A stretch of DNA of 64,000 nucleotides from an uncultured Acidobacteriota bacterium. Lineage in GTDB: Bacteria > Acidobacteriota > Vicinamibacteria > Vicinamibacterales > UBA823. A program made the translations under genes and the position numbers. The notes under the pieces are model-generated. The model was given only the letters and a program-made list of their open reading frames with translations. It searched no databases and was not told the origin of the DNA. This document shows positions 1 to 64,000 of this stretch, in pieces. Numbering within the stretch: position 1 is the stretch's first letter; each line of letters begins with the position of its first letter. The stretch is from positions 161 to 64,160 of the forward strand of contig CAJXDY010000008.1 of the NCBI GenBank assembly GCA_913052135.1, given 5' to 3'.

Positions 1-141
1 CCTCCCGCCGCCGCCCGTGATGACGTAGAGGTTGTCCTTTACCTGTTCGAGTCCAGCGATGTTTTGTTGAGCGTGCGGCGGCGCAATGGTGATGGCCAAT
101 ATACCACCCGCGAGAAGACTGATTAGTATGGTGCTTCGCAT
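1..141 (-). CDS. MBL-fold metallo-hydrolase paralog, N-terminal fragment (gene runs off the left edge)
   Basis: Manual reverse translation from ATG (141-139) gives MRSTILISLLAGGILAITIAPPHAQQNIAGLEQVKDNLYVITGGGGG. This is a signal peptide plus the same QVKDNLYVITGGGG block found at the N-terminus of the complete MBL-fold gene at 12982-13869. It is too short for the ORF track. Confidence 0.5.
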   Translation of the reverse strand, partial: MRSTILISLLAGGILAITIAPPHAQQNIAGLEQVKDNLYVITGGGGR

Positions 142-154
142 GAGGGACATCCTT

Positions 155-1252
155 TCATACGGTAAAGAATACTCTTTCCACGAACCAATAGGCACCCGCC
201 AGCATGACCACGACTGAACCAGTGATGGTAATTCGGTGACTGGCTACGGCACTTTGCTGGCGAATAGCTGCCAATCCTGTTGCAATCAGAGCCACGATAA
301 CAAGTTGTCCGAGTTCGACGCCAACATTAAATGACGCTAACGTCCAGCCGAGCGCCTGGCGTGGCAAATCCATATCTGCGAGCACACCGGCGAAACCGAA
401 TCCATGGATAAACCCAAAAGCGAGGGCAATCCAGGCCCGCAAATCACGTCCCTCTTGACTGACCAGTAAATTATCGGCTCCCACATAGATGATGCTTAAG
501 GCAATGGCCGGTTCAATGATACTTGCCGGCGGCGTCACCACGCCGAGTACGGCCAAGGATAGCGTAATACTGTGCGCCAAGGTGAACGCCGTGACAATCA
601 TGATCAGCGATGAAAGACTGCCTCCCAGCAGCAGGAGGCCAAAGAGAAAGAGAATATGGTCAGGTCCGATGACAATATGATGAATGCCGACGGGCACAAA
701 TCGACCGATAATGGCCCATCGGCCATCGCTTGTGCCCGTGAAATATTCGTGTTCTAAGCGCGACGGGTCGAAAATCCGCTGCGCTACCAAAGTGTCTCGT
801 TCGTAAATATTGAGAAAGGTGAGGTGATTGGGATCATAGGGAAAAAACCTGGCTTGCACCCTGAGAATACCGGGTGCGTCATCCAGCGCGTACCGCATGG
901 TGAGTTGGACCGATTGCCTCGAAGGTAGCACAATGATTTGTCCTGCCTCGAAGTGGATGACACGGCTGTCGGCGTGCAGCGTCAACCGATCACCCATGAG
1001 AGCGAAGAGGGTGCTCCGTTCCAGCTCAATCCTATCCTGCTGTAAGAGTTGTGCGGGGTCTTCAAGATTCAGTTCGTAGGCAAAATCAAACACGTGCACC
1101 ACGAGGGTCGCGTCAACGTGCCCATCACGCAGGTTGAGATCGAGATAACTGAACGGGGCAGGATGGGCGACAGCTGACTGTGACAATAAGCTCACATGGA
1201 TGACTGTCACCGCTAACAGATAGTGCAGGCGAAACACAGGGTTGCGAAACAT
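155..1252 (-). CDS. HupE/UreJ-family membrane protein with an N-terminal periplasmic extension
   Basis: 365-aa ORF with a signal peptide (LLSQSAVAHP). The C-terminal half is polytopic and carries the HupE/UreJ-like motif GIHHIVIGPDHILFLFGLLLLGG and FIHGFGFAG. Confidence 0.7.
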   Translation of the reverse strand: MFRNPVFRLHYLLAVTVIHVSLLSQSAVAHPAPFSYLDLNLRDGHVDATLVVHVFDFAYELNLEDPAQLLQQDRIELERSTLFALMGDRLTLHADSRVIHFEAGQIIVLPSRQSVQLTMRYALDDAPGILRVQARFFPYDPNHLTFLNIYERDTLVAQRIFDPSRLEHEYFTGTSDGRWAIIGRFVPVGIHHIVIGPDHILFLFGLLLLGGSLSSLIMIVTAFTLAHSITLSLAVLGVVTPPASIIEPAIALSIIYVGADNLLVSQEGRDLRAWIALAFGFIHGFGFAGVLADMDLPRQALGWTLASFNVGVELGQLVIVALIATGLAAIRQQSAVASHRITITGSVVVMLAGAYWFVERVFFTV

Positions 1253-1414
1253 TCAATGTGTAAGTTACCGTACTTGTTCAATACTGAGATCGGTTGAGTT
1301 TAACAGGGCTATTCGGTCTTTCTTGTGTGTATTCCCAACTTAATGATGTGTGTCTGATGTTTTTGAAGATTGAGCGAAGTGCAGGATAATGGCTTAATGG
1401 ACTCTGGGCAAGGC

Positions 1415-4093
1415 ATGACATTCTTTCGAGCGCTCCTTAATCGATTAGCAGTCACCGCACTGATTGGCTTACTCATGGTGTTAGGGGTGAGCCAGGTGCA
1501 GGCGAACGAAATGACTGGTTCGATTCAAGCGACGATCCAGGGTAAGGGTCTGGATCAGCGTGTGATCGACTTTGGGAATGTGAATATCGGATCCAGCGCG
1601 ACTGCGACACTCACCATTACCAACAGTGGTAATACGCCACTGACGTGGACAGGACTTGAGACTGGCGCAAGTGTCGTGTCGGCCAATGCGTCCAATGGTG
1701 TCGTGGTTGCTGGCGGATCCATAACGGTCACCCTGACGTTTACGCCCACGGCGCCCGCCGCGTATAGTGGTGCGATAACCGTCACCGGAAATCAGACCAG
1801 CGGTACGAATATGATTCCGTGGACGGGAACCGGGACGACGCCTGCACCAGCGGCCACACGGATCATAGCTCTCTCTGGAACCAGGAATGTTGGCAACACT
1901 GCTTCGGGTGTGATCGACGGCCCGCCAGCACCGGTCGCTCCCGCTGTCGTATCCCGAGACGACCAGGGTCGAGTGACGATACGAGCTGTACGCCTTGAAG
2001 AGTCACTGCATGTGGATGGGCATCTGGACGAGTCAATTTACGCCAACGTGGCCACGGTGTCTGATTTTCTTCAGCAAGAGCCTCAAGAAGGTGAACCGTC
2101 AACTGAAAAAACTGAATTCTGGGTTTTCTTTGACGATGAGATCTTCTATCTAGCGGCGCGGGTCTGGGATTCTGATATGGCAAATCTGGTGACGCGAGAG
2201 CTGCGAAGGGGCAATTCCGGCATTGCCCAGGACGACAGCATTACGCTCACGTTGGACACGTTTTATGATCGACGGAACGGTTACTATTTTCAGACTAATT
2301 CGCGGGGTGGCATCTATGATGCCCTTATCGCCGACGAACGTAGTGAAAATGTAGATTGGGATACGGTGTATACGACCAAATCTGCACGATTTGACTGGGG
2401 CTGGAGTATGGAACTGGCGATTCCCTTTAAGTCGCTTCGCTATCCTGGTAGTGGTGAACAAATCTGGGGCATGAACGTGCGACGGACGATGCCTCGACAG
2501 AACGAACTGGCCTACCTGAGTCCGCCACCGGCATCCTATGGTCGCGTCGGGATATGGAAACTCTCATCGGCAGCGACACTGATCGGTCTGGAAGCTCCGG
2601 CTCGTTCGATCAATCTCGAACTAAAGCCGTACGGGATTGCGAACTTAATCACTGATACCACCGTGAGTCCGGCTCTTGACAATGACTTCACTCGCACTGG
2701 CGGGTTCGATTTGAAGTACGGGCTTACGAGAGGGTTAGTCGCGGATTTTACGTATCAGACTGATTTTGCGCAGGTCGAAGTGGATGACGCCCAAGTGAAT
2801 TTAACGCGATTTAGTTTGTACTTCCCTGAAAAACGGCAGTTCTTTTTAGAGGGACAGGATCTCTTTTCGTTCGGTGGCGCAGGTCCTCGGTTTTCAGGCA
2901 CTCCGCCTGGAGACACACCGGTCTTATTTTTTAGTCGCCGAATTGGGTTATCTGATGGGACACCGGTTCCCATTATTGGTGGGGGACGAGTAACTGGACG
3001 AGTTGGACCGTACAGCGTTGGCTTGCTCAACATTCATACGGAAGAATCGCCGACCTTGGGTCTTGGAAAAACAGGATTCTCAGTCGTTCGGTTGAAACGG
3101 AATATTCTTCGACGAAGCAGTATTGGCGTGATCGGCACGCACCGTTCCTTGAATAAGCAGGGTAGCGGTTCGAATGAGGTGTACGGTGTTGATGGCAGAT
3201 TAGCGCTGCTGTCAAACTTCTTCGTCGATGCTTACTATGCACGGTCAAATACGGTCGGTCGCACGGGTCATGACGCTAGTTATCGTCTGCGCATTGAAAA
3301 CAACGGTGATCGTTACGGGTTTCAAGTCGAACACCTCCTCGTCGGTAAAGATTTCAATCCAGAAGTCGGTTTTCTCCGCCGACACGATTTTCGGCGCAAT
3401 CTCGGACAATTGCGCTTCAGTCCGCGACCAGAGTTCGGTTCGGTCGTCCGCAAGTACACCTACGAAGTGAATTTCGATCAATTTGCGTCAGATTCCACTG
3501 GTCTCATCGAGAGCCAAGAAATTAAAGGCCGGTTTCGAACTGAGTTCCAGAGTGCTGATCGTATTGACGTGGACTACGTGAACCAGTACGAATTCTTGAC
3601 GAAGCCGTTCAAGATCACCGATGGCGTGGTGATCCCAGTTGGCGGGTATTACTTCGAAAATGTTCGGGCAAGCATTCTGTTCGCTCGGCACCGGCGGTTT
3701 AATGGCACCCTCAAAATACAGGCTGGCGATTTTTTTGGTGGAAAACGAACAGAGGTTAGTTATAAAGGTCGGGCGCAATTGACCACAGGATTTGTGATTG
3801 AGCCAAGCGTTGCTGTTAACTGGATTGATTTACCGCAAGGAAAATTTTCAACCGAGATCGGTCAAATGCGTTTCATCTATTCGATGACGCCCCGGATGTT
3901 TATCGAGGCCCTGACACAGTACACCTCGAGGGACAAATCCGTCAGTTCGAATGTGCGGTACCGCTGGGAGTATCAACCGGGCAGCGATATCTACATCGTG
4001 TACAGTGAGGGCCGTGATTCGCGGATGCGTGGATTTTCAGGGCTCCTAAATCGTGGCGTCGCCATTAAATTTACACGACTCTTACGCTTTTAG
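1415..4093 (+). CDS. Secreted CBM9-like / DUF5916-type beta-barrel protein with an N-terminal Ig-like (HYDIN/choice-of-anchor-D-like) domain
   Basis: 907-aa ORF. The likely start is ATG 1415 (MTFFRALLNRLAVTALIGLLMVLGVSQVQA signal) rather than TTG 1370. The N-terminal block is DFGNVNIGSSATATLTITNSGNTPLTW. The central region (HVDGHLDESIYANV...FWVFFDDEIFYLAARVWD) resembles family-9 carbohydrate-binding/DOMON-like modules, and the long C-terminus has alternating beta-strand character. Confidence 0.6.
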   Translation: MTFFRALLNRLAVTALIGLLMVLGVSQVQANEMTGSIQATIQGKGLDQRVIDFGNVNIGSSATATLTITNSGNTPLTWTGLETGASVVSANASNGVVVAGGSITVTLTFTPTAPAAYSGAITVTGNQTSGTNMIPWTGTGTTPAPAATRIIALSGTRNVGNTASGVIDGPPAPVAPAVVSRDDQGRVTIRAVRLEESLHVDGHLDESIYANVATVSDFLQQEPQEGEPSTEKTEFWVFFDDEIFYLAARVWDSDMANLVTRELRRGNSGIAQDDSITLTLDTFYDRRNGYYFQTNSRGGIYDALIADERSENVDWDTVYTTKSARFDWGWSMELAIPFKSLRYPGSGEQIWGMNVRRTMPRQNELAYLSPPPASYGRVGIWKLSSAATLIGLEAPARSINLELKPYGIANLITDTTVSPALDNDFTRTGGFDLKYGLTRGLVADFTYQTDFAQVEVDDAQVNLTRFSLYFPEKRQFFLEGQDLFSFGGAGPRFSGTPPGDTPVLFFSRRIGLSDGTPVPIIGGGRVTGRVGPYSVGLLNIHTEESPTLGLGKTGFSVVRLKRNILRRSSIGVIGTHRSLNKQGSGSNEVYGVDGRLALLSNFFVDAYYARSNTVGRTGHDASYRLRIENNGDRYGFQVEHLLVGKDFNPEVGFLRRHDFRRNLGQLRFSPRPEFGSVVRKYTYEVNFDQFASDSTGLIESQEIKGRFRTEFQSADRIDVDYVNQYEFLTKPFKITDGVVIPVGGYYFENVRASILFARHRRFNGTLKIQAGDFFGGKRTEVSYKGRAQLTTGFVIEPSVAVNWIDLPQGKFSTEIGQMRFIYSMTPRMFIEALTQYTSRDKSVSSNVRYRWEYQPGSDIYIVYSEGRDSRMRGFSGLLNRGVAIKFTRLLRF

Positions 4094-4118
4094 CGTTCGC
4101 TTACAGTTTTCCTAACGT

Positions 4119-5456
4119 TTACACCGTCGGTAGGGTCCATGGCTGTCGATAGTGTGCTCGCATGAGGCTATTCGCCTCTGCATTGTCCGTGAATTGTGCC
4201 TGGGCAGCGTTCCAGTGCACTTTTTGATTGGTGCGGAATGCGATATTGCCAAGATGAGCGTTTACTGCAGCCAATTGCCCTATTTCAGCATTGCAACGGG
4301 GTTGGCTGCGAGTCTTCATGCACTCGATGAAGTTCTGTGTGTGTTGATCGAGGCCCGCTGCCCCAGGGCGCACGCGCTGCGTTGGGACTGGTTCCATCTT
4401 GTAGTAGGGCGCGGAATTCCGAGTTCCAGTTTCTGGAAAGACTTCCCACTTTGCGCGGTCGATGACGAGTGTGCCTTCGTTACCAATAAACGCGACACCG
4501 TGGTCCCGTTGGAAGGGACCGAGTCCGATGCCGACCGCGTGCTCCCAGATCATGGTGAAGTCCTCGTATTCATAGATCGCTTGGAGGGTGTCCGGTGTTT
4601 CTTCGGCATCGTCGGGATACGCGAACTTACCGCCGCTGGCAATGATCGAACGTGGAGCGGTAACGTCCATGCCATACAACACGATGTCGATCAAATGCAC
4701 ACCCCAGTCCGTCATTAAGCCGCCAGCGTAGTCCCAGAACCAACGAAAATTGAAGTGAAATCGATTTTGGTTAAATGGTCGGAGAGGGGCCGGTCCCAGC
4801 CACATGTCGTAATTTACCCCGGCAGGAGCAGGTTCATCAGGGATGTTCGGGATTGCAGGCATCCAGTTCATGTAGGCCCAAGCTCTCGCCGTACGAATAC
4901 GGCCAAGCTTACCTGATCGTAGAAACTTGATCGCGTCATCCCAGTGCACACCGCTCCGTTGCCATTGTCCGACTTGGACGACTCGGTCGTAACGTTTTGC
5001 GGCAGCAACCATGATCCGACATTCTTCAATGGAATTGGCCATTGGTTTTTCGACGTAGACATCCTTTCCGGCCTCACACGCCATGACCATCTGGAGGCAG
5101 TGCCAATGGTCAGGGGTGCCGATGACCACGGCATCGATGTCGCCATCATCTAGTACTCGCCTGAAATCTTCGTAGAGTGTCGGCTTTGTGCCCGTTGTTT
5201 GTTCAACGTCTTGGGCACGTCGCTCAAGCACATTACGATCCACGTCGCATAAGGCCACACATTCCACTTCAGGGAGTTTCAGCAATGAGGTCAGGTCGGA
5301 GTACCCCATGCCGTTGCAGCCGATCACGCCGATCGCAATGCGATCGCTTGGTGCGACGCCCCAGGGACGTGACGCGAACGTTCTGGCTTCGGTGATCTTG
5401 GCACCTGCGATGGCACCTGCGCCACCAAGAAGAAATGCACGTCGTGTCGCTTGCAT
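4119..5456 (-). CDS. Tat-exported Gfo/Idh/MocA-family NAD(P)-dependent oxidoreductase
   Basis: 445-aa ORF with twin-arginine signal MQATRRAFLLGGAGAIAGA, Rossmann start IAIGVIGCNGMGYSD, and GTPDHWH and YVEKP motifs typical of the family. Confidence 0.85.
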   Translation of the reverse strand: MQATRRAFLLGGAGAIAGAKITEARTFASRPWGVAPSDRIAIGVIGCNGMGYSDLTSLLKLPEVECVALCDVDRNVLERRAQDVEQTTGTKPTLYEDFRRVLDDGDIDAVVIGTPDHWHCLQMVMACEAGKDVYVEKPMANSIEECRIMVAAAKRYDRVVQVGQWQRSGVHWDDAIKFLRSGKLGRIRTARAWAYMNWMPAIPNIPDEPAPAGVNYDMWLGPAPLRPFNQNRFHFNFRWFWDYAGGLMTDWGVHLIDIVLYGMDVTAPRSIIASGGKFAYPDDAEETPDTLQAIYEYEDFTMIWEHAVGIGLGPFQRDHGVAFIGNEGTLVIDRAKWEVFPETGTRNSAPYYKMEPVPTQRVRPGAAGLDQHTQNFIECMKTRSQPRCNAEIGQLAAVNAHLGNIAFRTNQKVHWNAAQAQFTDNAEANSLMRAHYRQPWTLPTV

Positions 5457-5488
5457 AATTGATTACCTCATAGAGTTTGGAGGGTAAG

Positions 5489-6505
5489 TTATGGTGTGCT
5501 TAGAAAGGCTCTAATCTCTTCAAAAGCACGGTCCTGTTCACATCGGAACGATTGGTGTCCGCAGTCGTTGTCCAAGACGAGCGTTTGTGAATTCGTTAAT
5601 TCAGCGAAGGTTAGAGCTGGGCCCGGGGTGACCATATGGTCATAGGTGCCCACGACAGCGAGCATCTCAGCTTTGACGGCCTCTGCGGTTGCTGGCCATT
5701 TACCATCAAAGGATGTTGAAACGTCGTGCGCAATCATTGCTTGGAGTTGGGCCACGCGGTCATTAATAGCGAGTGTCATACCCCCTGCCCGTCCATCTTT
5801 CAGTAATGCGGCACCTTGGTCGTGGGGATCTTGTCGCGCATGGAAGTCCGGTGAGTATAGGGCAAGGTGGCTGATCATGCCGGCCACTTCACGCGCGGTG
5901 GTTTCATTGCAGTCGCAATCGAGTGCCTGTTCCAACGCTGTCAACTGGGCAGTCCATAAGAGCAAGTCGTAGGAGGCCAGTCGTGGTGAACCGACAATCG
6001 GGACGGCGCGATCCATGAACTCTGGGTAGGTTGTGACCCATTCGTAGGTTTGCATTCCACCCATTGAAATTCCGATGACCGCATGCAGATGGGTGATACC
6101 AAGCACTTCGGTCAGTAATTGGTGTTGCGACTGCACCATGTCACCGATGCTAACCACAGGAAAGTTACGTTGTGGTTGCTGGGTGCTATTGGATGGGGAT
6201 GATGAGATTCCGTTAGCTAGGGCGTCAACGGTAATGAGGAAAAACTGTGAGGTATCGACTGCACCCACAGCATCGCTAGTGAATAGCTCTTCGGATGTGC
6301 CGGTGAACCACGTTGGAAACAAAATAACGTTTGATCGGTCTGCGTTCAGAGTACCCGCGGTTCGATATGCGATTTTGGCATCTTGAATCACATCGCCATT
6401 TTCGAGTTCAAAATTTCCCAAGCTAGCAATTTGAAGTGGGGGAGCCTCGGCGGCATGAAGCGTTACCGAGAGTAGTAGACAGACAAGCATGAAGACGGAT
6501 GGCAT
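5489..6505 (-). CDS. Secreted alpha/beta hydrolase, homoserine O-acetyltransferase (MetX)-like esterase family
   Basis: 338-aa ORF with a signal peptide (MPSVFMLVCLLLSVTLHAAEA) and the nucleophile elbow GISMGGMQTYEW characteristic of MetX-like alpha/beta hydrolases. Confidence 0.7.
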   Translation of the reverse strand: MPSVFMLVCLLLSVTLHAAEAPPLQIASLGNFELENGDVIQDAKIAYRTAGTLNADRSNVILFPTWFTGTSEELFTSDAVGAVDTSQFFLITVDALANGISSSPSNSTQQPQRNFPVVSIGDMVQSQHQLLTEVLGITHLHAVIGISMGGMQTYEWVTTYPEFMDRAVPIVGSPRLASYDLLLWTAQLTALEQALDCDCNETTAREVAGMISHLALYSPDFHARQDPHDQGAALLKDGRAGGMTLAINDRVAQLQAMIAHDVSTSFDGKWPATAEAVKAEMLAVVGTYDHMVTPGPALTFAELTNSQTLVLDNDCGHQSFRCEQDRAFEEIRAFLSTP

Positions 6506-6552
6506 AATATTGTTTTCCTCCAGTTGTTCAGTACTCGTTAATGATAAATGTT

Positions 6553-7542
6553 TTAACCTTCTAATAATTGTGCGAGGTCAACCGAGAGTTTAGCTGCAAG
6601 GCGTTCTCCACTTGGGCTCATGTATGTGACGACTCCTGTAATTGCATTGACTGCGGACGAGAACTCACTTGAAGAACGATTGTCGTTCGTTGGCCGGTTG
6701 AACACCACCTCCGTGCGTTGCTGGGTTGTCTTCCACTCGCTCGTTGGGAATACAGTGGCAGTGACCTGGCTTGGAAACCATTCAATATTGGAAGGAAGCA
6801 CTGTCCATTGCAGAATCATCTCTGGTTTAACCATGGCCGTAGGCGTGTGCACGCCTGTCCGTAGTTTTGCACTGAATGGCCGGTTTGGTGCATCGAGAGA
6901 GATAGGAACTCGAGTCGACCAATTCTCGAAATGCGCAACGTTGCCATGGTTGATGAGTCGTGTTCCGGATATCGAGACTGGTAGTAGCAATTCAAGGAAT
7001 GCTTGTCCGGGTAGACACTCTTCTTTACACGCTAGCCAACTTACAGTGGCCGTTAAATGCCATTCATGATCCGGATCATGGTTGGAGGCCTGCACGTCAG
7101 TCTGCAGCAAAACCTGATCACGATAGCCATAGCCCTCTATTGCGTCTGGTGACGTGACACGAATGGGAGATGGCCAGCGAAGGGGACTAGGTACAAAATC
7201 AGGAGGTAATGCGAAATCAACCTGAGTCGGCTCACCAGACGCCCCAGGATTTTTCCAGTAGATGTACCACCCAGGTTCGATGTTAAGCAGCACTCCGAGT
7301 TTAAAGTCATTTCCAGACTGTACGATGGAAACATCGGCAATCAGTTCGACGTCCACCGGTGACGCTTGTGGTGCGAGGGACCTGGTCTGAGGCATTTCCT
7401 GACTTTGGACACTCGATTCCAAATCGGTTTCGGACGGACGTCCACATCCAAAAGCAAGGCCGAGCATCAAGGCGCTAGTCGTAAAGCTTACAAGTACGCT
7501 GTGGCTCAATGCTCTCACATCTTTCGAAGCTTGGTAGGACAT
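6553..7542 (-). CDS. Lipoprotein with a DsbD/ScsB N-terminal-like thiol-disulfide interchange domain
   Basis: 329-aa ORF with lipobox LAFGC. It has WYIYWKNPG and VSWLACKEECLPG blocks that resemble the DsbC/DsbD-alpha-like domain. No transmembrane DsbD core is attached. Confidence 0.55.
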   Translation of the reverse strand: MSYQASKDVRALSHSVLVSFTTSALMLGLAFGCGRPSETDLESSVQSQEMPQTRSLAPQASPVDVELIADVSIVQSGNDFKLGVLLNIEPGWYIYWKNPGASGEPTQVDFALPPDFVPSPLRWPSPIRVTSPDAIEGYGYRDQVLLQTDVQASNHDPDHEWHLTATVSWLACKEECLPGQAFLELLLPVSISGTRLINHGNVAHFENWSTRVPISLDAPNRPFSAKLRTGVHTPTAMVKPEMILQWTVLPSNIEWFPSQVTATVFPTSEWKTTQQRTEVVFNRPTNDNRSSSEFSSAVNAITGVVTYMSPSGERLAAKLSVDLAQLLEG

Positions 7543-7718
7543 GTCGAAAGCTCAAGGCTAAAGGCTGCTTATCTCTGAAGTCAACCAAAGGATGCTCCAG
7601 AAAACAACAATTTGTCTACTTTCTTAACAGTCGATGGTTTGAGGTCCTCCGTGTGATATTTTTCTGAGACATATAGATTTCTCGTTGTCTGACTAGGCTG
7701 GCTCAAGGGAGGCTTCGA

Positions 7719-10079
7719 ATGTTTTTTTGGTTGAATGGGACTGTTGCACGGGTACTACTGATCGGACTAATTTCTGTGGCCAATACCTTACCGGTAGTTG
7801 CCCAGGATAGCCCGTCAGGTCGCGTCGAGGCACTCACAGTAGAAGATTATGCCCAAGCCGAACAATTCATGAGTTACAACACCGCACCCCTGGTTTCTGG
7901 TGCGACCGTGCGGCCAACTTGGCTTGAGAATGATCGTTTTTGGTACCGCAATACAACAACTGATGGCACCGAGTTCGTGCTGGTTGATCCTCTGGAGGGT
8001 ACACGTCAACTGGCATTCGACCATGTTCGACTGGCCGAAGCGCTATCGGCGGCGACTAACTCCACGTACCGTGCTGAGGCGCTCCCGTTTGAAGTGTTCG
8101 ATTTTGCATCTGACGGCAAGACCGTCGCGTTCGAGCTTGATGATCAGGCGTGGCGTTGTGATGTCGGAGCGGCTGAATGTGTGACCGAGACGCACGGCGC
8201 AGCAGGGTCACATGAACAATCGCGAAATGATGCCATATCCCCAGACGGTAGTCTTGCTGCATATCTTCACGATCACAACATTTGGGTGCGGAATCAGGAA
8301 ACAGGCGAAGAAACACAAGTCACCTTCGACGGTGTCGAAAACCTTGCCTATGCCACTGACAATGCAGGCTGGCGTAGAAGTGATCGTCCAATCGTAGTGT
8401 GGTCTCCAGATTCGAAGAAGCTGGCTACTTTTCTGCAAGATCAGCAGGATGTGGGGAAGATGCACCTTGTGGAAACGCGGGTAGGGCACCCGATCCTCCA
8501 TTCGTGGGTGTATCCGCTCCCTGGTGATGAAGTCATCACGACAATTCAGCGGGTGGTGGTAGATGTCGAGGAAAAGCGCGTTATACGTTTCTTGATGCCG
8601 GCTGACCAACACCGGTCAACACTCTGTGACGATCTGCCATGTCGAGGTGTGTGGCGCGACGTCCAATGGCATCCGGATAGTTCAAGTGTGGCGTTTGTCT
8701 CAACTTCTCGCGATCACAAACAGGCACACTTGAGGATTGCTGATGCAGTGACTGGAGAGATTCATGATTTGTTCGAAGAGGTTGTCGATACGTTCTTTGA
8801 ATCAGGCAATGGGATGGTGAACTGGCGCTACTTGCCACGTTCTAACGAGATCATTTGGTTTTCGCAGCGTGATGAGTGGGGCCATCTTTATCTCTACGAT
8901 CTTCAGTCAGGAGAATTGACGCAGCAAATTACAACTGGTGTTGGTAACGTGACGCAATTGTTACGGGTCGATGAAGAAAACCGGTTACTGTATTTTCTTG
9001 GTGTCGGACGGGAACCCGGACGGAATCCCTACTATCGACATCTTTATCGTATTGGTTTCGATGGTCAGCAACTGAAGCTGTTGACCCCTGAGGATGGCGA
9101 TCACAATGTGACACTTTCGCCATCGGGTCAGTTTTTTATTGATCGTAATTCAGAACCGGACGTGCCTCCGGTTACAACACTACTAGCGGCAGACGGCCAA
9201 CATATATTGACGTTAGAGCAAGCGGACCTCTCTCGACTAACTGCCACGGGCTGGCGCCCACCGCTTCCATTCACGGTCAAGGCGCGGGATGGCGTAACTG
9301 ATTTACATGGTCTTCTGTTTCGACCAACCAATTTTGATGAAAATCGTCAATATCCGATCATCAATCAAATTTATCCTGGTCCCCAAACAGGAAGTGTCCG
9401 TGGCCGTAGCTTTGCTGCTTCGCGTGGAGATGCGCAGGCACTGGCCGAACTAGGTTTTGTTGTAGTGCAGATCGATGGGATGGGCACACCCTGGCGTTCT
9501 AAATCATTTCATGAGGCGTATTACGGCGACATGGGAGACAACACGTTACCAGATCAGGTGACAGGTATGCAGCAATTGGCTGCACGGTTTGCATGGATTG
9601 ATCTTGAACGGGCCGGCATTTATGGGCACTCAGGCGGTGGCTATGCAACGGCGGCAGCTATGTTCAGGTACCCTGATTTCTTTAAAGTTGGTGTTTCTGG
9701 AGCGGGGAATCATGACAACCGCGTCTATGAAGATGATTGGGGAGAGAAATGGCAGGGTCTGCTGACTCGCGCCGCGGACGGTTCGACGAACTACGATAAT
9801 CAGGCAAATCAGAACATTGCAGAAAATCTATCGGGTAAACTGCTTCTCGCTCATGGGACGATGGACACCAACGTGCCAATGTACAACACTTTACTCGTCG
9901 TCGATGCGTTGATTAAGGCAAACAAGGATTTTGATTTGCTACTACTCCCAAATCGAGGACATGGTTTTGGCAATGAGCCATACTGGATTCGGAAGCGATG
10001 GGATTATTTTGTTAGGCACTTACTCGGGGCAGAACCTCCCCAAGGATATGCACTTCGACCGGCTTCGAGTACTCGCTAA
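7719..10079 (+). CDS. Secreted dipeptidyl-peptidase IV-like serine peptidase (S9B prolyl oligopeptidase family)
   Basis: 786-aa ORF preceded by RBS GGGAGG, with a signal peptide. It has an N-terminal DPP-IV-type propeller (WSPDSKKLATF) and a C-terminal catalytic domain with GIYGHSGGGY (Ser), HGTMDTNV (Asp) and NRGHGF (His). Confidence 0.85.
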   Translation: MFFWLNGTVARVLLIGLISVANTLPVVAQDSPSGRVEALTVEDYAQAEQFMSYNTAPLVSGATVRPTWLENDRFWYRNTTTDGTEFVLVDPLEGTRQLAFDHVRLAEALSAATNSTYRAEALPFEVFDFASDGKTVAFELDDQAWRCDVGAAECVTETHGAAGSHEQSRNDAISPDGSLAAYLHDHNIWVRNQETGEETQVTFDGVENLAYATDNAGWRRSDRPIVVWSPDSKKLATFLQDQQDVGKMHLVETRVGHPILHSWVYPLPGDEVITTIQRVVVDVEEKRVIRFLMPADQHRSTLCDDLPCRGVWRDVQWHPDSSSVAFVSTSRDHKQAHLRIADAVTGEIHDLFEEVVDTFFESGNGMVNWRYLPRSNEIIWFSQRDEWGHLYLYDLQSGELTQQITTGVGNVTQLLRVDEENRLLYFLGVGREPGRNPYYRHLYRIGFDGQQLKLLTPEDGDHNVTLSPSGQFFIDRNSEPDVPPVTTLLAADGQHILTLEQADLSRLTATGWRPPLPFTVKARDGVTDLHGLLFRPTNFDENRQYPIINQIYPGPQTGSVRGRSFAASRGDAQALAELGFVVVQIDGMGTPWRSKSFHEAYYGDMGDNTLPDQVTGMQQLAARFAWIDLERAGIYGHSGGGYATAAAMFRYPDFFKVGVSGAGNHDNRVYEDDWGEKWQGLLTRAADGSTNYDNQANQNIAENLSGKLLLAHGTMDTNVPMYNTLLVVDALIKANKDFDLLLLPNRGHGFGNEPYWIRKRWDYFVRHLLGAEPPQGYALRPASSTR

Positions 10080-10094
10080 ATGATGACACCGTGT

Positions 10095-11342
10095 TTATTG
10101 CGAAATTGTTGCGTTCACTAGTTGGGCAATTGCGGCGAGGGTGGTTTGTGCGGAAGCCAAGCCCAATCGAAAGTCGTCGTTCGTGAATGTGTCAAACACA
10201 TCAGTGGGTTGATGCCAATGTGGATCCCATCCGGCACCGATGTGAGCGCCACGTTCGTTCTCCCGCAAGCTGATGGCTGGCACCAGGTCCATAAAAGGAG
10301 TTGAATCAGTATTGGTCATGTGCGGACCAACCGTGGCTGGATAATCGGTTGCGTACGCATCATTGGTGGCTTTGAAAAAGAAAGCGAGAGCCCGAGCCTC
10401 AGGCGCCAATTCCGCAGTGGATTGGAATTCAATATTGATGTCCGCTTCAGGTCGTTGGTCTGGACTGACGGTTCCGTCGGACCGTGGCGCACCGTGATCG
10501 AAGAGCATCATGTCGTGTTGCACCATGCCGAGCCATCGCGGTTCCGGATAGTAACCAGAACCCGCTGGGACTTCTTGCCCCTGTAATCCTACCCGTTGTT
10601 CGACGTACGCTCGACTTCCGTTGAGTCCAGTTTCTTCGTTGTTCCAAAGGGCAAAGCGGATCGATCGCTCGGTCTGGACATCAGGAGCGTTAAAAATACG
10701 GGCCAACTCCAGCACAATTGCGGTGCCAGAGCCATCGTCGTTGGCTGCCTCTCCCCATCCATGGCCGTCCATATGGGCACCGATAATGTACATTTCACCG
10801 GGATTCGTTGTTCCGATTTTCGTGCAATAGACTTCCTGTCGTGGACCATTAGTCGCTGGTTCACGATTTAATTCACGTAAATGTTCGTCGGGCTGATTCA
10901 TTGGATCGGTATTCACGCCAGTGGCTCCACGATAACCAAAGATTGAACTTCCTCCAGGACCTGAGCCGTTCCGCCCAATCTGTTTGCCTGTTGCCGTGGG
11001 GCCATCGACATTTAATGGATTTTGCGATCGGCGGCGTGACGACCTGTTGCGTGGAGCTGGATCGTGGATGTAGTCAATTCGTTCAGTGATTGTACAGCCG
11101 ACACTTTGCAACTGAGCTTCAATCCAATCAATCGCCTGACGATTGCGTTCAGTGCCTTGCCGTCGATCGCCGAACTGGGTCAATCCTTTAAGCGTCGTCT
11201 TGTACTGCGTCAAATCTAGGCGGCCTACCAAGGTTCTGACGTCCTCGTTGCTCGGATCAGGTTGCTGCGCTTGCGCCATTGTTACTGAGGAGGTCGCGAC
11301 TAGGAGCAGGGAAGCGATCAAAAGGAAAACGTTTGTTCGCAT
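10095..11342 (-). CDS. Secreted M28-family aminopeptidase
   Basis: 415-aa ORF with a signal peptide and the metal/catalytic blocks IIGAHMDGHGWGEAANDDGSGTAIVLELARIF and WNNEETGLNGS. Confidence 0.85.
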   Translation of the reverse strand: MRTNVFLLIASLLLVATSSVTMAQAQQPDPSNEDVRTLVGRLDLTQYKTTLKGLTQFGDRRQGTERNRQAIDWIEAQLQSVGCTITERIDYIHDPAPRNRSSRRRSQNPLNVDGPTATGKQIGRNGSGPGGSSIFGYRGATGVNTDPMNQPDEHLRELNREPATNGPRQEVYCTKIGTTNPGEMYIIGAHMDGHGWGEAANDDGSGTAIVLELARIFNAPDVQTERSIRFALWNNEETGLNGSRAYVEQRVGLQGQEVPAGSGYYPEPRWLGMVQHDMMLFDHGAPRSDGTVSPDQRPEADINIEFQSTAELAPEARALAFFFKATNDAYATDYPATVGPHMTNTDSTPFMDLVPAISLRENERGAHIGAGWDPHWHQPTDVFDTFTNDDFRLGLASAQTTLAAIAQLVNATISQ

Positions 11343-11370
11343 GACGTGAAACCTTTCTTGTCAACCTTTG

Positions 11371-11940
11371 TCAGTTATCCTGAAGTGCCGGATTAATATA
11401 CCCCGCTGGTAACACGCGGTCAGGGTCAGGTCGGATGCTCAGATACGTGACGTGATCTTCAATGTGTTGCCAGCCATGAAACAATCCTGCTGGAATGACG
11501 ATAATGTCGCCTACTGACACCTGACGACTATACCCATCACGTGTGGTCGCCGAAGCACCTGGCCCAGCGAGGATGGTTACCGAGTCGCTGTCGGGTGGTC
11601 GCGCGACTACGTTGAGTAAGGTGCCGCCTGTTGTCAGCGTTCCAGAGCCCGACACAACATAGTACACCTCAGTGACTTTTGAATGCGTAAAGCCTGTGAC
11701 GGCAGTTCCATCAGGCTCTACAGGACCACGATGCAGGATCCCGATCGCGACCTGCGAATGTCCAGTATCGACGACCCTGACCTGTCGATCGACACCGCCA
11801 TCAGGGCTGTTAAGCACTGCTTCAATCTCTGCCTTGAGAATGTCGGTTGCTGACAACGATTCTGGAGGTTCCTGAGCCATCGCGACCACCGGCAGTAATA
11901 GGGTGCAGCTAATCAGTATCGTTATTAAATTTCTTGGCAT
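11371..11940 (-). CDS. Secreted cupin-domain protein
   Basis: The internal ATG at 11940 gives MPRNLITILISCTLLLPVVAMAQEP (signal peptide). Cupin motifs are GILHRGP...HSKVTEVYYVVSGSG and GDIIVIPAGLFHGWQHI. The 299-aa track ORF extends upstream into an Arg-rich reading that overlaps the next gene and is rejected. Confidence 0.65.
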   Translation of the reverse strand: MPRNLITILISCTLLLPVVAMAQEPPESLSATDILKAEIEAVLNSPDGGVDRQVRVVDTGHSQVAIGILHRGPVEPDGTAVTGFTHSKVTEVYYVVSGSGTLTTGGTLLNVVARPPDSDSVTILAGPGASATTRDGYSRQVSVGDIIVIPAGLFHGWQHIEDHVTYLSIRPDPDRVLPAGYINPALQDN

Positions 11941-11996
11941 TCTGATTCTCCAAGTGTCTCTTTTTCTGCGTAATCTTTGATTAACGCAAAAACTGT

Positions 11997-12884
11997 TTAA
12001 GGGTCTTGTGGCGTACGAGGCCGGCGTTCGTATTGTTGTCTGAGTTCTGGGGAAAGAGGATAGACGTCGTGAAACCGATGATCTCGCGATCGCAAGAGCT
12101 CTCGCTGATAATTCTCCGCCAAATCTCCTGCGGCTGCCTGCTCGAGGATCGTTTCCACGAGGTGGGCTGGGAAAAACAGGATTCCTTCCTCTTCTGCGAC
12201 GACGATATCTCCAGGCAATACGGTCACGGTGCCGAAACGAATTGGCGTGTTCCAGTCTACGCCGAGCCAACTCGTGGTATGTACGTCAAAGAATCGTGCG
12301 AACACCGGAAAGTCTGCGAAGTCATCTCCTTGGAGTTCACGAAGATCGCGGCTCCCACCATCGATCACGACACCCGACGCTCCCCGCAGCTTGATCCCAA
12401 GAGCCCCCATGTCGCCAAATAGATTGTGGCCGTCATTGCCTCCCAGGTCTGCAACAATCACATCACTTGGCTGGGCTTCTTCTGCTGCTCGCGCGTAGTA
12501 CCGACGATCCCAGTCACCTTCTTTGGCAAGTGTATCAATCGCGTCGACAAGGTCAGGACGTGGAGGGAGGAACCGCATCGTTAAAGCACGCCCAACAAGC
12601 CGAGTCCCAGGTTGTGTACTGGTAAACCCTCGGACATAGTTGACTTTATAGTCGCCGAGCGCCCCCCAAATCTTTTCAATTTGCAGTGTTTTCAGTTGGT
12701 CGAGTTGTGCTTGGGACACCGTCGTCCGTTGCGAATCAATGACATCCATGATTGCGGAATAAGACGTTCGATTGGTACGAAAGCCGTCTGGAACTGGGAC
12801 AGGTGCAGGAAGTTCTTGTGCGAAGCTATTCGCTCCAACAGCAAGGTATGAAAACACTAGCAACGACAGGATCCATGAACGCAT
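11997..12884 (-). CDS. Secreted RraA / HMG-aldolase-like family protein
   Basis: The family block is DVIVADLGGNDGHNLFGDMGALGIKLRGASGVVIDGGSRDLREL. The signal peptide is MRSWILSLLVFSYLAVGANSFAQE from ATG 12884. The track start at 12911 is a TTG nine codons upstream. Confidence 0.7.
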   Translation of the reverse strand: MRSWILSLLVFSYLAVGANSFAQELPAPVPVPDGFRTNRTSYSAIMDVIDSQRTTVSQAQLDQLKTLQIEKIWGALGDYKVNYVRGFTSTQPGTRLVGRALTMRFLPPRPDLVDAIDTLAKEGDWDRRYYARAAEEAQPSDVIVADLGGNDGHNLFGDMGALGIKLRGASGVVIDGGSRDLRELQGDDFADFPVFARFFDVHTTSWLGVDWNTPIRFGTVTVLPGDIVVAEEEGILFFPAHLVETILEQAAAGDLAENYQRELLRSRDHRFHDVYPLSPELRQQYERRPRTPQDP

Positions 12885-12981
12885 GAACAGTCTCCTTGAA
12901 GAGGCAAACAATGCTGGAAAGCGAGCAGAACTATCCTATTAAACGTAAGAGCCTTTGAACGGCTTCAGGATCACGTGTGTA

Positions 12982-13869
12982 TCATTGCTCCGCGTTAAGT
13001 TCAGCGTAGATTGCTTCGACATTGGCTGCAGCGCTGGCAATTTGACCCACTTGCAATTGGTAGTCGGCATAGCGGGCTGGCAAGTTCAGTGACTCGGTGG
13101 TCTCTTGTGCTGACTTGCCCTCGGCCATACCGCGTCGCACTGCTGCGAGGAAATCACGGTTGAATTCTCCGAACTCTCGGAAATCGGCCCAGCTTGAGAT
13201 TTCGCGGTGTCCAGGGATAACAGTATCGACGCCAGTAATTCCGTCTGCAGCCGCTAATACCGTATCCGGGTACTCGACGCCACTCCCACCGTTGTTGGTG
13301 TCAATGAATGGCGTCCCCTTCCAGGCAAATAGATCTCCCGTATGGGCTACGCCCAGCGATGGAAAGACGATAATCGCGTCACCATTCGTGTGGCCTCGCC
13401 CAAAGTAATACAGATCGATTTGGTCGTCCCCCTCGAGCAGTGTGAGTGTGTTGTCAAAGGTTCGACTTGGTAAGTACTGTTGCGCTGCAGCAGCCTGAAA
13501 CTGTTCCATCTTTTCCATATTGATCTTGGTATTCGCATGCGCGATCACTTCGACCGGCTGTGCGAATTCCGTATTACTACCCACATGATCAAAATGCGTA
13601 TGGGTATTGAGAATCATCGTGACTGGTTGGTCAGTTACGGTCCGAATCTTGTCAAGAATCGCATTTCCCCAGTTGGGCACTTTGGTGTCGACCACCACAA
13701 CACCGTTCTCTGTAACAAACGCCGCAGTATTGCCACCCCCACCCGTAATGACGTACAGGTTGTCTTTCACTTGCGCGATTTCAGCGACGTTCTCTTGGGC
13801 ACCTGGCCCAGTCACTATGGCCACCACGCCTGCAGCGATCAGCACAACCAAGGCCAGAGTTCGTTTCAT
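12982..13869 (-). CDS. Secreted MBL-fold metallo-hydrolase
   Basis: ATG 13869 gives the signal peptide MKRTLALVVLIAAGVVAIV. The metal motif is ILNTHTHFDHVGSN (HxHxDH), with downstream GHTNGD and HTGD. Confidence 0.8.
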   Translation of the reverse strand: MKRTLALVVLIAAGVVAIVTGPGAQENVAEIAQVKDNLYVITGGGGNTAAFVTENGVVVVDTKVPNWGNAILDKIRTVTDQPVTMILNTHTHFDHVGSNTEFAQPVEVIAHANTKINMEKMEQFQAAAAQQYLPSRTFDNTLTLLEGDDQIDLYYFGRGHTNGDAIIVFPSLGVAHTGDLFAWKGTPFIDTNNGGSGVEYPDTVLAAADGITGVDTVIPGHREISSWADFREFGEFNRDFLAAVRRGMAEGKSAQETTESLNLPARYADYQLQVGQIASAAANVEAIYAELNAEQ

Positions 13870-13980
13870 TATTCGCCTCCCAAGAAAAATGTGTAGAACA
13901 GCGGAAGTATACCTGAGTCTGGCTGAGAACGGCCAGAGCCTTGACCGCACTTATTGCCTAGCTTGTTGCCAGGTGCCGCC

Positions 13981-14667
13981 TTAGCGGGTCCGTGGTGAGG
14001 TGCCAAGTACGTCCCCTTCTGTCGTTACGCCCAAGCCGTTGAGCACACGGTTTGCATAATTAAAGTAGGACACCACCTGATTCGCTTCAAGGATCTCGCC
14101 ATCTGTCGCACCGGCGCTCCGGAGCCGCTCAATATCTGCTTTTTCGATGTGTCTCGGTGTGAGGGTGAGTTGTCGCGCGTAAAGAAGTAGGGCGAGTTCC
14201 TTTCCTGAAAAGGCCATATCGGGTTGGTCGCTCTCGAGCGCTTCAAGAATCGCATCTGTTCGCGTGTCCTGATTTAAGGCACGACGAAGCCCAAGGGCAT
14301 GATGTGCCACACTGTAGTCCCCGTGGTTTAAAAGACTCGTGTAGACACCAAGTGTTTCAAGAAGCCACGCCGGCAGTTGATTCGCTGGATCATGTAGTAC
14401 AGAGCGATACAAAGCGTAGTGACCTTCAAGGGTGTGAGGGCGAAGACTGTGCACCTTCACCACATTGTCAATATTCCCGCTGGCGCCACCCACGATATCG
14501 TAGAGGCGCCGAAGCTCACCTTGGGATGCCTCGTAAGGCACTACACGAATCCAACTGAAGGGTACAGTGATCCCTTGCGAGTCGCTGCCCGCTTGCTCAG
14601 CGGCAGGTATGGGCAGACTCAACAGCAAAAAAAACATAGTCAGTAACAAGCTAGGCTTCGAACACAT
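13981..14667 (-). CDS. Secreted carboxymuconolactone decarboxylase (CMD)/AhpD-like peroxidase-related protein
   Basis: The likely start is ATG 14667 (MCSKPSLLLTMFFLLLSLPIPAAEQ signal). The helical CMD-like core includes RPHTLEGHYALY, and the C-terminal VVSYFNYANRVLNGLGV is typical of peroxidase-related CMD proteins. Confidence 0.55.
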   Translation of the reverse strand: MCSKPSLLLTMFFLLLSLPIPAAEQAGSDSQGITVPFSWIRVVPYEASQGELRRLYDIVGGASGNIDNVVKVHSLRPHTLEGHYALYRSVLHDPANQLPAWLLETLGVYTSLLNHGDYSVAHHALGLRRALNQDTRTDAILEALESDQPDMAFSGKELALLLYARQLTLTPRHIEKADIERLRSAGATDGEILEANQVVSYFNYANRVLNGLGVTTEGDVLGTSPRTR

Positions 14668-14809
14668 CACACACCTCACTTCAAGCAATTAGGTAGAGAC
14701 TTTCGCCACAACCCCCGGGGGCCCTGTGGGCGGTCCGGGTGACTAAAAAAGTATACCTTGACGTACTGGGGGTCGTAAGTTGAGATAGGTGTTATAGCAG
14801 GAGGATTAC

Positions 14810-16036
14810 ATGAATCGACGGACTTTACTCAAGACTGGCAGTATGGCGGCTCTAGGATTCGGTTTTGGTGGTTGTGCTGCACCGAAACAGATGACAAACA
14901 TCGCGTTGCCGTCGCGGCGACCCATGTTTTATCTACCGCCAATCCGAGCTTCTTGGGATCGCGTGATTCGTACAACGGTCGGTTTGCGCCCTCATCGACC
15001 TACGGGGTTCAGGCTCGAGGCTGAGAAATTTGACGACAAGACCGTCATTCACAATTACGGACATGGCGGGGCTGGTCTTTCGTTGTCGTGGGGTACTGGC
15101 GCCATGGCGGCTGATATGGCCTTGGACGCGATCAATGGCGATCGCAAAGTCGCGGTTCTCGGGTCTGGAGCTGTGGGCCTTGCTGCTACGCGACAGCTCC
15201 AACGTCGTGGTTTTGATGTGACGATTTATACAGCCGCAGTGCCGCCTCATACGACGTCGAATATGGCATACGGTGTGTTTTCACCGACATCAGGGCTTCT
15301 GTCGGCTCGACGTGCGTCAGCCTGGGAAGTGCAATTCCGTGAGGCGGCTGAGATTTCCTACCGTCAGCTTCAGCTGTTTGCGGGTGCTAACTACGGCGTC
15401 TCTTGGATGGATTCGTACGGCACGATGGAGGAGTTGCCCACCTCAAGGAGACAAGTATCACGTGAGCCGGACGCGGAGGGATTGTTACCCTCGGCTATAG
15501 CCAATATGTCAGCCGGGCGAGAGATTCTTCACCCAGGCGAGCACCCATTTACGACGCCGTATGCCTCCCGACGGATCTCGATGCGAATTGAGCCGACGCT
15601 GTTTCTTGAAGCCATGCTCCGGGAAGTGCGTCTATTCGGTGGGCGGACGGTGATCAGAAAGTTCGCTTCTCCGAGCGACTTCATGATGCTTAAAGAATCA
15701 GTGATTGTTAACTGCACTGGCCTTGGCGCACGAGATATCTTTACTGATCAAACGCTGATTCCGTATAAGGGACAATTGACGTTTCTGGTACCGCAGCCTG
15801 AGGTGAACTACCAGTTTGGATGCATGCCACGGTCGGATGGCATTGCGCTCGGGAGTACCAGGGAGCGTGGTGTGTGGTCGCTGGAGCCAGATTTAGAGGT
15901 CCAACAGCGGATTGTTGACCGCGCGATCAGCCGGTTTGCTCTTCTCCGCGAGCCTCAAGCGGGTAGTCGACTGGCAAGAACGCGCCCTTTACGCAGCACA
16001 CCCAGTGTCGAGAATTTTTTCGACCTGGAATCCTAA
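14810..16036 (+). CDS. Tat-exported lipoprotein, FAD-dependent D-amino-acid-oxidase-like oxidoreductase
   Basis: RBS AGGAGG lies 5 nt upstream. The twin-arginine signal plus lipobox is MNRRTLLKTGSMAALGFGFGGC, the dinucleotide fold is VAVLGSGAVGLAATRQLQRRGFDV, and the DAAO-type block is HNYGHGGAGLSLSWG. Confidence 0.8.
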   Translation: MNRRTLLKTGSMAALGFGFGGCAAPKQMTNIALPSRRPMFYLPPIRASWDRVIRTTVGLRPHRPTGFRLEAEKFDDKTVIHNYGHGGAGLSLSWGTGAMAADMALDAINGDRKVAVLGSGAVGLAATRQLQRRGFDVTIYTAAVPPHTTSNMAYGVFSPTSGLLSARRASAWEVQFREAAEISYRQLQLFAGANYGVSWMDSYGTMEELPTSRRQVSREPDAEGLLPSAIANMSAGREILHPGEHPFTTPYASRRISMRIEPTLFLEAMLREVRLFGGRTVIRKFASPSDFMMLKESVIVNCTGLGARDIFTDQTLIPYKGQLTFLVPQPEVNYQFGCMPRSDGIALGSTRERGVWSLEPDLEVQQRIVDRAISRFALLREPQAGSRLARTRPLRSTPSVENFFDLES

Positions 16037-16064
16037 ACACTCTGGAGAGAATGGCACAGAAATA

Positions 16065-16091
16065 CGCCCGGGGTTTTTCTCTCCCCGGGCG
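16065..16091. terminator. GC-rich hairpin between convergent genes (candidate bidirectional intrinsic terminator)
   Basis: A perfect 9-bp stem, cgcccgggg (16065-16073) paired with ccccgggcg (16083-16091), encloses the T-rich 9-nt loop tttttctct. It lies between the stop of 14810-16036 (+) and the stop of 16130-18256 (-). Confidence 0.5.
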
Positions 16092-16129
16092 CAGTGGTTC
16101 TATTTTGCACGGCAGCCGTCGTGATCGGT

Positions 16130-18256
16130 TCAGTGCGCTTCAGCGCCTTGGACCAGGCCCGGCAGCCGTAGTGCTACGAGCGAACTTGGATACTGCTGAC
16201 CACCAATCTGGACAACGATATGCTGCACGCCGTCGTGCGCATAAGTCATCATTCCATATTGTCCTGTTGTCGGAATTTCAACCGTGCCCACCAGAGATCC
16301 AGTCGTCTTATCAACCGCATGGAGGACCGGTTCACCTCGACGCCCGTCGGTCATGACAAGCAGGTCACCAGCCACCATCGAAATTGCTGGCCCTCCACCA
16401 CCAGTCCGGCCTTCATCACGGAGCGCCTTGCCGATATTCTTTCCGTCAACATTGTTTGTGCTCTGAAGGGCTGCGTGGTTAACGATTCGATCCGGTGTAG
16501 TGCCGGTGGGAACCCACCAGAGGTGTTCCCCTGTATTCATGTCGACCGCTGTAATGCGGCTGTATGGTGGCTTGAAAATCGGAAGTCCTTGAGGGCCCGT
16601 AAGTCGTCCACCGGGACCCGCAACCCAATCCACGATCGTTACGCCGGTAGTCATTGGATTGTCAGGCTCGTCATTGTCAACGCCAGGAGCGACCGAGCCC
16701 GCACTGCAACCCATACTTGACGAGACGTACATAATGCCGGTCGTTGGGTCCATTGAGACCGGATGCGTAATGTTCACGCCACCGCTACAACGCACGTTCG
16801 CTTCGACTCCAACAGTATTGCCTTCATGCAACCGTGGCATGTAGGGACCACCAATGTTGTAGCGGCTCATGATTTCGAGCGCCTCGGCATGTAATTCCGG
16901 TGTGAAGTCGATCACGTTGTCTTCAGTCAAGCCAATCGGTTCCACCGGGTCAGGTTTTGTTGGGAACGGCTGTGTTGGCGAGGTCCAGTTACCCGGCACC
17001 ACGGTCTCGGGAACTTGACGCTCTTCAATTGGCCAGATGGGTTCCCCGGTTTCCCGGTTGAAGGCGAATATCAACCCCTGTTTCGTGTTCTGGATCACGG
17101 CGGGAATGTGCTCGCCATCCACTATGAGGTCAGCCACAATCGGGACGTTAGGGAGGTCGTAGTTCCACTGATCATTATGAACGGTTTGGAAGTGCCACAC
17201 TCGCTCGCCTGTCTGGACATCGAGCGCAATGACGCTTGTGCCGTACAGATTGTCTCCAGGTCGATGGCCACCGTAGTAGTCAATGGTTGGCGGATTAGTC
17301 GGGATAAAGACGAGCCCACGTTCTTCATCGGCCGACAATGGGGCCCAGGAGGAAACATCCCCAGTGTACTGCCAAGCATCATTTAACCAGGTGTCGTGTC
17401 CGAATTCACCCGGTCGTGGAATGACGTGGAATTTCCAGAGGTGTTCACCAGTTGCTGCATCATATCCAAGGATATCGCCAGGTACGTTTTCCGCACGAGT
17501 TTGGTTGTAGCCTTGTTCCGCTGAATTGCCTACAACAACAACGCCATTCACCACAATAGCTGGAGAGGAACTTGTGATATAGCCGAGGTCTTTCGGAATA
17601 CCGTAGTCTGGGTCGAAAGGCTGGTTATAAGCTTGCCAAGGTCCCCAATCTTCCAACAGGTCCGGTAAGAGGTCGACGACACCTGTTTTGGGAAAGCCCG
17701 GGAGTGGTACAGCTTGCCCCCAGTTCTCCAAGTGTTCACCCGTTTTGGCGTCAAGAGCGTGGAGGAAAAAAGCTGGGGTAATCACATAGATGATTCCGCG
17801 ACCATTAATTTCGTTATAGGCCACACCCTTACCGTAGCTGGCTCGCATCGAGCGCTCCCACCGCTTGGTGCTGGGTTCACGGTATGTCCAGAGTGTCTCT
17901 CCCGTACTCGGTTCGATTGCCACCACCGTGCGACGTTCACCGGCAACGGTGTACAGAAGGCCGTCGATGTAGGTTGGGGTAGATTTAGAAGTCGAGACTG
18001 GCGTTCGACCAAAGTTTCCACCCTCCCAAATCCAGGCCACTTCAAGGTCTTCGAAGTTATCGGCGTTAATTTGTTTCAAGGGGGAGTAGCGGGTTCCCCA
18101 GGCGTCGGCACTCTGGTATCGCCATTCCCCATAGACGTTGCCACGGTCTGGTGCGACTTGCGCCAGGGCGAAATTAGACGTTACGACCAGAAGGCCTAGG
18201 CTCAGCACGGCATAAGAACAGGAGCGGCGCCAACAGCGCGTCAGGCTTACACTCAT
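16130..18256 (-). CDS. Secreted PQQ-dependent dehydrogenase (quinoprotein beta-propeller)
   Basis: 708-aa ORF with a signal peptide. The N-terminal YSPLKQINADNFEDLEVAWIW is typical of quinoprotein dehydrogenases, and repeated Trp-docking-type blades run throughout. Confidence 0.75.
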   Translation of the reverse strand: MSVSLTRCWRRSCSYAVLSLGLLVVTSNFALAQVAPDRGNVYGEWRYQSADAWGTRYSPLKQINADNFEDLEVAWIWEGGNFGRTPVSTSKSTPTYIDGLLYTVAGERRTVVAIEPSTGETLWTYREPSTKRWERSMRASYGKGVAYNEINGRGIIYVITPAFFLHALDAKTGEHLENWGQAVPLPGFPKTGVVDLLPDLLEDWGPWQAYNQPFDPDYGIPKDLGYITSSSPAIVVNGVVVVGNSAEQGYNQTRAENVPGDILGYDAATGEHLWKFHVIPRPGEFGHDTWLNDAWQYTGDVSSWAPLSADEERGLVFIPTNPPTIDYYGGHRPGDNLYGTSVIALDVQTGERVWHFQTVHNDQWNYDLPNVPIVADLIVDGEHIPAVIQNTKQGLIFAFNRETGEPIWPIEERQVPETVVPGNWTSPTQPFPTKPDPVEPIGLTEDNVIDFTPELHAEALEIMSRYNIGGPYMPRLHEGNTVGVEANVRCSGGVNITHPVSMDPTTGIMYVSSSMGCSAGSVAPGVDNDEPDNPMTTGVTIVDWVAGPGGRLTGPQGLPIFKPPYSRITAVDMNTGEHLWWVPTGTTPDRIVNHAALQSTNNVDGKNIGKALRDEGRTGGGGPAISMVAGDLLVMTDGRRGEPVLHAVDKTTGSLVGTVEIPTTGQYGMMTYAHDGVQHIVVQIGGQQYPSSLVALRLPGLVQGAEAH

Positions 18257-18393
18257 AATATTTCTCCCAAAGAAAACGATGGAACACTAAGTGTTGTGAT
18301 TATAGCAAGAGTCGAGAGGCTGAGGTGCTAATCATTCCCTTCCCCCCTGCTTTTGTGGCTTAAGCGTGATACGCAGCGCGCTTGTTGGTTACA

Positions 18394-18735
18394 TCATTGT
18401 GAGCGAGGTTCGGCCGTTTGGATAATATCGTGCAGTTCAAAGACGTTATCCCCCGCAAACATTTCTGGGGGTGGGCGATTAGCATGTGCCGTCCGAAAAT
18501 CTTCACTGTCGGTCCAGGCGACAAAGTCCTCAACATGTTTCCAGTACGTCAGCACGACGTGGTAAGCGGAACGTCCCATGACTCGGCCGTGCATTGTGAC
18601 TTGGGTAGGTTTGAGAATCTCAAGTCGCTCAAACCCGTTATGTCCTTCAACGAGTCCAGCTCGACTACGAAAGCGTTCAGCAAACGAAGCTTCTTGACCC
18701 GGTGCTACTGGAATTCGATTGGAAACGACAATCAT
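18394..18735 (-). CDS. Antibiotic-biosynthesis-monooxygenase (ABM)/IsdG-like small protein
   Basis: 113-aa ORF beginning MIVVSNRIPVAPGQEASFAERFRSRAGLVEGHNGFERLEILKP, with a later HVEDFVAWTDSEDFRTAH. This is the ferredoxin-like ABM domain pattern. An AAGGA RBS is present. Confidence 0.7.
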   Translation of the reverse strand: MIVVSNRIPVAPGQEASFAERFRSRAGLVEGHNGFERLEILKPTQVTMHGRVMGRSAYHVVLTYWKHVEDFVAWTDSEDFRTAHANRPPPEMFAGDNVFELHDIIQTAEPRSQ

Positions 18736-18918
18736 GTGGTCCTTTCAGTCTAGACGTGGTTACGAGCATTCGCGTTGCAGCAATGACGCGACAAATCCTG
18801 CACCCATACGGCGATTGATCAAAAGTTTATACTATCTTGGTAGCAACCTTCAGTGTTGAATCAGGTCGGTGCGGTCGGCAATTCAGTGCTGGTTCTTAAT
18901 TAATCACGATGCACACAC

Positions 18919-19695
18919 GTGTCAAATGATATGCGGAAGCGTACTATCCACTGCGTTGGCTTGGTAACTACCGCACTCATGACAGTGAGTGTCACGGTGT
19001 CTGCACAAGAAGGGAGTTCAGTTGTGGAGGCATCGGGGCGTCCCGCTGCAGATACGATATCTGATTTCCGTGCCTACGAACCTCTTGACGTTTCCACGCA
19101 AGTTCGTTGGTGGCGTAATTCCTCAGCACGCACCGAACAGAGTCCTTCAACGAAGCAGTCGTGTTCGGCCTGCGGTTTCGTCCTTGGTGTGGGCTTGGGA
19201 TTTGTCGCGCACGAGAGTGGTCACCTTCTAGCCAATGGAGTATTGGGCACTGATGTGTATTTCAAAAAGGTAACAGCCGCTGGGCTCCCGTTTTTCGCGA
19301 TTGCCCACCGGGAGGTGTTATCACAGCGACAGGAATTCGCAGTGTCGTCGGCAGGCTTCTTGGCTCAGTTTTCGGCTGTTGAATGGGTGCTTACACGGGC
19401 ACCGGAACTGAGGCATCGACCGGCTTCCGTGAGTAAAGGTGTGCTGGCGTTTCATCTTGGGACTTCGGTCATGTACGGCATCGCCGGCTTGGGACACTTG
19501 GGACCCTTAGAACGGGACACACGAGGAATGGCGACGAGTCTTGGGATCGATGAACAGTGGGTTGGTGTCGCCGTGTTGGCGCCGGCGATACTGGACACTT
19601 ATCGATATTTTCGTCCTTCGTCAAAATGGGCGCGGTGGGCCAGTCGCATCTCCAAGATCGTAATTCTCATTCCGTTATTCACTTACTTATCATAA
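18919..19695 (+). CDS. Hypothetical polytopic membrane protein with an HExxH motif at a membrane-helix edge
   Basis: 258-aa ORF with an N-terminal signal/anchor and several hydrophobic segments, and GFVAHESGHLLANG (HExxH). I recognise no family. Confidence 0.4.
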   Translation: MSNDMRKRTIHCVGLVTTALMTVSVTVSAQEGSSVVEASGRPAADTISDFRAYEPLDVSTQVRWWRNSSARTEQSPSTKQSCSACGFVLGVGLGFVAHESGHLLANGVLGTDVYFKKVTAAGLPFFAIAHREVLSQRQEFAVSSAGFLAQFSAVEWVLTRAPELRHRPASVSKGVLAFHLGTSVMYGIAGLGHLGPLERDTRGMATSLGIDEQWVGVAVLAPAILDTYRYFRPSSKWARWASRISKIVILIPLFTYLS

Positions 19696-19761
19696 AAAGG
19701 TCGGAGTAGAATCGAGTCCTCGTCGGGCCGTTGGTTTGCGACACAGAAAGGATGTGGCAGG

Positions 19762-20226
19762 ATGACCGAAGCGATTGATCAGTTGGTGGAACGGTACGAG
19801 TCGAGACAGTTAACCCGGCGACAGTTGGTACAGGCTCTTGGCGTCTTGGTCGCAGCCAGTCGGCCCGCTTCGGCCAAGCAGTCGCCATTCCATGGCGTAT
19901 CGCTGAATCACACTTCACTTGCCGTGTCTGATGTGGCCCGCGCCCAGGCGTTTTATCAGGACTTACTGGGTCTTGATGTAGTGAGCCGACAGGCAAACGG
20001 CGTGAATCTCGGTCTTGGAAGTAGTTTTCTGGGACTGTATCAGATCGATCCACCTGGACATACGCATCATTGCTGTATTGGTGTCGAGGATTTCGATCTT
20101 GAACAGGCGGCGGACACGCTACGCCAGCACGAACTGGAGCCCTCCTTCAATCGTGGCGTGGAAGTGTATTTCAGGGATCCGGATGGAACTCTGGTGCAAC
20201 TCTCAGCCAAGGATTATCGGGGATAG
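19762..20226 (+). CDS. VOC-family (glyoxalase/bleomycin resistance/dioxygenase) protein with a Tat-like signal
   Basis: 154-aa ORF. It has SRQLTRRQLVQALGVLVAASRPASA, followed by a VOC beta-alpha-beta-beta-beta core (LNHTSLAVSDVARAQAFYQDLLGL ... HHCCIGVEDFD ... YFRDPDGTLVQL). Confidence 0.7.
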   Translation: MTEAIDQLVERYESRQLTRRQLVQALGVLVAASRPASAKQSPFHGVSLNHTSLAVSDVARAQAFYQDLLGLDVVSRQANGVNLGLGSSFLGLYQIDPPGHTHHCCIGVEDFDLEQAADTLRQHELEPSFNRGVEVYFRDPDGTLVQLSAKDYRG

Positions 20227-20236
20227 GTGATAGGCG

Positions 20237-20998
20237 ATGAAGCAGATGAAGCAAGGAATCATGCCCAAGCTAACGCGTCGCGAATGGTTTGAAACTGCCA
20301 CCACCGTTGCAGGCAGTCTTCTGGCGCCGTCAGTGTACGGAGCAGATCTGGTGCGAGGACAGCGCACGCCGTCCGTCCCGGATGTGGATCATTTGATCTG
20401 GGGTGTCGCGGACTTGGAGGCCGGTATTGATCACTTGGAGCGGTTGACCGGGGCGCGGGCGGCGGTCGGGGGGAGTCATCCGAATCGCGGAACCCGGAAC
20501 GGCATCTTGGCGCTCGGTACACGGCAGTACATCGAAATCTTGGCTCCGGACCCGCAGCAGCCGCACATAGCAACACCGCGCGTGACGTTGCTTAAACAAC
20601 TCCAGACGCCTCGGCTGATGACGTGGTGTGCGCTTGGTCAAGACGTCGACGCACTCGCAAGGCAGGTACACGGGGCTGGGGAAACGGTCGACGAAATTCG
20701 AGACGGTGCGAGGGAACGGCCGGATGGGGTGGTGCTGCGTTGGCGAAATTTATATATCGCCGGTCACCAGGGTGACGTCATTCCATATGTCATCGAATGG
20801 GGTACGGGGGTGCCACATCCGAGTGGCGATGCACCGCAAGGCGGTACGCTCCAGTTACTTACACTGCACCATCCTGAGGCCGATCGGATGAATGTCTTAC
20901 TGGAAGCCTTGGGACTGTCTCTACGGGTCGAGTCTGGGCCGACGGCACAACTCACCGCGCAACTGGATACTCCACTCGGCAGGGTTGTCCTCGAGTAG
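20237..20998 (+). CDS. Tat-exported glyoxalase-like (VOC, Glyoxalase_3-type) protein
   Basis: 253-aa ORF with the signal KLTRREWFETATTVAGSLLAP and the block DHLIWGVADLEAGIDHLERLTGARAAVGGSHPNRGTRNGILALGTRQYIEILAPDP, typical of the glyoxalase-like domain family. Confidence 0.65.
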   Translation: MKQMKQGIMPKLTRREWFETATTVAGSLLAPSVYGADLVRGQRTPSVPDVDHLIWGVADLEAGIDHLERLTGARAAVGGSHPNRGTRNGILALGTRQYIEILAPDPQQPHIATPRVTLLKQLQTPRLMTWCALGQDVDALARQVHGAGETVDEIRDGARERPDGVVLRWRNLYIAGHQGDVIPYVIEWGTGVPHPSGDAPQGGTLQLLTLHHPEADRMNVLLEALGLSLRVESGPTAQLTAQLDTPLGRVVLE

Positions 20999-21048
20999 CC
21001 GCGCGGCGTCGGCGAGCGTCGGGCAGTGTGGATGCTGTCACTCGTGGA

Positions 21049-22191
21049 TTACACCCACCCTTTTTGTCGAAACATTCGCAGTGCATCCGTGAACCGTTCC
21101 AATTCCTCGGGAGTGGCCGAGAGGGAGAGGCGGTTAAATGATGCCAGGGGTGGAAAAGCTCGACCGACGAGGATGTCCTGTTCTTGCATGCGGCGTTGGT
21201 ACGCACTATGGTCCCCACGGATCTCATGAAACAGAAATGCGGTGTGGCTTGGAAAGTACTTCAGTTCGAGTTCATCGAGACAGGTCGTGACTACCTCACG
21301 GCATTGTGCCCAAATGCGCAGGCTCTTGGCGGTCCAGGTTGCATCCTCCAGTGCGGCGAGCGCGGCGGCAAGGCCTAGCATGTTGGGGCGGCTGTGATTG
21401 GCAAACTGTTCCAGACGCTGGGCGGTGCTGGCTGCGCACAGACCGTATCCGACCCGCAATCCGGCCATCCCGTAGAGTTTTGAGAAGGTGCGCAATACCA
21501 ATACGTTTGAATGTGTCTGCACCCACTTGTCAGCTGACCAGTAGCTGGGGTCATTAACGAACGGGAAGTAGGCTTCGTCGATGATAAAAAAGACATTATC
21601 CTGGGCCGAGGCGATCCACTCGTCGACAGCAGCACTGGGCGTAAGGGTGCCAGTCGGGTTATGAGGATTACAGATGTACACCAGTGTCGGCTCCTGCCAT
21701 CGTGCAGCCATCGCACTCATCCGGTCAATATCGTGTGCGGAGTCGCTGGTTAACGCGACTTTTTCCAGGTGGTAGGGAAATGGCTCACCGTACTCCATCG
21801 CATTTTCATAAGTTGGGTCCGCCTGGAGGATACGACTCTCGGGTGACGCATACGCCTGGACCGCACAGCGAATTAATTCAGTCGAGCCAGCTCCCAGAAT
21901 GACTTGCTCATCACTGAGTCCATGGAGTGCTGCCAGGCGCGCTCGGAGTTGACCCCGTCGCGCACGCGGATAATGCGGCACTTCCGCGAGCGTCTCGAGG
22001 ATTGCCGTTCGGGCGGTTGGCGGCAGGCCCAACGGATTGGAATTGTGATTTAACTGCAGGATACGGCGACCGGTTGCTTGGTTCCAGGTCTTGTGCACGA
22101 CGGCTTCAGAATCCGCAAATGTCTGGTTCGTGGACACAGTGAGTGCTGCCCAGGCACTGGTTCCCGTCGTCAAAAATGCTCGTCGGTCCAC
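21049..22191 (-). CDS. Tat-signal-bearing class I/II PLP aminotransferase, histidinol-phosphate aminotransferase (HisC)-like
   Basis: 380-aa ORF. The signal is MDRRAFLTTGTSAWAALTV. HisC-type blocks are NHNSNPLG, ICNPHNPTG, IIDEAYFPF and LRTFSKLYGMAGLRVGYG (PLP lysine). Confidence 0.85.
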   Translation of the reverse strand: MDRRAFLTTGTSAWAALTVSTNQTFADSEAVVHKTWNQATGRRILQLNHNSNPLGLPPTARTAILETLAEVPHYPRARRGQLRARLAALHGLSDEQVILGAGSTELIRCAVQAYASPESRILQADPTYENAMEYGEPFPYHLEKVALTSDSAHDIDRMSAMAARWQEPTLVYICNPHNPTGTLTPSAAVDEWIASAQDNVFFIIDEAYFPFVNDPSYWSADKWVQTHSNVLVLRTFSKLYGMAGLRVGYGLCAASTAQRLEQFANHSRPNMLGLAAALAALEDATWTAKSLRIWAQCREVVTTCLDELELKYFPSHTAFLFHEIRGDHSAYQRRMQEQDILVGRAFPPLASFNRLSLSATPEELERFTDALRMFRQKGWV

Positions 22192-22200
22192 GGTGTCTCC

Positions 22201-22686
22201 TTAGGGTTGAATCGGATTGACGGCCACGTAGTCGTTGGCCAGTTTGTCCACTTGGTTGAGCACGTCGCTGAGGATCGTCGGCAGCCGTGCGGCGCTCACT
22301 CTGCCCAGTGCCGCAATCGACCAGATAGTCGCAATTGCCACTTGGCCAGTTTCAACAATCGTCACGGATGTGTTCACTTGTAGGTCAATGCTGTAGGCGT
22401 ACAGGTCTTCATTAATCGCAAAGGAATTAACGTTTAAATAAATGTAAGGGTCGGCCGTCTTGCTGAGTGACATGCCATGCTCGTCGAGGCGGTCTTCGAC
22501 CACCGTTTGCAGCATCGCGTGAGTCAGTTGGCCGCGTTCCAGTTCAGGTTGGAGGTTTTCAATAATGAGATCAAGGGGTCCAATACCTTTGAGATTATCG
22601 CGCTCACTGTTCTGCGCCGTCGTCGTGGGATTGGCGGCCACGAGGATCGCGATCGTGGTGAGTGTGATAAGCAGTTGTCGATGCAT
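22201..22686 (-). CDS. Hypothetical secreted protein
   Basis: 161-aa ORF with signal peptide MHRQLLITLTTIAILVAANPTTTAQ. It is wedged between GH127 (41-nt gap) and the aminotransferase (9-nt gap). I recognise no family. Confidence 0.5.
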   Translation of the reverse strand: MHRQLLITLTTIAILVAANPTTTAQNSERDNLKGIGPLDLIIENLQPELERGQLTHAMLQTVVEDRLDEHGMSLSKTADPYIYLNVNSFAINEDLYAYSIDLQVNTSVTIVETGQVAIATIWSIAALGRVSAARLPTILSDVLNQVDKLANDYVAVNPIQP

Positions 22687-22727
22687 AACAAGCCTGTGTC
22701 AGGTGCTGACTCGTTCGTTGCGATTCG

Positions 22728-25181
22728 CTATGTGACACGCCATTCGATAAGCCCAAATTCTCGCCATTCGATGTCTTCGTCGAGAAACAGCGCTCCGGGC
22801 GGACCGATGTCACCTACCTTGTATGATTCTGTCTGCGGTTCAACCTCGAGACGGACGGCCGTTGTGGTTACGGGGTCAAAGGTTACTGTGCTAAAGGTAT
22901 CGTGTGCGACAGTGTACGCGTCCCGGGTGGCGACTGGGTGCCACCGGTCCTCGTGCCGATAGAGAATACGCCACGAGGACGGAAACTTACAGAACCGCTT
23001 ATCGTCGAACCAATAGGTTTCTGCCGAGGAGATTTCGGTCGGCTGTTTAAAGACATACTCCAGCCATGCTGGCTGACCCACCGGCGGTCGCATTCGGAAG
23101 AAACGGTGTGACTGGTCAGCGGAATTGAGCGGCTCACGTCCGTCATACACCGATGCAAGGTCGTCATTCTGATCGTTGTAACCGGTCCAGCCTTTTTGCA
23201 CGCCACCTGAAGTTCGCACCTCGCTGATCTGTTTGGGTGGCAACGGTGGAAGCCAAGCTTGGGTTGGCGTACGAGCCATCCAGACCGCCATTTCACCCAT
23301 TCCGCGATTTGCCCATACGTAGTAAGGAATGGCCGTGAGTTGATGGGGAACCGTGTGAGTCGTCGAGTTGCTGTTGTCACGACGTTCGATTGCTTGCACG
23401 GGGCCGGAGATGACTTGGATGCCTTCCAGCAGATTTGGTCGGAACTCCGTATCGAGCTCGGCGTCATCGGGCACCACAATATTAAGGGCCCGCCCGCCAT
23501 TATCCGGCCACTCGGCGCAGTACACGAGCGGCCCTCGTTGCAAGGCAACGCGATCCCGGTCGTCCTCAACGTTTGGGTGGGCCACAACCTGGCGCACCGG
23601 CATCGGCAGATCCAATTCAATGAGATCCTCAGCGTTCCACGTGCGGTCGAGTCTGATGTAACCGTGCTCCACGACCAGTGGCACAGGGTCTCCATTAAGA
23701 CGAACGGTCGGCGGGGTGGGGGTGTCACCAATGAACTGATAGAGATCTCCTGGCATGACCGTGTCGCCAGTCCATCCAGGAATCCGCAGGTGGACGGTGA
23801 ACCTCGTGGCACTCTCGGGATCGACATGGAGGGCGACCTGGCCGTCCCAGGGATACCGGGTATCCTGGCGGAGAGTCACGGTTGTTTCATTGAGCGTCAC
23901 CTGTGTTGTGCTGTCGACGAATAAGTTGACGTACAACTCATTCGACGGTCCGCTGGCGTAGATGTATTCGCCGACTGACGCCACCATGCGGACGACGTTG
24001 GGAGGACAACACGGCACATTAATCCATTCAAAGCGTTCGTATTCACCAAACGACTTCAGAGGATTCTGGTAGAAGAAGCGGTCACCTTGAAGATTAACAC
24101 CTACCAGCAGGGCGTTGTAGAGCACCCGTTCCATCACGTCGATGTACTTGGCGTCCTTGTCACGGAGGAACAGGCGATGATTCCAGACGACCATTCCGTA
24201 AGCCGCGCAGGTTTCGTTCCAGGCACTTAAGTTGGGTAATTCGTAGGCTTCACCAAATTGCTCATGGAAGCGGATGGAGCCAATGCCACCCGTGAGATAG
24301 GTCTTGTAATGGATCGTATCGCGCCAGATAGCGTTAACAGCGTCGTTGTACGCATCGCTTTGAGCCAATGTGCCGATATCGGTCATTGGAATGTAGAGGA
24401 AGGTAGCTCGCACGCAGTGACCCACCGCTTCAGTTTGCTCGATGACTGGAGCGTGATCTTGTGCCATTGTGCGGTCGCGGGCATATTCCCCGAGCCGTTC
24501 GTAATCTTCTTTTCCGCGCTCGTCCGCAAAAAACTTTGCAAGTTTCCAGTACCGGTCGTCTCCGGTATTGCGATAGAGTGCGATGAGGCCCATCTTCAAG
24601 CCTTGGTGACCCGAAATGTATGTGTCTTTTTCAGGTCCGTACCCCTGATCAATCTGGTCGGCGGCTTTTAGTGCCGCTTCTAAAATTTGCCGTTTCCCTG
24701 TCGCTTTGTAATACGCGGTCGCAGCCTCGAGAAAATGTCCGGACACCCGAATTGCTTGGTCGGGGCTCTCTAGTCGGCTGTCAAGAAACGCCAACATTTC
24801 GTTGATGGTTCCGTCAATGGAGGTTTCCAGTTGTTGATCCGGTCGGTCGGTCAACATGTACGCAGCCGCTTCCACCAGTTTTGCAACATTAAACACGCTT
24901 CCGCTCTCAAACCTGACCAAGCAGTAGTCGAGTGACACGTTCCGGTTTGCTTCCATCCGCGGGCGCCAAAATGAATCGGTGATTGTGACTTGATCAAGCG
25001 GAACGGCCTGAACGCTGTAATTTTCGACTGTTTGCAGCGTCGGGATGACGGACACGCCGTTCGTCTTTACCAACCGTTTGTTCGTCTCAGCGTACCCAAG
25101 GGTGCGACCAGCGGGGGGCAGGGTAATCAGTCCCATGGCCGCTGCGGCCTGAAGAAAACGTCGGCGATCGATCGAACTCAT
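22728..25181 (-). CDS. Tat-exported glycoside hydrolase family 127 (DUF1680, beta-L-arabinofuranosidase-like) with a C-terminal beta-sandwich extension
   Basis: ATG 25181 gives MSSIDRRRFLQAAAAMGL. The (alpha/alpha)6-type core includes INVPCCPPNVVRM, the Cys-Cys zinc/nucleophile region of GH127. About 120 aa at the C-terminus look like a galactose-binding-like domain. Confidence 0.8.
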   Translation of the reverse strand: MSSIDRRRFLQAAAAMGLITLPPAGRTLGYAETNKRLVKTNGVSVIPTLQTVENYSVQAVPLDQVTITDSFWRPRMEANRNVSLDYCLVRFESGSVFNVAKLVEAAAYMLTDRPDQQLETSIDGTINEMLAFLDSRLESPDQAIRVSGHFLEAATAYYKATGKRQILEAALKAADQIDQGYGPEKDTYISGHQGLKMGLIALYRNTGDDRYWKLAKFFADERGKEDYERLGEYARDRTMAQDHAPVIEQTEAVGHCVRATFLYIPMTDIGTLAQSDAYNDAVNAIWRDTIHYKTYLTGGIGSIRFHEQFGEAYELPNLSAWNETCAAYGMVVWNHRLFLRDKDAKYIDVMERVLYNALLVGVNLQGDRFFYQNPLKSFGEYERFEWINVPCCPPNVVRMVASVGEYIYASGPSNELYVNLFVDSTTQVTLNETTVTLRQDTRYPWDGQVALHVDPESATRFTVHLRIPGWTGDTVMPGDLYQFIGDTPTPPTVRLNGDPVPLVVEHGYIRLDRTWNAEDLIELDLPMPVRQVVAHPNVEDDRDRVALQRGPLVYCAEWPDNGGRALNIVVPDDAELDTEFRPNLLEGIQVISGPVQAIERRDNSNSTTHTVPHQLTAIPYYVWANRGMGEMAVWMARTPTQAWLPPLPPKQISEVRTSGGVQKGWTGYNDQNDDLASVYDGREPLNSADQSHRFFRMRPPVGQPAWLEYVFKQPTEISSAETYWFDDKRFCKFPSSWRILYRHEDRWHPVATRDAYTVAHDTFSTVTFDPVTTTAVRLEVEPQTESYKVGDIGPPGALFLDEDIEWREFGLIEWRVT

Positions 25182-25325
25182 ATCACTTCTCCTTAAGAGG
25201 CAGCGCAGGTTCACGGCCTTGCGATGTGCCAATCCTACGTGTCTGCGGCAGCGTCGTCAAACGAACGTGCATTGCATGTAATAGAAATCTTAGATAGTGT
25301 CTTTTGCAGGGTGAAGGAGATCGAA

Positions 25326-27215
25326 ATGCGTCATGCAAAACAGATAGGCCAGGCGGTAGTTGGAGCGCTCGTGGCGATGGTGTTGACGGGGACGATAGCG
25401 CGGAGTCAACCTGTAGATCCGGCTTTCGATGTCAGGCTGCACTATGACAAAGCCGACTACATGGTGCCCATGCGCGATGGAACGCGCCTCTTCACGATTG
25501 TCTACACGCCGAAAGATACGTCGAAAATCTATCCGATTTTGTTGGTGCGTACCCCGTACTCGATTCCACCATACGGGCCTGACGAATATCGCGACGTGTT
25601 GGGACCCTCAACAGAGTTCGACCGCGACGGGTACATTTTTGCCTTTCAGGACGTTCGAGGAAAATTTCGGTCGGAAGGGGAGTTCCAGGTGATCAAACCC
25701 TTACGAACTGATGAGACCGGTGTGGACGAGAGTACCGATAATTACGATACGATCGAATGGCTGCTCCAACACATACCGAATCACAATGGGCGGGTTGGCC
25801 AATGGGGAATTTCGTATTCCGGTTGGCAAACGGTGATGGGCATGATTGGCGCGCATCCGGCCTTAGCCGCATCGTCACCCCAGGCTTCTCCATCCGACAT
25901 GTTTATTGGCGATGACTGGCATCACAATGGGGCCTTCCGCTTGATGTATGCGTTTGCATGGTTGTCTCGAAACGCCGCTGTGCGATCGGGTCAGACGGAA
26001 CAGTTCAACTCACGATTCGATTATGGTACGAACTGGGGTTACCGATTCTTTCTGGACGCCGGGACGTTAGCCGACATTACGGAGCGGTACTTTCAGGATC
26101 GTGTGCCGGCGTGGACCGAGTTTATGGAGCACGGGACATACGACAAATATTGGCAGCAGCAAAATGCTCTCCTCTTTCTCGATGACATTGATCATCCGAT
26201 CTTAAACGTGGCGGGCTGGTTTGATGCCGAAGATTTTTATGGACCGATGTCGATCTATTACACACTGGAAGCCTCCAATCCAGATAACCGCAGCACGCTA
26301 GTCGTTGGACCCTGGCTCCATGGCGGGTGGCGCAGCATGGATGGTGACGTGCTCGGTTGCGTCGAGTTTGAGTCGAAGACCTCCCATTATTTTCAACGGA
26401 ACGTCCAGCATCCCTTTTTCAATTACTACCTCAAGGATGAAGGACCTTGGGCCTCGACTAGCGCTGAGGCCATAGTGTTCGAAACCGGATCGAATGTCTG
26501 GGAAACCTATGATACGTGGCCCCCGGCAGGGACTGAGTCGGCGGCCTTGTACTTTCACCCGAATGGTCGCCTCTCTTTTGAGCCGCCCACCGATTCATCA
26601 GGTGATGCGTACGATGAGTATGTGAGTGATCCGGCTAAGCCAGTCCCGTTTTCGTCAGAGATCCGTACTACCCAAGGTCATGAGTGGATGATTGAGGATC
26701 AGCGCTTTGCTTCGACACGACCCGATGTTCTTGTTTACCAAACCGAGGTGCTGACCGAAGACGTGACCCTGGCTGGTCCGATCCTTGCCACACTGTTTGC
26801 TTCAACAAGCGGAACCGACTCGGATTGGATTGTGAAGTTAATTGACGTCTATCCCGGTGATGCCGTTGGGCAAGCCTGTCCTGTGCCGATGAGTGATTTC
26901 CAGATGCTCTTGGCGGGAGAGGTCTTCCGCGGGAAGTTTCGCAATAGTTATACGACGCCAGAGCCAATGGTGTCGGGTGAGATTACGGAACTTGAGTTCA
27001 GCCTGCGTGATCGCTATCACACCTTTAAGGCGGGACATCGGATCATGGTCCAGGTTCAGAGTACTTGGTTTCCAGTGATCGATCGAAACCCCCAGACCTT
27101 CGTTGATATCTATAAGGCGACCGCGTCCGATTTTCAGGCGAGCACGCAACGAATCTATCGGTCATCGGAACGGGCGTCCCATTTGACAGTCGGGTTGCTC
27201 CCTGGTCACGAATAA
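25326..27215 (+). CDS. Secreted CocE/NonD-family hydrolase (S15 X-Pro dipeptidyl-peptidase-like)
   Basis: ATG 25326 follows GAAGGAG and starts a signal peptide MRHAKQIGQAVVGALVAMVLTG. The nucleophile motif is GQWGISYSGWQ, and a C-terminal jelly-roll domain is typical of CocE/NonD. Confidence 0.85.
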   Translation: MRHAKQIGQAVVGALVAMVLTGTIARSQPVDPAFDVRLHYDKADYMVPMRDGTRLFTIVYTPKDTSKIYPILLVRTPYSIPPYGPDEYRDVLGPSTEFDRDGYIFAFQDVRGKFRSEGEFQVIKPLRTDETGVDESTDNYDTIEWLLQHIPNHNGRVGQWGISYSGWQTVMGMIGAHPALAASSPQASPSDMFIGDDWHHNGAFRLMYAFAWLSRNAAVRSGQTEQFNSRFDYGTNWGYRFFLDAGTLADITERYFQDRVPAWTEFMEHGTYDKYWQQQNALLFLDDIDHPILNVAGWFDAEDFYGPMSIYYTLEASNPDNRSTLVVGPWLHGGWRSMDGDVLGCVEFESKTSHYFQRNVQHPFFNYYLKDEGPWASTSAEAIVFETGSNVWETYDTWPPAGTESAALYFHPNGRLSFEPPTDSSGDAYDEYVSDPAKPVPFSSEIRTTQGHEWMIEDQRFASTRPDVLVYQTEVLTEDVTLAGPILATLFASTSGTDSDWIVKLIDVYPGDAVGQACPVPMSDFQMLLAGEVFRGKFRNSYTTPEPMVSGEITELEFSLRDRYHTFKAGHRIMVQVQSTWFPVIDRNPQTFVDIYKATASDFQASTQRIYRSSERASHLTVGLLPGHE

Positions 27216-28867
27216 TGTTGAGTCTGTGTGATATCCAGCCTCGCTTGTTTGCTAACGCGCTCTGGTGTGTCGTGCTGGTGCTGGGTTGCAATAATCCAGT
27301 CAGCCTTGATGAGTCCAAGAACGCCAGTCAGATCGAAACCACCAACGCTCGCCCGAACATTCTGTTACTCGTTGCCGACGACATGGGGTACACCGATCTT
27401 GGATCGTTTGGTAGTGAGATTCCGACACCGAATTTGGATGCTCTGGCGTTTGATGGCGTGCGCTTTGTGAACTTCCACGCTGCGCCCAGTTGTGCGCCGA
27501 CTCGGGCCATGCTGATGTCAGGGCTGACCGGTGGTGAAGCAGGCGTGACGGACACCCTGTCTCCCGTGTTGTCAAACGACGTCGCAGCTTTACCTGCGCT
27601 CCTTCAGGATGTGGGTTACCGCACCTACATGGCCGGTAAATGGCATCTTGGCATTGAACACGACCAGAGTCCGACCGCCCGAGGGTTCGATGCCTCGTTC
27701 GCATTGGTCCGAGGTGGGGACAGTCACTTGGGAGCTAGTCATTTTGCACCTCAGACGGTGGCCTATCGTGAAAACGGTCAACTCGTCCAAGTTCCTGCTG
27801 ACTGGTTTTCAAGCAGGCTCTACACAGACAAACTCATCGAGATGATTCGTTCTGGCGAAGATAACCCAAGCCCGTGGTTCGGGTACTTGGCGTTTACCGC
27901 ACCACATTGGCCATTGCAGGTACCGGCGAACTGGCGAGATCGGTCAGCCGACCGTTACGATGGGGGATACGACCTCCTACGAGCAGCTCGCATCAACCGC
28001 GCCCGGGAGCTTGGAATTATCCCAGATACCACCAGTGTCGAGGACTACGTCGGTCTTGCACCGGCTTGGGAGGACTTGGATGCCGAAGCGCGTCAGAAGA
28101 ACGCACGGGCGATGGAGTTGTATGCGGCCATGGTCGAAAACATGGACTACCATGTTGGTCGTCTCTTGGAGTATCTGCGAACAACCAACCAGTTCGACAA
28201 CACAGTGATTCTCTTCTTCTCCGACAACGGTGCGTCTGGTTCCGATTCCAGTTTCCGACCGAGAATGCCTTGGAAGCCGGACCTCGCTTGGAATAACAGT
28301 TTGCCCAATATGGGTCAGGCAGGATCGTTTGTCGCCATTGGGCGGGGATGGGCAGAAGCGACGACAGCCCCATATCGTGATGTTAAAGGATCGCTGTACG
28401 AAGGTGGTACACGGGCTGCAGCCTTTATGCATCATGAGTCGTTCCTGCATGGTGGGAACATCGATCGTGGGTATCTGACGGTGATGGATGTACTCCCAAC
28501 GTTGCTCGAGATTGGTGGAACGGTGCATCCCGGTACTGAATTTCAAGGCCGCTCCGTCCTTCCCATCCGAGGACGGTCATTTTGGGCACGAGTGCAAGGC
28601 CGGGCGGAACCAGTGCACGGTGACAACGACGTCATACCGTGGATGAGTTCGTCCCCGAGATCTCAAGGTGCGCGAGCGGCTCTCGTGCGAGGAGACTGGA
28701 AAATTTTGCGAGAGCGAGAACCCTCCAGTGTCCCTGAGACCGCACCTATGTGGAGGTTGTATCACTTGGCGACCGACCCAGGAGAGACAACTGATGTGGC
28801 GGCGCAGTGGCCCGACATTCTAGAAGAATTAATTGCGCTGTGGGATGTCTACGAGGCAGGACTGTAG
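27215..28867 (+). CDS. Lipoprotein arylsulfatase (Cys-type, formylglycine-dependent)
   Basis: The start overlaps the upstream stop (TAATG at 27213-27217). The lipobox is VLVLGC. The protein has NILLLVADDMGYTD and the sulfatase signature SCAPTRAMLMSG (CxPxR). Confidence 0.9.
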   Translation: MLSLCDIQPRLFANALWCVVLVLGCNNPVSLDESKNASQIETTNARPNILLLVADDMGYTDLGSFGSEIPTPNLDALAFDGVRFVNFHAAPSCAPTRAMLMSGLTGGEAGVTDTLSPVLSNDVAALPALLQDVGYRTYMAGKWHLGIEHDQSPTARGFDASFALVRGGDSHLGASHFAPQTVAYRENGQLVQVPADWFSSRLYTDKLIEMIRSGEDNPSPWFGYLAFTAPHWPLQVPANWRDRSADRYDGGYDLLRAARINRARELGIIPDTTSVEDYVGLAPAWEDLDAEARQKNARAMELYAAMVENMDYHVGRLLEYLRTTNQFDNTVILFFSDNGASGSDSSFRPRMPWKPDLAWNNSLPNMGQAGSFVAIGRGWAEATTAPYRDVKGSLYEGGTRAAAFMHHESFLHGGNIDRGYLTVMDVLPTLLEIGGTVHPGTEFQGRSVLPIRGRSFWARVQGRAEPVHGDNDVIPWMSSSPRSQGARAALVRGDWKILREREPSSVPETAPMWRLYHLATDPGETTDVAAQWPDILEELIALWDVYEAGL

Positions 28868-28897
28868 CGTAACATTTGTAGTAGGAGACATATTTTT

Positions 28898-30289
28898 GTG
28901 AGACGGACAAAAATTATCGCGACGATTGGACCCGCAAGTGACACCGACGAGGCAGTCGATGCCCTGATAGCAGCTGGTGTCGACATCTTTCGGATTAACT
29001 TTTCTCATGGCGATCGCGCAACCCAGCAACGAATGTATGAACGTATTCGTGCCGCAGCGGACCGGGCTGGTCAGTTGGTCGCTATTATGCAGGATCTGGC
29101 TGGTCCGAAAATTCGTACAGGTCAATTGAATGAAGGCAATGCTGTGCGGTTACAGGAAGGCGCGACGCTGCGCATCGCTACTGGAGAATTTGTGGGTACG
29201 GCGGACCGCCTCTCTACCACCTTTGCTGGTCTGGCGAAAGCGGTGACGGCTGGGACACGTTTATTACTTGACGATGGGCGTATTGAACTCCGTGTGTGTG
29301 ACAGTGATGGGTCTGAAGTTGTCACCGAAGTGGTCCATGGTGGCGTGCTAGGAGAGCACAAAGGCATTAATGCGCCTGGTGTCGAGCTCGCGGCCTCGGC
29401 ACTCACGGAAAAGGATGTCGACGATCTGAAATTTGGCGTGAGTCTTGGTGTTGATTTCGCGGCAGTGAGCTTTGTCCAAACGGCAGAGGACTTACAACGC
29501 GCGCGCGAGGTGGCGGGATCGGCCGTGGCACTGGTCGCGAAGATCGAACGTCCTCAGGCGGTAGAACGATTCAGCGAGATTCTAGAGGTGGCGGACGCGG
29601 TTATGGTGGCGCGCGGTGATCTCGGGTTGGAGATTCCTCTGGAACATGTCCCCCGAGTGCAAAAGGAATTGACCCAGCAGGCCCGATCCGTTGGGATTCC
29701 AGTGATTGTTGCGACACAGGTACTCGATACCATGCGATTCGAGCCACGCCCAACGAGGGCTGAGGTGAATGATGCGGCGAATGCGGTCTACGATGGAGTG
29801 GATGCCATCATGCTGGCAGGCGAAACCGCAGTCGGTGAATTTCCTGTGCTGACAGTTGACACACTTGCCTCGGTGATCGTCGATGCTGAGAGTGTGCCGC
29901 CGACGGCGCAGCCTTCTCCAAGTACGCCGGGTCAACATCATGGTCGTGCGCTTTGTGAAGCCGCTCTGAAACTGGCGACGTCGTTTCGGGCGGCCGTGAT
30001 TGTAGCGGTAACTCGCCACGGTGCAACGGCGCAACAACTGGCAGCGCTCAGACCACCAGTACCAATTTTTGCCGTGACCGATGATCCCGCGATTGCGCGC
30101 CGACTCACGTTGTCCTGGGGTGTAGCATCCTCTATTTTAGGTGCGTCCGAGTTAGACACAGGCTCAATTCAGCAAACACTCTTGCGGCAAGAAACCCTAC
30201 GGTCGGGTGATACCGTTGTCTTTGTTAGAGTCCATTCCGATCTGACGCTGGCCGCTGGAAATTTGCTTCAACTGCAAACACTTCCATAA
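28898..30289 (+). CDS. pyk: Pyruvate kinase
   Basis: 463-aa ORF with a GTG start after AGGAG. Family blocks are MRRTKIIATIGPAS, FRINFSHG, VMVARGDLGLEIP and MLAGETA. Confidence 0.9.
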   Translation: MRRTKIIATIGPASDTDEAVDALIAAGVDIFRINFSHGDRATQQRMYERIRAAADRAGQLVAIMQDLAGPKIRTGQLNEGNAVRLQEGATLRIATGEFVGTADRLSTTFAGLAKAVTAGTRLLLDDGRIELRVCDSDGSEVVTEVVHGGVLGEHKGINAPGVELAASALTEKDVDDLKFGVSLGVDFAAVSFVQTAEDLQRAREVAGSAVALVAKIERPQAVERFSEILEVADAVMVARGDLGLEIPLEHVPRVQKELTQQARSVGIPVIVATQVLDTMRFEPRPTRAEVNDAANAVYDGVDAIMLAGETAVGEFPVLTVDTLASVIVDAESVPPTAQPSPSTPGQHHGRALCEAALKLATSFRAAVIVAVTRHGATAQQLAALRPPVPIFAVTDDPAIARRLTLSWGVASSILGASELDTGSIQQTLLRQETLRSGDTVVFVRVHSDLTLAAGNLLQLQTLP

Positions 30290-30326
30290 CGCACGTGACA
30301 AGCTGATTTACACACCGGGGGGAGCA

Positions 30327-30710
30327 GTGGCGTATTGGTTGGGATTGCTCGCGGATATTGTAGTCGTCGCCCATATGGCTTTTGTGATCTTTGTGGTGGT
30401 TGGGGGGTTAGCCGTATATTGGCGGCCATGGGTTTTGTGGGTGCATATACCAGCCGTTCTTTGGGGTGTCAGTATTGAGTGGGCTGGCGCAGTCTGTCCG
30501 TTGACACTGGTGGAGAACTGGCTAAGAAATCAGGCGGGCGAGGCCGGCTATGCTGGTGACTTTATTCAACAGTATCTATTGCCGACACTGTATCCCGCAG
30601 ATTTGACGCGGGAGATTCAAATTGTGTTGGGCGCGGCAGCTCTCGGGATCAACATCGGTGTGTACTTCTCGCTGTGGAGTCGGCGGCGTTGCGATTCTAT
30701 TGGACCATAG
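30327..30710 (+). CDS. DUF2784-like small membrane protein
   Basis: 127-aa ORF with four hydrophobic segments and a WVHIPAVLWGVSIEWAGAVCPLT block resembling DUF2784. Confidence 0.55.
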   Translation: MAYWLGLLADIVVVAHMAFVIFVVVGGLAVYWRPWVLWVHIPAVLWGVSIEWAGAVCPLTLVENWLRNQAGEAGYAGDFIQQYLLPTLYPADLTREIQIVLGAAALGINIGVYFSLWSRRRCDSIGP

Positions 30711-30765
30711 CTTCGTTTAATCACGCATTGCGACTAGGACAGAAGCCGCCGGCGAGTACCACAGG

Positions 30766-31938
30766 TTATTGCTTGCCAAGCGTGGGACCTCCCGTGTCAA
30801 CCTGATTGGGCACTCGGTCGGCTGCAGCAGGCAAGGGTGGAAAAGGTGCGTGTGGTTCGTCTTGGTACCAATATGCCACCGTGTACCAATTATCTGCCCG
30901 ATGGTTACCGTGTCCGTGCTCCATGGTGACACGAATGGAATCCTGGAAGGCGACCGGTGACTCGGTGTGATGGCGGTAGACCATCCATTCAGCTCCGCGG
31001 TTGTCTCCGCCATTCATCGGATTACCGTAACGCTGGAACGCGAATGTGGGTTTGGCGTGTCCAAACGGGTTGATACCACAGCCGCCGTAACACCAGGCGC
31101 CTAGGTAGTAATCCTCAGAGCCGGTTCCAAGAATCTGTGGTGCAGTGGCACCATCAATGAAGATCATTTCGTCGCCAGCTCCCCACCAGTCGCCCTGATT
31201 TTGTAAGATGCTGTGGGTGACGCCAACGTAGTGCCCGCGTCCTTCGGTTTCAAGGATGACGTAGTTGTCTTCACCGTTGAGGTTGGCGTTGTCTGCAATA
31301 ATGGGATCCATAGTCAAATTCCAGTCAGTCGTCCAGACTTCTGGTGGGGCAGCCTGTCGGTACTGTGCGTGAAAATATGCCAAGTTGTCGTCCAGACTCA
31401 GATGTTTCTCGTAATCGATGTTGTAGTAGTACGCGCTAATTGGCTGTTCACCTTCATTGGTTACTGTAATCCTCGCGGACTCATGAAATGGCATTGGGAA
31501 GAATGTGTTGAGTGCCTTCAACGCTCCGACGGACAAGAGGGATGATTCGTAGACAAAGTACTGGCCGAGGCCAAGGCCGAAGAAGTCGCCGATGGGTGCT
31601 TCCACGCTCGGCTCGGTTTCGCCATCCCAGTACATGCGGAGTACGATTTTTTTCAAGTGATACCACTCTGGGGAGTCGAGCGTAATCCAGATATGGCTGA
31701 TGATAGCCGGCCCTTCGATTTCAGCCATGATCCGGGTTTCTCCTGGACCGATGGGATTGATGCGCCCACCGTCGTCGTTGCGACCGGAGCGATCGTAACT
31801 GGACACGCGATGGTTTTCGTAACTGCGGAACCGAGCGAGGTCGCTCAACTCATTACCCACCGGCTGCGCCTCTGCCAGGTGGACCGACACAATGAGCACG
31901 GCGAGTATCAGGTGTCCGTACGTTCGTGCATAGATCAT
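30766..31938 (-). CDS. Secreted DUF2961 / GH172-family protein
   Basis: 390-aa ORF with a signal peptide. It has the RVSSYDRSGRNDDGG block characteristic of DUF2961 and double-jelly-roll-like beta-rich sequence. Confidence 0.75.
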   Translation of the reverse strand: MIYARTYGHLILAVLIVSVHLAEAQPVGNELSDLARFRSYENHRVSSYDRSGRNDDGGRINPIGPGETRIMAEIEGPAIISHIWITLDSPEWYHLKKIVLRMYWDGETEPSVEAPIGDFFGLGLGQYFVYESSLLSVGALKALNTFFPMPFHESARITVTNEGEQPISAYYYNIDYEKHLSLDDNLAYFHAQYRQAAPPEVWTTDWNLTMDPIIADNANLNGEDNYVILETEGRGHYVGVTHSILQNQGDWWGAGDEMIFIDGATAPQILGTGSEDYYLGAWCYGGCGINPFGHAKPTFAFQRYGNPMNGGDNRGAEWMVYRHHTESPVAFQDSIRVTMEHGHGNHRADNWYTVAYWYQDEPHAPFPPLPAAADRVPNQVDTGGPTLGKQ

Positions 31939-32065
31939 GGTCAGAGTCCTTCCTTGGTTCGATACTAATAAATAAATGGGCTTTTGAATTTCACTTGCGT
32001 GGACGTCACGGAGTTGATAGTACCACGGGAAGAATCAATTCCCGAGACGGAGGAGGAGGAGTGTA

Positions 32066-33751
32066 ATGCGCACAGCAAGAGAGAGTACTTGGCGAGTAAC
32101 GTGCCGTAAACCGTTCGTACGGCGACTCGCTCTGCTCGGCGCCCTGTTGCTGATAGTCGCTGGTTCGATGTTGCTGAAGTCTGAGACGATTGCCTTTTGG
32201 CAGGTTGGTAGTGGGACTGGACGCCTGACGATGACGATTGTCGACGATACAACAGGAGTTTCCACTCCGGTTCGCATTCAGTTGACCAATGTGCAGGGTG
32301 AACCTGTGGTCCCACCGGATAACGCACTCGCCGTCATGTGGGGCCGGTTCGATGCGGCAGAGGATTTCGCCTCGTTACCAAACGGTGACTTTTATACGGA
32401 AGGTGCGTTTGAGTTAACGTTGCCGGCAGGGATCTATCAGTTGAGGATCTCGAAAGGGTATGAGTACCTCGAACAGGAACATGAAGTCGTCATTGCGCCG
32501 GACGAAGAGGTTCTGGAAACCTACCGGATGGCCCGTTGGGTAGACATGCCGTCGCGCGGCTGGGTATCGGCAGACGGTCACATTCATCTTCGACGGTCGC
32601 CACGCGATAACTCGTCAATTCTCGGGTGGATTGCGGCTGAGGATCTGCAGGTAGGTACTCTTCTGCAGATGGGTGACTTTTGGGCGACCTATTACTCACA
32701 GTATGCGTGGGGCCTCGACGGGGTCTATCACGTGGAAGACCGTTTGTTGGCGTCGGGGCAGGAAGACCCTCGGACGCACGAGCGGGGGCATACGATCTCA
32801 TTAGCTGCTGATGACTTCGTACGCCTCGAGGATCCTGCACTCAGCCAGGGTCCGAGTGGGTATTATTATTATGATCAGGTGTTTGACCGGATTCATGAAC
32901 TGGGTGGTATGACGGGCTATGCGCACCAAGCCGTAACATTTCATGGCTATCGTGGTCTGACGCTCGACGTCCTTCGCGATAAAGTCGATTTCTTGGAGTT
33001 GTTGCAGTTCTGCGCGGCAGACGGGCCTCTCCATACGAACCATTATTATCATTTCCTCAATCTTGGGTTTGAGTTGACCGCAACGGCCGGATCGGATTTT
33101 CCGTGGTGTGGTCGATCTCCGAATAGTGCCGATTCGAGAATCGGCGACGCACGTTTTTACGCCTACGTGGGCGATGAGTTCACTTTCGAGACTTGGCGCG
33201 AGAGTGTGCGTGACGGGCACACCTTTGTTACCAGTGGTCCGATCGTTGAATTGACAGTCAACGAAGCAATGCCTGGTGACCGAGTTGATGTGGCATCCGG
33301 GTCGACGCTCAGAATTACCGCGCGCGCTCAAGGGCATGCCACGCAGATCCCATTGGAGGAGCTTGAGATTGTGGCTCACGGAGCAGTCATCGAATCGGTG
33401 TCAGCTCGCGATCCGAATCAGTCGTCAGAACGTCTTGCGGTGACCATGAGTCTCCCGGTGGATCACGGTGTCTGGATTGCCGCCCGCACGAGAGCTGGCC
33501 CGACGCAAATAGCGCATTCAACGCCAGTGTATGTGACCGTGTCGGGTTCAGGCTTTCACAGTCCGGACACGCTTGAGGAGTATCTTGATTTAAGCGGGCA
33601 GTATCTCGATGAACTGCAGGAAGAAATTGCTCAGCCGAACGATTCACTTGACCATCTAGCTTGGCGAGATCGTGACGGATTGGAAGAACAGATTGCCGAA
33701 ACCCGAGAGGTGATTGCAAAACTTCGGCGGGAACTCGGCGACGGAGAATAA
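32066..33751 (+). CDS. CehA/McbA-like PHP-domain metallohydrolase with an N-terminal beta-sandwich
   Basis: 561-aa ORF preceded by RBS GGAGGAGGAGGAG, with an N-terminal anchor. It carries VRIQLTNVQGEPVVP (carboxypeptidase-regulatory-like) and then GWVSADGHIHLRRSP (PHP-type HxH). The assignment is tentative. Confidence 0.5.
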   Translation: MRTARESTWRVTCRKPFVRRLALLGALLLIVAGSMLLKSETIAFWQVGSGTGRLTMTIVDDTTGVSTPVRIQLTNVQGEPVVPPDNALAVMWGRFDAAEDFASLPNGDFYTEGAFELTLPAGIYQLRISKGYEYLEQEHEVVIAPDEEVLETYRMARWVDMPSRGWVSADGHIHLRRSPRDNSSILGWIAAEDLQVGTLLQMGDFWATYYSQYAWGLDGVYHVEDRLLASGQEDPRTHERGHTISLAADDFVRLEDPALSQGPSGYYYYDQVFDRIHELGGMTGYAHQAVTFHGYRGLTLDVLRDKVDFLELLQFCAADGPLHTNHYYHFLNLGFELTATAGSDFPWCGRSPNSADSRIGDARFYAYVGDEFTFETWRESVRDGHTFVTSGPIVELTVNEAMPGDRVDVASGSTLRITARAQGHATQIPLEELEIVAHGAVIESVSARDPNQSSERLAVTMSLPVDHGVWIAARTRAGPTQIAHSTPVYVTVSGSGFHSPDTLEEYLDLSGQYLDELQEEIAQPNDSLDHLAWRDRDGLEEQIAETREVIAKLRRELGDGE

Positions 33752-33794
33752 TTTGGTACGTCGAATTACGTTCGCGAGGCAATAAAGGTGGCGC

Positions 33795-34700
33795 ATGGAA
33801 CCTGACACAAGACATTTCGGTATCCTGTCAAAAGTTGCTTTCCCGGCGACGATGTTAGGTGCTTTCGCGGTAAATGCCACGCTAGTGTCGATGGGATGGT
33901 CGATCCTGGGAGCTTCGTATGTTGCGGTCGTGTTGGCGGCAGCTGCCGTCACGTGTTTTGAGTTCGTCATTCCCTATGACAAATCCTGGCAACCGCGGTG
34001 GACCGATGTAAAGAATGACCTATTGTTCATGGTTACGATTCAGATGGTGCTCCCGCAAGTACTCGGATTGGTGGTGGCATTGACGGCGCTTGGATACTTC
34101 GACTCTCTCGATTGGTCGCTCGGGCAAGTGTGGCCTAGCCAGTGGCCGTTGATTCTTCAAGTAGCTTTGATGCTCTTGACGGCCGAACTGTTTCGGTACC
34201 CGCTGCATGTCGCGGCGCATAACACCAAAACCCTGTGGCGACTTCACGCAGTGCATCATTCACCCAAGAAGCTCTACTGGCTCAATGTTGGGCGGTTTCA
34301 TCCTGTCGAAAAGGCACTGCAGTATTCGCTCGACACCCTGCCGTTTTTGTTGGTTGGTGTCGGTGGGGATGTTGTCGCCCTCTATTTTCTCTTCTATGCA
34401 ATCAACGGCTTTTACCAGCATTCCAATGTTGATGTCTGTTACGGGCCTCTCAATTATTTAGTGAGTGGACCTGAATTGCATCGTTGGCACCATTCGAAGC
34501 TGGTGGATGAATCGAATCGCAACTACGGCAATAACCTGATTGTCTGGGACCTTCTGTTTGGCACTTGGTTCTTACCAAAACGTATGCGGGTCGGCAAGTT
34601 AGGTCTCTTTAATCGTGATTACCCGTTGGACTTTGTCGGCCAGATGACGGCACCTCTAACCCCGGGTCTCGACAAGCAGTCACCACCTCATGATCGCTAA
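33795..34700 (+). CDS. Membrane fatty acid hydroxylase / sterol desaturase superfamily (di-iron His-box enzyme)
   Basis: 301-aa polytopic ORF with His boxes HVAAH, HAVHH and HRWHH, plus a YQHSN block. Confidence 0.8.
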   Translation: MEPDTRHFGILSKVAFPATMLGAFAVNATLVSMGWSILGASYVAVVLAAAAVTCFEFVIPYDKSWQPRWTDVKNDLLFMVTIQMVLPQVLGLVVALTALGYFDSLDWSLGQVWPSQWPLILQVALMLLTAELFRYPLHVAAHNTKTLWRLHAVHHSPKKLYWLNVGRFHPVEKALQYSLDTLPFLLVGVGGDVVALYFLFYAINGFYQHSNVDVCYGPLNYLVSGPELHRWHHSKLVDESNRNYGNNLIVWDLLFGTWFLPKRMRVGKLGLFNRDYPLDFVGQMTAPLTPGLDKQSPPHDR

Positions 34701-36381
34701 TACGTTGCTCAATTGCGCACTCTGGGTGCGCATGCAAATCCTTTGGTGGACTCATTGGCGACCGTTCGTGCACGCGGCCAAACATCCGGGACAGATTCAG
34801 CGTGCGTTGTTACAGCAACTCTTGCGTCGTAACACTACGACGCGATTTGGGCGTGAGCATCGCCTAAACACAGTGAGCAACTACGATGACTTTATCGGCG
34901 CAGTTCCGGTGCAAACTTATGAGACCCTGCGTCCCTATATTGAGGACCAAGAGCAGACTGGCGAACCGGCGCTTAACATTGCGCAGCCGGTTATGTACGC
35001 GAAGACGAGTGGAACGACTGGGCAAGCGAAGTTGATTCCGATTCTTCCGGCGACCCTCCAGGAACATAAGCGGAGCCAAGCCATCCAATCGTACGTGCAG
35101 TTTACGACCGAGCCGCGTGCCTACTATGGACGCTGTGTCGCAATCGTCAGTCCAGCTGAAGAAGGAACGCTCGACACTGGCACACCGTATGGCTCTACCT
35201 CGGGGTTCATGTACCAGAACATGCCAAGACTAGCCAAGGTGAAGTACGTGTTGCCGTATCAGGTGTTTGAAATCGAAGACTATGATCTCAAGTATCTTCT
35301 TATTTTACGACTTGGTGTTGCATACCGTGACGTGACGCATCTCGCGTGCGCGAATCCATCTACCTTAGTTAAGCTGCTCGCTGTTCTTGCAGCCAATCGC
35401 ACCTCATTGTTGCGCGACATCACGCAGCAAACGTTTTCTCGGATCGACGAGCTGCCGGTCGACGTGCAGGCGGTCATTCGTCCACAGTTGTCGTGTACGC
35501 CGCGTCGCGTCACCGAACTGCAGACGATTCTCACGTTGCCGCAGCCGACATTCGCCGATCTTTGGCCCGAGTTGCAGATGGTGTCTACGTGGACTGGGGG
35601 AAGTTGTGGTATTCCGCTGGCACGTGTGCGTCCAACCCTCCCACCGACTGCACGCGTGGCCGAGTTGGGTTATTTAGCGAGTGAACTCCGAGGGACACTG
35701 ATGGTTGACTTAAAGCGGAACATTGGCATTCCGACCATCCATGAAAACTTTTTCGAGTTTGTCGAACGTGAGGATTGGGATGCAGGCCGTCAGGCGTTCC
35801 TTACGATTGATCAACTCACCGAGGGCAAGGAGTACTATATTTTTCCGACGACCGGGGCTGGCCTCTATCGCTATTTCATGAATGATATCGTGCGCGTCAC
35901 CGGGTTGTTTTACAACACGCCGACGATTGAGTTTGTGCAAAAAGGGAAGGGCGTAACAAATATTACCGGGGAAAAACTGTATGAAAGTCAGGTGATTGCT
36001 GCAGTACGAACCGCTGAAGATGCTACCGGATTCGTATCGGGATTTTTTCTTATGTTCGCCGATGCTGTCCAAGAACGCTATCGTCTCGTGGTGGAATGTG
36101 CCACGCCGACGGACAGCTGGGTACAGCAAACAGTTGAGTCGGTTGAACGGCACCTTATGGCCGGCAACGTCGAATATGCAGCCAAGCGGGCGAGTGGACG
36201 CCTACAGCCACTGGAATTGCTTCCGGTCCGCTCCGGAACGGGCGACGCTTATAAGCAGCACTGTCTCCAGCAGGGACAACGGGAAGGGCAATTTAAACTG
36301 ATCGCTCTCCAGTATCAAGCGGACTGCCCGTTTCCTTTCGCTGAGTTCCGGGCGGACCTTACTACACCCTCGGTAGACTAG
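34690..36381 (+). CDS. GH3-family (auxin-responsive-promoter family) adenylating acyl-acid amido synthetase homolog
   Basis: 563-aa ORF. ATG 34690 overlaps the upstream gene by 11 nt. It has the GH3/ANL motif YAKTSGTTGQAKLIP, and TPYGSTSG, YRYFMNDIV and GEKL blocks in GH3 order. Confidence 0.8.
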   Translation: MIANTLLNCALWVRMQILWWTHWRPFVHAAKHPGQIQRALLQQLLRRNTTTRFGREHRLNTVSNYDDFIGAVPVQTYETLRPYIEDQEQTGEPALNIAQPVMYAKTSGTTGQAKLIPILPATLQEHKRSQAIQSYVQFTTEPRAYYGRCVAIVSPAEEGTLDTGTPYGSTSGFMYQNMPRLAKVKYVLPYQVFEIEDYDLKYLLILRLGVAYRDVTHLACANPSTLVKLLAVLAANRTSLLRDITQQTFSRIDELPVDVQAVIRPQLSCTPRRVTELQTILTLPQPTFADLWPELQMVSTWTGGSCGIPLARVRPTLPPTARVAELGYLASELRGTLMVDLKRNIGIPTIHENFFEFVEREDWDAGRQAFLTIDQLTEGKEYYIFPTTGAGLYRYFMNDIVRVTGLFYNTPTIEFVQKGKGVTNITGEKLYESQVIAAVRTAEDATGFVSGFFLMFADAVQERYRLVVECATPTDSWVQQTVESVERHLMAGNVEYAAKRASGRLQPLELLPVRSGTGDAYKQHCLQQGQREGQFKLIALQYQADCPFPFAEFRADLTTPSVD

Positions 36382-36383
36382 TT

Positions 36384-37508
36384 ATGCACCTTGCTCTCTT
36401 TCGAGTCGAGATTCCCTTTACGACGACCTTTACCCATAAGTCGGCTAGCCGTGCTGCGACCCAGAGCGTCTGGGTGGTCGCGCAGACTGGGCAGGTCATT
36501 GGCGTGGGCGAAGGGTGTCCTCGTGAGTACGTCACGGGAGAAAGTCTCGTGTCGGCGCAAGCATTTTTCGAGGAACATCGGGAGTCCCTCTGTCGCACGG
36601 TACAGTCCGTTGCGAACTTGCGTACCTGGGTGGACACCCATACGGCAATCATTGATGTGAACCCGGCAGCCTGGTGTGCGATGGAATTGGCGATGCTGGA
36701 AATGTTTGCGCGACGCGAGGGGGTACCAGTCGAGCGCGTGCTGGACTTGCCGACTACGACAGGGGCCTTTACGTATTCGGCGATCGTGAGCGACAGCGAG
36801 ACCGAACAGTTTCGGAGGACGGTGGCACAGTATCGGGCGATGGGGTTCGTCGATTTTAAATTAAAACTGTCTGACGATTTGAATCACAACCACGAGAAGA
36901 TTAAGAGTATGCGTACGGAGCATGAACAAACACCACTCCGGATTCGAGTTGATGCGAACAACCTTTGGGATGATGTCGACACGGCGGTACGAGATCTGAG
37001 AGAGTTGGCATGGGATTTCGTCGGGATTGAGGAACCATTGTCGCCGAACGCCTTTGACGGCATGCGCGAGGTATCGGAGTGTATGGGCTCCCCGATCATT
37101 CTGGACGAAAGCTTTCTGCGGGTCGACCAGGTCGCGGCACTTGCTCGGGATGCGGAGCGCTGGATCATCAATGTGCGTGTGTCCAAGATGGGTGGGCTGT
37201 TCCGGTCACTGGCAGTTGTTCAAGCCGCAGGCCAGGCCGGCATTCCTGTGATCGTGGGTGCGCAGGTTGGCGAGACAAGCGTGTTGACACGAGCTGCGCT
37301 GATTGTGGCGCGAGCAGCTGGGACCAATCTCGTGGCGCAAGAAGGAGCCTTCGGTACGCATCTGCTTCAGACGGACGTAGCGAACCCAGTCCTTATGTTT
37401 GGTGCAGGCGGTATCCTCAAGGCTGACGAGTATGCTTTAGCTACCGCCAGCGGGTGGGGACTCACGTTGTGGCCGACACAAGACTTTGCCGTGAGTTTGT
37501 CTGAATGA
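36384..37508 (+). CDS. Enolase-superfamily enzyme, MLE subgroup (racemase/epimerase/cycloisomerase)
   Basis: 374-aa ORF starting 2 nt after the GH3 stop. It has the KxK motif in DFKLKL, metal ligands in RVDANN, IEEP and ILDES, and the second catalytic Lys in VSKMGG. Confidence 0.8.
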   Translation: MHLALFRVEIPFTTTFTHKSASRAATQSVWVVAQTGQVIGVGEGCPREYVTGESLVSAQAFFEEHRESLCRTVQSVANLRTWVDTHTAIIDVNPAAWCAMELAMLEMFARREGVPVERVLDLPTTTGAFTYSAIVSDSETEQFRRTVAQYRAMGFVDFKLKLSDDLNHNHEKIKSMRTEHEQTPLRIRVDANNLWDDVDTAVRDLRELAWDFVGIEEPLSPNAFDGMREVSECMGSPIILDESFLRVDQVAALARDAERWIINVRVSKMGGLFRSLAVVQAAGQAGIPVIVGAQVGETSVLTRAALIVARAAGTNLVAQEGAFGTHLLQTDVANPVLMFGAGGILKADEYALATASGWGLTLWPTQDFAVSLSE

Positions 37509-37647
37509 CCAACTCACACGACCCCTGGAGTCATCTTGAAATCCTTGAATGCCAGCGGTACAGTGCTGAGTGGTCATCGTGGCCGGAGAGCATTGTGCCA
37601 ACACTGGCTGAACAGTCGCGTAACATTCGAGCAGCATTCCCAGTCAA

Positions 37648-39633
37648 GTGGGTCGGAGTCTGGACGAGATAGTGACGGACTGGCACTGGCCCGGATGGAT
37701 ACGTTTCGGTGGGTTCGTCGTGTTGGCGGGTGTTTCCGCGTTCACCCTGTACGCACGGACCTACCAAACCTTTGATCGGGTTCGGGTGCCAGTCATCACC
37801 GGTGAGCAGCAGCCGGTCGATGGCCTCTTAACTGTACCGCTTCCAGAGGTCCCAGACCTCGCCGGCCGGCCCACGGCAATCATTGTTAAATTACTGAACG
37901 CGGCGCGTTCAAGTCGCACCATCACGATTACTTTCAATGATACAGAACCGACGCACGTTGATCTTCGACCAGCGGAGACACGACGGATTGATCTCATGGT
38001 GCCCACGGGTGTCCAGCCGGGCGACATACTTGAGTTGCGTGGTGATGGGTCAGGTTGGGCGCTGTCCTCCTTGGAAATCGGGACCGCGCATGGATTTTCC
38101 CACGGCCTGTTCAGCCTAGTCATTGTGCCGGGGATCGTGAATGACTACGAATCCGTTTCCGCAGTGGGAGCGGTGGGGTTGTTTGTGGTATTGCTGGTCT
38201 TGTCGTGTGCACTGTTCCGCTTCGAGACGCATGCTTTGGTTCGACGCATTGAAACGAGTCTGATCAGTATCATCGGCGGCTTCTTCTGTCTCACCTGGCT
38301 TATCCCGACTGTGTCACCGTACAAGGTCCTGCTTTCGTGGAGTGCGTTGACCATCTGTTTGGGTGTTTTGTATATACCGGTCGTGATCCCGAGCGTGCGG
38401 GGACTGTGGCGCGGGTGCGTGAGACTGTGGCAGATCAAACTCGAGTTTTATTCTGCCAGGAAAAGGAGCCTGACACGGATTGGGCTCAGGACACTCTGTG
38501 GTGGCTTGGTTGCACTCTTTCTTGTTTCGATGAGTGGCTTTTACGCAAGCGAGACTGGGTTTACTTCCCTCATCTTGTTTGGAGAGCGATACGAGGCACA
38601 GGCATTACCAACGGTGCAAGCCTTGCCGCACTTTGTGGACTCATCGCCGGGTTACGATGGACAGTTTTATGCGCAGTTAGCCTTGGACCCGTTCTTCCAA
38701 GATCCGCTCATTGAACACGCGATCGACACTTTTTCGTATCGTGCGCCCCGCATTCTCTTTTCCTGGACCGCGTTTCTCTTGGGTATGGGTCAACCGTCGT
38801 TGATTTTGCAAGCCTATGCGATTCAGAACATCCTGTGCTGGTTCATCTTGGCGTGGTTGCTGCTGCGGTGGGTGCCGCCGGCCACTTTTACCAATTTATT
38901 ACTGTGGACTGGTTGTCTCTTTGGGTACGGGTTGATTTCGTCAGTGCGGCTTTCACTGTTAGCCGGCCCCAGTTTGTTGCTCTTGGTGTTGGCGATGATA
39001 GCGCTTGAGCGGGGCCGGCCATGGATGGCCACGGCCGTCCTCGGGCTGGCGGGCCTTGGACGAGAAACGAATTTGCTGGCCGGCGTCGCAGTGCTTCCTC
39101 GCACCTGGCGGGTGTTTCGATTGCACGATCTTCTCGTGCCGGTCACTCGTGGCGTCGTGGTGGCAATGCCGTTCGCGCTGTGGCTCGCGTACCTTTACTG
39201 GTCCGACTACGGGGTAGTGCTTTCGTCGGGAGAGCACAACCTCGCGGCGCCCTTGTCGGCGCTCATCACTAAGTGGCGCGTGACGCTGTCGGAACTCTGG
39301 TTCAATCCCTGGGGGAAAACGTTTGCCCGATTTAGTTTTCTTACATTACTCAGCTTAACGCTCCAAGCAATCTTTCTCGTCTGGCAGCGCGATTGGACGT
39401 CACCGTGGTGGCGTGTGGGCATTGCATATGTGGGTCTGATGTGCATTTTGGGTCCAGCCGTGTGGGACGGTCATCAATTTGCGGCGAGTCGTGTGTTGTT
39501 ACCAATGACTGTCGCTTTTAATGTGCAACTCGCGCGTATGGGAGGTTTCTGGCCGTTGGCCATCCTTGGCAATGTGTCCGTGGTGGCGGGGTTGGAAACG
39601 CTTCGGGTGCCGTGGCTATGGCACTATCTCTGA
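37648..39633 (+). CDS. Large polytopic membrane protein (possible GT-C-like transferase), N-terminal beta-rich extracytoplasmic domain
   Basis: 661-aa ORF. The start is uncertain (GTG 37648 or GTG 37672). It has one N-terminal TM, a domain of about 130 aa (TITITFNDTEPTHVDLRPAETRRIDL) and then at least 10 hydrophobic helices. The loop motif SPGYDGQFYAQLALDPF is reminiscent of GT-C/PIG-V-like enzymes, but this family call is weak. Confidence 0.5.
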   Translation: MGRSLDEIVTDWHWPGWIRFGGFVVLAGVSAFTLYARTYQTFDRVRVPVITGEQQPVDGLLTVPLPEVPDLAGRPTAIIVKLLNAARSSRTITITFNDTEPTHVDLRPAETRRIDLMVPTGVQPGDILELRGDGSGWALSSLEIGTAHGFSHGLFSLVIVPGIVNDYESVSAVGAVGLFVVLLVLSCALFRFETHALVRRIETSLISIIGGFFCLTWLIPTVSPYKVLLSWSALTICLGVLYIPVVIPSVRGLWRGCVRLWQIKLEFYSARKRSLTRIGLRTLCGGLVALFLVSMSGFYASETGFTSLILFGERYEAQALPTVQALPHFVDSSPGYDGQFYAQLALDPFFQDPLIEHAIDTFSYRAPRILFSWTAFLLGMGQPSLILQAYAIQNILCWFILAWLLLRWVPPATFTNLLLWTGCLFGYGLISSVRLSLLAGPSLLLLVLAMIALERGRPWMATAVLGLAGLGRETNLLAGVAVLPRTWRVFRLHDLLVPVTRGVVVAMPFALWLAYLYWSDYGVVLSSGEHNLAAPLSALITKWRVTLSELWFNPWGKTFARFSFLTLLSLTLQAIFLVWQRDWTSPWWRVGIAYVGLMCILGPAVWDGHQFAASRVLLPMTVAFNVQLARMGGFWPLAILGNVSVVAGLETLRVPWLWHYL

Positions 39634-39695
39634 GCAGTGAGGTGCGCTAGTATCAGACCGGCACGCGGCATGATTCCAAGGAGGCTGTTCTACTG

Positions 39696-40580
39696 ATGAC
39701 GACGAAACAGAATATTGACCCTCGAATCTTTGACCTCTATGACGAGTATTGCCATGGGCGCATCGACCGGCGCGAATTTCTTCATCGCGCGGCGGTGATG
39801 ACTATTGGTGGTGTATCTGCGCTCTGGATGGCGGAAGCCTTACTCCCGCGGTATGCCGAAGCGCAGACGATTTCGTTTACTGACTCGCGGATGAAGGGAA
39901 CCTACGTTGAGTATCCGTCGCCCGGTGGCACTTCGGGCACGATGCGGGGGTATTTAGTACAGCCGACGAGTGAGGGACCGCATCCGGCTGTCATGGTTAT
40001 TCATGAGAACCGTGGTCTGAATCCGCACATCGAAGACGTTGCCCGTCGTGCAGCGGTGGCTGGTTTTCTTGCGCTTGCGCCAGACGGCTTGTCGCCCGTC
40101 GGAGGATATCCTGGCAATGATGATGATGGGCGGACATTACAGCGAAGTCTCGACCCGGCACGACTGGATCAGGACATGGTGAACAGTGCACGGTATCTCA
40201 AGGACCACGAACTGTCTACGGGACGACTTGGGGCGACCGGCTTTTGCTGGGGTGGCGGCATGACGAACCGCCTCGCGGTGACCCTGGGTCGTGACTTGGC
40301 CGCTGGCGTGCCGTTCTATGGAGCCTCTGCGTCGAGTGATGAGGTGGCGAAGATCACCGCGGCCCTGATGATCATTTATGCTGGCACTGATCCTCGGATC
40401 AATGCGATGTGGCCCGAGTATGAAGCCGCCCTGAAGGCGGCCGGGGTGTCCTACGAGATGCATATGTTTGAAGGAACCCTGCACGGCTTTCATAATAATT
40501 CCACACCGCGCTATAACGAAGCAGCCGCAGCACTGGCGTGGAATCGCACCATCGGCTTCTTTCGGAAGCACTTGGTTTAG
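39696..40580 (+). CDS. Tat-exported dienelactone hydrolase-family protein
   Basis: 294-aa ORF preceded by RBS AAGGAGG. It has HGRIDRREFLHRAAVMTIGG, VIHENRGLNPHIEDVARR and the nucleophile motif GATGFCWGGG. Confidence 0.85.
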   Translation: MTTKQNIDPRIFDLYDEYCHGRIDRREFLHRAAVMTIGGVSALWMAEALLPRYAEAQTISFTDSRMKGTYVEYPSPGGTSGTMRGYLVQPTSEGPHPAVMVIHENRGLNPHIEDVARRAAVAGFLALAPDGLSPVGGYPGNDDDGRTLQRSLDPARLDQDMVNSARYLKDHELSTGRLGATGFCWGGGMTNRLAVTLGRDLAAGVPFYGASASSDEVAKITAALMIIYAGTDPRINAMWPEYEAALKAAGVSYEMHMFEGTLHGFHNNSTPRYNEAAAALAWNRTIGFFRKHLV

Positions 40581-40696
40581 ATTTACGAAGAGTAGCTATA
40601 TCGGACGACATGACCACTTCAAAATGTGTCGAGTTGCACATTTTCCTGCTGCAAGGTTCCATAGGAAAATAAATAGTCCAGACTCGTCACAACTCC

Positions 40697-42193
40697 CTAT
40701 CGATAGTCCGCGCCAGTCAAACTGTTTAACGTGGAGGACTGCCATTCGCGGAGCTGCTTCGCCAACGCGATTACGATGGCCGGTTCATCTGCAGCTAGGT
40801 TGTGTGTCTCTGCCGGATCGTCGCCGAGGTGAAATAGTTCCATGTCCGAGTCTGTGGCGCCATTGATGACGAGTTTGTAGTGGTGATCGAGGATGACGCG
40901 TGAACCCAGAAAGTCGTGTGTCTCGATCGTCCGGTAGTGAATGTTTTGAAAGTTGCGGGTCGAAATACCATTCATGAGTTTGACTAACGGTGTGGTTCCA
41001 ACCTGGAGGTCGGGGTTAATGTACGGGTCACGCGTCCGGTCGTTGAGGCTGTCACTATTGAAACTCCAAAAGAACAGCGGCGATGGCCTCGCGGTCATCG
41101 TGCCGTTGATCAACGGCATAAGATTGATGCCATCCAAGGGGCGTTCCGGTATTGCTTGGCCTGCGATCGCAGCAAGGGTCGGTAAGATATCGCTGGTGAT
41201 GGTCGGGAGTTGGGTGCTGCGCGGTGTGGAGATGTGCGCCGGCCATTCAATGACACCCGGTACGCGAATTCCACCGTCGTATAGGGTGCCTTTCAGCCCT
41301 CGCAACGGCGTGTCCGCGAGACCGCTCGGTGGCGTCCCATTGTCGCTGTTGTACCAGAGTAAAGTGTTCTCTCGCAGACCGGTTCGTTCGAGATACTCGC
41401 GCAGCGTCCCAATGGCGCGATCCATCGCCGTGATTTCGGCGTAGCGCTCACGTAATACCTCACGCAACGGCCGTTGAATTTGGGTGCCCGTCTCGTTCGA
41501 TGTCAATGACACAACCTGCGCTGCGTAACGAGTCGGCAGATCATCATACAGAGCAAGGTCTTGCGGTAAACCACTGTATGGCTCATGCGGTGAGCCGAAC
41601 CAGACCACCGCGAGGAACGGCGTGCCGTGTTGCGTTGACTTCTTAATAAAGCGAATAGTTTCGTCGATTAGAACGCCTGAACTCTCCCCGTCAAGACGGG
41701 TAGGTGGTCCGCCATTTCGTGACAGGACCGGATTCAGTTCAAAAAAATTGTCATGCGATAACCATTCATCAAATCCCATCGCCCCAGGGCTTGTGGGTGA
41801 CGTGGCCTTGACGGGTCCGACGTGCCACTTGCCAAAATGCCCCGTGGTGTACCCGGCCTCGCGTAATAGATGGGCGATGGTGATTTCTTCTGGACGGATC
41901 GACCAGTTTGGTGCAAACGTGCCGTACCGAATTGGGTGACGTCCCGTCAAGACACTCCCGCGAGTGGGGGAACAGTTCGGATGTGCGGCATAGAACCGAT
42001 CAAGGCGTAATCCAGTCGCCGCCATTTCATCAAGGACGGGTGTCTGCACATAGGGATGTCCGTTGTAACCCGTCTCTTCCCAGCCATGGTCGTCACCCAT
42101 GAGCAGAATGATGTTTGGGCGGTCCTCTGCCTGCGCCGCTGTTAGGTTGATAAACACGGTGGCGCAACAGGAGATAATAAGTTGTCGGGTCAT
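40697..42193 (-). CDS. Secreted sulfatase (Cys-type)
   Basis: 498-aa ORF with a signal peptide, PNIILLMGDDHGW and the signature NCSPTRGSVLTGR (CxPxR). Confidence 0.9.
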   Translation of the reverse strand: MTRQLIISCCATVFINLTAAQAEDRPNIILLMGDDHGWEETGYNGHPYVQTPVLDEMAATGLRLDRFYAAHPNCSPTRGSVLTGRHPIRYGTFAPNWSIRPEEITIAHLLREAGYTTGHFGKWHVGPVKATSPTSPGAMGFDEWLSHDNFFELNPVLSRNGGPPTRLDGESSGVLIDETIRFIKKSTQHGTPFLAVVWFGSPHEPYSGLPQDLALYDDLPTRYAAQVVSLTSNETGTQIQRPLREVLRERYAEITAMDRAIGTLREYLERTGLRENTLLWYNSDNGTPPSGLADTPLRGLKGTLYDGGIRVPGVIEWPAHISTPRSTQLPTITSDILPTLAAIAGQAIPERPLDGINLMPLINGTMTARPSPLFFWSFNSDSLNDRTRDPYINPDLQVGTTPLVKLMNGISTRNFQNIHYRTIETHDFLGSRVILDHHYKLVINGATDSDMELFHLGDDPAETHNLAADEPAIVIALAKQLREWQSSTLNSLTGADYR

Positions 42194-42298
42194 GGTTTTA
42201 GTCTATATTAATCATCGCATTACACGTCCAGTGGCAGGAGATGCAGGTTGAGTTGGAGTGTGATGCTCGGAGAACCATATTCTGAATTGGAGGAAGAG

Positions 42299-42829
42299 AT
42301 GCGTCTAGACCGAAACATGTGTGGGGGAGTGCTGGCGGTTGTTGTTTTACTGCTGGCCTCGTGTACAGCTGGGGATGTGACTGAGTCCACGACCGATGAA
42401 ACCGCGCCGCCAGTGGTTGCGGAAGTGGCGTTTGACCATGCGGCTCTGATGGGCAACTTTGTACGCGAGTTTAACGCGGACAACCCTGAGGCCCTTGCAA
42501 ATCTTTTCACCGATGATGGCTGTCGGATGCCTCCGAACCAACCAATCGTTGAAGGGAGAGCAATGCTGCTGGCACAGCTTGAGGCTGCGACCAGTATGAC
42601 TACCGGAGAACTGAAGCTCACCCTGACCTCATCCGAGTCCAGTGGTGAGTTGGCACATGGGACCGGGACCTTCGAACGTCTCGCCGCCGACGGATCAACG
42701 ATGGAATTCGGGAAGTGGATGGGCACGTACAAGCTCGTGGACGGCGTGTGGAAAATGCACTGCGACATTTGGAACACCAATCCATCGCCTTCAGATGAGT
42801 CTCAGGAGTCTGATGACGAGTCCTCCTGA
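42299..42829 (+). CDS. Lipoprotein of the SnoaL-like / DUF4440 (NTF2-fold) type with an acidic C-terminal tail
   Basis: ATG 42299 follows GGAGGAAGAG. The lipobox is LLLASC. The NTF2-like core includes FTDDGCRMPPNQP and KWMGTYKLVDGVWKMHCDIWN, and the tail is SPSDESQESDDESS. Confidence 0.6.
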   Translation: MRLDRNMCGGVLAVVVLLLASCTAGDVTESTTDETAPPVVAEVAFDHAALMGNFVREFNADNPEALANLFTDDGCRMPPNQPIVEGRAMLLAQLEAATSMTTGELKLTLTSSESSGELAHGTGTFERLAADGSTMEFGKWMGTYKLVDGVWKMHCDIWNTNPSPSDESQESDDESS

Positions 42830-43286
42830 AGAAGTTGCTACCACCTCGAAAGAACTGGCAGTGACCCTTCCATCTGCCGAAGGGCTGGAACAATTCGTCC
42901 GACGCTATTGGGAAATGCGCGACAAGCTTGACTCGATGCTTCAAAACCAAATCATCGAGATTCGTGGTAAGAAGTTTCGGTGTAAGGGGTTTTGGCGTGC
43001 CATTGCTCAAGGTTTTAAACTTGATCTGACGTGTCTCAAGGAAGAACGCTACGACCGCGATGGCGACTGGGGCTACATTGTGACCTACCGCGTGACTGAC
43101 CCGACCACGGGGCGGTCCGTCGATGGCGATGGCGCATGTGCAGTCTCAGAGCCATCAAAACGTGGCCCAATGGGCACGGAACACAATGTTCGGTCCCATG
43201 CTCACACACGGGCGAAGAATCGGGCCATCGCTGATATGGTGGCGTTTGGGGAAGTCACGGCAGATGAAGTACTGGGGACGGAATAG
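42813..43286 (+). CDS. Hypothetical cytoplasmic protein (C-terminal helix reminiscent of Rad52/ERF-type annealing proteins; unverified)
   Basis: The in-frame ATG at 42813 (alternative 42795) overlaps the upstream stop. The protein has no signal peptide. It has a beta-rich middle (GDWGYIVTYRVTDPTTGRSVDGDGACAV) followed by SHAHTRAKNRAIADMVAFGEVTADEV. Confidence 0.45.
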   Translation: MTSPPEEVATTSKELAVTLPSAEGLEQFVRRYWEMRDKLDSMLQNQIIEIRGKKFRCKGFWRAIAQGFKLDLTCLKEERYDRDGDWGYIVTYRVTDPTTGRSVDGDGACAVSEPSKRGPMGTEHNVRSHAHTRAKNRAIADMVAFGEVTADEVLGTE

Positions 43287-43968
43287 GCCATTAGTTGTGG
43301 TGGCGGTCACCTACTACATGGTTCTCATTCTCTTACTCGCGACACTAAGTACACCACTTCTTGCGCAATCTGATCTTGAGGATTTACGTAGACGTGCGGA
43401 CGAAGGGTATGTGCGGGCACAGTACAACTTGGCCTTGATGTACGACACGGGCCGAGGAGTTCCGGAAGATAACATGGAGGCCGTGCGTTGGTATCGTAAG
43501 GCGGCGGACCAAGGGAATGTGAGAGCACAGAATAACCTTGGGGTGATGTACGACGCTGGTGAGGGCGTTCCAGAAGACAACGCGGAAGCGGTGCGCTGGT
43601 ATCGTATGGCTGCGGAGCAAGGCGACGCTTCGGCTCAGTACAATCTTGGGGTGATGCACGACACTGGTGAAGGTGTTCCGGAAGACGACGAGGCTGCGGT
43701 GCGCTGGTATCGCGAAGCTGGAGAGCAAGGAGATGTAAGAGCGCTGCACAACTTGGGCTTGAAGCACTCCAATGGTCGAGGCGCTCCTCAGGATCGGATG
43801 TTGTCATATATGTGGTTTGACATTGTGGCGTCACGAACCACGGGAAGCTTACGACACGTTGCCATGCTCAATCGCGATCAAGAGAAGGCTTTTTTGACAC
43901 CTGCCCAAGTTACCGAAGCGCAACAACTTGCCCGAGAATGGAATGCGGCACATCCGCGCGAACCGTAA
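43264..43968 (+). CDS. Secreted Sel1-repeat (SLR/TPR-like) protein
   Basis: ATG 43264 (MKYWGRNRPLVVVAVTYYMVLILLLATLSTPLLAQ) overlaps the upstream gene by 23 nt; the alternative start is ATG 43318. There are four consecutive 36-aa Sel1 units of the form AQYNLGVMYDxGxGVPEDxxEAVRWYRxAAEQG. Confidence 0.8.
   Translation: MKYWGRNRPLVVVAVTYYMVLILLLATLSTPLLAQSDLEDLRRRADEGYVRAQYNLALMYDTGRGVPEDNMEAVRWYRKAADQGNVRAQNNLGVMYDAGEGVPEDNAEAVRWYRMAAEQGDASAQYNLGVMHDTGEGVPEDDEAAVRWYREAGEQGDVRALHNLGLKHSNGRGAPQDRMLSYMWFDIVASRTTGSLRHVAMLNRDQEKAFLTPAQVTEAQQLAREWNAAHPREP
43405..43836 (+). repeat. Four tandem 108-bp coding repeats (Sel1 units)
   Basis: The nucleotide-level period is 108. The near-identical strings gc(c/g)gtgcg(t/c)tggtatcg start at 43480, 43588 and 43696, and unit starts (GGG-xAT-GTG) are at 43405 and 43513. 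Confidence 0.8.
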
Positions 43969-44099
43969 GTGCCTCATCGGCAACATCTACTGGCAAAAGG
44001 GTTCCGTTGAAGTATGCTGTTACGAGGAAGGGCCTGATCCTTATCGCAGACAGAGAAGACCCTGCGGAGCTTGAACTGTTAACAGAATATGACATTGGG

Positions 44100-44513
44100 A
44101 TGACGCAGCCAGAGGAATCAAGCGCTCCGGAACCCGTGGGCGCCTATCCGCATGCACGCCGCGTAGGAAATCTGCTATTTCTGTCTGGAATCGGTCCGCG
44201 AGTGAGAGGACAACAGGAGATTCCGGGTGTCACGCGCGACGACGATGGACGTGTGGTTGCCCATGACATTGAAGCGCAGTGTCGATCGGTTTTCGAGAAT
44301 GTGCGTACCGTTCTAAAGGAATTCGGGTCTACGTGGGAACAATTGATCGACGTGACGGTCTTTCTGACGAACATGGCGGATGACTTCGACACGTTCAACA
44401 CGGTGTACGCTGAGTATTTCTCGACGAATCAACCATGCCGCACGACGGTGGAAGTGAATCGCTTGCCCACGCCGATCGCTATCGAACTGAAATGTATTGC
44501 CATAGTGGACTAA
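44100..44513 (+). CDS. RidA/YjgF/TdcF-family deaminase (candidate 2-aminomuconate deaminase in this context)
   Basis: ATG 44100 gives MTQPEESSAPEPVGAYPHARRVGNLLFLSGIGPR, and the protein ends in PCRTTVEVNRLPTPIAIELKCIAIV. This is classic RidA architecture. The track ORF's 54 upstream codons are unlikely to be coding. Confidence 0.8.
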   Translation: MTQPEESSAPEPVGAYPHARRVGNLLFLSGIGPRVRGQQEIPGVTRDDDGRVVAHDIEAQCRSVFENVRTVLKEFGSTWEQLIDVTVFLTNMADDFDTFNTVYAEYFSTNQPCRTTVEVNRLPTPIAIELKCIAIVD

Positions 44514-44529
44514 GTTGAGGAGTGAGAGA

Positions 44530-45042
44530 ATGCGCGAACTTAAGGCCTTTAACTTCAAGCAATGGATCGACGAGCATCGAGAGTTCCTCAAGCCCCCGGT
44601 TGGAAACAAGCTGGTGTTTCAAGATGCCGAGTTCATCGTGATGGTGGTGGGCGGGCCGAACAAACGAACGGATTATCACTACGACGAGAGCGAAGAGTTT
44701 TTCTATCAAGTGGAAGGCGATATTGTGCTCAAGATTATAGAGAACGACACGCCGATCGATATTCCGATTCGCGAAGGCGAGATCTTCCTGCTGCCAGCCA
44801 GGGTGCCACATTCTCCGCAGCGCGGGCCCAACACCGTCGGCTTGGTCATCGAGCGGAAGCGGACCGAGCACGAGAAGGACGGGCTCATCTGGTTCTGCGA
44901 GAAATGCCACCACAAACTCTACGAGGAATTTTTTCGTCTGGAGAACATCGAAACGCAATTGCCAACGGTCATTAGCCACTTCTATAGCTCGACTGAGCAT
45001 CGTACGTGTACGGAGTGTGGAACGGTGATGGCGCAACCGTAG
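44530..45042 (+). CDS. nbaC: 3-hydroxyanthranilate 3,4-dioxygenase
   Basis: ATG 44530 follows GAGGAG. The protein has FKQWIDEHREFLKPPVGNK, RTDYHYDESEEFFYQVEGD and LLPARVPHSPQR, and a C-terminal rubredoxin-like Cys4 site (CEKC...CTEC). Confidence 0.9.
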   Translation: MRELKAFNFKQWIDEHREFLKPPVGNKLVFQDAEFIVMVVGGPNKRTDYHYDESEEFFYQVEGDIVLKIIENDTPIDIPIREGEIFLLPARVPHSPQRGPNTVGLVIERKRTEHEKDGLIWFCEKCHHKLYEEFFRLENIETQLPTVISHFYSSTEHRTCTECGTVMAQP

Positions 45043-45080
45043 CGTCGGTCCTGTTAGGGACGACCGTTGCCTGAGGCGTG

Positions 45081-46091
45081 ATGCTAAAAGTCGATATCCA
45101 TACGCACATCCTCCCCGAGACTTGGCCCGATCTGAAAGAGCGCTACGGCTATGGTGGATTCGTGCAACTCGAACAGCATGGTTCCGGCTGCGGGCGCATG
45201 TCGATTGACGGTCGAGTGTTCCGAGAGGTCGGTAAGAACTGTTGGGATCCCAAAACACGTTTAACGGACTGTGACGACCACGGGGTCGATGTGCAGGTGC
45301 TCTCGACTGTTCCGGTGATGTTTAGTTACTGGGCCGAGCCCGAGGATGCGCATGACTTGTCACGACTACTGAATGATCATCTCGCGGGTGTCGTGGCGGA
45401 TCATCCTCGGCGGTTCGTCGGCTTGGGGACCGTGCCGATGCAGGACCCGACGCGGGCGGTCCAGGAACTTGAACGGTGCGTGAAGACGCTCGGCATGGCG
45501 GGCATTCAGATTGGCAGCCACGTCAACGGCCAAAACTTGGATGATGAACGAGTGTTTCCCGTTTTCGAAGCGGCTGAGGCGCTGGGGGCCGCAATCTTCG
45601 TACACCCTTGGGACATGCTAGGGGGTGATCGGATGTCAAAGTATTGGCTGTCTTGGCTCGTAGGTATGCCGTCCGAGACCGCGCTGGCGATCTGCGCGAT
45701 GATGTTTGGCGGCGTTTTCGATCGCCTACCACGGCTACGCGTCGCATTCGCTCACGGTGGCGGAGCGTTTCCTGGTACGGTGGGACGCATCGACCATGGA
45801 TTCAAGGTGCGTCCCGATCTCTGCGCGGTTAATGTCGAGATGAGTCCACGCGAGCAGTTACGCCGCTTTTATGTCGATGCGCTCGTGCATGATGCCGACG
45901 CGTTGCTGTCGCTGATCAAGCTATTCGGCTCGGATCGCGTGGCGCTCGGTACCGATTATCCATTCCCGTTGGGGGAACACGAGCCGGGTGCACTAATTGA
46001 ATCATTACCATTGGATACGGTGACGCGGCAGCAGCTACTCAGTGCCTCGGCCCTCGACTGGCTAAATCTCAATCCGAACCAATTTTCGTGA
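45081..46091 (+). CDS. 2-amino-3-carboxymuconate-6-semialdehyde decarboxylase (ACMSD, amidohydrolase_2 family)
   Basis: MLKVDIHTHILPETWPDL (HxH metal site), VHPWDM, FAHGGGAFP and LGTDYPFPLG are typical ACMSD blocks. GTG 45078 is an alternative start. Confidence 0.85.
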   Translation: MLKVDIHTHILPETWPDLKERYGYGGFVQLEQHGSGCGRMSIDGRVFREVGKNCWDPKTRLTDCDDHGVDVQVLSTVPVMFSYWAEPEDAHDLSRLLNDHLAGVVADHPRRFVGLGTVPMQDPTRAVQELERCVKTLGMAGIQIGSHVNGQNLDDERVFPVFEAAEALGAAIFVHPWDMLGGDRMSKYWLSWLVGMPSETALAICAMMFGGVFDRLPRLRVAFAHGGGAFPGTVGRIDHGFKVRPDLCAVNVEMSPREQLRRFYVDALVHDADALLSLIKLFGSDRVALGTDYPFPLGEHEPGALIESLPLDTVTRQQLLSASALDWLNLNPNQFS

Positions 46092-46104
46092 GGTTGCGAA
46101 CGAG

Positions 46105-47403
46105 ATGGAAAAGCAAGCGATGACGTTCGAGCGCGGTCTTGACTTTGTGAGAGCGCAGGACGCAGCGGACCCACTGGCATCGTTCCGCGATCGCTTTGCC
46201 ATCCCGAAGCAGCCTGACGGTAATGATCTTATCTACCTGTGTGGGAACTCCCTCGGCTTGCAACCAAAGGTAGCTGTCTCGCTTGTCCGCGAGGAACTGG
46301 ACGCGTGGGCCACACTGGCGGTTGGCGCGCACTTTGCGGCCGAACGACCATGGGTTTCCTATCCGGAACGTTTGGCGCCAGCTACTGCAACACTTGTTGG
46401 TGCCCACGCGGGCGAAGTGGTCGCCATGAATACGCTCACGGTTAATCTGCATTTTATGCTGGTGAGCTTCTATCGACCCACGTCGGGACGGCACAAGGTG
46501 CTGATCGAACGGCCAGCGTTTCCATCAGATCGGTACGCAGTCGAGTCACAAATCCGCTTCCATGGTTTCGATCCGACTGCTTCGTTGATCGAAATCGGCC
46601 CACGTCCTGGCGAATCGACCATCCGGATGGAAGATCTCGAGGCGTGTCTCCGCGCTGAGGGTTCGACGATCGCACTCGTGTTGCTGCCTGGAGTGAATTA
46701 CTACACTGGTCAGGTGTTCGACATGGCGGCGGTGACCCGTCTCGGGGAAGCGCAGGGCTGCGTTGTTGGATTCGATCTGGCGCACGCCGTGGGCAACATT
46801 CCGCTTCGGTTGCACGACTGGAACGCAGATTTCGCGGTATGGTGTACTTACAAATATCTAAACGGTGGACCGGGTGCTGTTGCTGGCTGCTTCGTGCACG
46901 AACGCCATCGCGATTGGGCCGGCAAGCCGAGGTTGGCAGGCTGGTGGGGGCATGATCCGGCCTCACGGTTCCAGATGGGGCCAGACTTCATTCCAAGTCC
47001 TGGCGCGGAAGGCTGGCAGGTGAGTAATGCGCCGATCCTCTCACTGGCGCCAGTGTTGGCCTCGCTGGATATCTTTGAGGAAGCCGGCATGCGGGCGCTC
47101 ACTGCCAAGTCAGACCGTCTGACGTCGTACCTCGCGTTCTTAGTACACGAGGAACTCGGTGCCTACGTCGAAATTCTGACCCCGTTGGAGTCCGGGCAGC
47201 GAGGCTGCCAGCTCTCGCTGCGTGTTCGGGGCACCCGGGAGGATCAGCGTCAGGTCTTCGAGGCCCTCGAGACGCACGGCGTCGTCTGTGACTGGCGTGA
47301 GCCGGATGTGATTCGGGTGGCTCCGGTGCCCCTGTACAATCGTTTCGAGGATGTCTTCGAATTCGTAAGCGTGTTACAACAGACGCTGGTGGCGGACGGC
47401 TAG
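46105..47403 (+). CDS. kynU: Kynureninase
   Basis: 432-aa ORF with IYLCGNSLGLQPK, GFDLAHAVGN and the PLP-lysine block WCTYKYLNGGPGAVAG. Confidence 0.9.
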   Translation: MEKQAMTFERGLDFVRAQDAADPLASFRDRFAIPKQPDGNDLIYLCGNSLGLQPKVAVSLVREELDAWATLAVGAHFAAERPWVSYPERLAPATATLVGAHAGEVVAMNTLTVNLHFMLVSFYRPTSGRHKVLIERPAFPSDRYAVESQIRFHGFDPTASLIEIGPRPGESTIRMEDLEACLRAEGSTIALVLLPGVNYYTGQVFDMAAVTRLGEAQGCVVGFDLAHAVGNIPLRLHDWNADFAVWCTYKYLNGGPGAVAGCFVHERHRDWAGKPRLAGWWGHDPASRFQMGPDFIPSPGAEGWQVSNAPILSLAPVLASLDIFEEAGMRALTAKSDRLTSYLAFLVHEELGAYVEILTPLESGQRGCQLSLRVRGTREDQRQVFEALETHGVVCDWREPDVIRVAPVPLYNRFEDVFEFVSVLQQTLVADG

Positions 47404-47413
47404 AGGAGGGGAT

Positions 47414-49201
47414 ATGGGCATGAGATGGAGGCTCTGCGGTGTCGTCCTGATCGTGTTGGGAACCGCAGCAGCTTGTTCGCAGACTGGCGAGCAAATAGGG
47501 TCCGGAGGCCAGGCCGCGGTCACTGCAGTTACTGTTGATGAGTTCGTACTACGCGCGGATGCCGTCTGTGTCCCTAACATCCCACTGGCACCCGACCCGG
47601 CCAGTTACGGGATGGATGCGATCACCGGTGGCTTCCAGCACCCAGCGACGACGCCGCATCAACACGAGGCACAACCATTTGACGGTGAGCTCGAGATTTG
47701 GGATACGAACGAGTACATCGACAACATGACGATCGAGGCTTATTATCCGGATACCGTCGAACCGTTTCACACCTGGCAGAACATTGTCGACTTTGATGGA
47801 CGGCGCTATCTGTATCAGTACGTCCGCCGCGATATGAAAATCTTCGACATCACCGATCCGAAGGCCGTGACGCTGGTGCAGGAAAAGGGTCATCCGTGGG
47901 ATCTGAACGGGCCAGGCGACGAGAGGAATCCATTCGCACCTGGCGACATGTTCGGTGCGGCATCCATTCAGTGGAATGACGAACTCGACATGTATGTCAT
48001 GGTGCAGGCGTTCGAGGTGCAGCGGTTCGGTGTGATCGACGACAAGCGTGCGGACCCTGACGGGGTTGCCCGCCATCGCAACGCGGATCATTTGAAAGGC
48101 TTCAAGGTATACGCGATGCACGGTCCAATGCCGGAGGAGTGGGAGCTGTTGGCAGAGATGACAACCGACGTGGAGCATCCGGATGCGCCCATCGGTCAAC
48201 AACGGGGCTCTGGTGTGCGGGACATTCCGACCTATTTCGGCGGTCAGTACATGTTCGTCGCGGCCGCACCTGATGCGAGCTATGCCTTGACCGAATATCC
48301 CACGGATTTGTATTCCGCAGGGTACCAGGCGTGGGATATGTCTGACCCAGCACAGCCGACCTTTGTGGGACAGTTCACGGCGCCCGGTCAGCGCTTGGGC
48401 GACGAAGAGGCATACATGCAGAATCCTAGGTGCGGAAACCGCACCTCATGGTTTGGTGCGCGCATGTCGATCTTCATGCCGACACCGGTCGAAGACGGAG
48501 GTCGGTACGGCTACGGTGCGATGGGAGGGCTCGGCTTCTACGTGCTCGACATTTCCGATCCCGCGAACATTGAGGCGGTTGGACATTTGGACTTTCCGCC
48601 AAGTGTGGCGGGAACTGAAGGCGACAATATTGACGTGTCACAGGTCGAGCAGACGGGGATCGTGTATTACAGTGGCTATCCGCTCGCAGAGGACTGTTGG
48701 GAGCCCTACAAGGACATCTATATGATCGATGTCAACGATCCAACCAACCCGACGATTCGTGGCACGCTGCCGCGACCCGTCCCGCCTCATGACGCGCCGT
48801 TCACCGATTACTGCCAACGTCGAGGCAGCTTTGGCCCTAAGCGCTCGGGGTACTACACGCAGCCCGGAATCGGACGAGTTGGGATCGTGCCCTATGCGTT
48901 CTACAATGCCGGCGTGCAGATCTTCGATGTGAGTGGTCCATCTGATCCGACCATCGTGGCCTATTTTGTCCCTCGCTTCGACACCGAGCGCGTACCTGAC
49001 TACGCGCGTGGAAATCTCGCGCACGGTATTTACGTGGAGTATGACCGAAACCTTATTTGGCTCTTTGCAAATCATGGTATGTACGTGCTGTCGACACCTG
49101 TGCTTGGTGAACCGAGTTTCGAGGCGCCCGCCAAGCCATGGCCTCGCCGACAGCGAGCGTCCCACGAAGAGCCGAACATGTTGAGCAGCATCACGAACTA
49201 G
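47414..49201 (+). CDS. Lipoprotein with LVIVD-type beta-propeller repeats
   Basis: RBS GAGGAGGGG is present and the lipobox is LGTAAAC. There are at least five repeats of the LVIVD pattern: MKIFDITDPKAVTLV, YQAWDMSDPAQPTFVGQF, YVLDISDPANIEAVGHL, IYMIDVNDPTNPTIRGTL and VQIFDVSGPSDPTIVAYF. Confidence 0.6.
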   Translation: MGMRWRLCGVVLIVLGTAAACSQTGEQIGSGGQAAVTAVTVDEFVLRADAVCVPNIPLAPDPASYGMDAITGGFQHPATTPHQHEAQPFDGELEIWDTNEYIDNMTIEAYYPDTVEPFHTWQNIVDFDGRRYLYQYVRRDMKIFDITDPKAVTLVQEKGHPWDLNGPGDERNPFAPGDMFGAASIQWNDELDMYVMVQAFEVQRFGVIDDKRADPDGVARHRNADHLKGFKVYAMHGPMPEEWELLAEMTTDVEHPDAPIGQQRGSGVRDIPTYFGGQYMFVAAAPDASYALTEYPTDLYSAGYQAWDMSDPAQPTFVGQFTAPGQRLGDEEAYMQNPRCGNRTSWFGARMSIFMPTPVEDGGRYGYGAMGGLGFYVLDISDPANIEAVGHLDFPPSVAGTEGDNIDVSQVEQTGIVYYSGYPLAEDCWEPYKDIYMIDVNDPTNPTIRGTLPRPVPPHDAPFTDYCQRRGSFGPKRSGYYTQPGIGRVGIVPYAFYNAGVQIFDVSGPSDPTIVAYFVPRFDTERVPDYARGNLAHGIYVEYDRNLIWLFANHGMYVLSTPVLGEPSFEAPAKPWPRRQRASHEEPNMLSSITN

Positions 49202-49235
49202 CTGTAACCATGCCCATTCACTGGAGAGCACACTT

Positions 49236-50612
49236 ATGACGACGTCGCAAGAACGTGGGATGTGGGGTACACGGCTTGGGTTCATTATGGCGGCAGCTGG
49301 CTCCGCCGTTGGGCTCGGCAACATTTGGGGATTTCCCACGCGGGTAGGTCAAGGTGGCGGTGCTGTCTTCGTTCTCATTTACCTGTTCTGCATCGTGCTG
49401 ATCTGTGCGCCGATCTTGGTGGCCGAGTTCGTCCTCGGTCGCGGGTCGAGACAGTCACCCGTTGGTGCCTTCAAGTACTTTAGCTCGGGAACGCGTTGGT
49501 GGTGGGTCGGTGCACTCGGCGTCGTCACGAGCGTTGCTATCGTGGCGTTCTACTCGGTGATTGGAGGTTGGACCATCGGGTACGTCTGGTATGCAGCGAC
49601 TGGAGCACTCAGCAGCGGTGGTGAAGGGGCTGGAGATTTCTTTACCCGATTTACGAGCAATGGCTTTAAGAGTGTGTTTTGCACGTTTCTATTTCTTGGA
49701 CTGGCAGCGGCATCAAACATCGGTGGCGTGCGTACGGGGATAGAGCGTGTTGCGAAGACTCTAATGCCAGTCTTGCTGGTGCTGCTGGTCTTATTGGCTA
49801 TCCGCTCACTCACCTTGCCAGGAGCAGCTGAGGGGTTGGCGTACTACATGCGTCCCGATTTGAGTCAAGCCTTGAATATGTCGGTGTTTGGGGCTGCCCT
49901 CGGGCAGGCGTTCTTTTCACTGAGTCTCGGTAATGGGGCCATGCTCACCTACGGCAGTTACCTGCGCCGGTCAGAAGGCATCGGTCGGGTGGTGCTGTGG
50001 GTGGTCCTGCTTGACACCTTCATTGCGTTGCTGGCAGGTCTCATCATCTTTCCCGCAGGGTTCTCGATAGCAGGATTCGATCCCGCCAGCACCGGCCCGG
50101 GATTGATCTTCGCGGTTCTGCCGGAACTGTTCGCCACGATGGTCGGCGGCCGCCTTTTCGCCGGCACGTTTTTTGTCCTGCTCGTCATAGCGGCCCTGAC
50201 TTCGGCCATCTCGCTCTTGGAGGTCCCAGTTGCCCATGTGATTGATCGCCGGCAGTGGTCCAGGCCGAAAGCGGTGCTCGTCGTGAGTGGTTCGGCGTTT
50301 CTTTTGTCGATTCCATGCGCGTTGGGCTTTGGCGCGGTCGGGTCTCTAACCGATTTCGTGCCGGCACAGTGGGGTGGGAATTTCCTGGGCTTGGTTGCGA
50401 CACTCTGCAATAACTTCTCACTTCCGATCGGCGGCATGCTGATTGCCATCTTCGTCGGCTATGTCTGGCGAGTGGATCGCGCAGTCGCCGAGTTACTCGC
50501 CGAGCATGCGTGGTTCCCGGCTCCGAGACTCTGGGGTTTGTTGATTCGCTACGTCTCCCCAGTGGGCATTTCTATCATTCTCGTCATCAGTATCGTGGCG
50601 GTGATCATGTGA
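49236..50612 (+). CDS. Neurotransmitter:sodium symporter (NSS/SNF) family transporter
   Basis: 458-aa polytopic ORF with WGTRLGFIMAAAGSAVGLGNIWGFP (the TM1 signature of NSS) and about 11-12 hydrophobic helices. Confidence 0.9.
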   Translation: MTTSQERGMWGTRLGFIMAAAGSAVGLGNIWGFPTRVGQGGGAVFVLIYLFCIVLICAPILVAEFVLGRGSRQSPVGAFKYFSSGTRWWWVGALGVVTSVAIVAFYSVIGGWTIGYVWYAATGALSSGGEGAGDFFTRFTSNGFKSVFCTFLFLGLAAASNIGGVRTGIERVAKTLMPVLLVLLVLLAIRSLTLPGAAEGLAYYMRPDLSQALNMSVFGAALGQAFFSLSLGNGAMLTYGSYLRRSEGIGRVVLWVVLLDTFIALLAGLIIFPAGFSIAGFDPASTGPGLIFAVLPELFATMVGGRLFAGTFFVLLVIAALTSAISLLEVPVAHVIDRRQWSRPKAVLVVSGSAFLLSIPCALGFGAVGSLTDFVPAQWGGNFLGLVATLCNNFSLPIGGMLIAIFVGYVWRVDRAVAELLAEHAWFPAPRLWGLLIRYVSPVGISIILVISIVAVIM

Positions 50613-50740
50613 GCGACCACGAGACAAGACAACTTACATCCGTGTCGTCATTGCAGTGCTAGAATCAGCACCTCGTTCCCACTGAATGAAGGATGTGCAA
50701 TTTAGGCATTCTTACGCGCAGAAAGACAAGGGGTTTCATC

Positions 50741-53700
50741 ATGAGTCGACAAGTCGTTACTATCGTCGCTTGCCTCGCAGTCCTGTCCACGATTCCAGGG
50801 CGGGTGCAGCCGGCTAGTGCTCAGTCCGCAGAGGGCTTCATTAATCAACTCGAGTGGCGGAATATCGGCCCTGCGAACATGGGTGGCCGTATCAATGATT
50901 TCGCTGTGGTCGAGTCGAATCCCAACATTGTGTTCATCGCGACCGCTTCCGCTGGCGTGTGGCGCACCACGAACAACGGTGTGACGTGGGAACCAGTGTT
51001 CGACGATCAACCGGTGAGTAGCATCGGCGATATTGCAGTCGCACCCTCTGATCCATCCATCGTGTGGGTCGGCAGCGGGGAATCGAATAATCGTCAGAGT
51101 TCCTCTTGGGGCAACGGGGTTTACAAGTCGACCGATGGTGGTGATAGCTGGACGCACGTTGGACTGGATGACACCTTGCACATCGGGCGCCTCCTGATCC
51201 ATCCGACCGACCCCGAAGTGGTCTATGTTGCTGCAACGGGTCATCTTTGGGGTCCCAATCCTGAGCGTGGCGTGTACAAGACCAATGACGGTGGACTGAC
51301 TTGGACGAACACGTTGTTCATTGATGAGGACACCGGGATTACTGATTTGGCAATGGACCCGGTCAGTCCCGGTACGCTTTACGCGGCAGCGTACCAGCGG
51401 CGCCGGACAGCCTTCGGCTTCAACGGAGGCGGACTGGGGAGTGGGATTTATAAGACCACTGACGGTGGCTCGACCTGGCTACGGTTGACGAACGATTTGC
51501 CTGAGGGTGTCACCGGTCGTATTGGTCTCGACATTTACCGGGCTGATCCCCGCATTGTCTATGCCATCGTTCAGCACACCGACGGTGGTGTCTTTCGTTC
51601 GGAGGATCGTGGGCAGTCATGGACGCGCATGAGTGACACGAATCCGCGTCCGATGTACTACAGCCAGATTCGGATTGATCCATCGAACGACCAGCGGATC
51701 TGGGCCGCCGGCGCCCGGATGGCGTACTCGCAGGATGGAGGGAAGACGTTCGTCAATGATTGGATTCAAACGATACACGGCGACTTTCATGCGCTCTGGA
51801 TCAACCCCGCTGATTCCGATCACATGATGACCGGTTCTGATGGTGGCATGCATTACTCCTATGACCGAGGACGTACATGGGATTTTGTGAACACGATGGC
51901 GCTCGGTCAGTTTTATGAGATTGGGTACGACATGGAGATGCCGTACAACGTCTACGGTGGGTTACAGGACAATGGGAGTTGGGGTGGCCCAGTCCGAACG
52001 CTCTATCAGCGCGGTATTACGAACGAAGACTGGTTTCGAGTCGGTGGTGGTGATGGGTTCTACACACAGGTTGATCCGAATGACACGGCGACGCTTTACG
52101 TCGAATCCCAGAACGGAAACGTCTCGCGTCTCAATTTGGAAACGACCGAGCGAAAAGCGATTCGTCCGGAGCCGGACGACGAGAGTGAACGCTATCGCTT
52201 TGACTGGAACAGTCCCATTCTGATTTCGCCGCACAACTCACAAACGATTTATTACGGTGGCAACCGACTTTTCAAATCGACTGATCGCGGCGACACGTGG
52301 AGTCGAACTGAGGATCTAACCAAGAGTCAGGATCGGGACGAGATGCCCATTATGGGCGTGGAGGTGACAGACGAGACACTGTCACGTCATGATGGGATTT
52401 CCTCCTTCGGTCAGATCATTTCTGTTAGTGAGTCGCCGCGTCTCGAAGGCTTGCTCTACGTGGGTATGGATGATGGCAATTTACAGGTATCGCAGGATGG
52501 AGCTGCGAGTTGGCAGGAAGTGTCTGGAGTGATTCCGGATTTGCCTGAGGGCACGTATGTCAGCCGGGTGCAAGCCTCCTCTCATGCCGATGCTCGCGTG
52601 TACGCCACGATGGATGGTCACCGCAATGATGACTACAGTGTGTACGTTTACGCCAGTGAAGATTATGGGGACAGTTGGGAATCCATCGCGTCGAACCTGC
52701 CCGACGGTCACACGATGAACGTGATCCGCGAGCATCCTCGAAACGAAAACTTATTGGTGCTTGGCGGGGAATTCGGTGCTTACATTACGATTAATCGAGG
52801 TGAAGAGTGGCATCAGATTAAGGGCGCGGTGCCGACGGTGCCGGTCGACGACATCGCGATTCATCCGCGGGACAACGACCTCATTCTTGGAACGCATGGC
52901 CGGAGTATCTGGGTGCTTGACGATATGACTCCACTCGAGGAGTTGAGCGAACAGGTACTCGCGTCAGAGCTGCACAGTTTCGACGTTCGGGACGCGGTCG
53001 CTTATCGCCTGTCCAACCATAAGGGCAACACCGGCCACAAGATGTTCATTGCGCCAAATCCACCCGAGGGTGCGCTCATTCATTACTATTTGAATGACGA
53101 CATCACCGATGAAGATGCCGTGGAAATTACGATTCACGGTGAGGCGGATGAAACCATTCGCACGCTGCACGGGTCGGGCGCGGCGGGTCTCAACCGCGTG
53201 AACTGGGATCTGCGGCACGAGCCGCCCTTGCCGCCGACAGGGCAGGGCGGGTTTGGTGGTCCGCCAGCAGGGCCACGGGCGCTGCCTGGAACCTACAGTG
53301 TGCGGATTACGGCTGGAGATTCTCAGAGCACCACGACGGTGACCGTCTTTGACGATCCCCGGATCAATGTACCGCAAGCCGATCGTCGGGCACAACGGGA
53401 TGCTCTCCTCGGACTTGGTGGTTTGATGGCACGCCTCGATGGAGCACACCAAACAGCGGAGCGTTTCACAGGGCAGCTGGAATTACTTGCCGAGTCGCTG
53501 GAGACTGGTGAGGTTCCCGCAGCAGTTTCGTCTATGGTCGTGTCAGTAAGTGATCAGATGGACGCGTTGGAAGGAAAGCTCGCGCGCGGTGGTGGGTTTG
53601 GCGGTGCTAGCCCGCGCCCACTGTCTTCTCGTATAACTCGACTTTACCGGAACCTGGAGAGTTATACCGAGAGACCAAATGCGTTCCAGGTCACACGGAT

Positions 53701-53821
53701 CGAGGCATATACGCAGGAGTTTAATGGGTTACTGGAGGAGTTGGATCAGTTCATTGCGAACGAGATCGCCACTTTGAACAGCACGATAGAACAACACGGC
53801 ATACAACGCATCACTCACTGA
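50741..53821 (+). CDS. Secreted sortilin/VPS10-like protein with multiple BNR/Asp-box beta-propeller repeats
   Basis: ATG 50741 starts the signal peptide MSRQVVTIVACLAVLSTIPG. There are about ten Asp-box motifs (SxDxGxTW), for example KSTDGGDSW, KTNDGGLTW, KTTDGGSTW, RSEDRGQSW, YSYDRGRTW, KSTDRGDTW and ASEDYGDSW. Confidence 0.75.
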   Translation: MSRQVVTIVACLAVLSTIPGRVQPASAQSAEGFINQLEWRNIGPANMGGRINDFAVVESNPNIVFIATASAGVWRTTNNGVTWEPVFDDQPVSSIGDIAVAPSDPSIVWVGSGESNNRQSSSWGNGVYKSTDGGDSWTHVGLDDTLHIGRLLIHPTDPEVVYVAATGHLWGPNPERGVYKTNDGGLTWTNTLFIDEDTGITDLAMDPVSPGTLYAAAYQRRRTAFGFNGGGLGSGIYKTTDGGSTWLRLTNDLPEGVTGRIGLDIYRADPRIVYAIVQHTDGGVFRSEDRGQSWTRMSDTNPRPMYYSQIRIDPSNDQRIWAAGARMAYSQDGGKTFVNDWIQTIHGDFHALWINPADSDHMMTGSDGGMHYSYDRGRTWDFVNTMALGQFYEIGYDMEMPYNVYGGLQDNGSWGGPVRTLYQRGITNEDWFRVGGGDGFYTQVDPNDTATLYVESQNGNVSRLNLETTERKAIRPEPDDESERYRFDWNSPILISPHNSQTIYYGGNRLFKSTDRGDTWSRTEDLTKSQDRDEMPIMGVEVTDETLSRHDGISSFGQIISVSESPRLEGLLYVGMDDGNLQVSQDGAASWQEVSGVIPDLPEGTYVSRVQASSHADARVYATMDGHRNDDYSVYVYASEDYGDSWESIASNLPDGHTMNVIREHPRNENLLVLGGEFGAYITINRGEEWHQIKGAVPTVPVDDIAIHPRDNDLILGTHGRSIWVLDDMTPLEELSEQVLASELHSFDVRDAVAYRLSNHKGNTGHKMFIAPNPPEGALIHYYLNDDITDEDAVEITIHGEADETIRTLHGSGAAGLNRVNWDLRHEPPLPPTGQGGFGGPPAGPRALPGTYSVRITAGDSQSTTTVTVFDDPRINVPQADRRAQRDALLGLGGLMARLDGAHQTAERFTGQLELLAESLETGEVPAAVSSMVVSVSDQMDALEGKLARGGGFGGASPRPLSSRITRLYRNLESYTERPNAFQVTRIEAYTQEFNGLLEELDQFIANEIATLNSTIEQHGIQRITH

Positions 53822-53834
53822 GAGGAGGAGACGC

Positions 53835-55649
53835 GTGACAAATCTATGCACTCGCCTAAGTGTGACGGCGGTCATCATGCTCGCGGGGGTCGGTTGGACC
53901 GCAGCGGTGGCGGCGCAAGAGGTGGCTTATACCGTCGCGATGCCGCAGCTGACGACGGGTCTGTTGCATGTGACACTGGACATTCGAAACGTACCGGATG
54001 ACACGCTTGAGGTCGCGATGCCGGCGTGGTCGCCCGGTGGCTACGGACTGCACTGGGCTTCCAAAAACGTTCAAGAGTTGTGGGCGGAAGATGGCGAAGG
54101 GCAAGGCTTGGACGTGGTCCAGGTGGATACCAGCCGGTGGCGCATACGCCCAGTCCCATCAAGGGTTTACGTGCACTATAAGGTGTTCGTTGGCCAGCGT
54201 GCGATGGATGACTCGCACGCCAGAATCAGCGGGACGCGTTCATTAATGTACGTCGTGGGGCAAGCCCCATACCCGGCAGGTGGTCCGGTTACGATTACCG
54301 TCGATGGGCCAGACGGATGGACGTTTGCCACGGGTCTTGACGCGATCGCTCCCGGGGTCTTTACGGCTCCCGACTACGACACACTCATCGACTCACCGAT
54401 TGAACTCGCCGAACATTTAGATCAGTTTGCGTTCGAGGATCATGGGGCGCGCTACGAAATCGCGATCCGGAACCCGCACGGGTATGACCGAGATTTACTG
54501 CGGGACGAAATACAGGCCATCGTGGCTGAGCAGGTAGAAATGATGGGCAGTGCGCCATTCGACCGCTATGTCTTTCTGCTCACGGGACAAAACCGTCGCG
54601 GCGGTGGCCTTGAGCATCTGAACTCGACGACGATCAGTTTCAAACGCTTCGATAGCTTAACCTCAGCGGATTATCACCGTCTGCAATTCCTCATTGCTCA
54701 CGAGTTTTTCCATCTCTGGAATGTGAAACGTATCCGACCAGAGATTCTTGGGCCGTTTGATTACTCGGGACCGCAACACACACGCAATTTGTATGTGTCC
54801 GAAGGGATGTCCGACTATTACGGCTACCTGTCGGTGACGCGTGCCGGCTTGTGGTCCCGGCAGGAATTCTACGCCGAGTTAGCCTCGGTCATCCGAACAC
54901 TTCAGCGTGCGCCGGGACGCCTGATTACGTCGGTTGAGTCGGCGAGTTGGAATACCTGGACGCGATCAGATAACGCCGCACACACTGGAATATCGTATTA
55001 CATCAAGGGAAGTCTCATCGGACTCCTTATCGATTTGGAGATGCGCGCACGCACGAACGGGCGCAAGAGTCTCGATGATGTGTTTCGCTATTTGTTGTCC
55101 GAGCATGGACATCCGAAGCCGGGCTTTGCTGAGCAGGGCGGCTTTCGTGAGGCAGTCGAAACGATTACCGCTGAAGGCGGTGGAGGATCGGACTTCTCAG
55201 CTTTCTTTCGCCGATACGTTTCGGGTGTCGAGGAGCTCAAGTACAACACTGCGCTGGGTCACGTCGGACTTCGGCTTGAGACCATTGAGGGGCCGGCGCG
55301 GCGCTCGCTTGGCGTTACGACCTCGGTTGATGCCGATCAACTCATCGTGACCGCGATGTCGCCGAGTGGGGCAGGCTATGAGGACGGGCTGATGGCGGGC
55401 GACATTCTATTGATGCTCGACGGTGATCGCGCCGTTCCCTCAACTCTGGAGGCGCGCCTGCAAGCCCACGCTGTGGGTGACCAGGTAGAGTTGCTGGTGG
55501 TTCGCGGCGATCGGCTGGTGACCGTTTTGGTGGAACTCCAAGAAGATCGGGAGACCACGTATCAGATTGTCGAGACTCCGAACGCCTCAGCCCGAGCCGT
55601 TTCGTTGCGGGATGCTTGGCTCGAGCCCTATGTGTCTCGTGTACACTAA
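53835..55649 (+). CDS. Secreted M61-family glycyl aminopeptidase-like metallopeptidase with a C-terminal PDZ domain
   Basis: GTG start after GAGGAGGAG, with a signal peptide. The zinc motif is LIAHEFFHLWNVKR, and the C-terminus is PDZ-like (GAGYEDGLMAGDILLMLDG). Confidence 0.8.
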   Translation: MTNLCTRLSVTAVIMLAGVGWTAAVAAQEVAYTVAMPQLTTGLLHVTLDIRNVPDDTLEVAMPAWSPGGYGLHWASKNVQELWAEDGEGQGLDVVQVDTSRWRIRPVPSRVYVHYKVFVGQRAMDDSHARISGTRSLMYVVGQAPYPAGGPVTITVDGPDGWTFATGLDAIAPGVFTAPDYDTLIDSPIELAEHLDQFAFEDHGARYEIAIRNPHGYDRDLLRDEIQAIVAEQVEMMGSAPFDRYVFLLTGQNRRGGGLEHLNSTTISFKRFDSLTSADYHRLQFLIAHEFFHLWNVKRIRPEILGPFDYSGPQHTRNLYVSEGMSDYYGYLSVTRAGLWSRQEFYAELASVIRTLQRAPGRLITSVESASWNTWTRSDNAAHTGISYYIKGSLIGLLIDLEMRARTNGRKSLDDVFRYLLSEHGHPKPGFAEQGGFREAVETITAEGGGGSDFSAFFRRYVSGVEELKYNTALGHVGLRLETIEGPARRSLGVTTSVDADQLIVTAMSPSGAGYEDGLMAGDILLMLDGDRAVPSTLEARLQAHAVGDQVELLVVRGDRLVTVLVELQEDRETTYQIVETPNASARAVSLRDAWLEPYVSRVH

Positions 55650-55659
55650 ATAGCTAGTG

Positions 55660-56115
55660 ATGAGCGTCAGGCATTACGAGGTGTACGTTTTGGTGACCGC
55701 GGTCTTGTGCACTGCGTGTGGAGGAGGCACGGGAACGAGCCCAACCGCACCCACCTCGACTGCCTCCTCGTCTAACCCAACGGTGGCTTTTAGTGCGACT
55801 GATTTGACGGTGACGACTGGAGCGCAGGCGGCCAACGGTGACAGTTTGACGGTGACTTACTTTGGCTGGTTGTATGACCAGGCGGCGCCAGAGAACAAAG
55901 GCTTGTTGTTCGATTCCGCTAGTGATGGCTTTACTTTTGTGCTCGGTGCCGGTCAGGTGATCACAGGCTGGGACCAGGGCCTCGTGGGCATACGGGTCGA
56001 CGCGAAGCGCCGCTTGATCATTCCACCGTCGATGGCGTATGGCGCGAGCGGGGCTGGCAGTATTCCTGGCAACGCGACTCTCCTATTTGAGGTGGTCTTA
56101 GTGAGTATTCAGTAA
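55660..56115 (+). CDS. Lipoprotein FKBP-type peptidyl-prolyl cis-trans isomerase
   Basis: The lipobox is LCTAC. The FKBP core is VTYFGWLYD...FDSASDGFTFVLGAGQVITGWDQGLVGIRV...IPPSMAYG...IPGNATLLFEVVLVS. Confidence 0.85.
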   Translation: MSVRHYEVYVLVTAVLCTACGGGTGTSPTAPTSTASSSNPTVAFSATDLTVTTGAQAANGDSLTVTYFGWLYDQAAPENKGLLFDSASDGFTFVLGAGQVITGWDQGLVGIRVDAKRRLIIPPSMAYGASGAGSIPGNATLLFEVVLVSIQ

Positions 56116-56150
56116 GCGCCACCACAGACAGTATCGGCCACGTGCCAGCT

Positions 56151-57599
56151 TCACTCGAAGTACTTCTTAACGATCCAATCCGGTTGCCACTGATCTGGAA
56201 ATCGGTCGGCATCGCTCAGGTCGATGGTGGTCGGTTGCGGTGATGTCACGGTAAGCGCTTGAGTATCTCCGAGTTGTTGCTGCCAGTCTTGTAGTAGTGC
56301 GGTGAGAGCGGTGATGCGCTCTGTGTGCGCACCGTCGTTAGCTAAGTTGTGGAGTTCATCAGGGTCGGTCTGCAAATCGAACAGTTGCGTATGGTCAATC
56401 TGAGGATACCGAATGAGTTTGTACCGATTGTCGCGCACGGCGCGTGCCACATCACGGTACGCCAGAAAGAGTGAGTCTCGAATTGATTCCTGTGTGCCCT
56501 GCCAGAGGCTCGACAGGTCGTGTCCATCGATCGCGTCGAGTGGAGGGGTGTTCGTGAGCCTACTGATGGTCGGTACGAGATCGAAAAGATAAGTGAGTGC
56601 TGTAGTTTCGCCGTGTGGGACGTCCGGGCCGAGAATGATCAAGGGGCTTTGCTGGCTATGTTCGTACACGGACTGCTTGCCGAGCAACCCATGTGAGCCG
56701 AGGGCGAGTCCATGGTCAGCGGCGTAGATGACATATGTATTGTCAGCATAATCTGATTGAGCGAGGACATCGAGGATGCGTCCCACTTCGGCATCGAGAT
56801 GGGTGATGAGACCGTAGTACTCGGCTAATTGGTCCTGGATCACTTCCGGGGTACGCGGCCAGGCGGCCAGTCGTTCATCGCGGCCCTCTAGGTCGCTGTC
56901 GCTATTGTTGAAGGGATGTTGCGGTAAAAAGTTTGCCGGGAGTGGCGGCGGATTCTGGTAATACTGATTCCGATACGAGACGGGTGGCTGTCGCGGATCG
57001 TGCGGTGCGGTGAAAGCGACATAGGCATAAAACGGCGCCTCTTCCTCATAAGTTTGCAAGAAGTCAATGACGGCGTCGGCAAACACGGTACTGGAAAAGC
57101 CGTCGACGCGGTCGTTGACCAAGTTGCCATCTTCGTCGAGATCCTGCAGCGGCACTAGGGTATGGTCACTCATACCGCCGAAGAATACGGCCGTGCCACG
57201 TTGAAAACTTCGCAGCCAGGAGGCTGGGCCGTTGTGCCACTTCCCGGTCGCGAAGGTGGTGTACCCTTCGGCGCCGAGCACTTCGGGCAGTAATACCGTG
57301 TCACGTAAATCGGGTTCTAGGCGAAAGTAACTTTTCCCGCTGTTGACCATCGCGCGACTGGGGATACACACGGCCCCATGCATGCTGCCCAAATTGTAGT
57401 TGGCGCGGAAGCTGAATCCCTCGCGAGCTAATTGATCAAGATGGGGTGTTTCGATATAAGGATTCCCCCATGCCCCAATCGTATCGGCGCGTTGATCGTC
57501 CGCGAATAAAAATAAAATATTCGGCCTTGAGGGTGTCACGGTTGTGCATCCAAGGGCGAGAAGGATCGGAGCAAACCAGCAGAGCTTGCGTGTGTGCAT
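56151..57599 (-). CDS. Lipoprotein sulfatase (Cys-type)
   Basis: 482-aa ORF with lipobox LALGC, PNILFLFADDQRAD and the signature VCIPSRAMVNSG (CxPxR). Confidence 0.85.
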   Translation of the reverse strand: MHTRKLCWFAPILLALGCTTVTPSRPNILFLFADDQRADTIGAWGNPYIETPHLDQLAREGFSFRANYNLGSMHGAVCIPSRAMVNSGKSYFRLEPDLRDTVLLPEVLGAEGYTTFATGKWHNGPASWLRSFQRGTAVFFGGMSDHTLVPLQDLDEDGNLVNDRVDGFSSTVFADAVIDFLQTYEEEAPFYAYVAFTAPHDPRQPPVSYRNQYYQNPPPLPANFLPQHPFNNSDSDLEGRDERLAAWPRTPEVIQDQLAEYYGLITHLDAEVGRILDVLAQSDYADNTYVIYAADHGLALGSHGLLGKQSVYEHSQQSPLIILGPDVPHGETTALTYLFDLVPTISRLTNTPPLDAIDGHDLSSLWQGTQESIRDSLFLAYRDVARAVRDNRYKLIRYPQIDHTQLFDLQTDPDELHNLANDGAHTERITALTALLQDWQQQLGDTQALTVTSPQPTTIDLSDADRFPDQWQPDWIVKKYFE

Positions 57600-57612
57600 G
57601 GGCGTCTTCTTT

Positions 57613-58416
57613 TTAAGTTAGGTTTCGCGTTGCGAGGATTTCCCTTACTGACGTCCGATCGCCATTTGCGCTAATGCGTCGTGGCGCATCGAGATACCGT
57701 ATCGTATAGTCGAGTCGACGATAGAGTGCGCAGATGCGGCGCGTAGCCTGGTTCACGAGTATCACTGGTCCCGAGTGCTCAACGAGCCATTCCGCGGTTC
57801 TCACCTGGTCGTCCCACGTGAAACCTTCTTTTGCATAAGCCGTAAACTGCACATCGTATGGCGGGTCGGCGTAGACAAAATCTGTCGGCTGGAGTGCGAG
57901 ATCGGAAAAGTCTTCACTAGTCAATTTCCAATGGTTGAAGATCTTTCGATAGGTCAGAAAGTCGTGGGCGTAGTGGATGGTTTTATATCGACCAAAGGGC
58001 ACGTTGAATTCGTCACGTCGATTGAAGCGACATAATCCGTTGTAGCCCGTGCGGTTTAAATAATAGAACAGCGAGGCGGCTTCACGGGTGTGACTCTTGC
58101 CGTCACGGACCAGGGCATTAAACCGTGTCCGGTGTCCGGTGAAGAGCGCGGCATCATTCTTCATCGCGATCTCACACTTAAGGCCTTTCTTCAACCAACG
58201 ATAGAAATTCATCAAGTGTGGATTCACATCGTTGATGAGCGCCCGTCGTGGTTTAAGTCCAAGTGTGACCGCGAGGCCTCCACAGAACGGTTCTACTAGG
58301 CGACACTGTGTGTGGCCTGTCCAGAGCGGAAGCAGTTGGGGTAATTGCCAGCGTTTTCCACCTGCCCACTTTAACGGTGGTGATGTGGGGTCGCTGGTGA
58401 AGGTTACTGGAGGCAT
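57613..58416 (-). CDS. dam: Dam-class (D12, alpha-group) N6-adenine DNA methyltransferase, orphan
   Basis: The protein has PLKWAGGKRW, the AdoMet motif VEPFCGGLAV and the catalytic YADPPYD. The start is ATG 58416 (MPPVTF...) or GTG 58449. The stop lies 13 nt upstream of the sulfatase start. Confidence 0.85.
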   Translation of the reverse strand: MPPVTFTSDPTSPPLKWAGGKRWQLPQLLPLWTGHTQCRLVEPFCGGLAVTLGLKPRRALINDVNPHLMNFYRWLKKGLKCEIAMKNDAALFTGHRTRFNALVRDGKSHTREAASLFYYLNRTGYNGLCRFNRRDEFNVPFGRYKTIHYAHDFLTYRKIFNHWKLTSEDFSDLALQPTDFVYADPPYDVQFTAYAKEGFTWDDQVRTAEWLVEHSGPVILVNQATRRICALYRRLDYTIRYLDAPRRISANGDRTSVREILATRNLT

Positions 58417-58549
58417 GTCTTTACTAGTATTCTCGAAAACTCGGCACACTGCACGCTGTTCGTGCTCCAGAACCGACGACTTACGATAGGATCGTAATTA
58501 TGTAGCACGGTGTGAGGGGGTCTGTTCGCAGCACTAAGGAGGGTCAGCG

Positions 58550-59353
58550 ATGTTGTTTCGCCTGCAGTTTGCTCGTGTATGGACGCTTGCGTCCGTGTTG
58601 TGGCTTGGAGCGTGGTCGGTCGGCGCACAGACGGAACCACCACTCGTGTTCATTCTCGCAGGACAGTCGAACATGGTGGGCCAAGGTGTAACGGCCGAGT
58701 TAACTGCTGACCAGATGATCACACCACCCAATGTGACGTATCTCATGGAGACCGGTGAGACGGGGCTGTTCGATCGGGCTCGGTTCGGCCCCGAGGTTAG
58801 TCTGGTGCCGCGCTTGGCGCAGGCGTGGCCAGACCGCGAACTGATTTTTGTCAAACATGCAGTCGGAGGCACGTCACTGCTGGCGTGGGCTCCGGAGTGG
58901 GATGCTGCGCGAGCCGAACTCACTCGGAACGCGGAGGTCGGCCCGCTCTATACCCAACTGATCGCGATTCTCGACCGGCATGAGTTGCGCGGGGATGCCG
59001 AGATTGGGGCGGTGTTCTGGATGCAGGGGGAGTCGGATGCGCGGTATCCAGAAGTCGCTGCCGAATATTTTAATAATCTCACCACCCTCATTGCCGCCTT
59101 TCGAGACGATTTGCAGAATACCGAATTATTGTTCGTGATGGGGCGGGCCAATCCGAGTCCCGGGAGGTATACGGAGCTGCCAGTCGTGCAGCGTGCGCAG
59201 CAACGCACCGGCGACGAATTGGTAGCCGTTCGACTCATCGACACGGAGGGGCTGTCCAAACGTGACGACGGCGTGCATTACGATACTGCTGGCTTGCTTG
59301 AGCTCGGGCGCCGATTTGCAGCGACCTTGGCGGCCGAGATTCGTAGTCCTTGA
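58550..59353 (+). CDS. Secreted sialate O-acetylesterase-like (SASA/DUF303, SGNH-type) carbohydrate esterase
   Basis: RBS AGGAGGG is present, with a signal peptide. Family blocks are FILAGQSNMVGQG, FWMQGESD and GVHYD. Confidence 0.75.
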   Translation: MLFRLQFARVWTLASVLWLGAWSVGAQTEPPLVFILAGQSNMVGQGVTAELTADQMITPPNVTYLMETGETGLFDRARFGPEVSLVPRLAQAWPDRELIFVKHAVGGTSLLAWAPEWDAARAELTRNAEVGPLYTQLIAILDRHELRGDAEIGAVFWMQGESDARYPEVAAEYFNNLTTLIAAFRDDLQNTELLFVMGRANPSPGRYTELPVVQRAQQRTGDELVAVRLIDTEGLSKRDDGVHYDTAGLLELGRRFAATLAAEIRSP

Positions 59354-59361
59354 GTAACGAG

Positions 59362-59949
59362 ATGAAGCGAACCTTTGTCCTTTTGGTCGTCCTCAGTGTG
59401 CTTCCCGTCGGCTATCTGGTGGTAGGCCCCTATCTCACCCTTAATGCCATCCGAACGGCTCTGGAAACCGAAGACCTTGAGCGCTTGACTGAGTACGTGG
59501 ACTTTCCGGAGTTGCGGCGTAATGTTCAGTCCCAAGTCCAGGCATTACTGGCCAAGCGGAATCCCGCGGGTGATGACGCAGCCCGTAGCAGTGTCGTCGT
59601 GGGTGACGTCATCGTGGAGGCATTGGTCGAGCGGTTTGTGACACCGGAGACCATCCTCAGTTGGGCAGCGGGTGAATCAACGGTTCCAATCGTCACGGCA
59701 GAGACCTCCGCGAACGCTGATGACAGCGTGGTCACGCCGGAGACGCCACCGCCGGCCAAGACTTTCTTTGAAGGCGTCCGCACAAGTTACGAGTCGATCA
59801 GCCGCTTTGCGATCTGGGTGTCGAACGACCGGGACGAGGAGGTGGGCTTTATCCTGACGCGGCGTGGGTTTACCTGGAAACTGACCGATATCATCCTGCC
59901 AGAGCACGAATTGCAACAACGCGCCCTCATCGGTTGGAGTGGTTTGTAA
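59362..59949 (+). CDS. DUF2939-like membrane-anchored protein
   Basis: ATG 59362 (MKRTFVLLVVLSVLPVGYLVV); the track start TTG 59350 overlaps the upstream stop. The block LNAIRTALETEDLERLTEYVDFPELRRNVQSQV resembles DUF2939. Confidence 0.5.
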   Translation: MKRTFVLLVVLSVLPVGYLVVGPYLTLNAIRTALETEDLERLTEYVDFPELRRNVQSQVQALLAKRNPAGDDAARSSVVVGDVIVEALVERFVTPETILSWAAGESTVPIVTAETSANADDSVVTPETPPPAKTFFEGVRTSYESISRFAIWVSNDRDEEVGFILTRRGFTWKLTDIILPEHELQQRALIGWSGL

Positions 59950-60031
59950 AAAGGACACGGAGGGGCGTACTCCTTTTAAAACTTTACGTCGTCTTTCTGA
60001 TAGAGTCTGTTTTTTAAAGCGAGGTGTGATT

Positions 60032-61084
60032 ATGTTGCAGGCAAGCCGAGTTATATGCGTGATTCTGTTCACCGTTCTCGCGTGGACTGGTACGGAACGT
60101 GAAGTGGGTGGGCAAGCGCTCCCAAATCCGTATCGTGCCGTTGATGGCTGGGTGAAACTGCCGGATGGACGGCAGATGGGCGCTGTTGGGGGTGTCACGA
60201 TTGAGCCAGGCGGTGAGTATATTTGGGCGGTGGTCCGGTGTGATGCAACCGCACCTGAACGTTTTGGAAATGAGTGTCTTGATTCGGATCTGGACCCCGT
60301 GCTGAAGTTTAATCTTGACGGTGAGGTGGTGCAGAGTTTTGGTGGAGGAATGTTCATCTGGCCTCACGGAATCGATGTTGATCAAGATGGCAATGTCTGG
60401 GTGACCGATGCGGTGAGTGCGGAACGAACACCCGAGGGGACACGAGGACACCAGGTGATCAAATTTAGCCAGGCGGGAGAGGTGTTAATGACGCTGGGCA
60501 CTCCTGGCATGCCCGGAGACGGACTCGATCATTTCAATGGTCCCAGTGACGTTGTGGTGGCTGACAACGGTGACATTTTTGTTGGGGATGGGCATGGAGA
60601 TGAGACGAATAACCGCGTGATGAAGTTTGCAAGTGATGGGTCGTTCATTAAGACCTGGGGTCAGACTGGCTATGCGCCTGGTGAGTTTCGCAACCTGCAC
60701 GCATTGGCCATCGATTCGAATGGCAGACTCTTCGTGGGTGACCGGTCGAACAATCGCATTCAGATTTTCGATCAGGAAGGAAACGTTCTTGCCGTCTGGA
60801 CCCAGTTTGGCCGCCCGAGTGGAGTGTTCTTTGACGAGCATGGACGGGTCTACGTTGCTGATTCAGAGTCTGATGATCTCCAGAATCCTGGTTGGGAAAT
60901 GGGCATCAGAATTGGCGATGCGCAAACTGGGTGGATTTCAGAATTTATCCTCTATCCATGGGGCGATCCCCGGGATCCCGCAGGCAACGGGGCTGAGTTT
61001 GTGGCGGTCGATCGCCACGGCAACTTGTACGGTGGTGAACCTCGTCCTCGAAGGTTGCAGAAATATGTGAGAGTGAGACCGTAA
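60032..61084 (+). CDS. Secreted NHL-repeat six-bladed beta-propeller, peptidyl-alpha-hydroxyglycine alpha-amidating lyase (PAL)-like
   Basis: ATG 60032 follows GAGGTG, with a signal peptide. NHL blades are PHGIDVDQDGNVWVTD, PSDVVVADNGDIFVGDGHG..NNRVMKF, LHALAIDSNGRLFVGDRSNNRIQIF and PSGVFFDEHGRVYVADSES. Confidence 0.75.
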   Translation: MLQASRVICVILFTVLAWTGTEREVGGQALPNPYRAVDGWVKLPDGRQMGAVGGVTIEPGGEYIWAVVRCDATAPERFGNECLDSDLDPVLKFNLDGEVVQSFGGGMFIWPHGIDVDQDGNVWVTDAVSAERTPEGTRGHQVIKFSQAGEVLMTLGTPGMPGDGLDHFNGPSDVVVADNGDIFVGDGHGDETNNRVMKFASDGSFIKTWGQTGYAPGEFRNLHALAIDSNGRLFVGDRSNNRIQIFDQEGNVLAVWTQFGRPSGVFFDEHGRVYVADSESDDLQNPGWEMGIRIGDAQTGWISEFILYPWGDPRDPAGNGAEFVAVDRHGNLYGGEPRPRRLQKYVRVRP

Positions 61085-61119
61085 GAGACCATTTTTTTGA
61101 CATATCGGTGGATGGTCTC
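61085..61119. terminator. Possible hairpin between convergent genes
   Basis: gagaccat (61085-61092) pairs with atggtctc (61112-61119) around a 19-nt T-rich loop, immediately after the stop at 61084. The loop is long and the stem is only 8 bp. Confidence 0.3.
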
Positions 61120-61165
61120 GATGGGTGGGTACTTATTTGCACGGATGTTGGGGTTAAAGAAGGGA

Positions 61166-61636
61166 TCACTCGATGCGTCGGTAGGTCGCATGACTCACGC
61201 GGACGATATTGCCGTTTTCGTCCAGTCGGACGTACTCATTGTTGATGGTATCCCCGCCTTCTAAGAGGGTATTGATGATCACTTGGTAGACTCGACCGTT
61301 CCTTGCGTTGGAGATTCGAGTGGTTCTTTCGTTGATTGTCTCGACGGCCGTTTCGGCAGACTCCTGGCCTGCGACAGGGCGGAAAACTCCATCGAACAAC
61401 GTGACATAACTCCATGTTGACTCTCGCCCCGTGGCATTGGTGGATTCAACCGTGATTCGCATGCCACCATCCTCGTAGGGTTCATAGGTCATGATGTTGT
61501 TTGAAGGTGGTGGCGCGGTCGAGTCTAGCTTCCACACACCGAATCGCGGATTGGAAGCCTGTGTAGGCATGTGTGCGGCGGTGATGAGTCCGGTGGTGGC
61601 GAGGCCAAACGTAATTGCCAGAATAAGCCTTCTCAT
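61166..61636 (-). CDS. Hypothetical small secreted protein (beta-rich, lipocalin-like by composition)
   Basis: 156-aa ORF with signal peptide MRRLILAITFGLATTGLITAAHMPTQA. I recognise no family. Confidence 0.45.
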   Translation of the reverse strand: MRRLILAITFGLATTGLITAAHMPTQASNPRFGVWKLDSTAPPPSNNIMTYEPYEDGGMRITVESTNATGRESTWSYVTLFDGVFRPVAGQESAETAVETINERTTRISNARNGRVYQVIINTLLEGGDTINNEYVRLDENGNIVRVSHATYRRIE

Positions 61637-61701
61637 GTGTGACTCCTGTGTTTACAGATAGTGAAAGATTATTAGTTTAAGATGTCCGATCCACGACTAA
61701 A

Positions 61702-62871
61702 TCATGGCACCTCAGGAGACTGATAAATTATCCTAGGATTCTGCGCCGTGAACTTCTGTACGCGTCGACCAGTGGATGCTTCTCCCACATAAAGATTGCC
61801 TTGTGAATCGATACCCATACCGTGTGGTCGAATGAATTGACCTACCTGTCGCCCTCCTCGACCGAATTCTCCTACGATTTCGAGGTCACTCCGTCGGAGA
61901 ATCCAGACCTTGTGATTTGTGCCGTCAGCCAGGTAGAGCCAGCGCTGTTCTACGTCGGGAGATAGCGCGATAACAAACGCGGACCCAGATGCGCGGGTGA
62001 GTGGGGCTACAGTTTGCTCCACCACAAATTGGCCAGCGTAATCAAAGACTTGGATTCTGTTTCCACGCCGATCCGCTACGTAGATCAGTCCGTCGTTGGA
62101 ACCAACGAGGCCATGAACGGTGGAGAACTGCCGAGGCGGAGGTCCAAGGGGATCGCGGTCCCCGAAATCGTAGTCGTCATTCGGGAGTTCGCCGTAGGCA
62201 CCCCAATGCCGGAGATACTCCCCAGTGTCGCCATCGTAGACGACGACTCGACGATTCCGGTAACCGTCTGCAAAATAGGCTTCATTGGTGTCAGGGTCTA
62301 CCCAAATACCGGCAGGGCCGCCCAAAAGATTGGGGTCATTACTCCCACCATTGTCATCGTATCTACCTATGGTCATGACGAGTTGGCCATCCCGCGTAAA
62401 TTTCATAACTCGGTGATGCCGGTACGTGCCCACCCAAACGTAGTCGTTGTGGTCTACGAACAGCCCGTGCGCATTTCTAGGAAACTCAGACACATCCTGC
62501 GTAGACGAGTCGCCCCACCCCTGAACGACTTGACCCTCAGGGTCAAACTCGATAACAACAGGGGCTGGTACGCAGCAAGTACCGATGGGAGGTTTCTGAA
62601 CGAGGGCGGTCTCTTCCGGTGTAAGGGTTTCCGGCAAGTGCGTGACCCAGACATGGTCTTTGGCGTCCACGAACACGGCCGTCACAGCGCCGAGGATCCA
62701 CGAATTTGGCATTTCTCGAGGCCACGTGGGGTCGACTTGAAACGCTGGTGCCTCCGGCCGCCTATTTGGTGCTAGTGCACTAGTGGTGTCGGATTCTGGC
62801 CCGCAACCGATCAACGTGATGGAAACCAGGATTACCGAAGCGATGGTGACGGTCCGTCGACTAATTGGCAT
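61702..62871 (-). CDS. Lipoprotein NHL-repeat beta-propeller (PAL-like), paralog of 60032-61084
   Basis: The lipobox is TLIGC. NHL blades are AHGLFVDHNDYVWVGTYRHHRVMKF, PAGIWVDPDTNEAYFADGYRNRRVVVY, VHGLVGSNDGLIYVADRRGNRIQVF and PHGMGIDSQGNLYVGEASTGRRVQKF. Confidence 0.75.
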   Translation of the reverse strand: MPISRRTVTIASVILVSITLIGCGPESDTTSALAPNRRPEAPAFQVDPTWPREMPNSWILGAVTAVFVDAKDHVWVTHLPETLTPEETALVQKPPIGTCCVPAPVVIEFDPEGQVVQGWGDSSTQDVSEFPRNAHGLFVDHNDYVWVGTYRHHRVMKFTRDGQLVMTIGRYDDNGGSNDPNLLGGPAGIWVDPDTNEAYFADGYRNRRVVVYDGDTGEYLRHWGAYGELPNDDYDFGDRDPLGPPPRQFSTVHGLVGSNDGLIYVADRRGNRIQVFDYAGQFVVEQTVAPLTRASGSAFVIALSPDVEQRWLYLADGTNHKVWILRRSDLEIVGEFGRGGRQVGQFIRPHGMGIDSQGNLYVGEASTGRRVQKFTAQNPRIIYQSPEVP

Positions 62872-62895
62872 GGTTTGTTGACGAGGTGCGATGAG

Positions 62896-63840
62896 TCAAT
62901 GGGTGACGGTGATCGTGCGGTCCTCGTTGGCACCCAGCCCGCCATCTGAGGCGAGGCAGCGAAGGACATAAGTACCAGGCGTGTCGAACGTCACCTGCAT
63001 CTCCCAGCGTCCGTCCGGTGGAAGAGGCGGCGTGACCCAGCGATTCGCCCACGGCGAGTTCGCACCGTCCCGGGTATCCTCCCACACTTTGGCTTGCAAG
63101 GGATCGAAGGTCACTCGGCCCGCACCACGGTAGACGTACCAAGAGAGCCGGAGTCCGACGCTACTGCCGACGGTGATCTGCCAAGGTGGTCTCCAGTCCG
63201 GCCGTGCCGTGGAGTAGGTGCCAGAGTTTCGAGGCCGGCCGAAGGTCCCTCCTGCTTGTCCAGGTTTCGGAATACCGTCGTCGCTCGCCCTAGCGATCAG
63301 CGTCAGTGGCTCACCCACGCGCACGGTGCGATGGACGTTCCCCTCGATTATGAGTTCTGGCACTTGGTTCCCTCGCATGACTGCATCGCTGGTCCCGGCT
63401 CCTAGGGCGCCTTGCTCCGAGGCTCTGACGAGATTGTCCACGAAGTAGTCGATCCTGAGCGTCGCGTAGGCTTTTTCCTCTTTGCCCTGGGTCGTCAGTG
63501 TCCAGACCAACTCGTCTGTCGCGTTGAAATTGTCCGGAACCGGGACGCGAAAGACGAACCGGTTCCGGCGAGGAAGAAAGTGGGTGGGTTGTCCCTGGTC
63601 GGCCTCGCCAGGTTCGAAGTAGTTGTCAGGGCCGACCGGCACGTCGAGCGCTTCCTCCCAGTTCCGGTTGAAGTAACCGAAGAGGAAGTAGCGGGACCCA
63701 TCGGCGTCTGTCTCCCACCCTTCATACGCAGGGGAGGCGTTCTGACCTCTCGAGTACGATTGCTCGGCTCGTGCGCCTTGGGATATGACGAGCATCGCTG
63801 CTGCAACGAGCAGCAGCCCTGAGTGTCTGGTTTGTGTCAT
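62896..63840 (-). CDS. Hypothetical secreted protein with a C-terminal Ig/PKD-like strand pattern
   Basis: 314-aa ORF with signal peptide MTQTRHSGLLLVAAAMLVISQGARA. The C-terminus is RWEMQVTFDTPGTYVLRCLASDGG. It lies 24 nt upstream of the NHL lipoprotein gene. Confidence 0.5.
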   Translation of the reverse strand: MTQTRHSGLLLVAAAMLVISQGARAEQSYSRGQNASPAYEGWETDADGSRYFLFGYFNRNWEEALDVPVGPDNYFEPGEADQGQPTHFLPRRNRFVFRVPVPDNFNATDELVWTLTTQGKEEKAYATLRIDYFVDNLVRASEQGALGAGTSDAVMRGNQVPELIIEGNVHRTVRVGEPLTLIARASDDGIPKPGQAGGTFGRPRNSGTYSTARPDWRPPWQITVGSSVGLRLSWYVYRGAGRVTFDPLQAKVWEDTRDGANSPWANRWVTPPLPPDGRWEMQVTFDTPGTYVLRCLASDGGLGANEDRTITVTH

Positions 63841-63853
63841 CGGTCTGACGAAG

Positions 63854-64000
63854 TTACCGCCGCTCCGGCTCCCGTGTGACTAGGTGGTTAGCTTCCTGCT
63901 TCGCCGTCTGCACGGCTTCTTCCGCAGCCTCCAGAGCTTCGCGCGCCGCTTCGACTCTGGCGGCGACTTCCTCCTGGGCCGTCTCGGCAGCAGTCAGCAA
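63854..64000 (-). CDS. C-terminal fragment of an Ala/Glu-rich (coiled-coil-like) protein running off the right edge
   Basis: Manual reverse translation gives ...LLTAAETAQEEVAARVEAAREALEAAEEAVQTAKQEANHLVTREPERR followed by TAA (63856-63854). This is 48 codons of open frame to the window edge, and the stop lies 13 nt upstream of the next gene's start. Confidence 0.3.
   Translation of the reverse strand: MLTAAETAQEEVAARVEAAREALEAAEEAVQTAKQEANHLVTREPERR

Follow-up and report, generated by a model that had tools for sequence, protein, structure and literature searches.

At 32066-39633, the window (the whole 64,000-nucleotide stretch of Acidobacteriota DNA analysed here) contains five co-directional genes, three of which form the subject of this analysis. 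The features referred to are as follows.

25224-27215: S15 (CocE/NonD) hydrolase, 6.5 kb upstream of the trio
32066-33751, plus strand: CehA/PHP-type metallohydrolase, upstream neighbour, matching NF038032
33795-34700, plus strand: OlsE-like membrane di-iron hydroxylase (Hyd) of the FA_hydroxylase superfamily, 301 aa, 3-4 transmembrane (TM) segments by hydropathy
34690-36381, plus strand: GH3-type ATP-dependent acyl-acid amido synthetase, 563 aa
36384-37508, plus strand: divergent MLE-subgroup enolase-superfamily protein, 374 aa, with Arg at the β6 catalytic position
37648-39633, plus strand: polytopic membrane protein, downstream neighbour, 661 aa

All five reading frames, their orientation and their junctions agree with a preliminary description of this locus; the motifs it listed in Hyd, GH3 and the MLE-type protein were recovered at the residue level, and its domain calls were borne out by profile matches to FA_hydroxylase, GH3 N/M/C, MR_MLE_C and CehA/McbA. 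Hyd and GH3 overlap by 11 nt, the GH3 ATG (34690-34692) preceding the Hyd TAA (34698-34700), and the GH3 TAG (36379-36381) is followed by a 2-nt spacer ('tt') and the ATG of the MLE-type gene (36384-36386). The stop of the CehA-type gene lies 43 nt before the Hyd start, and a 139-nt gap separates the end of the MLE-type gene from the start of the membrane-protein gene. Across 31.9-40.8 kb, including this 139-nt gap, a promoter and terminator scan returned sites no commoner than in shuffled sequence.

Of 80 related genome loci, which represent approximately 17 phylum-level groups, 78 keep the Hyd-GH3-MLE order and strand; Hyd is immediately 5' of GH3 in 79 loci, and the MLE-type gene is 3' of GH3 in 79. 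The carriers include Acidobacteriota, Gemmatimonadota, Gamma-, Beta- and Alphaproteobacteria, Poribacteria, Latescibacterota, Fibrobacterota, Bacteroidota, Verrucomicrobiota, Planctomycetota, Nitrospinota, SAR324, Chloroflexota and others, and clade-specific peptide patterns were matched in 495 species genomes. One of the carriers, the Ca. Nitrotoga sp. BS enrichment (locus L056), is culturable. A reverse look-up that started with homologues of the MLE-type protein led to the same trio. On plasmids, a tblastn search with the GH3 query returned only GH3s of at most 28% identity and no member of the trio clade. Gene fusions are frequent: Hyd and GH3 form one ORF in at least 30 loci and also in P0094-P0120, GH3 and the MLE-type protein are fused in L075 and P0065, and P0371 is a 1,207-aa fusion of all three. 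Because of this synteny, the translational coupling and the double and triple fusions, Hyd, GH3 and the MLE-type protein can be regarded as a functional unit. The unit comprises only these three of the five genes, and the acidobacterial loci L003 and L004 are homologous to the window only within 33822-37511. The four-gene coupled unit originally proposed is reduced to its first three members, since the 661-aa gene lies behind the 139-nt gap and is not syntenic elsewhere.

Accessory genes accompany the trio in other lineages. A gene for a small 4-TM protein is present in 51 of the 80 loci and one for a CocE/NonD alpha/beta-hydrolase in 19, the two being sometimes fused to each other, and a divergent HTH regulator occurs at some gammaproteobacterial loci. 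When 55 further co-directional neighbours were compared with Pfam, only housekeeping or singleton families turned up, and the module gained no member. The window lineage has neither the 4-TM protein nor an adjacent alpha/beta-hydrolase. The S15 hydrolase of the window was considered as the missing hydrolase partner but was dismissed as a paralogue, with no more than 25-27% identity to the enzymes found with the trio; it is instead an 82% orthologue of the gene adjacent to the membrane protein in L088. Neither the 4-TM protein nor the 661-aa membrane protein has a match in PHROGs.

Hyd matches the FA_hydroxylase profile PF04116 at 97.4 bits (cut-off 31). The histidines of its HX3H, HX2HH and HX2HH boxes (HVAAH 138-142, HAVHH 151-155 and HRWHH 229-233) are all invariant in 73 syntenic homologues, in which the conserved set consists of H138, H142, H151, H154, H155, H169, H209, H229, H232 and H233. 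The NCBIfam OlsE model NF052566 aligns with residues 11-289 (model positions 6-284 of 293) at 189.4 bits, compared with an equivalog cut-off of 475, a score that places Hyd in a family paralogous to OlsE. OlsE, the ornithine-lipid head-group C4 hydroxylase known from Rhizobium tropici and Agrobacterium (reviewed in PMC12971839), shares with Hyd the di-iron FA_hydroxylase superfamily, the length and the N-terminal TM architecture, whereas no GH3 fusion or clustering has been reported for it.

All three Pfam domains of the GH3 family are present in the second protein, with scores of 179.6, 65 and 56.3 bits for PF03321, PF23571 and PF23572 (N, M and C; cut-off 23.6). The adenylation motif YAKTSGTTGQAKLIP occupies residues 103-117, and three nucleotide-binding motifs (T106SGTTGQAK114, G327YLASE332 and G391LYRYFMND399) lie in columns of alignment A1 that do not vary, as judged against the reference patterns (S/T)SGT..K (P-loop), Y..SE and YR...(G/N)D of OlsH and JAR1 (PMC12493201). 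The PDB relatives are plant GH3/JAR1 structures (E~1e-17, low identity). Plant GH3 enzymes (JAR1, GH3.5/3.6 and GH3.12/PBS3) have the same three-domain architecture and the same three motifs, but they are soluble, stand-alone enzymes that act on hormone substrates without hydroxylase or enolase partners. Motif III, GLYRYFMND, is nearly identical to that of JAR1 (GLYRYRLGD) and more distant from that of OlsH (GMWSHLIGD). The NCBIfam OlsH model NF052613 scores 87.6 bits, well below its equivalog cut-off of 620, with the best stretch at residues 29-231; OlsH and OlsE may be the best NCBIfam hits simply because few bacterial GH3 and FA_hydroxylase models exist there. From these motifs and domains, the window GH3 is a putative acid-amino-acid ligase catalysing ATP-dependent amide formation.

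The closest functional precedent is OlsH, a bacterial GH3 reported in 2025 that ligates free fatty acids to ornithine to yield N-acyl ornithine and is encoded in an OlsH-OlsG-OlsI operon with the methyltransferase OlsG and the alpha/beta-hydrolase OlsI (PMC12493201). Since this operon has been published, any statement that no bacterial GH3 operon has been characterised is outdated; for the present composition, a literature survey on GH3 in combination with muconate, enolase, fatty acid hydroxylase, OlsE or aminolipid returned only the OlsH paper and its review. Both GH3-fold enzymes are bacterial and cluster with lipid-tailoring enzymes, and ATP/Mg2+-driven ligation has been shown for OlsH. 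Their partners differ: the window GH3 is flanked not by OlsI and OlsG but by an OlsE-like hydroxylase and an enolase-type protein, and the OlsI-type hydrolase has a counterpart (CocE/NonD) in a subset of trio loci but none beside the window trio.

The MLE-type protein matches Pfam MR_MLE_C at 100.1 bits, and its AF2 model has a pLDDT of 92.3. It contains DFKLKL (157-162), RVDAN (188-192), IEEP (215-218), ILDES (239-243) and VSKMGG (266-271), and in the model K161, D190, E216 and R265 lie at the ends of β2, β3, β4 and β6, respectively, with D241 following β5. The features of the MLE subgroup, namely the metal ligands D190/E216/D241 and the K159-x-K161 pair, are invariant and located at strand ends. 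The invariant positions include K159, K161, D190, E216/E217, D241, N263, R265, S267, K268 and E320; further invariant polar or charged residues are H18, R23, R47, Y49, E53, R274 and R303. Such a large number of invariant polar residues does not obviously suggest a pocket for a long-chain lipid.

However, the catalytic set is not the complete one claimed in the preliminary description. In alignments, the NIK lysine of 2p88, 3jva, 1jpm, 3r0k and 3rit falls opposite R265, and the lysine of VSKMGG, K268, occupies a second-shell position three residues after β6 rather than the catalytic β6 site. All 65 syntenic and 30 database homologues have this arginine, and of 150 representative clusters 121 have Arg at the β6 position; a sister clade keeps the β6 Lys and carries a fused alpha/beta-hydrolase.

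The nearest structures are 2p88 (N-succinyl-Arg/Lys racemase) and the dipeptide epimerases 3jva and 1jpm. In a PDB profile search racemases and epimerases scored 117-139 bits versus 57-92 bits for muconate cycloisomerases, and the muconate/chloromuconate cycloisomerase model TIGR02534 gave 82.8 bits against a cut-off of 334.95; clustering with the muconate cycloisomerases, which would have counted against the original proposal, is not observed. The N-succinylamino-acid racemases (NSAR/OSBS) and dipeptide epimerases of the MLE subgroup (2p88, 1jpm/YkfB and 3jva) share its fold (TM ~0.8, at an identity of only ~21%), the KxK at β2 and the D/E/D metal ligands, and the second-shell positive residue K268 corresponds to R266 in AmyNSAR and K271 in BsDE. 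In contrast, they possess the β6 catalytic Lys where the MLE-type protein has its invariant Arg. Relative to the NSAR/OSBS set, K163 and R266 are represented by K161 and K268, while K263 is replaced by Arg. In dipeptide epimerases, a DxD at β8 binds the N-terminal ammonium of the dipeptide. This DxD is absent here, 'FDFD' of YkfB aligning with the invariant E320-G-A-F-G, and the dipeptide-epimerase models NF041118 and NF011708 score 58.8 and 45.2 bits (cut-offs 500 and 343). The menC models give 34-72 bits, each below its cut-off, and the protein stays below every NCBIfam equivalog cut-off. A canonical two-lysine racemase site is therefore not supported, with both the β6 Lys and DxD missing, and racemase chemistry is uncertain because of the missing β6 Lys.

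Taken together, we conclude with moderate confidence that 33795-37508 is a translationally coupled three-gene operon encoding one membrane-associated biosynthetic module, whose output would be an N-acyl amino acid or aminolipid in tailored form. The nearest characterised relatives of all three proteins (OlsH, OlsE, 2p88 and the dipeptide epimerases) act on lipid or N-acyl amino-acid substrates. The substrates, reaction order and product of the trio are inferred. GH3, by analogy with its distant homologue OlsH, would use ATP/Mg2+ to adenylate a free fatty acid or another lipophilic acid and would join it to an amino acid at the alpha-amino group. Hyd would then add a hydroxyl to this conjugate, at the head group, as OlsE does, or along the acyl chain. 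The enolase-type protein would bind the free alpha-carboxylate of the conjugate through Mg2+ held by D190/E216/D241, and K161 would take the alpha-proton; either inversion at C-alpha or elimination of a beta-substituent could follow, giving the tailored N-acyl amino acid or aminolipid. The module of most other lineages also includes the small 4-TM protein, and about a quarter of them have in addition the CocE/NonD hydrolase, which could be an O-acyltransferase analogous to OlsI. A lipid-type acyl-amino-acid product had been proposed before; this part is plausible in view of the membrane-bound Hyd, often fused to GH3, and the OlsH precedent (PMC12493201). A part for the 661-aa membrane protein in handling the conjugate is not supported.

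The enolase-type protein could also act on the free acid before ligation. In this unlikely alternative, Hyd and the enolase-type protein would modify the free acid, for example by hydroxylation and then Mg2+-assisted alpha-proton abstraction with beta-elimination or cyclisation, and GH3 would conjugate the finished acid. The logic is that of menaquinone synthesis, in which MenC (OSBS, an MLE-subgroup enzyme) pairs functionally with MenE, an adenylating ligase of the ANL fold. Like the trio, this pair combines an MLE-subgroup enzyme with an ANL-fold ligase; unlike it, MenE yields a CoA thioester instead of an amide, and there is no membrane hydroxylase. In OSBS chemistry, no acid/base role is required of the β6 residue. 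A free (hydroxy) acid would supply the free carboxylate and alpha-proton that enolase-superfamily enzymes need, and an Arg at β6 is compatible with a dehydratase or cycloisomerase that works with a single base; the contribution of the β6 Lys to the OSBS reaction is only a cation-pi contact (bioRxiv 10.1101/2022.03.03.481873). The use of free fatty acids by OlsH (PMC12493201) points the same way. However, the nearest solved enolase relatives are racemases and epimerases of amino-acid derivatives rather than OSBS or MLE, K268 retains the second-shell positive charge tied to 1,1-proton transfer, and the order of genes and fusions, Hyd-GH3-MLE, puts the MLE domain behind GH3.

It is rather improbable that the trio produces a soluble signalling or specialised-metabolite conjugate, in which an aromatic or other small acid, not a membrane lipid, is joined to an amino acid as in the plant GH3 hormones or isochorismoyl-glutamate. 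The JAR1-like motif III, the many invariant polar residues of the enolase-type pocket and the HTH regulator of some gammaproteobacterial loci are consistent with such a product. Against it, the partner Hyd, in many cases fused to GH3, is a di-iron enzyme integral to the membrane, and the majority of the trio loci also encode a 4-TM protein; together these features locate the chemistry at the membrane. In addition, the OlsE model matches Hyd over its full length.

The two flanking genes are lineage-specific neighbours, and the proposal that they belong to the pathway is not sustained. Upstream, the hydrolase is a clear match to the CehA/McbA model NF038032 (201.3 bits, cut-off 80). The 661-aa membrane protein narrowly misses the cut-off of 150 of NF046093 (AZOBR_p60025, cell-surface glycopolymer formation), with 128.7 bits over residues 287-487. 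Foldseek returned for it no match at E<=1e-3 and only weak PimE/GT-C and CBM35-like ones, so its resemblance to an envelope-glycopolymer or GT-C-like protein with a CBM-like domain is only a lead. L001 (88-96% identity), essentially of the same lineage as the window, is the only other locus in which both genes are found with the trio, and where the membrane protein has homologues at 60%, 50% and 44% identity, the trio is absent from the neighbourhood. The 60% orthologue directly follows the counterpart of the S15 hydrolase gene, which in the window lies 10 kb upstream of the membrane protein. A five-gene pathway, in which CehA, Hyd, GH3, a classical two-lysine N-acyl-amino-acid racemase and the 661-aa protein make and export a conjugate, is thus highly improbable: the shared strand, the short gaps on either side of the trio and the arrangement kept in L001 favour it, but it is largely refuted by the synteny just described, and the glycopolymer-like appearance of the membrane protein (weak evidence) and the missing β6 Lys also speak against it.

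Beyond the window, it is possible, and proposed here only tentatively, that the trio represents a previously unrecognised and widespread pathway for modified N-acyl amino acids or aminolipids, spread over at least 495 species genomes and including a new β6-Arg enolase family with non-canonical chemistry. If so, this chemistry could be an Arg-assisted or single-base β-elimination leading to a dehydro-amino-acid lipid, or an epimerisation leading to a D-amino-acid lipid. The invariant replacement of Lys by Arg at the catalytic position that the MLE subgroup conserves most strongly, set against a sister clade that keeps the Lys, constitutes a clean natural experiment in enolase-superfamily divergence, and the natural double and triple fusions are ready single-polypeptide constructs for biochemistry. 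Bacterial GH3-dependent lipid N-acylation was first demonstrated in 2025 in one planctomycete; the module would extend its range to many environmental phyla, among them nitrifiers, iron oxidisers, sponge symbionts and marine Acidobacteriota, with different tailoring enzymes. Identification of the product could account for unassigned aminolipids in environmental lipidomes.

The preliminary description placed five open reading frames and their domains (FA_hydroxylase, GH3 N/M/C, MR_MLE_C, CehA/McbA) correctly, and all motifs that it quoted were found, with residue numbers as expected. Three of the genes, referred to here as the trio, form the subject of this section:

33795-34700, + strand, hydroxylase (FA_hydroxylase domain, 97 bits)
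34690-36381, + strand, GH3 amido synthetase (GH3 N/M/C domains at 180/65/56 bits)
36384-37508, + strand, MLE-type member of the enolase superfamily (MR_MLE_C, 100 bits)

As described earlier, the hydroxylase stop codon (TAA 34698-34700) lies within the GH3 gene (ATG 34690), an 11-nt overlap, and the GH3 stop codon (TAG 36379-36381) is separated by two bases from the enolase-family ATG (36384).

A profile of GH3 homologues (alignment A1) found 495 loci in 185,579 species genomes, of which the best 80 were retrieved and scored by tblastn with six window proteins. A hydroxylase homologue occurs immediately 5' of GH3 in 79 of these 80 loci, the remaining contig ending there, and an MLE-type homologue immediately 3' in 79, the exception being L076. 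Both are on the GH3 strand throughout, and the full trio is kept in 78 of the 80. A reverse search from MLE homologues, with independent gene calls and Pfam labels, returned the same trio. As deposited, its carriers include Acidobacteriota, Gemmatimonadota, Gamma-, Beta- and Alphaproteobacteria (among them Nitrosomonas, Nitrotoga, Gallionellaceae and Methylotenera MAGs), Poribacteria, Latescibacterota, Fibrobacterota, Bacteroidota, Verrucomicrobiota, Planctomycetota, Nitrospinota, SAR324, Chloroflexota, Binatia, Leptospiria and others. Locus L001, at 88-96% identity to the window, effectively represents the window's own lineage. The acidobacterial loci nearest after it (L003 and L004) share homology with the window over 33822-37511 only, exactly from the hydroxylase start to the MLE stop.

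Some loci deserve separate mention. L076 (1909-4485) is the only one with downstream sequence yet without an MLE-type gene, here after a hydroxylase-GH3 fusion. Perhaps the pathway can do without the MLE step, or the gene lies at another site. In L084 (2063-5278) and L085 the GH3 gene 5' of the MLE-type gene is apparently interrupted: only a GH3_C fragment is present, preceded by reverse-transcriptase/maturase ORFs (RVT_1 and GIIM) of the sort that group II introns carry. The near-identical loci L001 and L002 disagree in their deposited taxonomy, 'uncultured Woeseiaceae bacterium' against 'Acidobacteria bacterium UBA9620'; the Woeseiaceae bin label is probably wrong, since every one of the relatives next in line is an Acidobacteria/Vicinamibacterales MAG.

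Fusions join the trio at both junctions. Hydroxylase and GH3 form one ORF in at least 30 of the 80 loci (confirmed by Pfam for L019), and database proteins P0094-P0120 (~840-905 aa) carry FA_hydroxylase and GH3 domains on single polypeptides. GH3-MLE fusions are found in L075 (928 aa) and P0065, while the 1,207-aa protein P0371, verified on its contig, runs from FA_hydroxylase through all three GH3 domains to MR_MLE_C. Taken with the close gene spacing (11-nt overlap, 2-nt gap), these fusions are strong evidence that the three proteins act jointly on one substrate series.

Judged from sequence, the nearest characterised bacterial relatives of the first two proteins appear to be OlsE and OlsH, both from ornithine-lipid metabolism. 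The hydroxylase retains every histidine-box residue, and its match to the OlsE model is full-length (189 bits against a cut-off of 475); the GH3 protein scores 88 bits against the OlsH cut-off of 620. Since both cut-offs were missed, neither protein belongs to these equivalog families. The agreement is also weaker than it appears, because NCBIfam probably has few other bacterial models for these folds. Solved GH3 relatives are the plant GH3 enzymes (E~1e-17). The nucleotide-binding motifs TSGTTGQAK, YLASE and GLYRYFMND are intact and invariant; their OlsH and JAR1 counterparts have been given, and the motif serines matter by mutagenesis (PMC12493201). OlsH of Singulisphaera acidiphila is a GH3-like enzyme that, given ATP and Mg2+, couples free C14-C18 fatty acids to ornithine and so yields N-acyl ornithine (Rivera-Najera et al., PMC12493201). 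The alpha/beta-hydrolase OlsI attaches the second acyl chain, olsH-olsG-olsI being an operon, and GH3 homologues are widespread in bacteria and may accept other amino acids (PMC12493201). OlsE is a C4 head-group hydroxylase (2026 review, PMC12971839). The first step of the trio would be like that of the OlsH system; in contrast, the conserved partner set is different and larger. In the papers that literature searches returned, including PMC12493201 and PMC12971839, we found no enolase-superfamily partner of GH3, no OlsE-like partner and no fusions.

By similarity the third enzyme is not a muconate cycloisomerase. Against the family profile, its best solved relative is the N-succinyl-Arg/Lys racemase of Bacillus cereus (2p88, 139 bits), followed by the dipeptide epimerases 3jva, 1jpm, 3r0k and 3rit (106-125 bits), as opposed to 57-92 bits for muconate and chloromuconate cycloisomerases. 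Foldseek with the AF2 model (pLDDT 92.3) gave the same order (TM ~0.8, identity ~21%), and the protein is far below all NCBIfam equivalog cut-offs. The catalytic set, previously read as complete, is not: every HMMER alignment puts R265 opposite the catalytic "NIK" lysine that closes β6, and the lysine assigned to that position (K268 of VSKMGG) is three residues on. In the model β6 spans 260-265 and ends in R265, with K268 in the following helical turn. The segment N263-x-R265-x-S267-K268-x-G-G is invariant in 65 syntenic and 30 database homologues. The family retains KxK (K159, K161), metal ligands D190, E216 and D241, and the second-shell charge (K268). The dipeptide-epimerase DxD motif is absent and an invariant E320-G-A-F-G is in its place, which fits a substrate that would lack a free N-terminal ammonium.

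In characterised relatives the β6 lysine (K263 in Amycolatopsis NSAR, K268 in the B. subtilis dipeptide epimerase) is an acid/base catalyst, and the +3 residue (R266 or K271) provides a second-shell positive charge important in two-base 1,1-proton transfer; in the OSBS reaction a cation-pi contact is the sole role of the β6 lysine (Truong et al., bioRxiv 10.1101/2022.03.03.481873). Of 372 representative clusters (E<=1e-30), the best 150 include 121 with Arg at β6 and 22 with Lys. This column alone separates the two groups, and a neighbour-joining tree places 21 of the 22 Lys forms in one clade. The Lys-type sister clade keeps NxKVS[KR]xGG. Two Lys-type proteins, P0402 (L090:1091-3067) and P0457 (L091:3214-5271), carry an S33/Hydrolase_4 alpha/beta-hydrolase domain fused at the C-terminus, a family with no characterised member. 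Neither GH3 nor hydroxylase genes occur near them. On these data Arg is therefore the GH3-associated form. Arginine bases are known, e.g. in pectate lyases. R265 may be the base, K268 may have taken over the role, or the enzyme may work with K161 alone, implying β-elimination or cycloisomerase-type chemistry; taken singly, each reading is doubtful. The enzyme belongs to an atypical Arg-variant family and is not a textbook racemase.

The GH3-centred acyl-amino-acid pathway originally proposed remains reasonable, with OlsH now a precedent. We lean slightly towards a tailored N-acyl amino acid or aminolipid as the product, formed on the cytoplasmic side of the membrane. Its rivals are an acid-first, MenC/MenE-like order of steps and a soluble small-molecule conjugate.

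The five-gene version, which added a CehA/McbA metallohydrolase (32066-33751, +; 43 nt 5' of the hydroxylase) and a 661-aa membrane protein (139 nt beyond the third gene), is largely refuted by synteny, and the unit comprises three genes, not five. Both neighbours and the downstream YghX/DLH hydrolase adjoin the trio only in L001, and no GH3 trio lies near the membrane-protein homologues of 60%, 50% and 44% identity. In L088/L089, a related metagenome contig, orthologues of four window genes are contiguous:

21049-22191, aminotransferase
25224-27215, S15 CocE/NonD hydrolase
37648-39633, + strand, membrane protein
43123-43968, Sel1 protein

There the S15 hydrolase orthologue (82%) and the membrane-protein orthologue (60%) are immediate neighbours in this order; the window therefore has ~10 kb more DNA between these genes, containing a sulfatase, pyruvate kinase, DUF2784, DUF2961, CehA and the trio. 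In all, extra blocks occur at ~22.2-25.2 kb (GH127), 27.2-37.6 kb (the block just described) and 39.7-43.1 kb; 21049-43968 is a variable region. The membrane protein has at least nine hydrophobic segments, no Pfam match and a score of 128.7 for the NCBIfam "cell surface glycopolymer formation" family, just under the cut-off of 150. Its AF2 model (pLDDT 80) has one TM helix, a β-sandwich (46-161) and ~12 helices, with only weak Foldseek matches (CBM35/CBM6-like and the GT-C protein PimE). Domain, model and synteny data provide no link to acyl-amino-acid handling. The CehA/McbA protein exceeds its NCBIfam cut-off (201 bits) and has no Pfam match at E<0.01.

Elsewhere in the window, a GH127 protein (beta-L-arabinofuranosidase-like, with an F5/8 type C domain), two sulfatases and a DUF2961 protein (22728-25232, -; 27215-28867, +; 30766-31938, -; 40697-42193, -) suggest a sulfated-polysaccharide-degrading lifestyle. 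Consecutive genes for RidA-like (Ribonuc_L-PSP), 3-hydroxyanthranilate 3,4-dioxygenase (3-HAO, 215 bits) and ACMSD-like Amidohydro_2 proteins (43938-46091, +) look like a 3-hydroxyanthranilate/kynurenine-branch catabolic cluster.

Two further partners recur among the 80 loci by HMM recount: a ~150-aa four-TM protein, nearly always just upstream and co-directional (51 loci; no match in Pfam, NCBIfam or PHROGs), and a CocE/NonD (S15) alpha/beta-hydrolase (19 loci), the two being fused in five. No other flanking family recurs. The four-TM gene is absent from the window and L001, and the only S15 hydrolase of the window (25224-27215) was rejected as a partner, being a 25-27% identical paralogue. 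Beside the trio in L081-L085 are a recurrent FMO-like/Lys_Orn_oxygenase-like flavoprotein, a GtrA-family membrane protein and several unannotated ORFs, none seen in the 80 genome loci, which may represent lineage-specific tailoring. The finding is genuine and beyond chance, and the three genes very probably constitute one functional module.
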